Shown here: piece by piece, positions 1 through 64,000 of the stretch
How positions within the stretch are numbered: the stretch's first letter is position 1
Layout: each line of letters opens with the position of its first letter
NCBI GenBank assembly: GCA_030704615.1
Contig: CM060734.1
Location: forward strand, 53,692,001 to 53,756,000
Direction of reading: 5' to 3'
Origin: Takakia lepidozioides
Taxonomy: Eukaryota; Plantae; Bryophyta
Length of the DNA: 64,000 nucleotides
Position numbers and translations under genes: made by a program
The notes under the pieces: generated by a model
Seen by the model: only the letters and a program-made list of their open reading frames with translations
The model's database searches: none
Told to the model about the DNA's origin: nothing

Positions 1-1880
1 AGGCTGAAGCAGGCATTTACAACGGCTCCAATACTGGTACATGCAGACCCATCTAAACCATTCTTCTTAGAATCAGATGCATCGGACTTTGCACTTGGCG
101 CGGTACTCTCGCAATACGATACAGATGGCCGACTCCACCCTGTTGGTTTTCATTCTCGCAAATTTTCCGCTGCGGAGATCAATTATGAAATGCATAACAA
201 ATAACTTCTAGCGATTATCGATGTTTTTGAGGAGTGACGACATCTATTGGAGGGAGCTAAACATCAGGTCACTGTCTATACCGATCACAAAAACCTCGAA
301 TATTTTATGAGTGCTCGTGTTTTGAATCGACGTCAAGCAAGATGGAGTATGTCACTAGCAAGGTTTGATTTTGTTATTACCTACCGTCCCGGGCATCTTC
401 AAGGAAAATCAGATGCTCTTTCTCGACGATCGTATCTTGCGCCAAAAGAAGGGGATGCAGTTTTTGACCAACAAAAATTCATTATCTTGAAACCAGCAAA
501 TCTCCAATTGAATATGTTATCCATGTCCACCTATGACGATGCAGAGATCATAAAGGAGATTCATGAAGCACTGAAGAACGACCATTTTGCTACGACACTA
601 CGAAGTCAACTAAATCAACCTCGAGACAACCCACATGTTACAAACGACTTCGAATCCAAAGATGGCTTACTTTACTTCAAGGGACTTTTCTATGTACCTC
701 CAGGACCTACACGACTTCGAATCTTCAAAACATGTCATGATCTTCCGGCTGCAGGACATTTCGGCTTCAACAAAACATTGAAGTTGATATCCAGGGACTA
801 TTAGTGGCCGCAAATGTGGAAACTCGTGAAAGAATTCATAAAATCTTGTGACACGTGTGCTAGAGCGAAGGGACCACGACATCGACCTTACGGCCTTCTT
901 CAACCATTACCCATTCCCGAGGGTCCATGGTCGTCCGTGTCTATGAACTTTATTACGGACCTTCCAATTCCAAGACCACCGATTCAATCCTTGTATTGTA
1001 GATCGTTTTACGAAGATGACACATTTCATTTCATGTAATAAGACGGTTACCGGCGAGGAAAAGGCAAGACTCTTCATCAATAATATCTACCGCATTCATG
1101 GACTCTCGAAGGACATCGTATCTGATCGAGGACCACAGTTCATATCAAATTTCTGGAGGGGATTATTTCACATATTGGATACTAAGATCAACCTCTCTAC
1201 AGCTAATCATCCACAGACTGATGGTCAAACCGAACGTGTAAACCGGATTTTGGAGCATATCTTCGCTGTACGATAAATTATCACCAAGATAATTGGACGG
1301 ACCTTCTGTCATTGCTGAGTTTGCCTACAACAACACTATACATTCTTCGACCAAGCAAACTCCGTTTTTCTCCAATTATGATCATCATCTTCGAGCAAAC
1401 CATTTCCACATGAAGACTGTTGGAAGCCCTGTTGTAGAAAACCTTGCTACTCATCTAGCTATGATTCACAAGGAGCTTACATCCCACCTCGCAGAAGCTC
1501 AAAAACAATACAAGGAGTATGCAGATCAACGTCACCAACTCCAACCCCAGTTCAAGGTCGGAGATCGTGTGTGGCTTCTTCGACGAGACATACAAACCTC
1601 GCGACCATCAAGGAAGTTGGATTATCAACGCCTGGGACCATTCAAAATTATTCGACAAATAAATCCGGTCAGTTTTCGGCTTGAACTCCCACGAAGTATG
1701 CGCATCCATCCATTCTTTCATGTTTCATTATTGGAGTTGTATCATCCATCAAATATTCCAGGGAGAGTCTCCGTACCACCTCCACCAGTCGAAGTCAATC
1801 AAGAACTTGAGTATGAAGTCGACGAAGTTCTAGACTCTCGCATCAAGTATAAACGTCTTGAAGTGGATAGTACTAAATGA
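1..1880 (+). mobile_element. Degenerate Ty3/gypsy chromovirus pol (RNase H, integrase, start of chromodomain); Tcn1-like
   Basis: RNase H (ESDASDFALGAVLSQ; [10 protein letters not shown]...NRRQARW), integrase Zn finger ([10 protein letters not shown]...CDTC), core (DIVSDRGPQF, HPQTDGQTERVN), GPF/Y motif (RLGPFKII, HPFFHVSLL) and chromodomain start (EYEVDEVLDSR). Several stops and frameshifts; cut off at ~1860. Confidence 0.93.
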
Positions 1881-2307
1881 AGTAGATCGATCAAGTTCGT
1901 TGCCCTCCCCATCTCCCCATCGTCTGCGTGTGGGTAACTAGATCCAGCGCTCTCCAACATCTCAACGCCTTGCGTTCTTGAGACTCGATGTGTGTTGTTT
2001 CCCATCTCCTCCTCGTCTCCGTCGTAAGCCACTCCACACATTCGTCATCGCTGTCCCCAGTAACTGCTATATTGATCCCCTCTGACATTGTTGCCTCTAC
2101 CAGCTCCGATTCCCCGGTCAGTGACCCTTCACCCGCCATCCCTCTAACTATTTCACAGCATGTATACATGACAGATCAGGTGGATAGGAATAGATGAAGT
2201 GGATGGATCAAGCTTCGTTGACCATAACCATCTCCCCCTGTCTTCGTGGTCAACGCCAGTCTTTTGATCATTCTTCAACTTGCATACTTGAGACTTCTGC
2301 AACCGCT
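1860..2307 (+). repeat. Left arm of a ~440 bp inverted repeat (partner 6483-6917)
   Basis: gaagtggatagtactaaatgaagt...tgcaaccgct is the near reverse complement of 6483-6917 along its whole length. Confidence 0.9.
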
Positions 2308-2871
2308 TGTTTTTGTAGGCTCTTCAAACATGTGGGCGCTCTCTTCCTCGTCTCCAACGTACAAACGCCACTCTATGAGTTCGTGGGCGCTCCCCATTAA
2401 CTGTTACGATCACCTCCGCCACTGGAGAACAACATGAGAGGAGTCGAGCAACGGACGCCAATGACGGGAGGGGCAGGGGCCAGGAGCTGTGCCCGCACCA
2501 TCAAATTCATGGGAATTCAAACCAAAAAAAATCAGAAGCTGGGAGGAGACGGAGCATCTGTCAAGCGGCTCACAAAAAGTCGGTGAGGAAGACCGCGATT
2601 CATCCCGCAGGGAAGAAGCCCGGTTTGTGAGAGTTTTTATGGGGTGCTACCAAGGTTGGGGCGGAGAGGAGGAGCGATCTGCGGCAATCTCCCCATCATC
2701 TCACGGCCATGAGCCTCATAATGACTGTGCATGGGCTACGTAATGGTGGCAAGACAAGTACTTAGTGGGAACATAGGGAATCCCAAGTGACATGCATGAT
2801 GCCACACACAATGAAGTGTCACACCTTGATAGTACTAACAAAAATTTAACCCTTGTACATATATATATATA

Positions 2872-3029
2872 GACGCCTCCCCATGGGAGCGTAAATTATG
2901 GTGTCTCTTCCCCACAAGGGCAGCCTTCCAGCTGAAAGGTGGACACCTTCATGACACACCAGACCCTGGTTTGAACCCACAACCACATCCAACGTTGCCC
3001 AATACCTCTAGGCTACATGTCGGTTGTCA
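2872..3029 (-). mobile_element. tRNA-derived SINE, family A, copy 1
   Basis: Minus strand starts TGACAACC, has A-box-like TAGCCTAGAGG and B-box GGTTCAAACC, and a (TA)n tail at 2861-2871. Flanking direct repeat cccttgtacata at 2850-2861 and 3030-3041 is the TSD. Three more copies lie in the window. Confidence 0.8.
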
Positions 3030-3149
3030 CCCTTGTACATAGGAATAATAGAGGTACTTCGAACAGAAACGTTTTTTTTTCACAGCTTATACCACACTTT
3101 TTAGTTTGAGAACAACTCAAGTTCATAGGCCACAGGCGTGTGACAACAG

Positions 3150-3244
3150 ACCCCTCCTTTCAGACACCTATGGACAGCCATGGCTCAATGATGGAACATA
3201 CCCCTCCTTTCAGACACCTGTGGACAGCCACGGCTCAATGATGG
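3150..3244. repeat. Two-copy 50 bp tandem repeat
   Basis: cccctcctttcagacacct(a/g)tggacagcca(t/c)ggctcaatgatgg at 3151 and 3201. Confidence 0.9.
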
Positions 3245-3636
3245 CCCTGTGGCAAACGCCATGGAGGCCTATATCACGGGTGACATGGCCGCTGACATGA
3301 ATAACGTGTCGTCCGATTTCACAGACCGATTTCACACTACTTTATGACAAGTGTCCATCGTATGTAATGCCACGTGTTCTACAAATGGTGCAAGGGTGTC
3401 TAATTGTTCACACCTCCTGGCTCACCATACGGTTGCGTGTCATTCTGCTTTTATGACATTTGTGATCATAAGGTTACGACACGTGTAGTAATTAAATTAG
3501 GATACGAGTTTGTTGACTGGATGACCACGTGTGCTTCCACGGCGTAAACACGTGGCTCGCTTTGGTCCTGATATGAGGACAAGTGGCGTGATGAGCTAAC
3601 AACACATGGTGATGGGTGTGAAAGATTATACTACCT

Positions 3637-6150
3637 ATGCTATGGATGATTCCACGCATCTTTGGATTGCAACCCTTGATGTTTTGGGAGCATTTCATTT
3701 GGGTTTGCCCTGTCCCTGGCTCTATACACACATCCCAAATGGCGCTTTGCAGAGAGGTACAACATGCTTTTCACTTACCCTTGGACCGCCTTGCTCAGGA
3801 CCCTTACGACATTGCTGTTTGGCACCTTTTTCTGCTTTTTCCTCTATGGTGTCTAGTTTTGCCTCCATGTGGTGGTGAATCCGGACATCGAGAGACGCGT
3901 GCCCATCTTCGTAGATTTCTCTCTGGGGACTGGGAAACCCTTCAAGACGAACATTATCTACGTGCGCAAGCACTTGCGGCGCGAATAGCTCATGATAGCC
4001 CACACCAAGCAACTCCATCCATCCACATTCATCTTCGTCGGAGTCTTATGCTAGGCCGGGCAGGAGAGTATTCCCGTGCAGCTCGAGCTCTTGCTCCTCT
4101 TACCCCAGCACTGTCTTCGGCTGATACTGTCACAGCTTTGGAGAATCTCTACCCCAGTCGACATCATTCTTTCCTTTGTGGAGGACTTTGAACTTGATGA
4201 GGACCTTCAATTGGATCGCTATACTTTCATACAAGCATTCACTTGTAGCCCTCATCTTGCAGTGGCCGGTCCGTTTGGTTAGGTGTATGAACACCTCCAT
4301 GACTGTCTCACATGACTCTGCTAGTGGCTTTTCCCAGCTGTTCCAAGTTTGCTCTTTCATTGCGATGGAACATATACCTACCCCAGTAGCACGTTTGCTT
4401 GGAGCAGCACGGCTCTTGGTCATGTCCAAGAACACAGGTGGGATTCGTCTTATTGCAGTGGAGGAGGTTCTATATTGTTTGGTGAGCCGCTTTATCTGCA
4501 TCCAGTTTCGGGAGGTCTTTTCTTCTCACTTTTCTCCACATCAGTTTGGGGTCGCTAATCCGGGAGGTTGTGAACCGGCGGTGCATGGGATTCGGGCTTC
4601 CCTTTACCTTCATCCAGACTGGGTCGTCCTTCAGGTGGATGTGACCAACGCCTTCAACACGGTGTCCAGATCAGCAATATTTCAGGAACTGCAATCAACC
4701 GGCGGCGCATGCCATCAACTCATTCCCTTTGTGAGATTGTTTTATGCTTCCTCCACCCCTTTGTTTTAAAGTCATCACACCCGTACTGGAGATCTTACTA
4801 TTATCCAGTCCAAAGTAGCAACCCGTCAGGGCGATCCATTAGGGGGACCTCTTTTTGCTTTTGCCCACTTCCGAGCCCTTCGCTCATTTGTGTAAGCCTT
4901 CCAATCCTGTATATTTCCTTCTATTGCTGATGATACCCACATCACTGGCCCTCCCACTTTGCTACCTAACTTCACTCTCTTGGGCTCACTGTTCAACCTC
5001 ACAAATCCACAGTTTGGTCACCCTCTGGTCTGCCTTCAGATTTCATGCCCCCCGTCGACTTTCTAGCACCATCTGAGGGTATTCGAGTGTTAGGTGTTCC
5101 CTTTGGTACTACCCCTTACACAACATCTTTCCTCCAAGACACTTTGCTACATGATACAAGCCATATACGAGGATGGCGACAAACACACTGTTGTAGTCCT
5201 AACACAGAGGGATGCGGAAGACCCAGTCAAACTTGTAGGGAGGTGGTAAATACAACAGAAGACATACAGAAGGGTGCAATGGTTGGTCATACCGTGAGCT
5301 ACGTGCCTGCTCCGAGCCCTGCGCATGAGAGAAGTTTGGCCCGATGTGCATCTGAAGGAGCGTCGGAAAGCATGCTGGCAAATGAGTGTCGGTGCACGCG
5401 TTCCATGATGGTATCCTGTAAATGCTCCAGACCTTGAGTGACCAACTGTTCAAAGGGTGGCAGACAAGCCCGTGTCGACGATGGCTCTTTGTCCTTCCAG
5501 CAACATCTTCGTTCAGCGCGGGACATCTCAACCACCTCAATGAAAAAAGGGCGTTGCTGACACAGAAACCGAGATGCCAAGGCTGGAGCAACTAAAGCCC
5601 AACTACCTAGGAAGGCAGCAGAGGCAGTGACGACTGTGGATAGTAAACCGACTCCTCCAGAAGAGATCGGGAGGGTAGCCTGACGACATGCCAAGGGCCC
5701 CTACTCACTATCAAATGCACCTGGGCCTAATAGACGACCAAAAATCCCCCTAACAGTCGTATAAAAAGAAGACAAAAGCTCCACAAACTGGGGAGTGGGG
5801 GGAAACAACGCAAAAGATAAGAAGGTCGCTATAAAAAGCATTTACTGAGAATGCCATGGGCTACCTGCATATCCCCTAGTTTGGGAAGAAGCGATTCACT
5901 CGGCGTACATCTTCTTCGTTGCCCCTGCGGTGGAGAACGCACTGCAACCCATGACGTCGTCTGGGATGCAGCAGCTACGGTTGCTCGTGATGCTGGGATA
6001 CATGTCATTCGAGAGCAGGTGCACATACTCCCATCAACCCACGATCACCATTCCACTCGACAACAGGTTAACATTGTTCTCTCACAGGACGGACTGAGTA
6101 CATTGGCGGACGTTGTCATCGCTGATCCTACTAGGTCGGATCTCGGGGAG
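3637..6150 (+). mobile_element. Degenerate non-LTR retrotransposon, CRE-like (RT + Zn knuckle + restriction-like endonuclease), with internal inversion ~5168-5893
   Basis: RT motifs GGIRLIAV, HQFGV..GGCE, LQVDVTNAFNTVSR, RQGDPLGGPLF, IADDTHI, GIRVLGVP. The inverted segment encodes QATLPISSGGVGL...AAFLGSW...LGLPHP..QCVC on the minus strand. The plus strand then resumes with GVHLLRCPCGGERTATHD and LADVVIADP. Confidence 0.85.
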
Positions 6151-6340
6151 GTCACTCCTTATCTAGTTTCCCAGGCACGTGAGGCAAACAGGCATTTTCT
6201 ATGGGGGTATTAATTTTATTTTTTGAATATTTGGCCACCCTATTATTACATAGTGTTGTAATATAGCATATTTTCTTGCAAGTTATATTATTTATATTTT
6301 ATAGCAGATAACAAATATTTGGGCACCTATCTTAACCTGA

Positions 6341-6345
<5 letters not shown>

Positions 6346-6379
<34 letters not shown>
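6346..6379 (+). repeat. Poly(A)34 tract, possibly a retroposon tail
   Basis: 34 consecutive A about 200 bp downstream of the non-LTR ORF remnant. Confidence 0.7.
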
Positions 6380-6380
<1 letters not shown>

Positions 6381-6482
6381 GTTATGGGGTTGCCATCATT
6401 CCCCTCTCAATCTACGCTTCTTCACTGTCACGCCCTGCAAGCTTCAACTGTGGGCCACAATGCTTGTACCATTGAGCGCACC

Positions 6483-6917
6483 AGCGGTTGCAAAAGTCTC
6501 AAGAATGCAAGTTGAAGAATGATCAAAAGACTTGCGTTGACCACGAAGACAGGGGGAGATGGTTATGGTCAACGAAGCTTGATCCATCCACTTCATCTAT
6601 TCCTATCCACCTGATCTGTCATGTATACATGTTGTGAAATAGTTAGAGGGATGGCGGGTGAAGGGTCACTGACCGGGGAATCAGAGCTGGTAGCGGCAAC
6701 AACGTCGGAGGTTATCAATATAGCAGTTACTAGGGAGTAGCGATGACGAATTTGTAGAGTGGCTTACGACGTAGATGAGGTAGAGATGGGAAACAACACA
6801 CGTTGAGTCTCAAGAACGCAAGGAGTTGAGACGTTAGAGCCAGCCCACATGCAGACGATGGGGAGATGGGGAGGCAACAAACTTGATCGATCCACTTCAT
6901 TTAGTACTATCCACTTC
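6483..6917 (-). repeat. Right arm of the ~440 bp inverted repeat
   Basis: Reverse complement of 1860-2307 with scattered substitutions and indels. Confidence 0.9.
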
Positions 6918-6943
6918 TGTCAAAAAAGAAAAAAGTAAAGTAT

Positions 6944-7101
6944 GACGCCTCTCGAAGGGAGCGTAACTTATGGTGCCACTTGACCCCGAAGGGCTACTGC
7001 CTTTCTAGCAAGAAGGTGGACACCTTCATGATACACCATGAACCCACAACCACATCCAACGTGGTATGTGCCCATTACCACTAGGCTACATGCTGGTTGT
7101 C
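6944..7101 (-). mobile_element. SINE family A, copy 2
   Basis: gacgcctc..gagcgtaa.ttatggtg..aaggtggacaccttcatga..gaacccacaaccac..ctaggctaca..ggttgtc, colinear with 2872-3029. Confidence 0.8.
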
Positions 7102-10100
7102 TCCACCGTGATTTTTTGGGGTCGGAGTGGGTGCTTCCAGCCTCGCTGTTGAATGCACTGGAGGCGCGAGCCACTTCGCCTTGCGGCTACTGCCCCCTTT
7201 TGGGGGTGGGCCCTATTGTACGCTGTGAAATAGTTAGAGGGATGGCGAGTGCAAGGTAGATGGCAAGAGAATTGGAGGTAGCCACGCCTTAACGGGGACC
7301 GTTCGTTTATGAAGCTAGAGAACAAGTGGGGAAGCAAACACTAGAGTGGAGATCAGTGCGACGAGGTGGAGAATGGTCATGAGAGTGGCGTTGTTGACCG
7401 TCGCGAAGACGAGGAGGAAATAGAGAGCGCCAACAATACGAGGTTAGAGAACGAGCCGGGGGATAGCAAACATGAAGTTCAATGGTCGGGAGGGTGGCGC
7501 TGCCCACAGAGATGGGGACGTGCAACAAGCTTGATTCTCTGGACTCCGTAATTTACTATCCACCTTTGTCCTTGTACGTATGTTGTGAGGGTGTGAAGAC
7601 GTAATTAGGGGGGTGGTGGGTGGCAGGAGCATCGGATGTAGGTTCGACCATTGGAGACGATGACAAAATTAGGAGCGCCAACAAATTGTGAAGCAAGCAC
7701 GAGTTGGTTGGCGAAGAGTGGTCTCGAGAGTGGCGTTGACCTTACCGACAGGAGACGACGAGGAGCTGGCGAGCACAGACGAGGGAAAGAAGTTGGAGCA
7801 TGCTGCAAATGAGTAACCTACCAGTTGTACACGCTGTTTGTGTGGGAGGAACATGATGATTCCCGCCTTGAGAGTGTTGTCACAGAGAAGAAAGAATTGG
7901 TTGCGTCTGGAGAGGAAGAGGGAGCAATCTTCCCTTTTGTTGGGCACCACTTAGCTTGAAGCCCAAGTTGACATTGAAGAACAAGTTACAATATGCTTTG
8001 GAATTGGCGGAGGAAGTGGGTATGTTCAAAGCGAAAGAGGATGAAGCGGGAAATGACGAAGACTCCCCTGAGGATCAATCCCCGGTTGAAAAAGTGGCCC
8101 TTACAGTTACTACTAATATAAGGATGAATATCGCAGCGAGCCCGAGCCCATCTGGAGGAGGACGAGTGATCTCCCGTCGTCAACAGTTTGAATCAAATTG
8201 ACAACTTCATCCATCACTCGAGCGTTCATGAGCGTATGACGTTTCAATGACGTTTCTCCATGAATCCTACTGAGCATATGCAATTTTTTTGCTTTGAACA
8301 AATGCCATCCACAGATCAACATCAAATGCCCCATGTGTTGAAGCCCCCTATAATCACCCCTCTCCATCAATCCTACAGAGCACAATTTTTTTCAGCTTCA
8401 AATGCCATCCACAGATCAATATCTCATAAGCTATCAGCCTGTTTCACTGTTGCGCTATTGGAGCAGTGTTCCGGATGACGTCATTTAGCATCTCAACGGG
8501 GTGGCAGAATCCAGATGCCCCATGTCCAAGGCTCTTGGCCATCACCCCTCTCTGGCAATCCCAATGAGCACAATTCTTTTGCTTCAAGGTGTGATTTACT
8601 CCTGTTCATCAGGGCTGTCTTGAATCATAGGATCAGTTCTCCTGACAAACCCCTCACTATTAGAGTTAGCTTCACGGCCAATAAGTCTACTCTAGTGCAT
8701 TTCAAAGGTTTCACAGACTCAACCATAGGCGTCATCACTGCACCTTTGTTCACATCTCCAGAGAGAACTTCTGGTCAAATGTGAACCATCAATACTGTAA
8801 AGATCAGGAAGAATGAAACCACCAGATTTCATATACTCTGTTACAAAGCTACAAGAGGTTTAATATACTGCCTACATAAAAACCCTCAACGCACATTCTC
8901 AACCTAGAATGTGCTAGATGCAAATACCAATGCCAAAATCATGAACATGCTACTTGCTAGTCTCACTCAAACTGGACATAATTTACTCTAAACTCCAACA
9001 GATTGCAAAACTTGCCAATTTTGCCCTTCATGTTTGCTGACCATGTCTCTGTAGTTGTGTAGTTCTCTGTTCAGTTTCCCCCATGATGGAATTGAATACC
9101 AACGCCCAAAGTGAAGTAGGTGTTTTTGAGGGTCGAGCTAATTCTTGAAATCTGACGGAATGAAGACTCCTCTTTTGGTCTATTACTAAGCTACAATTCA
9201 GCACTTGAGATAGGTAACGTGTTGGAGAGCCTCTGGACAACGTTCCTCTGACAAAGAAAACCGGCGCCGAATTTCCATCCTGTAGGCAACTCGGATGGAA
9301 AACACATTGTACGTTTAAATTGGTGTTTGTATGAGATCATATGACATAATATGGGGAGCAAGCAACCCGCATAAGAACGGCATTGGCATGTCAAGTACAA
9401 TTAATCCTAGAAAAACTGGATATTTCTACCGATGCTATAGAATCTGATGTTAGAGTGAACTCATAATCTGTAGCAGTCATGAATCTAGATACTTATTAAG
9501 GGAAAAAAGACGCAATCTTGAAATGGGTATGAAATACAATCTTTATTTTTTTTGTAGAGTCTGCGGTTGCAGTTGCTCGTATATATTAGAAAAAGGCCTA
9601 GGGTATGAAGATTCCATTGTCATTTTTAAAAGGCCAGACATCAACATGCATGCAGCCTTTTTTCATTCCAAGAAAACACTATAAGAGATCATGGTTTTTT
9701 TTTACAACAAGGGTAGTTCACACCTGGCTTTTCTTACACAAAATTTATACCCCTGTAAAATTTCGATGGTGTAGAATGAGCCAGTGTAAGAAAAGCCGCT
9801 TCGTGTAGACTAGTCTACACCAAGCTCACAACTTCTGTGGTCAATGGTTGTTGACCGTGAAGGTGTCCAACAGTGTATAAGGCTTATCTCACACCGGTGT
9901 GAGAATGAGCCATATAGTGTAAGTTAATCCACACAATGGGGTGGAACTATATGATGTGACATGCTGACTATACATGGTGTGAGAAAGGTTACTGGGCTTA
10001 TTTTACACTAGTGTAAATTATGCCACATTGGTAGTATACGTCGATTAAGGGACTCAGAGGTGGCATGCTGACTAGACATGGTGTAAGAAAGGTTACTGGG

Positions 10101-11279
10101 CTTATCACTACAACAAATTGCGGCTTTTACGTCTCTGTGTTATGACTGCAAATGCAGTCATGGAAGCCATTTACGACTTCCTGACTCTGCAGACGTAAAG
10201 ACATAGTCAGTTGTGACATGACAGATATGACTCTCCAGGCTGGCTGTCACGTGGCGCCAGAGCAGCTGTGGGGGTAGTCATACACGCTGGTTTTACTGAA
10301 TGACTGAACGGACAGTGTAGTCCATGTCAGCGGCTGTGCAAGAGTGGCACGTGCTCGATGCAGGAAATGACACGTGGCAGAGTGTTTAGCTCTCCATGAC
10401 TGCGAACTATGACTACGGGTGTGCTAATCCGGTTGCAACACGTGGCGCGTTGTAGTTTTTACACGTGGTCCATCAGCAGATTGACATGTGTCATGATGGG
10501 TGTTTTTTTGGGGTGTATTGCTATTTTTTTACATATTTGTATTTCTGCAACGTGGTGTAGTACTATTGGAGAGTGAAAATAGATGTAGTCATTATTATGA
10601 CTATGATAGCAGTCATGTACATGTCTATTACAACAATGAAATATAATATATAATACAAAGAGAACAAGGCAGCAAGACATAACTGCAACAAGCTGAGCAA
10701 AACCAAGAGATTGCATACCATCTCTATTTACCAATCTATTTATCATTATCATTTTTGTTGCGATCTAAAAATACATTAAATAGTCGCATGTTCTCATGTG
10801 AATTATTTTGTCTAACTATAACACTTTGAAAAGTGTTCACCCAGAATCTTCTAACTACTCATGTATTCCATCAATCTGCAACCCATAAAAAACTTCTTGC
10901 ATGGCTTTAAGAATTACTACAGCAAGGACATTTGTTTGTTTTCCAAGTTCTTGCATAAGATGCACCAACCAATATTGCATTGTGAGACATTCACTCGCTA
11001 TACTCCAAAGCGTCCAGGGAAGGTCACTGAGCAACCTGCTAAGGCGGAAACAATTAAGAGAATTATCTAATACCATATATGAAAAACCAATGTCAGTGTT
11101 GTTTATGGTAACTTCTATCCCATGTCCTAAACAAACCAAAGCAAAAAGGTTGGTGTGTATTGGCGAAGTCGTCAGATACTTCACAAAGAAACATGCACTA
11201 AAAATGAAACCCAGGATGATAGGAAGGTCACTCACGTTTATACAAAGACATCTTGCCCATTGCCCAGCACCTTGCGTCA

Positions 11280-14200
11280 CCCACACTCTATCTCTATTCC
11301 TTCAGCTATCCATGCCTCTGCACAAATCAAGCATTCATCCTTGCCTTGCTGCTAGCAGCTGGCAATGACAGCCTACATTTGTTCTAGGAAACACCCAACT
11401 CAGCGTAGCACACTAGTTCCTATGCTGAATTGCATCTGCTACTCTCTGAAATATAGCAGGCATTCACCTTTCTGCCCCGGTTGACCCATCAGTGATTGGG
11501 CTCAGATAAGTATTCATTCCACAGCTTCTCCTCATCTCTGTTACCTATTTTTTGACACTTTCCTGTTGTCACATTGGCAGTATCATGTCAAAGTCACTCC
11601 AAACTAGATTCACTCAACCAGCTAACTTGCAGAATTGAACATGTAAATTTAGGGCCGATTCTGATAAGAGGGAAAAACAGGGTGAAATGTGTTGAAGAAG
11701 ATGCCTTCATTAGCAGTGCCTGATTTTATCACTTGTGCCGCTGCTCCCAGTTGACCATCTACCCATGCAGGTTTCTTGTAGCTATTGATCCACAGGGAAT
11801 CACAGGTAATCTTGTGCTTGAAATCTGGCCTTCTTGGATGAATCTGGACCCACACGAAATCCCTGCTCCTTCAGCTATCCATGCCTCTGCACAAATCATG
11901 CATACATCCTCGCCTTGCTGCTAGCAGCTGACAATGACAGCCTAGAATTGTCAAAGCAAACACTAGCAGGGAAAACAGGGTGAAATATGTTGAAGAAGGT
12001 ACCTTCATCCTTTTCTCCATCATTTGCTTTCAGGTGTCCAAAGCCCCATCCCGCGCTCCTGCTCTGCACACCCTTCAAGCATCGCATTCCACGACACCAC
12101 ATCTAGTTCAGCCATAGTGTTGAACACTCCCTTGGCATCCTCAATGCTCCCACATTTAGCATACATGGCCACCAGAGCCATGTTCAGGATGACATCTGGT
12201 ACAATTGCAGATTTGATGATGTCACCAGGGATCTCTTTGCCCTTTTCCAGGGCTGCAGACGCACTGCAAACGCACACAAACGTTATGTCGGCGGCCTTCA
12301 CCCCTTCCCCCATCATTTTCTCAAAGGTTGGAGCCTCCATCCCGCACCCCAGCTGTGCATACCCAGCAAGCATCGCACTCCACGACACCACATCTCGTTC
12401 AACCACAGTGTTGAACACTCCCTTTGCATCCTCAATGCACCCACAATTGGCGTACATGTCCACCAGGGCAGGGGCAGTGTTCAAAAGGACATGTGGTAAT
12501 TTGACAGGCATTCACCTCCTGACTTGGCTATTCCCAACCCATCCTGCCATTGGCAAGAGATTCCACAGAAACTGATAGTTGTCTGTTTGACTGTATAACT
12601 ATGTATCTCTTGCTTTCTTACAGCTTGTACTGTGACACGCGTAATGCTCTTGTTGTGTTGAATCATTTCACGCCTTCAGGTTTCAGAACAAACATTACCG
12701 TCTTTCTTTATCAGACATGTGCACCAAGACATAATCTCACCAAAAGATTGTTGGTGTTCAACAGTACCATACATGAAGATAACTAGCACCAAAAGGGCAT
12801 ATGAAGCTTATTCTGCTCTCCACTGGTATTAACTTGCACCAAGACTTTCAATGGCTGTCTTCCAGTCCACCCACGGCCCGCTGTAAATGGCTTGCAACCT
12901 ACAGATTTTCAAGAGAGCTGATTACCATGAAAATTTCAAAACTGGCTTTACAAACCTAATAATTCAAGCATAATCAGCATTCAAGCTAAGGAAGCTTTAC
13001 AAGCATCGTGTTGCGAGTAAAGCCTTGGCAATGTCACCAGGAAATCCCTGGCTGAATGGATGACACTGAAATAATGGAGCTTGAAATCCGGCCCTCTTAG
13101 ACGAATTTGGGCCCACACTCTATCCCTGCTCCTTCAGCTATCTATGCATACATCCTTGCCTTCCTGCTAGCAGCTGACAATGACAGCCTAGAATTGTTCC
13201 AGCAAACACCCCCAACCCTACTTATCAACGAGCAATGAGCTAACTTACAAAATTCAATATGCATCTCAGGGCGTCTGATGAGAGGGCAAAACATGCTGAA
13301 ATAGGTCGAAGAAGAAGGTGCCCTCACCACACTGTCCTTGACCTTGTGTCATGACCCATGGAGGATTTGACCTTGTGTGTGATGCTTGTGTCTGTAGTCA
13401 GGTAATGTCGGATTGGTCAATGAGAACCTGCACCACGGTGCAGTTGAGCAGGCAGACTCTGAAACACGGTCTGCTAAGACCAAGCTGACTCTCCCAAGAA
13501 CCTTGTAAACATCAGGAAGAATATCAAATCATGGTACTAACAGGAGCCAACAACCCACATTTGCAGGATGGACAAAATTCTGCACATCGTACATTAAAAA
13601 AAAACCACACCTTGCGATTGCGGTCGCACCCTCGTGAAGGATCTTAAAAAAACTCATGCCAGCTCTGCTCCATGATTCAAATTCAGGGCCGAGTCTGATG
13701 AGAGGGCAAAATAGGCTGAAATAGGTCGAAGAAGAAGGTGCCCTCACCACATTGTCCTCAACCTTGTGTCATGACCCATGGAGGATTTGACTGAACATGA
13801 ACCCAAGATGACCTCTAGTGTGTGCTGCTTGTGTCTGTAGTTAGGTAATGTCGGATTGGTCAGTGAGAACCACCACGGTGCAGCTGAGTGGGCAGAGATT
13901 GAAACACGGCCTACTAAGACCAAGCTAACTCTCCCAAGAACCTTGTAAACATCAGGAAGAATACCAAATCATGGTACTAACAGGAGAGCCAACCCATCGT
14001 GAAGGATCTTTTAGAAACTCATGCCAGCTCTGCTCCGTGCTGTAAAATCAGGGCCGAGCGGGTAGAGATTGAAACACGGCCTGCTAAGACGAACCTGACT
14101 CTCCCAAGAACGGCGGGCTCCCAGCCGAAACCTCCTCGCACACATATCCTAGCGTTTCTAGGGTTGCTTGCTCCAGATGCGAAGGTTGATCCAACTGCGG

Positions 14201-14290
14201 GCCTCCCATGCATGTTTGCCCTCTCTCCCGCTCGCTCGCTCTAAGTCCCAACCCTCTCTCTCTCTCTCTCTCCCTCCCGCTCGCTCTAAG
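11280..14290 (-). pseudogene. Shuffled PDF-motif and PLS-PPR pseudogene fragments (cargo of inner CACTA)
   Basis: PPR S-P-L-S motifs at 12030-12490 (ALVDMYANCGCIEDAKGVF...). PDF halves IHPRRPDFKHKITCDSLWINSYKKPAWVDGQL (~11750-11850) and DEEKLWNEY...VNRGRK (~11468-11540). NPTLPDY..SNPPWV-type modules at ~13350-13420 and ~13770-13860. Confidence 0.85.
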
Positions 14291-14379
14291 TCTATTCACG
14301 CTACTGTGATGGACAACTTTTTAAGTTTTTTAACCTTTTTGTAAACCCTAAGAGCCCTTTTTTGATTTTTGATTTTTGA

Positions 14380-14578
14380 TTTTTTTTTTTTTTCTTAAAG
14401 GAAACCACAAGCCCTTGAGGAGGGGGAAAATTCACCCGCCTTCATTTATGGGCCATAAGACCTACAGGACGATCAACGTCAAGACATACCGTCTCGAACA
14501 ATCCCACACACGGGATAAGGGCAGCGGGTTTGAACCCCAAACCACAAGGGCGACACACTGTGCACTTACCAGCCGATG
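14380..14578 (-). mobile_element. Probable second SINE type with poly(A) tail
   Basis: Minus strand has B-box GGTTCAAACCC and ends in an A-rich tail (T-run at ~14380-14393); tgattttttt occurs on both flanks. Confidence 0.55.
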
Positions 14579-15151
14579 TGATTTTTTTTAAATCTTTGTT
14601 TTTTTTGGGTTTTTTAATTCATTCTAGTGGTAAGAGTCTCCGTTTTTTTAAGATATAAATACTCATATATTATATATATAACCAGAAAAGCATGTGTCGA
14701 CACGTGTAGTCATGTAGTGATTCATCCATGTGATGATCTGACATAATGCATTAGAGTGAGAGTCATGAAGTCATATGTCTGTCTTGCAATATGCACACGT
14801 CATTCTAGTGTAGCCATGACCGTGACTGGTAGTCATATCTGCCATGCCAATATTCGTGGTCAAACATGTTTGACCTGTGTTGCGCAGAGTCCGAAGCCAT
14901 GCAGTCGCATATACGCCTTCTCCAGACCTGCATTATGACTTCAAAAGCATTTTACGACTGCAAATGGCATTTCTGCCACAAATCTGTCATGACTGCGCAC
15001 CTATGGGAGTCATAAAAGCCGCAATCTGTTGTAGTGTATTTTACACTAGTGTGGATTATGCACAATAGTAGGGCAAAGTTTGTTATGTTTATTCTAGTGA
15101 TGACCGAAGGTCGGAAGCTAGTTTAGCATAGAGCAGGAATAGGGTGCCATA

Positions 15152-15257
15152 GTGCCACGTCATCGTTGCCATGTTTCGTCGCCACATCATCGTAGCCAGG
15201 TCATCGCAGACACATCATCGCAGACACGTCATCGTAGCCACGTCATCGTCGTCGTCA
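15152..15257. repeat. ~14 bp degenerate tandem repeats (gccacgtcatcgt-like) heading a duplicated PDF-PPR unit
   Basis: About 7 units here. A related array at 23718-23779 is followed by the same tatatctgcccgg...cacac(c/t)gatcgcaggtggtattcttcctgatg sequence. Confidence 0.8.
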
Positions 15258-15339
15258 AAAAATTTATATCTGCCCGGACTGCCCAAACTGTCTTGCAGGG
15301 CGGGCATCGCGTCCTCGAGCGCGGAGGGGTTTCACACAC

Positions 15340-18300
15340 CGATCGCAGGTGGTATTCTTCCTGATGTTTACAAGGTTCTTAGGAGATTCAGCTTGGTCTT
15401 AGCAGGCTGTTTTCAATCTCTGCCTGCTCAACTGCACCGTGGTGGTTCACACACCGATCGCAAGTGGTATTCTTCCTTATGTTTACAATTTTCTTAGGAG
15501 ATTCAGCTTGGTCTTAGCAGGCTGTTTTTCAATCTCTGCCTACTCAGCTGCACCGTGGTGGTTCTCACAAACCAATCTGACACTACCTGACTACATACAC
15601 AAGCAGCATACACGAGAGGTCAATTTGGGTTGATGGTCGGTCAAATCCTCCATGGGTCATGACACAAGGTCAATTCTTCTTGATGTTTACAAGGTTCTTG
15701 GGAGATTCAGCTTGGTCTTAGCAGGCAAGTTCCATCCCAGACAAGAAACCTGCATGGGTAGATGGTCAACTGGAAGCCGCAGCAGCAGCGGCACAATTGA
15801 TAAAATCAGGCACTGCTTTCTTCAACACATTTCACCCTGTTTTTCCCTCTTATCAGAATTTGCCCTAATTTTCCATGTTGAATTCTGCAAGTTAGCTGGT
15901 TGAGTGAATCTAGTTTGGAGTTACTTTGTCATGATACTGCCAATGTGACAACATGAAAGTATCCAAAAACAGGTAACAGAGATGAGGAGAAGCTGTGGAA
16001 TGAATACTTTTCTGACCCCAGTAAATGGTGGGACAACCGAGGCAAAAAGGTGAAGGCCTGTTAGATGCAGCAAGGGCAAAGATGAATGCATGATTTGTGC
16101 AGAGGCATGGATAGCTGAAGGAGAAGGGATAGAGTGTGTGTCGAGATTCATCCAAGAGGGCCAGATTTCAAGCACCAAGATTACGTATGATTCCATGTGG
16201 ATCAATAGCTACAAGAAACCTGCATGCGTAGATGGTCAACTAAAGGCAGCAGCGGCACGGTTGATAAAATCAAGCACCTCAACCATGACCACAGTTTCTG
16301 GAAGAGGATTAAGAGAGGGAGTCCACAATGCCACTTCTGGCACTTCCGGGCATGTGAAGATGCTTTGTGAGGCAGGCAGACTGATAGAGGCTCTACAAAC
16401 TTCAAACCTGCAAGGAGGCATTTCAGCAGATTCAGATACGTATGTCTGTCTCTTGCATAAGTGCATCAAGATGAAAGGCCTTGAAGTTGGAAAGCAGATG
16501 CACACTCACATTATCCAAAGTGGATCCACGCCAAATGTTTTTCTACTCAACACCCTTGTCAATATGTATGTTAAGTGCGGGAGCATCATGGATGCTCACC
16601 AAGTGTTCAACATAATGCCTCAACGATCTTTGATCAAGTGGAATATAATGTTGGAAGGATTTACCAAGCACCTTCTTCTTCGACCTATTTCAGCCTGTTT
16701 TGCCCTCTCATCAGACTTGGCCCTGAGATGCATACTGAATTGTCAAGGACAATATGGTGAGGGCACCTTGATGTGGTGAGCAAATGATGCGCGAAGGGGT
16801 GAAGCCCAACCACATCATGTTCATTTGTGTTTGCAATGCAAGTGCAAGCCTGGGAGCCCCGGAAAAGGGGAAAGAGGTCCATGATGACATCGTCAAAGCT
16901 GGAATTGTACCAGATGTCATTGTGAACACTACCCTGGTGGACATGTATGCCAAATGTGGGTGCATTAAGGATGCGAAGGGAAGTTAATTTCAACACTATG
17001 GCTGAACGAGATGTGGTGTCGTGGAACGCGATGCTTGCAGGGGTAGACCTATGATCAAATGATGGGGGAAGGGGTGAAGCCCAACCACATCACATTTGTG
17101 TGCGTTTGCAGTGCGTGTACAAGCCTGGCAGCCCTGGAAAAGGGCAAAGAGGTCCATGGCGACATGGTCAGAGCTGTAGTTGTACCAAATGTCATTCTGA
17201 ACAATACCCTCGTGGACATGTATGAAGGGAGTGTTCGACAGTATGGCTGAACGAGATGTGGTGTCGTGGAGTGTGATGATTGCAGGATATGCACAGCAAG
17301 GGCGCAGGATGGAGGCTTTGGAGACCTATGAGCAAATGATGTGCGAAGGGGGTGAAGCCCAACCACATGATGTTTGTTTGCATTTGCAATGCGTGTGCAA
17401 GCTTGGCAGCCCTAGAAAAGTGCAACGAGGTCCATGGTGACATTATCAAATCTGGAATTGTACCCGATGTCATTCTGAACACTACCCTGGTGGACATGTA
17501 TGTCAAATGTGGGTGCATCGAGGATGCAAATGGAGTGTTTGACAATATGGCTGAATGTGATGTGGTGTCGTGGAGTGTGATGATTGCAAGATATGCACAG
17601 CAAGGGTGCGGGATGGAGGCTTTGGAGACCTATGAGCAAATGATGTGCAAAGGGGTGAAAACCAACCACATCACATTTGTTTGTGTTTGCAATGCGTATG
17701 CAAGCCTGGGAGCTCTGGAAAAGGGGAAAGAGGTCCATGGTGACATCGTCAAAGCTGGAATTGTACCAGATGTCATCCTGAACACTGCCCTGGTGGACAT
17801 GTATGCCAAATGTGGGTGCATTAAGGATGCGAAGGGAAGTTAATTTCAACACTATGGCTGAACGAGATGTGGTGTCGTGGAACGCGATGCTTGCAGGGGT
17901 ATGCACAACAGGGGCGTGGGATGGAGGCTTTGGAGACCTATGAGCAAATGATGGGGGAAGGGGTGAAGCCCAACCACATCACGTTTGTGTGTGTTTGCAG
18001 TGCGTGTACAAGCCTGGCAGCCCTGGAAAAGGGCAAAGAGGTGCATGGTTGCATCGCCAAAGCTGGAATTGTACCAGATGTGATTTTGAACAATACACTC
18101 GTGGACATGTATGCCAAATGTGGGAGCATTGAGGATGCGAAAGGAGTGTTCAACAGTATGGCTGAACGAGATTTGGTGTCATGGAACGTCGTGCTTGCAG
18201 GATATGCACAGCAGGAGCGCGGGATGGAGGCCTTGGAGACCTATGAGCATATGATGGGGGAAGGGATGAAGTGCAACCACATTAGTATCACCTTTATATG

Positions 18301-19021
18301 TGTTCTCTCTGCATGCAGCCACATTGACCTACTGAATGAAGGAAGACGCTACTTCGATTCCCTGAGTCAAGATCATGGTGTCACCCGCCAGTAAAGCACT
18401 TTGGCTTCATGGTGGACCTTCTGGATGCGCGGGCCAACTACATGAGGTAGTGGACCTGATTAATAAAATGCCAATCAATCCAGATGTTGTGGTGTGGAAG
18501 GCCTTGCTTGGTGCCTGCAGAATCCCTGGCAATGTGGAGATGGCTGCGGCAACATCTATCCTTAAATGGGATGAACAGGATGCCGCGACTTACGTGTTGC
18601 TATATCAACATCTATGCCACAGCTGGCAGGTGGGATGATATTGCAAAGGTGAGAAGAATGATGAAGGTCAGAGGGGTTAGAAAGGAGCCAGATGACAAGT
18701 TGCATCCCAGAATTAAGGAAATCCATGCTGAGCTGAGAAGATTGTCTGGGCAAATGAAGGAGGCGGGGTATGTGCCTGACATACGCTCTTTATTGCATGA
18801 TATGGAGGAAAGGAATTTTCTCTTTGCCACCACAGTGAGAAGCTGGCCATTGGTTTTGGGCTGATCAGCACGACTCATCAAGAATCTTCGAGTGTGTGGA
18901 GACTGCCACACCTCCACCAAATTCATCTCAAAGATTGTTGGCCGAGCAATTGTTGTATGGGACGCTAATTACTTTCCACCACTTTGAAGATGAGATTTGT
19001 TCTTGTGGTGATTACTGGTGA
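15340..19021 (+). pseudogene. Multi-PDF + PLS-PPR + E1/E2 + DYW pseudogene
   Basis: PDF modules at ~15570-15670 (NLTLPDY..DGRSNPPWV) and 15978-16049 (DEEKLWNEYFSDPSKWWDNRGKK|GT), then ~16147-16240 (IHPRGPDFK..SMWINSYKKPA). About five ~300 bp P-L-S triplets follow, then E domains and a DYW ending CSCGDYW* at 19021. Many frameshifts; the PG box is deleted (KEP|DDKLHP). Confidence 0.9.
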
Positions 19022-19429
19022 AAGGATGTTTTCTTGGAAAGATGCTAGTGTCTTGCTTCATTCATTGATCTGTGATCATCCACCATTTCCTGAGAGTACT
19101 GACCATCATGCACTGTTGAGTGTGCAAGATGCAAGTGTCTTGCTTCATTCATTGATTTGTGTAGCTACTCAGACCATCCACCATTTCCTGATAGTGGGGT
19201 CTACCCGGCATAGGTGGAAAGTCAGCCCACAATTGCACTTGACTGAAAGGGTGATTTTTGACTGATTCTGGCGACAGTGGATGGAAATCAGAGTGCTGTC
19301 CTAATTCTGGGTTTGGGTGGTGGAGCTTCTCCAAAGCTTGAAGATGGAAGTGAATACGAATTTTAATGAGCTTCATGAGAGGGGCAGCCTTGTGCACAAG
19401 TTTGTTCAACATCTTAAATTTGCCAGAAT

Positions 19430-21430
19430 TGAGCCAAATATCGTCCTGGAAACTGCCCTTATTATGCCAAATGTGGGAACATGACGGATGCGCATCTAGT
19501 GTTTGACAATATGGTTCGACAAAATGTGGTCTCATGGAGTGCGTGATGATCAGAGGATATGCTCAGCTTGGATAAAAAAGGCTTTGGAGATCTATGAGCA
19601 AATGATACAGAAAGGGGTTATGCCCAACCAGGTAACGGTTGTGTGCGTTTTCAATGCATGTGTCAGCCTGGTGGCTGAACGAGATGTGCTCTCCTGGAGT
19701 GCAATGATTTCAGGATATGCCCCAGCATGGATGTGGTAGGGAGGCTTTGACTTTAACAGAAGCTATGGCCCTCAGCTGTCAACTCGTGGTTTCACAGAGA
19801 AATCCAAGATCGCCAGAGTTCAGACATAAGCGAACAAAGGAGTCCCTTGGATTGAATACTTTTCTGACCCCAGTCAATGGTGGGACAATCGAGGCACAAG
19901 GTGAATGCCTATTGGATTACAGAGAGTAGCTGCAATTGAGCATAGGAACTAGTGTGATAAGTTGAGTTGGGTGTTTCCTAGAACAAATCTAGGCTGTCAT
20001 TGTCAGCTGCTAGCAGCAAGGCAAGGATGTATGCATGATTTGTGCAGAGGCATGGATAGCTGAAGGAGCAGGGATAGAGTGTGGGTCCAGATTCATCCAA
20101 GAGGGCCAAACTTCAAGCTCCAGATTATCTATGATTCCCTGTGGATTAATAGCTACCAGAAACCTGCATGGGTAGATGATCAACTAAAGGCACCAGCTGC
20201 AGCGGCACAATTGATAAGATCAGGCACTCCGACAATGACACTACTTCTGAAAGAGGATCAAGAGAGGGAGTCCACAATGCCTCTTCTAGCACTCTGGGCA
20301 TGTGAAGATGCTTTGTGCGGCAGGCAGACTGACAGAGGCTCTACAGACTTTAAACCAAAGAGGCATTTCAGCAGATTCAGGTACGTATGTTGGTCTCTTG
20401 CTTAAGTGCATCAAGATGGAAGGTTTGGAAGCTGGAAAACATGTGCACGCTCACATTATCCAAAGTGGATTCACGCCAAATGTTTTTCTACTCAACACCC
20501 TTGTCAACATGTATGTTAAGTGTGGGAGCATCATGGATGCTCACCAAGTGTTCAACATAATGCCTCAACGATCTTTGATCACGTGGAATATAATGTTGGC
20601 AGGATTTACCAAGCATGGGTAAGGTAGGAATGCTTTGGAGACCTAAGCAAATGTTGCGCGATTAAGGGGTGAAGCCCAACCACATCACATTTGTTTGTGT
20701 TTGCAATGCGTGTGCAAGCCTGGGAGCTCTGGGAAAGGAGAAAGAGGTCCATGGTGACATCGTCAAAGCTGGAATTGTACCAGATGTCATTCTGAACACT
20801 GCCCTGGTGGACATGTATGCCAAATGTGGGTGCATTAAGGATGCGAAGGGAGTTTTCAACACTATGGCTGAACAAGATGTGGTGTCATTGTGGTGTGATG
20901 GAACGCGATCCTTGCAGGGTATGCACAACAGGGATGTGGTATGGAGGTTTTGGAGACCTATGATCAAATGATGGGGGAAAGAGTGAAGCCCAACAGCATC
21001 ACGTTTGTGCGCATTTGCAATGCGTGTGCAAGCCTGGCAGCTCTGGAAAAGGGCAAAGAGGTCCATGGCGACATTGTCAGAGCTGCAATTGTACCAAATG
21101 TCATTCTGAACAATACCCTCGTGGACATGTATGAAGGAAGTGTTCGACAGTATGGCTGAACGAGATGCGGTGTCGCGGAGTGCGATGATTGCAGGATATG
21201 CCAATCGAGGCTAAAAGGTGAATGTCTGTTGGATTACAGAGAGTAGCAGATGCAATTGAGCATAGGAACCAGTGTGATAAGTGGAGTTGGGGGTTTCCTA
21301 GAAAAAATCTAGGCTGTCATTGTGAGCTGCTAGCAGCAAGGCAAGGATTTATGCATGATTTGTGCATAGGCATGGATAGCTGAAGGAGCAGGGATAGAGT
21401 GTGGGTCCAGATTCATCCAAGAGGGCCAGA
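19430..21430 (+). pseudogene. Second truncated PDF-PPR pseudogene copy plus PPR fragments
   Basis: RNPRSPEFRHKRTKESL (~19797-19850) fused to EYFSDPSQWWDNRG; IHPRGPNFKLQIIYDSLWINSYQKPAWV (~20091-20190); PPR motifs at 20300-21200; partial PDF intron and exon at 21200-21430. Confidence 0.85.
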
Positions 21431-22364
21431 TTATGGTAGTAAGTCAGACCTGGAAGTGACCATCTGTAGTGATCATGGTTTGAAGTTGGTGAATCCAATA
21501 ATGAAATGCTGCCCTGTGCGGCTCGCTGAATACCTTGCCCTAGTTCTTTCAGAGGGTAGTCCTCCTTTTTGTTATGTTGGAATCTCTCTCTCCCCTACAT
21601 TTCACATGCAGTATGTCTTTTGCAGCGACCAACAAAGCTGCAGGGTTTGGTCGGGGAGGCTACCTCTTTGAGTGCAGCACGGGACTTTCTTGAGGGTGAG
21701 GTCTCTATATTCTTTCCTTGAATCTTATTGTTAAGATGGAAGGTTTCTTTCCTAGTCCTTGCTTTAAGCATTAGTTCAGGTGCAGGAGAACAAGTTTTGC
21801 AGAGTCACGACAACCACACAGGAAGGCAGATATGGTTGGTGGTAATAATGATTCTAAGTGTAATGCAAATGATCATATTGAACATGAGTAACTTCAAATC
21901 CTACATCATGAGGGTAGCGTTCTGAGAGCCTCTTCGACAACAATTGCAATGTGAATCTTTTCATACTGGATTAGCAATGTAGGAACATGTATGTAGCTGC
22001 AAGTGCATTTACGGGGTTTTAACAATCATGTGTGGTAAGCTGAAGGTGTGAATTTCTAGGAAAGTTGAGTAGATCATCTTGACAATCACCGTGTCATTTA
22101 AGCTGCAGCTTCCATCTTTTCCATCCCCTTGTCACATTTCCTCTGAACTAGGTGGCCCAAAAACCTTTGGCTAAAGAGACTTCTTCCTGCACCTTCCAGT
22201 GGGATTCTTGGGGCAGAATGTGATTTTCTAGTACATTCACATATTTGGCTAGATTTGCATGTTATCTCACACTGGAAGGTTCGTTAATGAGTTATTTCAG
22301 CTGCCTGCTGTTGTAGCAGTGGCGGAAGCATTGTTTGTATGGATGAATTCAGAGACAGAATACG

Positions 22365-22865
22365 ATGATCACAGGATATGTTCAACATGGGGGTGTTAGG
22401 GAAGCTTTTGAAATGTATGAACAGATGCAATGGGAGGGACTGATGCCCAACAAGGTCACCATCCTTGGTGTTCTGAATGGGTGTGCAAGAATAGGAGCCC
22501 TTGAAAAGGGGAAAGGGATTCATGCTGACATGATGAAAGTTGGAATTACACCAGATATCATTCTGGAGACTGCCCTTGCTGATATGTATTCCAAATGTGG
22601 GAGTATGAAGAATGCGTGCAAAGTATTCAACAATATGGCTGATCAAAATGTTGTCTCATGGGGTGTGGTGATTGGAGGGTATGCTCAGCATGGGTGTGGT
22701 AGGGAGGCCCTGCAATTATTCACACAAATGCAACAGGAAGGCTTGAAGCCGGATGGTATCACTTTCATATCCCTTCTCCCTGCATGTAGCCATGTGGGCC
22801 TGGTGGATGAAGGCCGTCACTATTTTGATTCCATGAGTCCAGATTATGGCCTCACTCCTACATAA
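22365..22865 (+). pseudogene. Isolated PLS-PPR fragment (P-L-S-P2-L2)
   Basis: Open 166 aa stretch ending GLKPDGITFISLLPACSHVGLVDEGRHYFDSMSPDYGLTPT*; no 5' part and no S2/E/DYW. Confidence 0.85.
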
Positions 22866-23717
22866 CAACGATTTTACGGATTAGATCCGAGCACATTTGT
22901 CTGTAATTACAATGTGCAGACACATATTCTTAATTTAATAACTTTGAAAGTACATAAATTGTTCATATGGCTCCTCTTTGAAATTTAAAAATGAAATAAT
23001 AAAAATTCACATTATTTCTCAGACGTTGTTACAAACTATTTTATGAGAACATGCTAGATTGAAATGATAATTACAGCTTCTTCAAATTGAAGATTACTAC
23101 CAAACCAATTTCAGAACTTGAAGGAGAAAGCTCCATTAGTATGTGTAGTTGAGTACAGGCGAGGCCATTGTTGTACCCTACACATCTTGTAGTTGTACCT
23201 TGTTGCCCGTTGCTTAATACATGAGATTCTCCATTCGTGGTGGCCTTGATGTTTTACTAGCACTCTCGTTGTGGCCTGAGGAATAGTATTACATCATGTG
23301 CATGTTTTTGTGCCTGGCAACCAGAGTCCTCCAGCTGATTGACAATTCACTCATAGATTTATCACAACCACCTTCCCACAATTCCAATCAACACCATCCC
23401 ATTCAAGAGAGGCGAAGGTCATCACTAGAATTCTAGGCCAAAAAACAGGCAGGCAGGAAAGCTCAGAGAAAGTGGGCTCCTCTCATCCAGTCCAAGTACC
23501 AAGGGATGCAGACTTGCCACATCGCCCACCATGCTCTATGTTGTTTGTAGGAAACCGGCCAAGCCATACTTCATATACATCCAGGTGCAGACCTCCCTAT
23601 ATATATGTGGTAAGGGGATTATCTTTTAGTTCGTAGTCTTGAGATTGAACGGCCATTCTTCTTCCGTGAAACAATGAAACACAGGATGTGTGTATGTAAC
23701 ACCATGCAGAGGATCCT

Positions 23718-26120
23718 GCCACGTCATCGTCGCCATGTCATCGTCGCCACGTTTCGTAAACACGTCATCGTCGTCGTCAAACTTTGTATATCTGCCCGGA
23801 TTGCCCAAAAGTAACTGGCTTGCAGCGCGGGGAAGGGATGCCCCCGTGTGATCGAGCGCGGTCACACACTGATCGCAGGTGGTATTCTTCCTGATGTTTA
23901 CAAGGTTCTTGGGAGATTCAGCTTGGTCTTAGCATGCCGTGTTTCAATCTCTGCCTGCTCAGCTGCACCGTGGTGGTTCTCACAGATCACCAATCCGACA
24001 TTACCTGACTACAGACAAAAGCAGCACACACAAGAGGTCCTTTTGGGTTGATGGTCCGTCAAATCCTCCATGGGTCATGACACAAGGTCAAGGACAATGT
24101 GGTGAGGGCACCTTCTTCTTCGACCTATTTCAGCCTGTTTGTCCCTCTCATCAGACTTCGGCCTATTTCAGCATGGCTGTGGTAGGGCGGCTTGCCAGAT
24201 GTATGTTCACACCCAACACCATTACATTCATTTCTGTTCTCAATGCTTGTGCCAGCCTAGAAGCCCTGGAAAAAGGTACATAGGTCCATGTTGACATAGT
24301 GGAAGCTGGAATTGCACCAGATATCATTCTGGAGACTGCCCTTGTCGATATGTATGCGCCGTGTTTCAATCTGTGCCTGCCTAGCTGCACCATTCCACTT
24401 TTCCGACCCCAGTCAATGGTGGGACAATGGAGACAAAAAGGTGAATGCCTATTGGATACAGAGAGAAGCAGATGCAATTCAGAATTGGGTTGGTCAGTGT
24501 CAGCTGCTAGCAGGTCTCCATGGGTCATGAAACAAGGTCAAGGACAATGTGGTGAGGGCACCTTCTTCTTCGACCTATTTCAGCCTGTTTTGCCCTCTCG
24601 TCATATTCGACTTGAGATGTGGGTCCAAATTCATCCAAGAGGGCCGGATTTCAAGCTCCAGATCACCTATGATTCCCTGTGGAAGGATAGCTACAAGAAA
24701 CCTGCATGGGTAGATGGTCAACTAGGAAAGCCGCAGCAGCAGCGGTACAATTGATAAATTCAGGCACTGCTAATGAAGGCACCTTCTTCAACACATTTCA
24801 CCCTGTTTTTCCCTCTTATAATCGGCCCTAAATTTTCATGTTGAATTCTGCAAGTTAGCTGGTTGAGTGAACCGTTGATAGTTTGGAGTGACTTTGACAT
24901 GATACTGCCAATGTGACAACAGGGAAATATCCAGAAACATGTAACAGAGACGAGGAGAGGCTGTGGAATGAATACTTTTCTGACCCCAGTCAATGGTAGG
25001 ACAATGGGGCAAAAGGTGAATGCCTGACAAAGAGTAGCAGATGCAATTAAGCATAGGAACTAGTGTGATAAGTTGAGTTGGGTGTTTCCTAGAACAAATC
25101 TAGGCTGTCATTGTCAGCTGATAGCAGCACGACAAGGATGTATGTATGATTTGTGCAGAGGCATGGATAGCTGAAGGAGCAGGGATAGTGTGTGGGTGGA
25201 CACATTCATCCAAGAGGGTCGGACTTCAAGCTCCAGATGACCTATGATTCCATGTGGATCAATAGCTACAATAAACCTGCATGGGTAGATGGTCAACTAA
25301 TGGCAGCAGCTGCAGTGGCACAATTGATAGAATCAGGCACCTCAACCATGACCACAGCGTCTGAAAGAGGATCAAGAGAGGGAGTCCACAATGCCTCTTC
25401 TGGCACTTCTGGGCATGTGAAGATACTATATGCAGCAGGCAGCCTGACAGAGGCTCTACAGACTCCAAACCAAGGAGGCATTTCAGCGGATTCAAATACG
25501 TATGTCTGTCTCTTGCTTAAGTGCATCAAGATGGAAGGTCTGGAAGATGGAAGGTCTGGAAGCTGGAAAGCAGGTGCACACTCACTGGATAACTACAAGA
25601 AACCTGCATGGGTAGATGGTCAACTGGAAGCCGCAGCAGCAGTGGTACAATTGATAAATTCAGGCACTGCTAATGAAGGCACTTCAACACATTTTACCCT
25701 GTTTTTCCCTCCTATAATCGGCCCTAAATTTTAATGTTGAATTCTTCAAGTTAGCTGGTTGAGTGAACCTGGGATAGTTTGGAGTGACTTTGACATGATA
25801 CTGGCAATGTGACAACAGGAAAGTATCCACAAACAGGTAACAGAGATGAGGAGAAGCTGTGGAATGAATACTTTTATGATCCCAGTCAATGGTGGGACAA
25901 CTGAGGCAAAAAGATGAATGCCTGTCAGATTACCAGATGTCATTCTGAACAGTGCCCCTGCCCTGGTGGACATGTATGCCAAATGTGGGTGCATTGAGGA
26001 TGCCAAGGGAGTGTTCAACACTATGGCTGAACGAGATGTGGTGTCATGGAGTGCGATGCTTGCAGGGTATGCACAGTAGGGGTGCGGGATGGAGGCTTTG
26101 GAGACCTATGAGCAAATGAT
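23718..26120 (+). pseudogene. Third mosaic PDF-PPR pseudogene copy, rich in tandem PDF modules
   Basis: ITNPTLPDYRQK..VDGPSNPPWV (~23986-24085), DPSQWWDNGDKK (~24405-24440), IHPRGPDFK (24629, 25204), DEERLWNEYFSDPSQW (~24949), DEEKLWNEYFYDPSQWWDN (~25845), plus a linker and PPR scraps. Confidence 0.85.
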
Positions 26121-26121
26121 G

Positions 26122-26482
26122 GGGGAAGGGGTTTTTGTGCTTCCCTACCTGTCCACTTATTCTCGAGTCATCTCATACTGGGTAACCTTCCAGGGCCTTC
26201 CGCCATTTGAGGGAATCGTTCGTGTTAGCAGTGGCGTTCGGTTACTGTTTCAAATGAATAAACCGTGTGAATTTCTGTACAGATTCATTGGCGCTTCAGA
26301 GTAGACACATTTAGATTTTCTTTTCGTGCTTCCCTATCTGTCCACTTATTATCGAGTCACTGCATACTGGGTAACCTTCCAGGGCCTTCCGCCATTTGAG
26401 GGATCGTTCATGTTTCGGTCACTGTTTCAAAGGAATAAACCTTGTGAATGTCTGTACAGATTCATTGGCGCTTCAGAGTAGA
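26122..26482. repeat. Two-copy ~180-200 bp tandem duplication
   Basis: gtgcttcccta.ctgtccacttatt.tcgagtca...gattcattggcgcttcagagtaga occurs at ~26126-26305 and ~26326-26482. Confidence 0.9.
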
Positions 26483-27269
26483 TACATGAGTGCTGGTGAT
26501 GATTCGTAACAGCGACATTCGTCCTATTGGCAGTTGGCAGATGTCAATTCATTTCCAGGGAGTTAGACGTATGTATGCTGAAATTCTTGAAAACGGAATT
26601 AGCCCCATATGTTAATAATTAGGTTATGCATTTAGACTACTCGGATGCTAGTCTGGGTTAGCAAGTGGACCGTTTTTGAAGAGACCAAAGAGGCAACTTA
26701 ACAAAGGCTCTTCGATTCAGGTGAGTCCTTGCGAGGGCAGATGTGGCGAAGATCTGATAGAGATCTGAAGAGAAAATTCAGGAATTACATTTCTGCAACT
26801 GTCCAGCAAACCTACCTCCCAAATTTCATGTCTTTGCTTACATTTCCTTTAAATTTTTCACTTCTGCTTGTTTCCTGGTTTGGTAGAAGGCCACTCTTTT
26901 CTGGGCGTGCTACAACATTTTGTCTATAAGCAGCAGGGATAAATTGCATGAGAAACATACATAGTTGTAACATACAGAGTTGTAGCTTGCTGAGCAGGCA
27001 TCAAGAGAGATTGTGTATCAGATGGCCACTAGTCACTGAATCTAGTTTCATGCTACTATTTGCCATAAACTATAGAACGTAGGTTTAACAGTGACACCTC
27101 GTTGGAAGTGCAGGTGAAGGAGAGGATTATAACATATTGTTAGATCGCACTTTGCACCTGACTTCCCAGCAAAGCGGTGGAGCATCAACCTCGGTCTGGT
27201 TGGGTTACCTTCACTGATTGACCATGGTTACTAGCTGGTTGCAATATTGATTGGTCCTCTATCCATGGA

Positions 27270-28030
27270 TGCGATTGGTCATAGGGTATGCTCAGCTTGG
27301 ACATGGTGAAGAGGCTCTCAAAATCTATGAGCAAATGCAACAGGAAGGGGTGATGCCTGACAGAGTCATGTATATTACGATTGTCGATGCCTGTGCTAGC
27401 TTAGGAGCACTGGAAAAAAGGAAGTAGATCCATGCTGACATCAAGGAAGCTGGAATTGTGTCATATATTAATTTGGAGACTACTCTAGTCCATATGTATG
27501 CCAGATGCGGGAGTGTGAAAGAGGCACATTAAGTGCTTGACAAAATGGATAATCTGATGTGGTGTTATGGAGTGCAATGGTTGCATGATGTGCTTTTAGT
27601 GTGGTCATGGTGAAGAGGCCCTCAAAATCTATGAGCAAATGCAAAGGGACTGAGTGATGGCTGACAAGATTATATTCATCAGTCTTCTCAATGCGTGTGC
27701 CAGCCTAGGAGCCCTGGAAAGGGCCAAGTGGATCCATGCTGATATTATCCAAGTGTAGGGTAAGCAACGTGCATGGGTTGCTTCCCCAACGTAAAGAATT
27801 TTCGAAAACAAAAGTGCCTTGCTAGGCTGGCAAAGAGTGTTACGGAGTGTAAGCCACTGGCGCGGGGTGCTTACACTCCGTAAGCCACTCTAGCAACGTG
27901 GCACTATATTCCACGAAATAAGCCCACTCGAAATACAAAGGATGTTTTTTGGAAATTCTTTACGCTCAAATTACATCATATATTAATTTGGAAAATGCCC
28001 TTGTCGACACCTATGCAATTTGTGGCAGTG
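27270..28030 (+). pseudogene. Highly degenerate PPR fragment interrupted by a foldback insertion
   Basis: GYAQLGHGEEALKIYEQMQQEGVMPDRV...ACASLGALEK, with stops. Resumes after ~27970 as INLENALVDTYAICG. Confidence 0.8.
27790..27964. mobile_element. MITE-like foldback/hairpin
   Basis: Outer arms cgtaaagaattt and aaattctttacg; inner arms ttacggagtgtaagc and gcttacactccgtaa. Confidence 0.7.
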
Positions 28031-30129
28031 CTGGAGCAAATATGCATTAAAAAAAAAAGCAACCAAGCTTTTTCATGAAAGCGTGATATTAAATCAAAAT
28101 TCAAACGATTTAAAATTACAACCAATTGAAAATAAGAAAGATATCATATTAACAACATTCATAATCCATCTACTTATTGTACCAAAACGAGCCAAAATCA
28201 TTACATAGGTGGGAAGTCGGCCCATAATTGTACTTGACTGAAGGGGTGATTTTGACTGATTCTGGTGATAGTGGATGGAAATCAGAGTGCTGTCCTAATT
28301 CTGGGTTTGGGTGGTGGAGCTTCTCCAAAGCTTGAAGATGGAAGTGAATTTGATGAGAGGGGCAGCCCTGTGCACAAATTTGTTCAGCATCTTAAAATAT
28401 GGACATGTTTGTTTGTTTCTCATGGTGTGGCTTTGGATGGAGCCCCTTCATGAAAGTGAGGTCATTTTCTCAGTAACCGTCCAACATCCAAAAATGAAGC
28501 TTTTGGTCCGTCATGTTGGTTCGATTAATTTCAAGGAAATTATACCCAACTAAGGGATAACTTATGTGAATAATGAGAGGAAGATATACTAAATGCTCCT
28601 CCTTTGGTTGTGAAGGCATTGTCATCATCAGAAGGATTTGTAGTGAGCCGTGGTGCGATGCTCAATTGTTGCGTGAAGGGTTGAGATTCTCGTTTCCTCT
28701 TTGTGCTGTTGTGGATCTATTGGTTTTTCTCTTTATCTCTCTCTCTTGTCCAGCTTGTAACTTTAGTTTTTGTTCCTGCAGGTTTTGAAGCATTTGCTGA
28801 TGCATAGTCCTTCTGTGGAATAGATATATAGTGATAGCTTCTTCGGCAACACTCCGCCATTTTTCTTTTGAAAAACAATGAAACATGTATGTAAGACCAT
28901 GGGGATGACCCACCCCTTTTTGTACCAATTGAATGTAGTTCTCAGAATTTGTCGCTAGTAGTGCGGAGCAATGCGAAGCCCTAGTAGACAATAAAACCAC
29001 TTATGTTGTGCATGTATGTATAATAGGTGTGTTGGTTAATGTATAGTGACTTAATGATGTTATAATGAGGAGGTCTTAGGTTCAAGTGTGTATTATCTAG
29101 TAATGTGTGGGATGGTGTGCGGTCAACCGTTGACTTGGGATAGGTCAACGACCAACGTATATTTCAAATTTTGAATTTTTAAACCGCCAAAATTTAAAAT
29201 TTAAAATTTGAATTTGAATTTTGAGTTTGAATTATTGAACCGTCAAAATTTAAATTTTAAAATTTGAATTTGAATTTTGAATTCGCCACATTGTCAAGCA
29301 GGGTGTAAGATAGGCCGTTAAAAAATCTAGTCGAAACGGATATAAGAAAAGCCAGTCAAAACGGGTGTAAGAAAAAACATGTCAAAAAAGCCAGATAGGC
29401 CGGGCGCCACGTCAGGGTGTAGATGGGTGTAAGATGGCTTTTTCGACACCACTGGCTTTTTCTACATGGTGGCGGAATCAACATGGTTTACCTTACACCC
29501 AGAGGGGTGTGAGCAGGTGGGTTTTTTTATACCTGCGGGTGTAATAAAAGGGTGTAAAAAAACCAGTTTCTCTTGTAGTGAAATGAGGGCAACTTGCCAT
29601 ACTTGTCATTGACAAAACTCCAAGCCCTTTTTGGGCAAAGTTGTTGGAGGGACCAACTTTGGCATCTTCATTTCCTTTGCAATGGAGCAGAGATTCTTCA
29701 CCTCGCAGCTATTCAAAGAGGAAATGTCTTTCACAGAGCATGCTTTATTCCTGGGAGGATTTTTGTGACGCCCCTTCCCCTCCACCTCGTTTTACAATCT
29801 TCCTAGGTGGTGATCCGCCCCCCTTCTCCTCTCCACATAGTCACATGATGCACACACACCTACGCCATTGCTCAGATCCCATGACAACTTTTCAGCTCCT
29901 GTAAGCTGCTGGGTGGCATTGTCTTGTCAGTTAATTAAACTGTGAGAAATTGAGGGAGATTTCAGATGGATGGCATTCTCCCGGAGATGGAAGACTGTTG
30001 GAGGGAGTACCCTCCCATTGGTAGTTGATGAGGTGACGTGAAATGGCTTTGATCAGCTCATATGCGAAAAGATTATGGTATAAACTTGAAGGGAGGACAA
30101 GTGGCCATTTTGCATCGCAAGGGAAGAAA

Positions 30130-33100
30130 AATTCAGAGTGCCACAAGTGCGGCAGGAAGGGGTTTTGGGCTCGAGAATGCCCATTTGAGAATGCAGAGGA
30201 CGGGAAGAAGGGTGAAGGGTCTGCCAACAAAAAGCCTGGAGGACCCTACAAAGCTTTGATGGCGAGCTCATCCAAGCTTTCCAGCAAGCATTGGTACGCG
30301 GATAGTGGTTGCACGCAGCATATGACTGATCAGAGGTCATGGTTTACTACGTACCAACCCATTACAAAAGCTCAGAATCACCCGATCGAGGGCATTGGGG
30401 AATTGGAGATATCTTGGTGAAGGTCAAGACCGGTGATGGTCATGAGATCAATATGCTCACGAAGGTATTGTATGTGCCCAAACTCGGAAGAAGTTTGTTC
30501 TCTTGCTACCCTCTTGCTACAGAGCAGCCCAGAAGGACATATACACCCTGCATATGAGAGATGGCTGTCAATTGATTCAAGATGGGAACGTAGTCATGAC
30601 AGGGGTGACAAGAAACCAAATGTATCAGCTACAGATGGATACGATCACTAAGGACGCTCCATATGTGGCATATGCGAATATTGCAAGGTCGTTCGGAGTT
30701 GAGACGAAGAAAGAAAGCACACAGACCTTGGGCAAGGATGAGGAATTTTGTGTTGGCTGTGCCTATGGGAAAAATCGCAGGAACCAGTTTCCTTGGAGCG
30801 AACCACGAATCAGGTCAGAGTTGCCGGGAGACCTCGTCCACACAGACTTGTGTGGTCCGATGCGACAGACGAGCGAAGGAGGGGCTCGCTATTTTATTTT
30901 GTTCAAGGATGACTCAACCGGGTACAGGGTCGTTGAGTGCATTGAAACCAAGACGGAGCACGAAGTCTTGGCTTGCTTGAAGCGATTTGTGGCACAGTTG
31001 AAACGTGAAACAGGGAACACGCTGAAGATTCTCCGAAGTGATAGGGGGAGCGAGTTCATTGGACATGAGTTCACAGGCTACCTTGAGAAACTGGAGGTGA
31101 GGCAGGAGCTCACAACCAGCTATACACCAGAGCAGAATGGCGCTTCAGAAAAGGATAACCGCACGATCGTAGAGGCCGCAAGAACATGTTGCATGCCATC
31201 AACCTTCACATGAGATTTTGGGGGGAGGCCGTGAATTCAGCCATATATGTCCTCAACAGAACTGGAACAAGAACGTTGGAAGGAAAGACGCCTTACGAAG
31301 CATGGTTTAAGGTGAAACCCTCGGTTGCTCACATTAGGGTATTTGTAGGCTCTGATGCATATTTCCACATCGCCAAGGAGCTGAGGCACCAGTTTTCACC
31401 CAAAAGCAGAAAGGCGATGGGGTACTCCGATATTAGCAAAGCCTACAGGCTGTGGGACATCGATGCGATGAAGATTGTGGAGAGCCGAGATGTATTATTT
31501 GATGAGTGTCCAACGCCAAATCCAGCCTCAAATGGAGAAGGTCGAATAGTTAGGGAGATTTTGCAAACGGCTGATCTTGGACAAATAGCACCTGGAGGAC
31601 CGGCATGAGCAGTGGGAGTGTTGCCTCAAGTTGTTGTGCCACATACACAAGGTCAACATCAAGATCAGGTTGACAGCCCTGTCGTTGAATTTCCTAGACA
31701 GTGACAATGAAGAAAGAATCACTCAGAGCAGCGACGGGCTAGAAGACCTTGAAGACGAAGACAATTTGATCAAAGAGAATATAGTTGGAGGTCCCAAAGA
31801 TGCACAACTGGCAGGTGCAACTTGGAAAATGGTGGCGAATGAGAGGGTGCCACACCCTCAAAGATCATTACAAACGCAGATCGAGGTGACAGAAGTGGGA
31901 CTTGGTGCACCAGAAGTCGCAGTGGGAGAGCTGCCCGAAGTCCAAGATGAAGTAATGGGAGTACCGGTCCAGGAGCTTGGACCCCGAACAAGACATCCAC
32001 CAGCTGACAAGCATGGAGAGTGGATTTACCCAATCAATCGCAACAATTATGCATGTACTACAACAACGGTTGAGATTCCGGATGAACCAGAATCATTTGA
32101 GGAGGCCATGGCGTCTGGAGAAAGAGAGCATTGGTAGCGAGCGATGCAAGAAGAATTTGACCCCCTAATGGAGAACGAGATGTGGGAATACCAGCAGTTA
32201 CCTAACGACAGAAAGACGGTAAAGAACAAATGGGTCTTTAAGTTGAAACTTGCAACTGATGGAAGTGTGGACAGGTACAAAGCGAGATTGTTAAGGGTTT
32301 ACGCAGAAGGCAGGGGTTGACTTCAAGGAAACGTTCAGCCCAGTAATCAAATTCGATTCCATACGAGCGGTGCTTGCCATAGCGGCCGCAGAAGACATGA
32401 ATATCACACAATTTGACCTGTGTACAACCTTCTTGTACGGTGAGATTGAAGAGGAAATATATATGACCCAGCCCATGGGTTTTGAGAATATCCAGGAGGC
32501 CGGTAAAGTTTGCAGGCTGCGCAAAGCACTATATGGCTTGCGACAATCGTCCAGAGTCTGGAATCGAAAGTTCACTTCATTCCTCACAGAGTATAATCAG
32601 TTGTTGATGGGTGCGTGTATTACAGCACCTCTCTTCCACGTATGATTATTACCATCTTTGTAGATGATGACATGGCGTGTAGCGTTAAGGAAGAACAAAT
32701 TGAGGACATTCTTTCTTACATGGGAAAGGCATTCCAGATTACATCAGGGCATCCGGAGGTTTATGTTGGGCTGCACATCGTGCGTATGAGAGAAGAACGT
32801 TTAATTCACATTGATCAGTCTAGGTACATCTGGTCGAAGCTGAAGAAGTATGGTTACGACAATTGCAACCCAGTAGCTGTACCGGTTGATCCAAACAGCG
32901 TCTCCAACCTGTCCATGCACATGGGAGATGAAAGCGTGGAGGATTCGAGAGAATTTCCATACAAGTCCATTGTCGGGAGCTTGCAGTTTGCTCAACTTGG
33001 GACACGAGCCGACATCTCATACTCCGTCGCACATGCAGGAAAGTTCACGTCTAGCCCTCGGACACCCCACATCTCAGCTTTTGAGGCGCATCATGAAATA

Positions 33101-33315
33101 TCTGCGGGGAACAGCCTCGATGAGGATCACGTACAGTGGGAGCAGTATGAACCAAGTGCTGCATGCATATTGTGATGCAGACTTTGCCATGGATCTTGAT
33201 GATAAAAAATCGCAATCCGGATTTGTGTTGATGCTCAATGGAGGACGAGTCTCGTGGGGGTCTCGTAAGCAAGGGCGCACTGCAGGGAGTACGACTGAAT
33301 CTGAGTACGTTGCCA
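30130..33315 (+). mobile_element. Degenerate Ty1/copia polyprotein
   Basis: Zn knuckle CHKCGRKGFWAREC, protease WYADSGCTQHMT, integrase (LVHTDLCGP, LRSDRGSEF, TPEQNG), RT (KWVFKLK..RYKARL, LRKALYGLRQSSRVWN, FVDD) and RNase H start (YCDADFA..SWGSRKQ..STTESEYVA), in copia order with frameshifts. LTRs not identified. Confidence 0.93.
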
Positions 33316-33402
33316 AACTCGAAGATCCAAGAAAATCCAAAGTAAGAACTAAGGACACTCCAAACTTGAGCAACTCGAACAATTAATATTTAATTAATAT
33401 TT

Positions 33403-33560
33403 GACGCCTCCCGAAGGAAGCGTAAATTATGGTGTCTCTTCGCCCGTAAGGGTTGCTGCCTTCCACTAGGAGGGTGGACACCTTTGTGACACCAAGGGTG
33501 GATTGAACCCACAACCACTTCCGAGGTGGTATGTGCCCTTGGGCTACAACTTGGTTGTCA
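33403..33560 (-). mobile_element. SINE family A, copy 3
   Basis: Colinear with the other copies; B-box GGTTCAATCC; AT-rich tail; near-TSD cttgagcaac (33365) and cttgaacaac (33561). Confidence 0.8.
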
Positions 33561-33806
33561 CTTGAACAACACTCTGCTCGGGGAGGCTGCTATATTTCCA
33601 AGGAGGGCGATAGGAGGAGTGGGGGCTGAACTACCTTGGAGTGCCTAAGATGATAAAGTACTAAGAAAAATTAAAGGAATTTTCCTTGCGAAGAGTGCTT
33701 TTCCTACTTTTTCCTACTTTGAAATGAGCCAACAGATGACAATTTGCCAGGTAAGCTGCCCGATGAGAAAAGTCGCAAGCCAGGCGAGGCAAGGCACTTT
33801 TTCGAG

Positions 33807-33905
33807 GCAGGCAGAAAAACAGGCAGAGAGAGAGAGAGGCAGGCAGAAAAACAGGCAGAGAGAGAGAGAGGCAGGCAAAAAAACAGGCAGAGAGAGAGAG
33901 AGAGA
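33807..33905. repeat. Minisatellite of three gcaggcagaaaaacaggca(ga)n units
   Basis: Directly visible ~32 bp units. Confidence 0.9.
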
Positions 33906-35372
33906 ACGCCAATGCGTAACTAAGAGCCACTTCACCTTGCAGCTACTGCCCCCTTTTGAGGGTGGGCCCTATCAAATCAACCCATTACATTTCGTAATGT
34001 GTGCCGGTGGACACTTGTGAAAACTGGCCCATACATATATGCCTTGTGGAACATGGTGACGTTCTTGCCAAGTAAGAGACCTAAAAAGCGGCAGAATCGA
34101 CTAGCTACTGACTCCTAAGATGCAGATTTTTTTTGGTGAAATCCATAGGGTTCTTTCAGGGGTCAGATCTCATCCTGTCCCTTTGAGTGGACTAACCAGG
34201 GTTGCTGGCTGGGCAGTCCGGACCCACTCAGTTCAGTGAACATAATCTCTCTTAACCAAAGGGGGGTAGTGGCCCTTAAAGGGGGGTAGCGGCCAGGGCC
34301 TTAAGAGATCACGGAAAGAATAACCATGATAGGAGGTGTTACATCAAAATGTTGATCAGGCAGCACCCAGGACCGTCCACCTAGGGGTAACAGTAATTCA
34401 CTGTTGAAGAAACAGCAAGCTTGAATAATGGTCAATGCCACAAACAGAAAATGAGGGGGGACAGGAAAGAGAACGATCACACAGAGCATCCGTTGACATG
34501 GGAAAAAACAGGAAAGAGATGAGCCTGGAGCAAGAAAATGACATAGAGCTAATCCAGAAGAGAAAGACAGAAGCTAGGGGAGGGCCAAGCCAGAGAAGAG
34601 CCTGGCCGACATCCTGGCCTTCTTTCGCTATTGCTTTTACAAATTTATCCACTGCCAGTGCATTTTAAACATATATTATTTTGCATCATCAGAGTTAACC
34701 GGCGACCACAATGTGTCACTTAGGCATATAGGGGTTGGTACATGCTGGCGATCTCACTTGAGACTTGCAATCTTGTACCACAAGGTTACAGGCTCTCTAA
34801 GTGCTGGCAGTTGCTGTCACTGGCGTTTTGATGAGCAGTGAGTCGATCGCGGTTACAATCAATGCCCATGCCAAGTTGGGACAATGCGGAGTCAACCATG
34901 ATCCAAGTGACAGCATGTGTGAGTGGCACTCTAATCCATCTCAAAATTTAAAGAGGCCTGACAAACAAGGTGCACAGTGAAATTTCAAGGTGCATGCTTC
35001 TTGGTGGTAGAGAGCATTGAACCTCTACTCTGGGAGCTGTAACATTTGGTGTAGGAACCCAATGTGTCTTGCATCCCGAAGGTTTCTCAATGTAGTTGAG
35101 GTTCTAGGTGGGCTCATGATGGAAACTCCCTACCTCTGTTGCTAGTAGTTCTAAGCACCTGAATGAAAATCCAGTAGATTGTTCCCAACTGGAGCTTCAA
35201 AGTGGGCATTGAATTCCCATCCTCGGGGCTTTGGCTCTGGCCAATCAGCAACATTCATATGCACCTCTTATGCCGAGTAGCCATTCTGCCATCAAATGAA
35301 CTCCTCACCTCCAGTACCTGCAGTACTCCCACAAGCTTGAATGCATACCTATATCTGAGATTTCTGCTGTAT

Positions 35373-37941
35373 TCATTGCAGAAGTCTCTGCACTGCCCTG
35401 ATCAGAAGTTGAGCAGCATTGTCAAATTGGTCCTCATAATCGCTACTTAGCCATCCTAATGTTATTGACAAAGCCAGAAAGAGTAGCATCCCTTGCAATC
35501 GGGCCTCAAAATACAAGATATCCATGGCTGTAATATTCTCTTGGTCCAACACTCTGAAACGTATGTGGCAAGCTGTCTTGGAGACACCCGTCACAAATAT
35601 CGAGTAGCAGAACCCCAGGCTTATTGATATAACTGTCCGCCAGAACACTCGGCCACTTTTAGAGGAGACCGAGAAAAGCATTGATTGATGTGCCAGCCTA
35701 CCCTCCAACCCAACAGGCAAAGTCGTGTCATATTGCCAACGTCTCCCCGCTTTCAGACCTAAATCCGTACAGGACAGGTACTGCTGTAGACTGAAATAGT
35801 CATTTGACAAGGCATATGACGTACCATCCCAAGCCACCCTTTTGGCGGGGTGAATGCCCAAGGATGAAAGCAAGATTGACACTGACAATACAGGTTTTCA
35901 TGATAATCCAGCATCATATCAGGGGTTCAATTCTGTTGTTGTCTGATAGAGAAGATCTATAAGACTGTTAGTTAACACCTGCGTAAATAACAGGTGTCCA
36001 CGTGCCCAATACTATGATGAGCACCTGTTTGCATTCCTTCCCCTAGCTGGCCTGATATGGAGACAACTTGATGTAAAGCTGTGCTTGGGAGAAAAAAAAC
36101 CAAATCCTCTGCAGCATCTCAAAGAAACTGGAATCTTCAACCTACTAAACTAGAAATCAACATTGGAAGGCACACCACCATAAAGCAGGAACTTACAGGA
36201 GCTGAAAATGGAGTAAGATGTCAGATTTGAGAGACTCTTGCACAGTGCAGTTGCCAACAAAGGTTTCTGCAAGCTCCACTCGTTGCAGATTGCTGGGACT
36301 ATACTTGCATGGGTAATCTCCATTTATCTGCATCCACATCCGTCCGCGGTACAAAATGCAACAATTCCAGTTTGGATCTTCATTGAAGCTGGCACCAAAC
36401 TGACTTTGACCCCGTATCAGCCAGAATAGGGCTCATATAGATTCAAGACACTCTGCATTGACAATTAAAAAGGAGGCCTACTAAGGCTGTAACGAGTTCA
36501 CCAATACAGGGAGATTTTAGCCTTGAGGTATGTCCAACTTGCAGCCTCGAAAGAAAGCCAGCTGAATCCTATATGCACCTAACCTTTGGAGAGCTGCTAT
36601 TGACAGACAGACAGCAATACAAGAAACAGGTCAAGCAAATGGCTTACAACAACCTCAGCTAAAATGGGCAATTCCTCATCGAAAGATTAAGGTACCTGAA
36701 ACTTCTCCTTTGCACGCCAAACAGTACTAAAGCTGGGCCTGCAGTCTAAAGGTAGAGCTTCCCAGGGTGCCTCTGCTGCTGCTTGCACTGCTGCCTCTGA
36801 AGCACGCGGCCGAAATTCCACCTGCAAATTGTCACCCAAGTCTAACTAAGTTGGCAATCGATCAATAAACAGAACAAGCTAGCCAATGGTAATTCCTCCC
36901 CCCTGCTATTTTTCACCTTTACAGGGGTAACATCATTCCCGCCATGGCAGTGAGCTTGCTTCTGACAACTAGCATAGAAAGGTAGAGGAGTTTGCAAAAG
37001 CTGTTGCAAGGTGAAATGCAACATGCGCCATGGACCAAGGGGTCCTCATCAACACTAAATAAATTTCACATCACAAGATCTCACACAAGGTGCAACCATA
37101 TGCAAAACCAAGAATTCACCAAAACAGCTGAGAACTATCAGAAAATTACATTCACCACATGATATTGAGGTTAAATGAAAATGTACCTCGTACACAGATG
37201 TCCAATAGTAATCAAACGAGCAGCGGAACTTCGAGCGGCCAGTCTGACTGTGTCTCGTTGGACTAACTGTTGAGTGCTCAAGCTCGCAAATCTTTGCAGT
37301 GCGAAGATCCACACCTGCATCGAGTTGAATAGTGTTCCCATTAGTCTTCACAACTGCAGCCTCTGGTGACTATTGCAGAGGAACTTAGCATTGGCGACAA
37401 ACTACAGGGACACCAGCAGAAAATGAATGTGGAAAACACTCTTCGTGGCTTTCGTCTGATGGCAAGCCTAATCTGACAACGCCTTCCAGTCATGGCAGTC
37501 AAGAGCGTCATAGGACGTATCCCATACAGAAATTTGTTTTTCCATTTTGCAGTGAATTTCTCTAAGCTTTCTCGCTGTTCTAAGGTTTCTAGAATGAAAT
37601 GGGAGGTAGGTATAAACCCCAACTGCGAGATGGAACTTCATTGTAGCATTACAGACATCCAACACCAAGCAACCTTTGGAGATAATTTTACAGCTGGTCG
37701 AGAGTGGCGACAACTTGGTCGGGGGGAGATTTGATAATATAAAAGCAGAGAATCCAATTAGGAGGGCCAGAATAAAGGATAGCAGCAAGATGAGCGCACA
37801 AAGCAGCCACCAGCGCCAGAGATGTACGTGCACCATGCGCCCTCGGCGACATTCCCCGATACTGTGCAACAGCGGTACCCCGAGCATCACCAGCACCACC
37901 ATTATCCCACACAATACTGCCTCCTCCATCTCGAATGACAA
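35373..37941 (-). CDS. Conserved uncharacterized plant membrane protein (multi-exon)
   Basis: Approximate exons: 37941-37675 (TM helices..LSTSCKIISK), 37314-37187 (GVDLRTAKICEL..KFRCSFDYYWTSVYE), 36821-36696 (VEF..AEAPWEALPLDCRPSFSTVWRAKEKFQ), 36326-36197 (INGDYPCKY..), and a last exon to 35373 with two TM segments. GT/AG boundaries seen. The motifs resemble a known land-plant family of unknown function. Confidence 0.75.
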
Positions 37942-38472
37942 TCGCTAGACACTTTTCAGCGGCACGCACCCACATCCAGTGAATGCCTTTTGTATAAGCT
38001 CAAACACAAAACTGGGACTCTTCAGATCTAGACAAGTCTATCATGGTGTTGGGGCAATACTGAGACATGTTAGGTTCTGAATGCCCATTGTACTGGATTT
38101 CTGTCTCTCACTCAGAGACTGAAGACGATCCTCCAACCTGTACAGGTCGCTGCAATGAAAGAGATAGGAATCCATCGTTCTCAGCCCGCTGAGAATTCGA
38201 GCGGCGAACCTGTATCCACTAGTCAGACCGCCCATAAGAAATACCCCTGTCCAATGCTCCAATGCAAGCCTATGTCTGCTCACAGATGGATCTTCACCGC
38301 ATTCTACAGGCAATTCTGATCACCTAGGACTTCGATCTCTTCCAGAAAGAGCAGCAATAATAATTGGCCGGCAGAACCGCAGGTATGGGTCATACACGGG
38401 ATTGGGTCCGCTGCTCTCCGAAGGAAGAGGACGTCTCAGAGTTGAGCGGGCTGCTGCACGTTGCCGAGCTCT

Positions 38473-38742
38473 ATGCAAATGGAGCCCGTTGCTATCGTGT
38501 TCCTGGATGTAGAGACGACAGTACCCACACATAAAGGCCAAAAGTTTGAGCTTTCTGAGGTTGAAGCCGTAGTGGTGTCTGTGAAAGGTTTAGTGGAGCT
38601 GGATTCCTACTCCACATTCGTGCAGCCATCATCCCTCTCTGCCATCTCGAGTCGAAGCGTGGGTTGCAACGCCATTGCCAAGAAGGATGTGGCGGACGAA
38701 CCGCTTTTCTCAGAGATCGCTGAGAATACGAGTTGCTCGATG
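38473..38742 (+). pseudogene. NEN-type DEDDh 3'-5' exonuclease first exon (truncated, frameshifted)
   Basis: IVFLDVETTVPTHKGQKFE..GLVELDSYSTFVQPSSLSAISSRSVGCNAI..VADEPLFSEIAE, then after a frameshift YELLDG|GTCAGT. Matches the N-terminus of NEN exonucleases (FFDxETxVP..LVELxSYSTLVRP..PTFSEIAxxVYxILxG). Later exonuclease motifs not found. Confidence 0.75.
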
Positions 38743-39039
38743 GTCAGTATCTAGAGCACCGCTGGAACCCAATTGAAGAAATATGGTGAGTCAAATCCGG
38801 TATTAATTGTTGATGTAAGGGCTGGTATAGATATCATGCTAGGAACTGCTGTCTGTAGACCCCAGAATGAAAACACAGATGCTGCAAATGTTGCTGGGAG
38901 ATGGAGTGCCTCGAGATATGTGGAAAGGACAAGCAATCTCTGACCCGACCTTAGAAGGACACAGAACAGAACCACAATAGAATTCCTCTGAAGCTGCTAA
39001 GGATATAGATTGTGGTATTGTTTACTTGTAGGCCAAGCA

Positions 39040-41656
39040 ATGAGCATGGAACGACTGTGGCAGGAGTTCCTGTCAGATCCTTCACAGTGGTGGGACAACC
39101 GGTTTCACAAGGTGAGGCCTATCTCTTGCTACTGGTACCAAATCGTATCTATAGGTGAAGCTCTATGTGATGTATGTTTTTATCTTCACCACAGTTTCTC
39201 TAACAAGATCTGTTGCATTTGATGTAGCAACACTTCTGGTTAGCCTGCTGGTAATCCACTAAGTATTGGAATTGGTTTGTTCAAAGCTGTGGTCTGTTAT
39301 TTGAAGGATCTTGTGGTCTATATGATTATGTGGTTCCAGTTTTTGCTTCTCAGCGGCATTTTAGTGGTTTTTTACAGAAAAATCCAGGATCACCAGACTT
39401 CAGTCATAAGCGCACAAAGGATGTCCTTTGGATTGACAGCCGTGCAAACCCACCTTGGGTGCAAGCAGAGCTAGCTGCCATGCTACAAGGTCGATCGCAA
39501 CCTGGTGATGGCTGTATTGTTGATTTCTCCCATGGAGCTCCTGGTCGAGAATACAACGGGTATTGTTTTAATGTGATTCAACAGTTCCAACTCAAGCAGA
39601 TAGAATTGGTACGACTTATTCTCAAAGTAGATGACTGGAGCAGTTTAGGAACTGTGTCTTGGAAGTCTCTATGAGAGACTCGCCTTAAGGGGTTGTGACT
39701 GGGAGTTTTGAATCATGCAGGATGGCAGGGTTGAGTCAGGGACAGTTGTCTGCTGACCATGAGACCAGCAAGATGAGTATCACCTCCACCAGCACCACTG
39801 TTTTGGAAAGTTCACACAAAGGAGTCACCAAGAAATTATCTGGAACTTGTTTGGATGTGAGAAGACTATGCAAGGCAGGACAACTCAAACAGGCAGTAAA
39901 ATCATTGAACCAACGGCGCATTCCGGCAGACTCCAGTACTTATGTCTGTCTCTTGCAGGAGTGCATCAACATGAAAGACCTAGCCGAAGGAAAGCAGGTG
40001 CATGCCCACATCATCCAAAGTGGGTTGAAGGCAAACAAATTTGTACTGAGCACCCTCGTCAACATGTATGCCAAGTGTGGGAGTCTGGTGGATGCACGCC
40101 AAGTGTTTGACAAAATGCGGCAGCGAGATTTGTGTACATGGACTATAATGATGGCAGCATATGCCAAGCATGGACATGCCAATGAGGCTTACAAAATCTA
40201 TGAACAAATGCAGCAGAAGGGGGTGACACCTGACAGAGTCACATTTACTTCCATTCTGAATGCATGTGCCAGCCTAGGAGCCCTGGAAAAGGGTAAGTGT
40301 GTCCATGCTGATATCAGCAAAAATGGAATTGTGGCAGATGTTATCCTGGAGAACACCCTTGTTGACATGTATGTCAAATGCGGGAGCATAAATGATGCAC
40401 GGCAAGTGTTCGACAAAATGGCTGAACAAGATGTGGTCTCATGGAATTCTATGGTTGCAGGATATGCTCAACATGATGGTAGGGTGGCTCTGAATTTCTA
40501 TGAGAACATGAAACAGAAAGGGGTTACGGCCGACAGGGTCACATTTGCCTGTGTTCTCAATGCATGTGCTAGTCTAGGAGCCCTGGAAAAGGGCAAAGAG
40601 GTTCATCTCGACGTCATCAAATCTGGAATCCCGTCACACATTAAATTGGAGACTGCGATCATTAATATGTATGCCAAATGTGGGAGCATAAAGGATGCAC
40701 GCCAAATATTCGACAGTGTGGCTCAACAAGATTTGGTCTCCTGGAACACCATGATTGCAGGATATGCTCAGCATGGTGATGGTTGGGAGGTCTTCCGACT
40801 CTTTGAACAAATGCAACAGCAAGGCTTGAAGCCAGATGGTATCACATTTATATCTCTTCTCTGTGCATGTAGCTACGTGGGCTTAGCCGATGAAGGCCGT
40901 CACTATTTCAATTCGATGAGTGAGGATCATGGTATCACTCCCACCATGGAGCATTTTGGCTGCATGGTGGACCTTCTTGGCCGTGCAGGGCAATTGGATG
41001 ACGCAGAGGACCTAATTAATCAAATGCCAGTAGAACCAGATGCTTTGGTCTGGGGTTCCTTGCTTGGTGCCTCCAGAACTCATGGCAATATGGTGCTAGC
41101 AGAACGTGCAGCAAAAGGTATCCTCAAGAGCGATCCACAGCATGCCCCAGCTTATGTGACACTATCGAACATCTATGCTGCAGCCGGCAGATGGGAGGAT
41201 ACAGAAAAGGTGAGAAAAATGATGGAGGAAAGAGGTGTTCGGAAAGAGCCAGGGCACAGCTGCATTGAGGTCGACGACCAGGTGCATACATTTGTTGTAG
41301 ATGATACTTTGCACCCACAAATTAAGCAAATCCATGCTGAGCTGAAGAAGTTGTCTGGGCAGATAAAGGAGGCCGGGTACGTGCCTGACACACGCTTTGC
41401 TTTGCATGATTTGGAGGAGGAGCAAAAGGAATTTTCTCTTTGCCTCCACAGTGAAAGGTTGGCCATCGTGTTTGGGCTCATCAGTACGCCGCCTGGGACA
41501 CCTATCCACATTTTCAAGAACCTCCGGGTGTGTGGCGACTGCCACACGGCCACCAAGTTCATCTCAAAGATTGTTGGGCGAGCAATCATTGTGCGAGATG
41601 CCAATCGCTTTCACCACTTTGAAGATGGGTTGTGTTCTTGTGGGGGTTACTGGTGA
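39040..41656 (+). CDS. PDF-motif-fused PLS-class PPR protein with E1/E2 and DYW (PG-type) deaminase domain; putative organellar C-to-U editing factor
   Basis: Exon 39040-39111 (MSMERLWQEFLSDPSQWWDNRFHK|GTGAGG); exon 39378-~39504 (TACAG|KNPGSPDFSHKRTKDVLWIDSRANPPWVQAELAAM..); phase-compatible acceptor at 39728/39729 into the uninterrupted ORF to 41656. 11 clear PPR motifs, E1, E2, PGHS, HSERL, CGDCH, ending CSCGGYW. Confidence 0.9.
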
Positions 41657-43755
41657 AACAAGCAACACGCATGAAATAAAGTGTGCGTCAAAAGCAGAAA
41701 TGTTATTTTGTGCCCTCGAGTGCAGTAGTCTCTATCGATCTTTCTTTGAGCAATGCACAAAGAACATCTTGAAAAAGAATGACCCTGGTCGACTCCTTGC
41801 TGGTTTGATTGTGGTGGAATATCTTATTTCCTTCAAACTTCCAAAACATCTATCCCCAGGCCTGTATAGTAGGTTATCCAGTTACCCCAAAGCTTATGTA
41901 CTAGGTAGCAGGCTACTAACTGGTACAAAATATCCAGGAAAATCAATATTAGTAAGAAGTTTGGTATAGATTGGCTGTAGAGAACGTACCAAATATATTG
42001 AAAACCAATTTAAATGATTGAGTGCAATCATTGGTCCACTTCTGGAGCAGTAATACTTGCTTCTTCTACTTTACTTTTTTTTCTCTCTTTTTTTTCTTTT
42101 TATTCGGGTTTGTCTTTCTCTTTTTTCTAATAATAAACAGGGGACTGTCAGAGGCCCTGGGAAACTTTATTTGGATTTATTAGGGGGAAAATTTTAGTGA
42201 AAGTAGAACGGAACCCCTCCAGAGAGACCAACAAGGAGGGAATCCCTGCTTTATTTTGGACCCCTTGATCTCATTCCTTAATACACATGGCCTTCCTACA
42301 TAACCCCCCAACTCTAATTGGGTGTTTGTGCCTTGCCTGTGCATAACCTAGGTGATCCTGGGTTCAATCCTGCAACATGTGCCTTCAGACCATCCATTGG
42401 GCCCTCGATGGCATGTGTAAATTCACTGGACGGTAAAGAATCTTTATCTTTATTTTTATCTTTTATCTAATTCCTGGGCCACAGTAATTCTTGGACCACT
42501 CTAGAATGAACAGGGCCGAATGAAACTGCTCTATATATTTTTATTATTGTTAAATTTCCTAATAATATACGTCCGCATGTACTGCTGTAAGTTGTAAGTT
42601 CCAATGGGGGAGATTAACATAATTTTTTTGAAGGATTTTTTTCCCGCGTTTTATGGAAATCTTGGTCTCTGTTCCTATTTATTTATTTGTCTATACAAGA
42701 TGATCAATGGTATAGTCTGGCGGGCCCGGCGGTAAAGAGTGGGCAGTATATTTTCTTTGTATTTTTTGGTCCCTAAACCCCCGCAATCGCGTCAGTGGTC
42801 ATTTGTGTCAGAGGGATCTTATGTGGCTGCCAGCTGGCAGGAACAGTGTAAGTATCTGGGGACAGCTGTACTTGTACGGATGTTTACGAAGGGGAAGGGC
42901 CAATAGGGGAAGGGCCTGAGGAAGGACCCTCCCCTACACAAATAGATGAGGAATTGTTTTCCAGCAAGCAAAGGTAAGCAGTGGTGAGTTTTCAAGGGGT
43001 CATTCCCCCTTCAAATAAGGGCAGTTGTCAAAATGTGCTCTGCAACATGAAATGTCAGTTTTTGGGCTGCCCTTCATAATGAAGGGTCTGGAAAAAACTG
43101 CCCTTCATAGATAAGGGTGCCCAGAAAACCTGCCCTTCAGATATAAAGGTAAGCTATGACCTCATCAGGTTTGATTAATAAATGAATGAATAGCGCCTGT
43201 CTCAAACTTGATGAGACAAAGTGGCTGCACCCCAAGAGGGCAGACAATAACAACATGAAATGAATAAATAGTTCCTATAAATCAATGGAGACCACTAGCA
43301 ATAATGTAAGAACTTACATAGATCGCATGGTAAGCCAATTTCCAGCCTGTCAAATCTTCCCCACCCCCTCTTGAGAGGGACAAAGTTGGAGTGACAATTG
43401 GGGTGGGTGACATCATTGGAGTGAACCGGAAGGGAGTGTCATTCCAATTGGTGTCATGAAATTTGATTAAGTATAAAACATACTAAGAGGAAATGATGTG
43501 AGCCGACCAGGTAACTCTAGTATCCAATAACAATCCAACCGTACACCTCATAACTGTTATTGCCATCTCCTTGAAAACCAATTATGACAAATACGCACCC
43601 ATAATAGGAGCAGGCAAGTTAACTTGCTCATCTCCTCATCATTGATGGTAGAGTTTGGAGAGGCATGGCATACCCATCGTCTCAAAACAATACATGATAC
43701 CCTTCACCTGCCCATACAGACCACGACCTACTTTAAAAATATGCAGTTCACTCAA

Positions 43756-43922
43756 TGACAACCAAGTTGTAGCCTAATGGTAATGGGCACATTCCACCTC
43801 GGAAGTCATCGTGGGTTTAGTCCACCGATTGATGTCACAAATGTGTCCACCTTCCTGCTAGAAGGCAGTAGCCCTTCAGGGTCAATAGACACCATAATTT
43901 ACGCTTCCTTCGGGAGGTGTCA
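43756..43922 (+). mobile_element. SINE family A, copy 4
   Basis: TGACAACC..TAGCCTAATGG..gtgtccacc..gacaccataatttacgcttccttcgggaggtgtca. Confidence 0.78.
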
Positions 43923-43970
43923 TATGTTTTTATTATTGCATCTCACTTTGATCTCTTACTGCCATCATTA

Positions 43971-45370
43971 CAAGACTTCAATGATATATGGAAGTATTAC
44001 TACCCATGTATTGACTTTACCACCTTCATACAGTCACCTCCTTCTTCTCCAGACAGAAAGCAGGAGTAGAAGGCATCACCCGCAAACCCCGCCAACCTCC
44101 TACTTGCAGACGAGGGGCACGTGGATTTTAACTCTGACCATACAAAAATACCGCTTTAAACACTCCTCAAAGACGTTCAAGCAGGGACGACAAAGCATAT
44201 TCAGTTGGTAATGCATGGGATAGTAGTCTTGTGCCAATGAACCTGGACTCTTATCGCACACCTGGACACTGAGACAACGATGCCGTTGTGGGGTTATGGC
44301 CAACCAGAGATGTAGAAGTTAGTCTCCAACTGACAGATGATGAGGCGAACGAGCCTTGGGATATTTGGAATAAGAGCGTTGATTTGGGCAACAATATACA
44401 AGATCAAATATTCAATCTCACTGATAGACATGCTGGACTCATGGTACATGTGTTGGATTGGTTGACTGCTAGGAACTTGGGAAACACGATGGCCACCGAG
44501 GTTGAGAAGTCGTATGTGAAAATTATTGTTATCTTCGACGTTCTGTGAATCCCTCTCTTTAGTGCGTAGTCTGATGAGATTAGATCGTGCTCTATTACTG
44601 GGCACGAGTGCCAAGGTTGCGCCGTAAAATTCAGCTTGATACGGGCTTTCATAGAGGCAGTCATTTGCAGTGCCCGGTAAAATTCAGCTTGATACTAGCT
44701 TTCATAGAGGCAGTCATTTGCAGTGCCCAGTAATTAGAGCATGATCTAATCTCATCACACTACGCACTAAAGAGAGGGATTCACAGAACGTTGAAGATTA
44801 CAATAATTGACAGACGTGCTTCTCAACCTCGTTGGCCACTGTATTTCCCAAGTTCCTAGCAGTCAACCAATCCAACACTGTACCATGGAGAGTCCAGCTT
44901 GTCTATCGGCGAGATTGAATATATGATCTCGTATGTTGTTGCCCCAACCAATGCTCTTAATATTCCAGCTATCCCAAAGCTTCTTCGCCTCATTATCTAT
45001 CAATTGGCCGAGACTAACTTTTGCATCTCTGGTTGGTCATAGCATCGTTGCCCCATTGTCCAAGTGTGCGATAGGAGTCCAGGTTCATTGGCACATGATT
45101 GCTACCCCATGTGGAGAAAATTACCAACCGAATATACTTTGTCGTCCCTATCTAAACGTCTTTGACGAGCGTCCAAAACGGTGTTTTTTGTATGGTCAGA
45201 ACTCAAACCCATGTTGTCCATAAACAAGAGGTTTATGAGGTTGGGCCAGGTTGCGGGTGATACCTTCTGCTCCTGCTTTCTTTTTGGAGAAGGAGGAGGT
45301 GACCGTGTGAAGGTGGTAAGTCAATATCTGGGTAGTAAAACTTCCATATATCATCGAAAGTGAAGTCTTG
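43971..45370. repeat. ~640 bp-arm long inverted repeat (foldback)
   Basis: 43971-44605 is the diverged reverse complement of 44723-45370. The spacer holds a 53 bp tandem duplication (44624, 44677). Confidence 0.92.
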
Positions 45371-46977
45371 CCAATTTCAAGCTGGGCAAGGTTGATGTAA
45401 AACACGTGCTGGAAGCCCCAAATGGAAGCCATTGCTTGATTTCTGTTCACAATCTCCATTAGTTGCAAGAGTGATGTCTTGCCGCTAGCTGGCGGCCCAC
45501 GGATAAGTAACGCACATTGAGGCTACACAGCTTCCAGGTTGTGTCTTTCCGCGGGGTGTAGTAGCTATCCACGCGCGATTAGATGCCCTCTGATCTATTC
45601 CCAATCAGTTTTTCAGCACTCATGGTTGGGCCTGTGGAAGTGTAAAAACTAAGTCTAGCAAATCATTATAGGACAATACAATACAATTGTGAATTTGCAG
45701 CAAGAAAAAATGAAAAGCTTTCAGAGAACAATGTGGAAAGGTTGCTTCAGATATCAGTAATCAACACCATCATCTCGAAGCTTCACAAACATTGACAACG
45801 ACCGACCTCTTCATTCGTGAAATAAAGTATCGACTAATAATAAACATAAACCTATATAGCACATACAAAACAACTATGAATTTGCAAAACATCAGAGTCT
45901 ACATATCAGAGGCTTGTCTCGTTTGCAATGAGTATGTGGAGCAAGGATAGTTCTAAGAGATAAGGATCGTTCACTTTGGACATTTTCAAGCTAGAACTTC
46001 CCTGATCCTAACAAATGTGTCAAGTACTCAGGAAAGAGATCATCCGCAAAGAGCCTAAAGGCAACCACATGTTGGAAAGCCTGGCAGCAGGGCCAGCCTG
46101 AACATTGAAAACATTCACAAACATTGAAAACGTCCCACCTCTTCATTCGTGAACTGAAGTATCGACTAAGAACAAGCATAAACCTTGGGAAGATTGTTAT
46201 TGATGCCAACCAAGTATCATGCAAGCACTGCTTAAACTCCTAATGCATCAACCACAGTTTTTCAACACTAAACCCCAGACTGAAGGACTAGATCAACCGG
46301 TGCGGATATTTCAGCGAAGTCATGGCATTGGATGTCACGGGCATGATATGATGTTTGAGCCAGCGAGAGTGCATTATAGTCTCCTCAAATCAGTCACAAT
46401 TGAGCAAAATTCAATCTCTGGCACAGCGCAACGCTATGCAAATCCAAACACAACGCATCCAGGAAAGTCATGGAGTATTGCTTTTCCCTTTTCTTCACAA
46501 AAAGAAAATAAAGTCCCTGTTCTCTAAAAAATAAAAATAAAAATAAAAATAAAAAGATGATTACAAAGGGCCCGCCTGCCACCGTTCTAAATTTGTCGGG
46601 GAAAACCCCATTCCAAGAGATTCCACGTTTTTGCCCCCGGAATAGGAGTACGATGGGAAATATCGAAATATCACATTCCGGCGCCCCGGACATTGGCTTT
46701 GTTCAGTCGTATTTTTCGACCGTGTGCCCGACTCCTGCCCTCTCAAATCCGGGAAAAACATTTATTGCACTGTTCGGCACGGAACATGCTTTTGTTTAGT
46801 TCTGGTAAATAAAACAATTTCCCGACGTACATAGTACATACATGAGTACATATACTTGAGTGTATAGGTACGTATATGTATGCGGCGATGCAGGACCTAG
46901 ATACAGGGAGGAGCAGAGGGCAGGGAGGCAGCCATGGCCCCACTCTGCTCAGTGTTGATCTGCATCGCTGCTGTGCT

Positions 46978-49900
46978 ATGAGACCGCAGGCTCTGGCTCT
47001 GCGATCGTCTGCCATTCCTCCGCGGCAGAGCAGTACTAGGAAATGTGCAGAGTGTGAGAGGAATGGGACAGAAATTCAGGGATCAGGCAGCCGATGCGTA
47101 CACAAAGTTTGGCGGTCACAAAGTGCTGGTAGATCAGTGGCTGTGCGTAATCCTAGTCGGAATCAAGTCACTAGAGCGTCTCAGGTGAAGGTGTGGCTTG
47201 GGACGATTTCTGGTGCAATTTGGACTCGAGATGCAACACGAGATAGTGACATTGCCACCTTTGCTGCAAAAGACATGCAGCACTCAGGAGACGGAGGTGT
47301 TAAATTAAGATATCTGGATGGCAGCAGAGATATTTCTACGGGAGCTGCAGCTGACGAGCGCCAGAAGGAATTGTCTAACGAAGTAGACACCATCCGAAAT
47401 GGGGATGTGGGGACGGCTCAGGGTCAGAAGCTGCTTACACTTCCAACTATGCTGACGTTGGCTCGTGTCGCAGCCGTGCCTGCTATGCTTGCTGGTAAAT
47501 ATCTTCTCAGCGTTGGCAACCGACGGGTTTTTGGTCCTTTTGGCAGAGGTTACTAGTTTTCTGAAGGAGATCACCGTCTTTGAAAGTTGTTGCCTACTTG
47601 CCTTAGGGTTCATGAAGAGCCGTGAAAAGGCAGGAACATAATGGGAGGGGATTCTATGGCTCGGTCAGGCGAAGCCGTGCAAGTTGTTGTTGTACAATCT
47701 CAAATCGCACCTTCAGATTGGACTGGATTGCAATCCAGTATCCAGGATACTGGCTCCTTACGAGCTACTGCTGTTTCTCTTTCGTCGATGTGTTGTGTTC
47801 GTGTTTTGGAAGAGCATGAAGGGGTAGTTGAATTTGGATAGCGTTGGGATTGAATTTCGCTCAACTGTGACTAATTTGAGGATACAATAACTTGTGTACA
47901 TCAACGCCAAATATGCACTTTCCCTGGCTCAACCATAGCAGGCCTGTGACATCCAATGCCATGACTCTGCTGAAATATCAGCAGCGGTTGATCTAGTCCT
48001 TCAGTTCTCGTCACAGCCAGTAAGATTTGCTAAATTCTGGTTCCAACTGACATTGCGGAGGAAAGGGATAGGATGAATGATGTGGATGGTTGTCTTGTGT
48101 GTGGAAGTCTTCTACAGCCAGGAAACCTGGGCTACAGCAGCAGGCGCATCGATCTTTGTGGGAGCAGCTATAACTGATTGGTTAGATGGTTATCTTGCTC
48201 GGAAGGTATGGGTCTGTCTGCCAACAACACAGCTGTTACTTCTAGGTGTTTAACATGTGAAAGTGCTGGCTACATTGGAATTCAATCTTGTTTGTTAGTG
48301 AAGATTCTTTAGATTTGGCACACTTGACCTTAGGGGCATTGCAGTCAGGACAATTTTTTTGCAGACTTGTGGTGCTGACTTTGTGTCCCCTCCAACGACC
48401 CTAGGACTTGAAGTAGTTGGTACTACAGGTAGATGTCTTGTTAACGGCTAGAGGTGGTGTGCCTGCAAACTTGGATTGATTGTACTGAGGGCTGCACTCA
48501 TGCTTATGTCCTTAACACTGTTGTTCCAAGACAGCTTTCCATACGCATGGATTTGAAATGTTGCGCGTGACCCCTTGGCCAGAAATTGTATCCTCTATTG
48601 CACATGATCACTTCAGATGGTACCATTCAAAATGGCATTGATTAGCTTCTACTGTTTTTTGGTTTCGCTGACAGATGGGGTCAAGCTCTGCATTTGGAGC
48701 GTTCTTAGATCCTGTTGCCGACAAGGTATGTGATGCTCGTCCCATGAATTCCGTGATATTTGCACAGAAAGGCAATTGTATCTTTGTGTAACTAGATTAT
48801 TTCAAAGCGTTCCCATCAATTGGCAGCAGCTAGTCTAGGCACCTGAGGAAGGCTACTGCTTATTTTGTTGGTTGTATTCTAGACCACAGCCTCCTTGCAG
48901 TTTGTCTAGCATGGATACTTAAAGGTTGTGATGGTGCAGTTGATGGTGGCTTCCACGTTGGTACTACTTTGTACAAGACCTCCTGCCTCAACCTGGGCCT
49001 TTGTGGCCCCCTGGCTTGTTCCTATTCCAGCCATCACTATCATTGGCCGAGAGGTAGGTGTGCTTTACTAATTTGCTTCTCACGCAATTGTTTTTCTATT
49101 TTTGTTTCACCTGGAGAAACTAATGTGAAGTTGTAGGGCACTGAACTTATCTTCAATATGCTTCGCATAAGTTTCTTGCTGCTATAACAGGCATATGGCA
49201 CCATAAATAGCTATCACATTTGGTTGTTCTGGAGGAACACCTATCTCTTTCAACTGACAAAATCTCACCTGAAACCTTTCACGTACAAGAATAATGTAAA
49301 ACAAGGTGGTGCTTTTTTTGCCAAAAGAGAATTCTGATGGAGCGTTGTGTAAGTCCAGAAAAGGGTAGAACAAGTAGGCACAGGGACTGGTGTCATGTAC
49401 TGTTATCAGCATAGAAGCATCTTCATGTGTGAAAGTCTGTGAACTGTAATTTGGCATGGTGGAGATGACTTCACTTCGAATGGCTTTGAAGCAGCAAAGT
49501 TCGATCCTGTGATTTTGTATAGGTTCTCATGGCTTGGGTGCATGTTGCAGATCACAATGTCAGCTCTTAGAGAGTGGGCCGCATCTCAGGGGGGGGATCT
49601 GCACAAGGTGTGTATCTTCCCCTAATTCCAGAGCTGAATGTTTTGTCATACTAATGGATAACCACTTGTTCCAAGAGGGATTGAAATATAATTCTGCACT
49701 CTGATAATGGCAAAGCATCAAGGTTGGAAGTAGGAACCTTGAGCCTGGCCTTGTGAACTGCTGTGGCATGGGCTCCTCAGGAAGTGTTTTGAAGCTTTGG
49801 TTCCTATGGTCCACAATGCAGTGTCTAGCATGTGTCTAGCAATCTGGATGGTATTGCAGGCTTATCTTCTCATTTTGTCCATCTAGCGAAGGGTAAAGTC

Positions 49901-50642
49901 CAGCTAGCGAAGTAGCAGGTCCATGCAGAGCAAGGATGGCTGGAGCTGGATAAGAGGGGAGCAGTAGAAGAACCAGCCGGAATATAGTGGATAATTGTTG
50001 GGTGGTATACAATAATCTGCATTTGGATGCTAACCTCGCAGGCTGTAGCAGTCAATAACCTGGGCAAGGTCAAAACTGCCTCTCAAATGGTAGCACTTAC
50101 TCTTCTGCTGGCCACTCGAGATGGCGGGTAAGTGGTTTGTGGTTGTTCCTGTCATGAAGCTCTGCATATGTTTGAAAGGTGGCTTACCATGTCTGCAGTC
50201 GCCAATACCCCGTTCGAGTTTAAGAGCAGCCTTTTAGCAATCCACTGTACAGCCTCTCCCCGTTCTCCACTAAGCACAAAAGAACCGCGGGAGACAGATG
50301 GTCCTGGTGGGCTGTTCAGTCACCTAATCAGTTTTCAGAGCCATAGGGCATTGGCACCCCGGTGACAATACTCTCAGGTGCAGGGTGAGAGCACTCTGAT
50401 GAGGAAAGATTTCATATACAAACATCAGTAACAATCTGAATTAAAAGAACCTCTTCGACTCAATCATTGATAAGGTATAATTGCTAGTAACCTCCAGTTG
50501 GGTATACTCTTGTGACAGGGGAGGTGCGGCACTTGGAGCTGCAGGTATTAGCCTGCTGTACATTGCTGCAGGTCTTGCATTGTGGTCACTTGCTGTATAC
50601 ATCAAGGCCATGTGCGAAAGCTTGACCAGGGCACGAACCTAA
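46978..50642 (+). CDS. PGP1: CDP-diacylglycerol--glycerol-3-phosphate 3-phosphatidyltransferase (PGP synthase) with N-terminal transit peptide
   Basis: Seven exons: LLTLPTMLTLARVAAVP; AAITDWLDGYLARK; SAFGAFLDPVADK; LMVASTLVLLC..IIGRE; ITMSALREWAA; AVAVNNLGKVKTASQMVAL; GISLLYIAAGLALWSL..TAA at 50640-50642. The start could be the upstream in-frame ATG at 46876. Confidence 0.92.
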
Positions 50643-52355
50643 ACATTCTGAGTTGGAGAAGCTAGAGCAAGGATAGCTCCTCCTTTTTTTCAGCATAGTT
50701 TCATGTAGGGCATTCAAGAAGCTTGGTCGAATGGGAGGAGCATGTCCAAACATTCATAGTAAGCCATCTTGCTGCAATTCTAGTTGGAGCTAGAAGTTAG
50801 GCTCCTTCCCGAGTCAGAGTCTGGTGACACCAGCCCCACAAGCTGGGTCAGTATCACAAGTGAGCCATTCAAAGGTCGGAGTAATTTGGTTGTGATCAGT
50901 GTATGTTACATGCCCTTCACTTCATTTTCTCCAGTACTCTGATATTTATATTTTATATTTTTTGAGTGTAATATTGAAGACTGTTCAGAATTGGAACGGA
51001 ACCTGTCATGGCCACCAACATGGACACCAGCATTGCACTCTATGCGAACTTTAAGAAAAGCCTCATGAAACTTCGAATCCATAGGTCAATGATAGAACCT
51101 GTGGATACTTCATTAGAAAGATAAATGCTTATCACACAACTCATCAACCTAATCTTTTATCACGTCTCCTACTTCGTTTGTTCCATTGTCAATGGGCTTA
51201 ATTCCATCCGGACATAAAGTCAGATTTCCGGTGTCAATCAGGTAGAGTTCATGACAGTACATTGATTTAGACTCCTTCTCGCTTTGCCTTTATACGAATA
51301 AGATAGTGTTTTGCTAAACTGAAGGAATTGGCTCTCTAGTCCCCAGTCTCAGCAATGAATGCTCCAGTTGCCACCAAAGACTGACTAAGTGATTGCTCTG
51401 GCTCCACTCAGTGGCCATGAAGACTTGCTGGTGTCCCAACTTCTTAACCCCGGAGTAGCTCTTATCAGCCATCATGTTGCCAACCTACAATTGTGACAAA
51501 GATCCATGCCAGGATTTGGGTGCCCCTCCAACAAGGCTGTTCCCAATCCTTTCTATTTCTCCATTTTGAGTGCTTGTTGACTCCAGCTTGCTGCAATCAA
51601 TCACTGGCTGCTGTCGGCCTTAGGCCCTTCACTACTGACCTCATTTCTTGAAAATGGTCGCCTTGCCTTCTTATCGCTCATCTACTGCATTGTGATCTTG
51701 TTCCCTCTCTGGCCTCCAGAGGTTCAACATCCAGAGGCATGTTCTCAGGATGACATGGGGGGCAAGAGTGCGTTGTGTTGGGCCGTCTGGGAGTGGACAG
51801 TCTTACAAGATTCAGCACATCACTGGAGACAGGTTTCCTCGCTGGATGCAGCTGCTGGAGAGTAGGATGATGAAACACAGTCCCGTGGGGATTCTCTCTG
51901 AACTTGTCATAAATAACGTCTGGGATTGTATACATTGTAGGCTACCTTAAGATAGATAAGACTTTGATACAAAGTTAGCTTTGGTCAGATGATATGGGCA
52001 TCCTGGACTACCACTTTCAGACAAATTGGTAGTCACAGCTTTGGGCAGTCACAAACAGGGGTCCTCCCAAATATTTGTACACAAGCTTGAGGGGAAGAAA
52101 CAGCCATAACTGGAGGCTTGGGTTTTCAACACATGCTGCCGGTCCTGCCTCTCAATGTTAGTAAAAGGCCTGTTAGCAACCCAATAGACGATGCTCATGA
52201 GGGAACATATAGCATCATACTAACATGCCCAAACCGAAAGCAACCAGTGCACCTTCTCAGCAGCACGTAACCAGAGTTAGACAGCACTTTTAGGTCTTAC
52301 CCTGGACAGCTGGACTTTCCTGTTTGAGGGCAGTAAATCGGCTTGTATAATCTGC

Positions 52356-55346
52356 TCATCTCCGAAATGAGTTGCTGTCTCCATTCATGCTAGACCTTTC
52401 ATGAAAATGGGCACGCCTTCTCACACTCTTCTCTACAGTAAAATTGCCTTGCTTCTCTGTCCCATACACAGTTCTGTGTGTATCTGCAATAAAATTCTTT
52501 CCAGACCTAGTTGCTGCTTGCTTTGCTTCAGCAAAATCAACGTCTGATGCTTTCTTTAAACGATGCCACCTCTGCTCTTCATGAACTTCAGCATTGACCT
52601 GCATTTCTAAAAGCCGAGCTGCTTTATCTGCATCTGATATTGGGACTGGTCGATGTTTTCCTTTTGAGACATTCCTGGGATGCAACCCAGCAAGTGCCGC
52701 TTCATCTTTAATGCCACCATCTGGATGGCGGATAGAATCTTGCTTGTGCATGTTGCCAACATTAGAAGCATGGTCATCATTTCCTATGTTATACTGTGAG
52801 CTTCTCCTTCTCGAGCTGTGCACTTCAAGCCTCATCTGGGATCTCAAGTCTTGTCCGTCCTCTGCGTGATCGTGTTTGTGCCTTTGAGCACCGTTTTCAT
52901 GTGATTTCGAGTCGCGTGCGTTGTCTGAGTGGCCGAATCTATGCCTTCGATCACTGTCACCCTTTGAATCATGTACATCTTCTGAGTTGTTGTGCTTGCG
53001 CCCTCGATCACCATCATCATGTACTCTTGAATGGCGTGCATCTTCTGAATGGCCATATCTATGGCTGCGATCCCCATCTTGAGGTCGTCTTGAGTCATGT
53101 GCCTCCTCAGTGTGGCCAGATCTAACCCTTCGATCATAGTTGTAGAGCGATCTTGACTCGCGTGCTTCCCCAGATCTATGCCTCTCATCACCATTGTCCT
53201 GCATTTCCTGCTTAGTGAATCCAGTTTTGGTTTCTCTATATGCCTGCCCACTCCTGAAGTCAACCTCATCCTCCACTGCTTGCCTATGGCTCTGCTTATA
53301 GTGCTCAGAATCAGAAGAGGCCTCACTGCTGCTCCCTTCTTGACGTTTCTTCCGCTTTTTGTCCTTGCGTTGCTTCTGTTGGGCCTCTTTCATCATCCGC
53401 TTCTCATCTTTGGTCCTCTTCTTCATTTCAACCTGCATGTTCTTACCACTTCTATAATTTATGGCTCTTCAATTGTCATTAGAAGAGCACCAGTGAACCT
53501 GAAGACCAAGATTCATACGAAGTATCCCCTTAAAGCTTACAATCTTGTGCGTAAAATGATGCGCGATTGGGCAGCCAACAAGAGACATACTCAGGACATC
53601 ACAGTGCGCCAATTAAGTTGTGAACCATCAATTCTAGAAAATACCACATTGCATCAGAAGTCATTTGAACCACTCCCATCCAAATCATAAAATGCTAGTT
53701 AACACCCAATGCTGGACAGACCAGAACATGTCACATGACAATGAAACAAGCAATGGCCAGTCGACCAGTTGAACTAAGCATATCCTGAAACCGTATTGAA
53801 AGTCTCACATAAAGTGGCTGGTTTCCAAAATCAATCTACTGAGTCATAACGACAGAAATTTATTCTAAGCTGCAAGTAACAGTAAAAGGAAAGTGAAAAC
53901 AGCGCACCTCCTTTCTGAGTTGTTCCATCTTTACGGGGTTGTTCTTAATGCGTGCCAAAGCTGCTTGCTCTTGCTGCCTGATCAACAACAAAGGGTCTGA
54001 ATGAAGCTTCCTCCAAGTGTCATTTGCAGATGCTGGCTTTTCCTCGACAAACAGCGCACCAGGTGCTGCAGCTGCCTGCTTGCACAGGAACACCCACAAG
54101 AACACTTCAACATAGAGTCAGGAAAAAGAAACACTTCATGAAAGAGAAAAGGAAAGCTCATAGAATGGAAAGGAGTTTGGAGTAGAACTGCAGTAAAGCT
54201 GGACCTCTAATACAAAAGGAATAGCCTCGGCTAAGGTCAAGGAATAGACCTTCATGCATGGAACGACATACAGCCTTGCAAACCTCTCCAGGATTGCATT
54301 GTCTGTGAAATACATCAGGTATCCCTTAAGAGTCTACAATCACAGGTTTAAGAATGCAGTATGTAGCAAAGAGTCATTGGACAGACATAGGTGCCCGTTT
54401 TCTTACTTTGTGCTACGATTCCTCTGACTCCTAGGATTGAGGTGCAGGTTCCGTTAAAAGAACAGAGTGTATCAGAAGCAAAGAGCCTGTACCTTAGCTA
54501 GCTCAGTGTCATCCTTAGGCACCTCCACAGGCTTGCCCATAAGATATTCATCCGTTGTTGAGCCCTTCCCAACTGATAGACCAGAGTCATACAGAAACTC
54601 CAACCGTTCCTGCCGCCTGCAGATACAAAAGGAAAAGGAATAATTACTGTGAACAACTCTAGAATCATCCAACAACCGCATCCTTGCCAATGGCGGATTA
54701 CTTTGAGGGGCACCAAGTTCTCCCCAAGTTGCTGCAAATTGATGCCTACACAACAAGTGTACTGTTTCCATTGATTACAGCAATCTTCGCCCCTTCAAGG
54801 CTCAACTGCCACGAGAGTAACTCCTTGACAAGCCAGCCTATCCAAGTTCGGTTCTGGCACTAAAAGACAGCTCAAAACTCCAGCACGATTTCGGAATGGC
54901 TATTGCGGCAAAGTGAAAAATGATCTCATAGTTTGCAACGAATTCTACTGACAAATCTGTGAGGCTCACCATAAAGTGTTAGGGTAGACACAACCAACGG
55001 TAAGCATTCACGAAGAGGAGAGGATGCTAGACACATATACACAGACAGACTCAAACACATCCAAAGCAACTACGAAGCACCACACCCGCAGAACACAGAT
55101 ACACCAAGCAGGTATGGATAACATAACCCGAGGAAAAGCCACCAAGTAAGAGCATTACGGAGCCAGGCCAGCTTGCTCTTGAAGTTGCCGGAACTCGGAC
55201 GCTTCACGCTCGTCATGGATCTGCTTCCGCAACTCTTCCAGCTTCTTCTTCTCCGCCTCATGCTTCTGCTCCGCTTTCCACACCGTCTCAATATTCCGTA
55301 AACTTCCTGTGTGCCATCCTTTCTTGTTCAAAAACTTCAACGCCAT
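52356..55346 (-). CDS. CWC25: Pre-mRNA splicing factor CWC25 homolog
   Basis: MALKFLNKKGWHTGSLRNIETVWKAEQK (55346-55159); RQERLEFLYDSG (54616-54493); SANDTWRKLHSDPLLLIRQQEQ (to 53908); long charged last exon 53432-52356 with AARLLEMQVNAEVHEEQRW. Confidence 0.93.
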
Positions 55347-55828
55347 TGCTCCCCACCCTCCCGCCCCGCAGCAGATCACCTAGACAACGGATGCAGACTC
55401 GCGGATGCAGACTCAATCACGTCAAGCAGATCCGAGCTTCAACTCATTCCATACCAGAGAAACGAGAAGCAAACAGGATTTCCCCCTCACTCGTCCATCA
55501 ACTCTTAGGGCTAGGGTTCCACCAAAGCAAAGAGAAAGGGTTCCGCGCCGAACCTGGGGCAGGAAACCGTATTATACATACGGGATACGGAATATACGTG
55601 CCATGTGTGGGAGGAGAGAGGGAGAGTAAGTAGTGTGCGGGCATGATGGCGAGGGTGGGGAGTTGAGGGTCGGAGTGAAGGATTGGCTTCGGATCGACGA
55701 GAAAGACGGTGGGGATGGTGCGGAGCAATTGCAGTGTGGCAGTGTTCTCATGACACGCGCACACAGCCGCAGGTAGGACTTGGCAGCAGCTTTGTTGTGG
55801 TGCAGCAAGGCGAGGGAGGGGGTTACAG

Positions 55829-58800
55829 ATGAGTAGCCAGGGGTCTGCCGCTGCTGTGGCACAGCAGGGGCCCGGTGCGAAGCGGCAGCCCTCGCAGAAA
55901 CGGCCATCGCTCAACCGAAAGAAGTCCGCTGACAATGGCATTGCAGGGCTTCGCAAGCCGGGCGGCATTGGGCGGACCACGTATGTTCCCTGTGCTGTGC
56001 TGTTTGTCTTGCACCGGTGAAGAATTGACTAGGGGGTGGCCGGCAAGTGGTGTAATTTGGAATTGGTGGCAGCGTGGTGGGATTGGAAAGAACTGGCTCA
56101 TCAAGTCACTTTAGGATAGCAGCACTATTGGAATATCGTATGGTTGTTAGTACATGGACACGGGTGGCAGCTTTGTAATCAGACATGTTGTAGGGTTAGC
56201 TGATGTGGGTTTCGGAGATGCAGGTCCACGCCAGGGGAGAGGACGGTGAAGAGGTTGAGGTTATCTAAGGCACTCACCATTCCTGATGGCACCACTGTTG
56301 CGGATGCATGCCGCCGGATGGCCACCCGGCGTGTTGATGCTGCTCTTCTTACTGATTCCGGGGCTCTTCTTTGTGGCATCATTACGGACAAGGTGCCACT
56401 CCACTCCATCTGCACAGCTGGTCCTATTTTGTCACAGTAATTATGCGCACACTGTGCATCCGTGTACATTACGATGTGTGTGACTCTACAGAGAGATGCA
56501 CTTCTTTGACTGATGGGTGGTGTGGGATTAAAGGATGTGGCAACGCGAGTTATTGCTGAAGGGCTAAAACCGGAGGAGACATCCGTGTCAAGAGTGATGA
56601 CAAGAAATCCTATTTTTGTGATGGGCGACACATTGGCTGTTGAAGCTCTGTCGAAAATGGTACAAGGTGGGTATCATGCTTCTTCGTCTTGGGCAGCCTA
56701 CTCTTGACCTGACCCAATACCTCGGCTTCTCTGTAGAAGAAATTTGTTTTCTTTGTGGGTAGTTCTTCTTGACCACCCATATTTTTCTCAGACTTTGTGG
56801 GTCTTGAATTCAAGGTATTTTTCCAGTCATGGTGTGGGTTCAAGGTGGAGTTTGTGATGGATTTTTTGTAGACAAGGAAGCAGCTGACAGGGCATGGGTG
56901 TTGTGAACAGGCAAATTCAGGCATTTGCCAGTGGTGGAGAATGGGGAGGTGGTGGCTCTGCTGGACATCACAAGGTGTCTCTATGATGCTATTGCTCGGA
57001 TGGAACGGGCAGCTGAGAGAGGCAATGCCATTGCTGCTGCAGTTGAGGGTGTTGAGCGCCAGTGGGGCCACAACCTGAACGGTGAGTTGTCACCTAGTTA
57101 CAAAGAGACTTATGCAATTAGTCTGCCCTGTATTTAGTCTTGTATATTTGTCTTTCTAGTCCTCATATTATATTTCTTGCAAGTAATATGGGCTCTTTGG
57201 GGTCCAGACAAATCGAGTTTCATTGACACACTACGAGAGCGAATGTTTCGGCCCACTCTAGGGTCTTTGATCACGGAATCCACCAAGTGAGTTCACGCAT
57301 TCTCTTAGTTCTTGCTACAGGTCGTGTGCTCATGCATGTCCAATTGTTTGACACTTTGAGAGCAATGGTGGACCTGAAGCCTGGGGCGCATGTACAGGTC
57401 AATGGCTGCTGTAGTTAAGTCAGGTAGGCTGTAAACCTAAGGCCAGGCGCATGTATCTGGTTTCCCTATCCACGGCCTAAAGGTCTATACTTGAGACAAC
57501 TTTAAGCTGGGTGATTACTTGGTCGTGCTCTATTTGACTATTAGAACTGTTTTCATGGAATCTAGCTATAAAATTCTACTGAAGTACAATATTTTCCTCC
57601 TCAAGTTTGTGTGTGAAGGGATGGGTGCTGTTGAAGAAGACTAATGAACTGCTGACTCTGGGGCAGCTAGTGGCTGTGCAGTAGTATGTAGTTCTTAGCT
57701 CAGTATTTGGTTGCTAGGAATTTCTACTCTTGAGTGGACATGTGGGGTGTAGTGATGATGGTGTTGCTACGATGGGTGGTTGTGGTTGTGTAGAGTGGCA
57801 ACGGTTGCACCATCTGATACTGTGTATACTGCAACTAAGAAAATGCGGGATCTACGGATGAATTCTGTCATCATTACCAATAACAATAAGCCACAGGGTA
57901 TTCTCACGTGAGTACATTGTTCTTCTCAACTCAATGTGACTGCCTTTTTGCTGTGTCTTGTTCAATGTGACTCCAGTCATGATTGTGATTTGAACTTGGT
58001 CACTCGAGTGAATAGCTGGGTTTTGTGACTGCAGCTCCAAAGATGTGCTGATGCGAGTTGTTGCAGCAGGCCACACTCCTGAAACAACTACTGTGGACAA
58101 GGTACCTTTCTGTCTGAAGTGTGGATGGTGTAGCCTAATCTCTTTGTGAAGATGGATAGATGTACCACAATGGGCATGGGTTCCAGGATCTGAGGTTGAG
58201 GTATGGGGTTTTCTCTGGGTGGGGTGCAGGTGATGACCCCCAATCCAGAGTGTGCTACATTGGATACCACGTTGGTTGATGCACTGCACACCATGCATGA
58301 TGGGAAATTCCTCCATCTTCCTGTCGTGGACCGAGGTATGTACATCTGGTTGCAATCCCTTCTTTTGCAATCATGTACAAGTTTGTAAAGTTTGGAGACT
58401 GACCCCTACTATCTTGTGTCCTGCAGAGGGGCACATAGTGGCATGTGTGGATGTATTGCAGCTCACACATGGGGCAGTGGCTACTGTGAGTTTACCGTCC
58501 TTCCACCCTTGCCATGTAGTTAGTGAGCATAGTGTGAGGAGTAGCTATGTTCCAAATATCTTTTTACAAGACACAGAGGCCTGAAGCTCAATGCATGTTA
58601 CATCCAAAATCTCTACACCTTTACAAGATTAAGTGATGTCTTTACAAGTAAAATGTTGGCCCTTTCAATTTAGTTACATGGTTGAAAATGGTAGCACATT
58701 GAAGGCTTGCATGGCTTGCAAGAGGAAGTTCCGGACTTGGAGAGTCACACAGATTGGTCCTTTCTGTCTGCCTATTCTCCACCTCAAACTTAGTCTAGAA

Positions 58801-60966
58801 AAAATTGATTCTGCAGAGATGATTATTTTCGCAGTTTTTTTAAAATGGGGCAAGTGGGTTTATGACATGTGTTGCCTGCTGAATTTCCCTTACGTCCTCG
58901 CTGTCCATTAGCATTTTTCATGTGGCTATTCATTAGGACTCATGGAAGGATCTGAATGGCCTTAATTTCATCAGCCCCAAATGTGCTTTGTTGATTCACC
59001 TGACCTTATCTGGCGTTACTGCTGCTTTGAATTGGAATTGGAATATGTAATGCCAACCTTCAAAATATTCCAAGAAACCTGATCTCAGCTTTATAGATGG
59101 GTTCTCTTTCACGTTGTCAGATAATGTAGGGACAATTTGATAATGACACTCAAACAATATTAAAAGGATTCATAACAAACAGAGAGTGATGATGTGAGAT
59201 TTCACTTGAGCCACAAATTAAGCACTTAGTGGAAATCAACCATGTTTTTTTCAGTCTCAAGGTTACATATAGGTGCAATGTTTTTGGAATATTGTCATGC
59301 TCTTTTATAGCTTAGATAGCAACCTTTAGTGGGGGCATAATTTTGGTGTGGGAGATCTTGACAGGATGAGATGGATGTTTGCTTTGGGGAAGGTTGGAAG
59401 CAGTGGGAGCCCTGGTGGGGACATGGCGAATACAATGCTGCAGAAGTTTTGGGATTCAGCTTTGGCTTTGGAGCCAGCAGAGGATGATGATGATTCTCAT
59501 AGGTGAACATTTTTGCTTTGTCCATATAAGACTTTGGATTATTGTGAGGGACGTTGTCTTCCTTACACAAACTGTCATTTTGTCATTCTATGATGGCTAT
59601 AGGACCATTCTCCACTGTATACGAAAGGTGGTTGTCTCTTTGCATGCAGCTTAATGCTTGGAGATGCAAAGGCTGTGTTGCAGTTATTGTGCTACTCTTC
59701 ATTCTGCTGCAGTCATCTGGAAGAATATTCCTTGTGATGTGTAGTCCATCCTTGGTCTCAAAAGACTGTATCTTTGATTTCAGTGACATATCAGCAAGGC
59801 TGGCTGCATCAGAGGCCTATGGATCAGAAGCAGGGAGGGCAGGCTATCCATCTTTAGGACTAGGCAACACTTTTCCGTTCAAGCTGGAAGATCGGAAAGG
59901 CCGCGTCCATCGATTCAACTGTGGTAGGTTTGCACAGCATCTACTATATTTGCTTACTTGTCCATTGCTTTTGGTAACCAGTATGTTGTCCCTTGCTACA
60001 TCTTCCAATGTTGTCAACAGTGAAAGATGGCAGTTGTAGGACAACAACAAGAGGATCAAGTGTGGTTGTGCGGATGAAATTGTGCAGGAACTGAGAGCCT
60101 CACGGAGCTGATCTCTAAAATAGTACAGAAGGTTGGAGATGATGTTGACCGCAATCAGCTTCCGGATGTGATGGTACGTACTATGTGCTGCTTTTGTTAT
60201 GGTGTCTTTGTAAAGTTTATGGTGGGGGTGTTTCTGGAGCTGCCTAAGGCCGAAGTGTTGAGGCTCAAAGGAAGGTTGGGGCATGATGCAAATGCAGTAT
60301 GAGGACGATGAGGGTGATCGGGTAGTGCTGGGCAGTGATAGTGATCTGGTGGCTGCAGTCAACTTCGCTCGTATCAGCGGCGGGAAGGTTAGTCTCACCG
60401 TGCCTTGGCTCACTGCTACTTGTCGGAACCATGCAAGTGCAATAGAATGGTGAGTATATTGCTTGCCACCCTCAGCATTTCTTTTGAGACCGTAAGGGTG
60501 ATATCTTTTACACCAATTGGTAGCAATTAGCGAGTTTTCTTTCTTCCAATCCCGCCATTGTAACCCTGTTTGAGAACTGCTCACAATGAATATTTGCTCC
60601 ATGTTAAGGGGAAATGAGCAGCAAAAACTCACTGGTAAGAGAGGTACAGAGAAAGAGATCTATTGTTGTCTGCCTTGCTGAAGTTGTTTTATATTGAGCT
60701 TGAAGCTATCCCTGTAGGTCCACCTGTAAACTTGTCACTGTTTGCCAACTTTCTGGCTAACACCAGCACGTGGTGAAATCCAGGGCTTGAAGCTATACTT
60801 AGATTATTCGCGCGTGGGCAAATATGTACCTCCTATGTCGTTGCCACCTGTGCTAGAGACAACGCACAAGCAGAATTGGAGAACCATGGAGATAGCTCTG
60901 GTGGCAGGAGCTGCTGCCGTGGTGGGAGTAAGCCTGGCATTATATCTGCGCCGCTCTAATGCGTGA
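55829..60966 (+). CDS. CBS domain-containing protein of the CBSCBSPB type (4 CBS + PB1 + C-terminal TM anchor)
   Basis: ERTVKRLRLSKALTIPDGTTVADACRRMATRRVDA; DVATRVIAEG; GKFRHLPVVENGEV; VMTPNPECAT..MHDGKFLHLPVVD; MLQKFWDSA; FKLEDRKGRVHRFNCG; YEDDEGDRVVLGSDSDL; final exon GLKLYLDY..AAVVGVSLALYLRRSNA*. Confidence 0.93.
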
Positions 60967-62229
60967 CATTGCTGACTGCAAAGAGAGACACAGATGTAGC
61001 TGAGTTATACAAAGTCTAAAGGTTGTACATCCAATGGCCTGCAACAGATAATTGAGAGCATCAGTTTGCAGGTTGGAATAGTGAAAGTATTTTTAGCCAA
61101 AATTGCTTCAGCTTATATTGGATGTCTGAACCATCCCACATGGTCAGCTATACTTATAAAAAGCGCACATACTCCTGACATTTTTCTTCTGCAACTGTTG
61201 CAGGCAGGTTCAAGTGCCAGCGCAGGATTGCGTCTCTTGTTCACAAAATGTGTCAGCGTACACTTCAGTAATTAGTCGATAGTATGCAACCAAACTCATG
61301 AGTAAACTTCAGATTTCGCAAGTGTATCTAAAGCCAGGGTGTCCACTTCAGAGACATGTCTTAATGTAGTGGTTGTCTTTGTATTCATCTCACACATTTC
61401 TAGCATGCCAAGTACAGCATGGCACAGTTACACAGTATGGCAAGCCAGTTATCCAAGTCTGGTGCACACAAGGTTACTCACATAGGTGGGATTCACCTTC
61501 AGTAGCCAAAAATCCAATTGATCTAATTTTTGAATTGTGGCATTCACTGATTCCTGGGATCTGTATGTGGTCCTTTGCTGGAAAACAGAGGCAAGGCAAG
61601 GCTCTCTCAGTAGTTGGTGGAGAGAAGAAGTGAGTAACTTGTTGCACTTGTATTCCTGGTCATGAGTTCTACAAGATGATCATCGTCAGATTGTGTGTCT
61701 GAATTTATGGAACAACAAGATGCACGACCTTTTGAGACTTTGAGCACTTGATTCTCTGTAAGAGGGCCGCACAATCCCTCTATCAACTATGGCTGATGAC
61801 AAGCAGAGGTATTTTTGTTAGCTCTGGAGGGCCGCTCACTCTCCTAACCACCAATAATAATACCGAGGGGACCTGAAAGAACATCTCTGAAATGAGGAGA
61901 CGGGATTCGGGTAGGGGTGTATTTGTGTACTTCGGTGTTGGCACGAGTAACACCGCGCTGCAGTCGAAACTCTTCTAAGTTTCTTCTAATGCATTGCTGT
62001 AGTTCTACCGTCTTGAAATAACCTCAATTGAGACTAGAACGGAGGATGCGGCACATCTGTGCAGCGCTTCTTCATGCCTATGAAACCCTAGGATACAGCA
62101 AGCGATTAGGTCACGACGATGTCATTGGATTGATGGTCACTCTGCGGTTACGATTGGATCACAAGAGTAGAGCTGAGGGTCAGGGGTGGAGAGGACCAAC
62201 AGTCTGACATGGAAGGGCGTTCTCCCATA

Positions 62230-64000
62230 ATGGAGTGCCCTCGTGACACCAGCGATGATGATGATTACTTCGAGGCATCGATTTTTGTTGATGAAAGGTG
62301 ACGCAACATCCCCTTGCTTGCAGTCCATCGAATTCTATGTCCACTACCATAGTTGGCACTCTTCCAATCTATACTTTCAACAATGGGTGTGCGTTGTCTT
62401 GAGGACTCACAAATGAGTTGATCTTTCAGTACTGACTTAAGATGCGTGGCTCTTTAACCCTTCTTAATTCGATACTCGGCTCTGATAGGGATGTAGAGAG
62501 TTCTTTGCAGTAAGCTGCGGTCAAGGTTTATTGCAACAATGCTGGCCACGTTTCAAGCTGTGGTTGTCACTGTTATAGCTCTAGAATTAGTGATATAGTA
62601 GTACGAAGCTCTGATCAGTAGATATTTCTGCGTCCCTTTTTCCAGCAAGAGGTCGTCACAAAAATGTTGTGCTCCTGCTGGATGTTTAGGCTTCCTGTCG
62701 AGGGCTTTCTGATGGACGCTAGGTAGGTGGAGTTGCAGTGGGTTCATGTTGTGTTCCCCTGTGGATATATAACATTCCTCTCTTTCTTTCTTTTTTCTCT
62801 CACGATATAAAGCAATGTTCCCCTATCCTCTAGGAGTGAGTAAAGGGTTCAGGGTTGAAGATTGAAGGTTTTAGGCGATTCTTGTGCTTTTCGTATTATT
62901 TGGTGGCTCCAAGGTTCAGGATAGAGTCTGTAATTTCTTCATCTTCTTATGAGCACCTGTACCAATTTCTCCTAATATCTTCCCCAATTTCTGTTTTTTT
63001 TTTCTGGGGGGGAGTGTTCCCAAAGAAGTCAGCTTATTATATATTTCCTTGCTGATGGAGCAAGAGTGACCCATGGTTCTTGGTGCAGTTACGTGACACG
63101 GGATTTTATTCTAGGCCCCCACATCATCAAAGTTCTTTGCCTCCAGTCGGCTTCCAGTAAGTATTTGATGCTGAAATTGTTCTTGTTATTTTGGCATGTT
63201 TGACTGAGGCTGCTATGCCCAGTAATTTAGAGTTCACCATGTGTACCTTCTTAGTGCTTTGAGGGCTGCAAACTTCTCCAGGAAGCTGCTAGCTTTATCA
63301 TGGCAAAGTCTCCAAGACTTTGTCCTTACCAGCTTCCTGCAGTCATACATTTATAACTTCAGGTCATCCAAGAACCAACCAGGTACAGGCCTGTGTTGGT
63401 GACCTGGTTGATAACTAGAAAATATATACATGGAAGAAGCCAGATAGGAAAGATTTTGCTGAGATGATGGCTCTTCGAACTCAAACTCGTGCAAGATTAT
63501 TAACCACCTCGCTATCCTTCCACTTATCAAAGGTTTGTTCACTCAAAAGTAGGCTATCGTTGACTTGAATTCACCACCCGCTGTCTAGCCACAGTCACTT
63601 TACCTCTTTTCAATATGATTTTGCTGCAGTTCCTGGAAAGATAAGAAGCCTAAGCATCAATGTGTACAGTGAAGCGGCAACCTTGGCAATTGAATCGGGG
63701 TGATTAACTAAGATTGCCTGTGGGGAGGGTAGCCGATTATGATCTTACGGGGCAGCTGGTGTGGCCAGGGGCAGAGCTTCTAAATGACTACTTGGTGGCT
63801 CGTGCCCCACTTCTTGAAGGCCTCTCAGTCATTGAACTTGGCTCGGGTGTTGGTGAGTGTCTAGAGGCTCCCAGCTTTCTCCCCTTGGATGTCAGTAATT
63901 AGCACTAGCTGTCATGTTGAGGCCTCAGTCATTGAACTTGGCTCGGGTGTTGGTGAGTGTCTAGAGGCTCCCAGCTTTCCCCCCTTGGATGTCAGTAATT
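62230..64000 (+). CDS. Family-16 (METTL21-like) protein methyltransferase, 5' part; runs off the window
   Basis: Exons MECPRDTSDDDDYFEASIFVDE (62230-~62297), YVTRDFILGPHIIKVLCLQSAS (~63089-63156) and DYDLTGQLVWPGAELLNDYL..VIELGSGVG (63733-63852). Confidence 0.85.
63474..63550 (-). mobile_element. Tiny Ty3/gypsy RNase H relic in an intron
   Basis: VNKPLISGRIARWLIILHEFEFE resembles the gypsy RNase H C-terminal GRIARW..L.EF motif. Confidence 0.6.
63824..64000. repeat. 100 bp-period tandem duplication spanning an exon end and splice donor
   Basis: 63824-63900 is repeated almost exactly at 63924-64000. Confidence 0.9.

Follow-up and report, generated by a model that had tools for sequence, protein, structure and literature searches.

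Transposons of the Pack-CACTA or Pack-TYPE kind have been described in Arabidopsis (Catoni et al. 2019, PMC6379663), and Tgm-Express of soybean and Tpn1 of morning glory are further examples. The locus presented here is like them in its En/Spm-like ends, 3-bp duplication and subterminal repeats, and also in missing a transposase and in being filled with pieces of host genes that still have their introns. In contrast to the known Pack-CACTA elements, it is very large (19.9 kb) and lies in a bryophyte-type genome, and its cargo comes nearly entirely from one gene family and is heavily re-duplicated on both strands.

The cargo shares with the OSB proteins the PDF motif of about 50 residues (W..F..P..WWDNR..K.NP..PDFKHK.T...LW....P.WV), which those proteins carry once or several times in tandem, and the signature WWDNR, PDFKHK, LW and P.WV is found at the fixed spacing. 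However, OSB proteins consist of an N-terminal SSB-like OB fold followed by the PDF or PDFs, whereas here the PDF is N-terminal to PPR(-E-DYW) and stands without an SSB/OB fold. Binding of single-stranded DNA by PDF is known for AtOSB1 only (PMC6963530). The PDF in PPR proteins may bind nucleic acid. The PLS-class PPR-DYW editing factors are the second known relative: the intact gene next to the element has PPR, E, E+ and DYW, and the fragments inside the element consist of PLS repeats and a DYW remnant. Unlike those factors, the genes here have an extra N-terminal PDF module, and the copies at 11.3-26.1 kb are dead. Two-PDF PPR-E proteins of Diphasiastrum and a three-PDF transcript are similar in layout, as tandem PDFs also precede the linker and PPR in them, and the exon pairs and splice phases of the Diphasiastrum two-PDF gene are those implied by our fragments; these genes and the transcript are, in contrast to the fragments, intact and either annotated or expressed. 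Our literature search found no paper on the PDF module combined with PPR-DYW.

The window analysed is the whole stretch of 64 kb from Takakia lepidozioides. With a probability of roughly 0.7, we read the part at 11.3-26.1 kb as the cargo of a 19.9-kb Pack-CACTA element, a mosaic of captured PDF-PPR-DYW fragments that would have been re-duplicated after breakage. This reading includes that at least one donor with two PDFs is suggested and that the PDF exon pair would be a phase-matched cassette.

The element around the fragments

The fragments are enclosed in a non-autonomous CACTA element of 19,904 bp with En/Spm-like inverted ends (9677-29580; Table 1). The terminal 12-mer pattern is matched exactly at only two places in the 64 kb, by CACTATAAGAGA at 9677 and, on the opposite strand, by CACTACAAGAGA at 29580, the right end is identical to the inverted repeat of maize En1 in 12 of 13 bases (En1 sequence from PMC3193017), and the likeness between the two ends reaches about 29 bases. 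A 3-bp target duplication is the rule for CACTA elements (PMC6379663), and AAA is present on both flanks, being of low complexity and weak evidence by itself. Subterminal repeats resembling GGTGTAAGAAAA gave 21 matches against 5.7 expected, grouped at both ends. No transposase was found in the element, where the longest ORF is at most 229 aa, and a Pfam search of ten non-PPR ORFs from it gave no match. Except for the intact gene, every PDF or PPR piece in the window falls between the CACTA ends. With such ends, a 3-bp duplication, subterminal repeats, an interior of host genes and no transposase, the element is, judged by its sequence features, a Pack-CACTA. In the material analysed, neither a second copy nor an empty site was found. 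Inside the element, a further 12-mer resembling CACTA ends (15025-15036, one mismatch) lacks both the T-run and subterminal repeats and was taken as chance.

It could be argued that PDF-PPR-DYW paralogues formed a tandem cluster of the ordinary kind, which has decayed and been rearranged in place, and that the CACTA-like ends are coincidental or derive from unrelated small elements, as PPR genes form clusters, an intact paralogue is situated 9.5 kb from the element, the pieces come from several paralogues, and the target duplication is merely AAA. We regard this as unlikely, because the CACTA ends are exact, correctly inverted, alike over about 29 bases and matched in their flanks, the subterminal clusters are on the inner side of both ends, and the ends enclose all the fragments exactly. 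According to the Pack-CACTA reading, genomic exons and introns of editing-factor genes of the PDF-PPR-DYW type, from several PPR paralogues, would have been captured into the element, with the capture and movement probably due to a transposase supplied in trans. When the fragments were duplicated, inverted and recombined within the element, the source copy would already have been broken, a likely order of events that would give the more than 20 PDF pieces.

Table 1. Element, cargo, PDF pieces (variants V1, V2 and V3) and neighbouring gene in the 64-kb window.
Feature	Position	Strand	Details
Left terminal inverted repeat	9677..9706	+	CACTATAAGAGA, then TGG, T-run, AC; AAA immediately outside
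Left subterminal repeat cluster	9697..10091		GGTGTAAGAAAA-like repeats
Inverted tandem PDF unit	11278..11963	-	Intron, V2 second half (11843-11736, PDFKHK kept), tail, intron, V2 first half (11539-11468, stop present); 86% identical to 24618-25198 on opposite strand
PPR repeat fragments	12003..12517	-	
Two V1 PDF units, each after a V1-type first half	13296..14044	-	13670-13632 to 13447-13296; 14044-13994 to 13887-13713; 13266-13551 and 13683-13993 are 84% identical
V1 PDF unit, frameshifted	15544..15673	+	
V2 second-half tail, intron, V2 first half, shortened intron, V2 second half	15746..16254	+	First half 15978-16049, GT donor at 16050, shortened intron 96 nt, second half 16146-16254 frameshifted
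Longest pseudogene body	16255..19021	+	Linker and PPR1 (to 16670), breakpoint, PLS array 16777-18521, E/E+/DYW remnant 18607-19021
V3 second half / V2 first half fusion to PPR1	19789..20615	+	19789-19842, 19848-19901, 190-nt intron, 20091-20198, frameshifted linker, PPR1; 89% identical to 16067-16670
PPR fragments, then a/b intron copy and V2 second-half start	20633..21432	+	Second-half start at ~21399-21432
PPR fragment of different paralogue	22359..22874	+	166-aa open frame, 59% identical to intact gene
V1 PDF unit	23959..24136	+	Good phase-1 donor TGTG/GTGAGG (slash, junction)
Two tandem V2 units, period ~575 bp	24396..25552	+	First halves 24396, 24946; second halves 24629, 25204; first intron chimeric, holding V1 tail 24497-24586; linker and PPR1 in frame up to breakpoint ~25552
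V2 second-half tail, intron, V2 first half, PPR fragment	25585..26133	+	First half 25842-25913 (stop, donor AT)
More diverged PPR fragments with stops	27257..27752	+	
Right subterminal repeat cluster	29302..29562		Same subterminal repeat search
Right terminal inverted repeat	29551..29580	-	CACTACAAGAGAA read inward; AAA immediately outside
Intact single-PDF PPR-DYW gene	39040..41656	+	Outside element; reference for comparisons
V2 first halves (..EYFSDPSQWWDNR..), n=6	11539-11468(-), 15978-16049, 19848-19901, 24396-24440, 24946-25014, 25842-25913		
V1-type first halves, n=2	14044-13994(-), 13670-13632(-)		
V2 second halves (IHPRGPDFK..SLWINSYKKPAWVDGQL), n=5	11843-11736(-), 16146-16254, 20091-20198, 24629-24724, 25204-25311		Near-complete
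V2 second-half partials	~21399-21432; 15746-15784, 25585-25638		One start; two tails
V1 units (NPTLPDY..SNPPWV), n=4	13447-13296(-), 13887-13713(-), 15544-15673, 23959-24136		
V1 tail, n=1	24497-24586		
V3 (RNPRSPEFRHKRTKE), n=1	19789-19842		Sole occurrence

Broken copies and their donors

To count the PDF pieces, the 64-kb window was searched by tblastn with peptides from the exons of the intact gene and from the local variants. At least 22 whole or half pieces belonging to three variants were found at 11.3-26.1 kb with E-values from 1e-3 to 1e-24 in the 64-kb database, so the matches are far beyond chance. An earlier note on this DNA, made from the letters only, had seen PDF variants recurring more than ten times, which agrees with our count, V3 being found once only. 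Its description of the NPTLPDY..SNPPWV variant was right as to the presence of the variant (four units), but a frameshift separates PDY from WVDG and breaks V1 in all four. In V2 the spacing of the signature is intact, and HK has changed to LQ in three of the five copies. The GT donor that the note had placed directly after WWDNRxxK, where the half is complete, is kept in five of the six V2 first halves and is AT in the sixth (25913), and small upstream deletions in copies c20 and c25 shift it out of frame. We also recovered the three copies that the note had followed through a shared linker into PPR motifs (second half, linker and PPR1; 16255-16670, 20199-20615 and 25312-25552). Their linker is homologous to that of the intact gene (E = 1e-4 to 4e-7), and two of them are in frame, the 20.2-kb copy being frameshifted.

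The preserved splice donors after most of the first halves, the two copies in frame from the PDF second half via the linker to PPR1 and a Ka/Ks below 1 could be taken to mean that the stretch holds several working multi-PDF PPR-DYW genes with the PDF exons as a variable cassette, but such a reading is hardly tenable. There is no complete open frame, and the longest copy (15978-19021) has about 10 frame changes plus stops; both strands are used, some orders are impossible (PPR before PDF, PDF tail after PPR1), and there are a chimeric intron, dead donors and introns conserved like exons. Frame changes and stops interrupt the frame through the PPR array, E, E+ and DYW in every copy at 11.3-26.1 kb, and the only DYW remnant in the element carries stops. 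No fragment in the element encodes a protein, and the note's view of the stretch as a family of genes had to be abandoned, as all the copies are broken, scrambled and inside one CACTA transposon.

Self-BLAST returned blocks of 84-94% identity on both strands with the introns included, and the alignment of the copies revealed the chimeric intron and abrupt breakpoints. The identity of introns versus exons was 94% versus 89% between c20 and c25 and 83-84% versus 88-90% in pairs with c16, and a PLS triplet of 303-308 bp has been amplified at 76-86% identity. The copies share lesions, namely the V1 frameshift and the lost donor of the V2 tails, and their introns are no less conserved than the exons, which shows that the bulk of the more than ten copies are duplicates of already dead fragments. 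The fragments stem from several PPR paralogues. Ka/Ks between the copies was 0.5-0.6 on about 110 codons with only about 37 differences, and part of the divergence may thus predate the decay, that is, several captures from live paralogues may have taken place. The inverted arrangement, in which minus-strand pieces at 11.3-14.0 kb face plus-strand pieces at 15.4-26.1 kb, with arms of 130-250 nt and 86-92% identity, could also be thought to produce a hairpin RNA and small RNAs regulating PDF-PPR-DYW genes. This is very improbable considering the loops of 1.5-14 kb and a DNA identity of just 66-75% between the fragments and the only intact gene at hand.

As to the number of PDFs in the donor, the three best copies have a common layout, in which an upstream PDF piece and an intron come before the first half, and a further intron separates this from the second half, linker and PPR; this suggests that at least one donor had two tandem PDFs. 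Donors with two or more tandem PDFs, as proposed in the note, are plausible, but no local copy keeps an unbroken tandem. At the V2-V2 junction, three of the tandem-linked V2 tails have AT where the GT donor should be, and a fourth has a deletion at the site; with this donor dead, the tandem could have arisen after capture. A single-PDF donor, with unequal recombination or template switching in the transposon as the origin of all the tandem PDFs, would be in line with the AT found at this junction wherever the site is preserved, with the one chimeric intron and with a PLS triplet clearly amplified after capture. We hold it to be possible but rather unlikely, since three copies share the layout from the upstream PDF piece to the linker, V1 and V2 are old, distinct variants that always follow in the order V1 then V2, and the splice phases are those of a real 1-1 cassette and agree with the two-PDF gene of Diphasiastrum.

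The PDF-PPR family and its exon pair

In the intact gene the first-half exon of the PDF ends at 39111 with the donor gt at 39112, the acceptor ag precedes the second-half exon, which begins at 39378, and a 653-codon open frame (39695-41656) comprises the linker, PPR, E, E+ and DYW, the last four with full Pfam matches. The exons were searched separately and not as a joined spliced model, and the half-motif translations were set side by side for display only. Among the 120 matches listed, identity to the intact gene does not exceed 56%, and an N-terminal PDF is present in 12 of these PPR matches. The second half of its PDF matched 171 proteins at E<=1e-3 in a full HMMER search, including named OSB3 and SSB-fold proteins; this search was used as a word search with the PDF region of a Ceratodon protein found 3 proteins only and was too insensitive. 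PPR repeats are found in 11 and the OSB-type SSB fold in 22 of 80 representatives of the PDF matches, and no SSB domain was detected in the exons of the intact gene or in the PDF-PPR proteins.

Annotated PDF-PPR(-DYW) proteins exist in five seedless-plant genera (Diphasiastrum, Ceratodon, Sphagnum, Calypogeia and Ceratopteris). Two-PDF PPR-E proteins are encoded at two loci of Diphasiastrum complanatum (O6H91_01G119900 / O6H91_12G041000 and O6H91_01G051500; entries P0142/P0277 and P0136), which contradicts the idea that relatives have single-PDF genes only, and three PDFs and PPR are in one contiguous ORF of an assembled transcript (SRR4210093; entry P0126). The fusion of PDF and PPR is thus no juxtaposition by chance but marks a real, diversified family, just as the note had supposed. 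The closest match to the V2 second half outside the window is the first PDF of the three-PDF protein (43-46% identity versus 36% to the local intact gene, over 36 residues only), and with only 36-46% PDF identity to V2 the Diphasiastrum and three-PDF proteins are not orthologues of the donors.

A phase-0 intron splits the PDF at an identical place in the window, in the moss Ceratodon and in the lycophyte Diphasiastrum. The two-PDF gene of Diphasiastrum, for which the longest isoform P0277 was used in place of P0142, has a phase 1-0-1-0 layout with the PDF exon pair between phase-1 introns, and the window junctions cag/GT AAC AGA.. and TGTG/GTGAGG imply the same layout. Since it is flanked by phase-1 introns, the exon pair is a frame-neutral cassette; it could be duplicated or lost without a change of frame, which fits living genes with one, two and three PDFs. 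Thus, the copy-number-variable exon cassette of the note survives for the family at large. In contrast to the phase-0 intron here, a Chenopodium OSB3-like gene, the one angiosperm OSB gene that could be read clearly, is without such an intron and has each PDF within one exon. The three PDFs of Sinapis are covered by one long match, with 82% identity and an excess length that leave small introns possible, and an internal PDF intron common to angiosperm OSB genes is not supported by these comparisons.

Transposon cargo and editing factors

Locally the locus is ordinary, a gene-capturing transposon of known kind with dead gene pieces, here in an early land plant. For annotation it is a warning, as transposon cargo inflates the PDF and PPR counts in this genome. 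That Pack-CACTA elements of the Takakia genome actively copy and shuffle PDF exon pairs and PLS modules and occasionally return them to live editing-factor genes is quite doubtful; if true, transposon-driven exon shuffling would explain the PDF number of 1-3 and part of the PPR-DYW expansion in seedless plants. For the family, the OSB-type PDF module is frequent in predicted organellar RNA-editing factors of mosses, liverworts, lycophytes and ferns, where it is present one to three times, and the exon pair with its matching splice phases may explain how this number changes. It also raises the question of whether the PDF could be a tether of the editing factors to nucleoid DNA or nascent RNA.

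PDF pieces and the element that encloses them

Pieces resembling the OSB-type PDF motif do recur between 11.3 and 26.1 kb, as confirmed by six-frame motif scanning and by tblastn, first with peptides from the exons of the intact single-PDF PPR-DYW gene and again with peptides of the local variants (E-values of 1e-3 to 1e-24, 64-kb target). Of the three variants described as recurring in the earlier note, V1 and V2 are multiple, but V3 is a single second half. V1 has four units plus two first halves of V1 type and a stray tail. V2 has six first halves; its second half is near-complete in five places, survives as a truncated start in one and as a tail in two. Five of the six V2 first halves keep the GT donor expected after WWDNRxxK, in the phase of the intact gene. 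Three copies (c16, c20 and c25, on the plus strand near 16, 20 and 25 kb) also read from the second half through the proposed shared linker into the first PPR, and this linker is homologous to that of the intact gene (E = 1e-4 to 4e-7).

The view of the stretch as a set of genes was not borne out. In tblastn with the PPR and E-DYW parts of the intact gene, the longest copy showed about ten frame changes as well as stops, and all other copies are fragments inside CACTA ends. CACTATAAGAGA at the left end and CACTACAAGAGA, on the other strand, at the right end are the sole exact pattern matches in the window. The likeness of the two ends extends through TGG, a T-run and AC, and AAA adjoins both. 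Immediately internal to each end is a cluster of repeats resembling GGTGTAAGAAAA, of which 21 were observed against 5.7 expected, and in 12 of 13 bases the right end agrees with the En1 repeat of maize given in PMC3193017. Pack-CACTA elements are defined by three-base duplications and a host-derived interior (PMC6379663). No transposase-sized ORF was found in the element, Pfam searches of ten non-PPR ORFs gave no match, and none of the window's PPR and PDF debris falls outside the two ends. Judged from these sequence features, the stretch is most probably a Pack-CACTA element packed with decayed PDF-PPR-DYW fragments.

A distance of 9.5 kb separates the intact gene from the element, and the gene was rejected as donor of the cargo because their DNA identity is only 66-75%. 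The cargo includes pieces of at least three further PPR paralogues (tblastn). About 290 bp upstream of the intact-gene PDF exon, an open frame aligns with the RNase_T/DEDD exonuclease domain over its first 75 positions (Pfam E = 3.9e-7), with motif I DxE present. Its two phase-1 donors would suit the frame of the phase-1 acceptor before that exon, and it could be an upstream exon or another captured fragment.

Features of the window discussed in the text
Feature	Position	Strand
CACTA-ended element	9677-29580	
Rearranged inverted copy (self-BLAST) of 23880-26132	11278-13993	minus
14-bp tandem repeat and ~115-bp repeated unit	15154-15249; 23718-23773	plus
Longest copy	15978-19021	
PLS triplet array	16777-18282	plus
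Degenerate PPR-like pair	19209-19418; 28204-28396	plus
Pieces of further PPR paralogues	19377; 22359; 27257	
"Intron" that contains a V1 tail	24441-24628	
PPR1 rejoined to PDF tail	~25552	
Tandem ~175-bp units	26132-26487	plus
Exonuclease-like open frame	38461-38754	plus
Phase-1 donors	38732; 38747	
Intact PPR-DYW gene	39040-41656	plus

Decay and reshuffling of the copies

Self-BLAST of 9-31 kb returned blocks of 84-94% identity on both strands, with the intron between the PDF halves included. The blocks are genomic DNA duplications and no retrocopies. One of them, a rearranged copy on the minus strand, lies inverted. Multiple alignment revealed abrupt breakpoints: a V1 tail sits inside one "intron", another intron is about 95 nt short (96 vs 188-190 nt), and the first PPR has been rejoined to a PDF tail. 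Introns are as conserved as exons among the copies, with 94% (introns) vs 89% (exons) between c20 and c25 and 83-84% vs 88-90% in pairs with c16; Ka/Ks between copies is 0.5-0.6, on about 110 codons only. Lesions are shared as well. The same frameshift breaks V1 in all four copies, and AT replaces the donor GT after three tandem-linked V2 tails, the fourth having a deletion at that site; much of the copying therefore postdates the breakage of its template.

Inside the longest copy, a PLS triplet with a period of 303-308 bp is repeated 3.5-4.6 times. Since these triplets are far more alike (76-86% identity) than those of the intact gene (~65%), this suggests a recent tandem amplification within the pseudogene. 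The PPR-like pair, 87% identical, 9 kb apart and within the element, is a further internal duplication. Two tandem units, 87% alike and without recognisable coding content, adjoin the last PPR fragment. Two kinds of repeat immediately precede the V1 units of the plus strand: 14-bp units in tandem, similar to GCCACGTCATCGTA, and a repeated unit of about 115 bp encoding ILPDVYKVLGRFSLVLAG.

PDF number and the exon pair

The earlier note had proposed that the donor genes carried tandem PDFs. In favour, the three best copies agree in their layout: an upstream PDF piece and an intron are followed by the first half, a further intron, the second half and the linker. On any one strand V1 always precedes V2, and the V2 second half is, outside the window, nearest to the first PDF of a three-PDF PPR protein, P0126 (43-46% in a comparison of 36 residues, vs 36% for the local intact gene). 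Against it, no copy in the window holds an unbroken tandem PDF and the donor at the V2-V2 junction is dead. We consider the chance of a donor with at least two PDFs to be slightly better than even.

The phase-0 intron after WWDNRxxK has the same position in the intact gene, the V2 copies, a Ceratodon gene and a Diphasiastrum gene. Exact-match mapping of a two-PDF Diphasiastrum protein to its locus gave, for the first PDF, a phase-1 intron, a 26-codon first-half exon, a phase-0 intron and a 42-codon second-half exon, and for the second PDF a phase-1 intron, first-half exon, phase-0 intron and a second half with linker and PPR. In the window, TGTG/GTGAGG ends V1 and cag/GT AAC AGA opens the first-half exon, both in phase 1, which implies the same layout. 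Flanked by phase-1 introns, the exon pair is neutral to the reading frame, and the family is fairly described by the term "copy-number-variable exon cassette". The Diphasiastrum isoforms vary in where they start, no isoform skips a PDF pair, and no sign of alternative cassette splicing was seen among them. The comparison with OSB genes turned out differently: a Chenopodium OSB3-like gene has a single exon per PDF, whereas the window PDFs are split, so the PDF-internal intron is not common to both. A rougher Sinapis OSB mapping gave one 82%-identical match across all three PDFs.

The PDF-PPR family outside the window

As Pfam has no PDF model and a word search was too insensitive, the second-half exon of the intact gene was taken, by itself, as query for a full HMMER search, which returned 171 proteins at E<=1e-3. 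P0123 (Kingdonia uniflora KAF6142360.1, 1160 aa annotated) has about 12 tandem PDF motifs without any Pfam domain and is an extreme repeat expansion in neither OSB nor PPR context. Two proteins from a MAG of the green alga Sanguina aurantia (P0127 and P0314) carry 4-5 PDF motifs of a YYDNR/YFDNR variant and show that tandem PDF arrays are older than land plants.

A literature search without subscription journals found no paper tying the PDF motif to PPR proteins. The proposed diversified PDF-PPR family is borne out by outside evidence. In the intact gene, the open frame encodes PPR, E, E+ and DYW domains, and 12 of 120 homologues, among the matches listed, have an N-terminal PDF, including proteins of Diphasiastrum, Ceratodon, Sphagnum and Calypogeia. 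Among 80 representatives of at least 280 aa, drawn from the best 150 of the 171 PDF matches, the SSB fold of OSB proteins was found in 22 and PPR repeats in 11. Members with several PDFs also exist: P0126 combines three PDFs with PPR repeats behind them in a contiguous ORF of 1371 codons from a transcript assembly, and two Diphasiastrum loci have two PDFs each, followed by PPR and E motifs.
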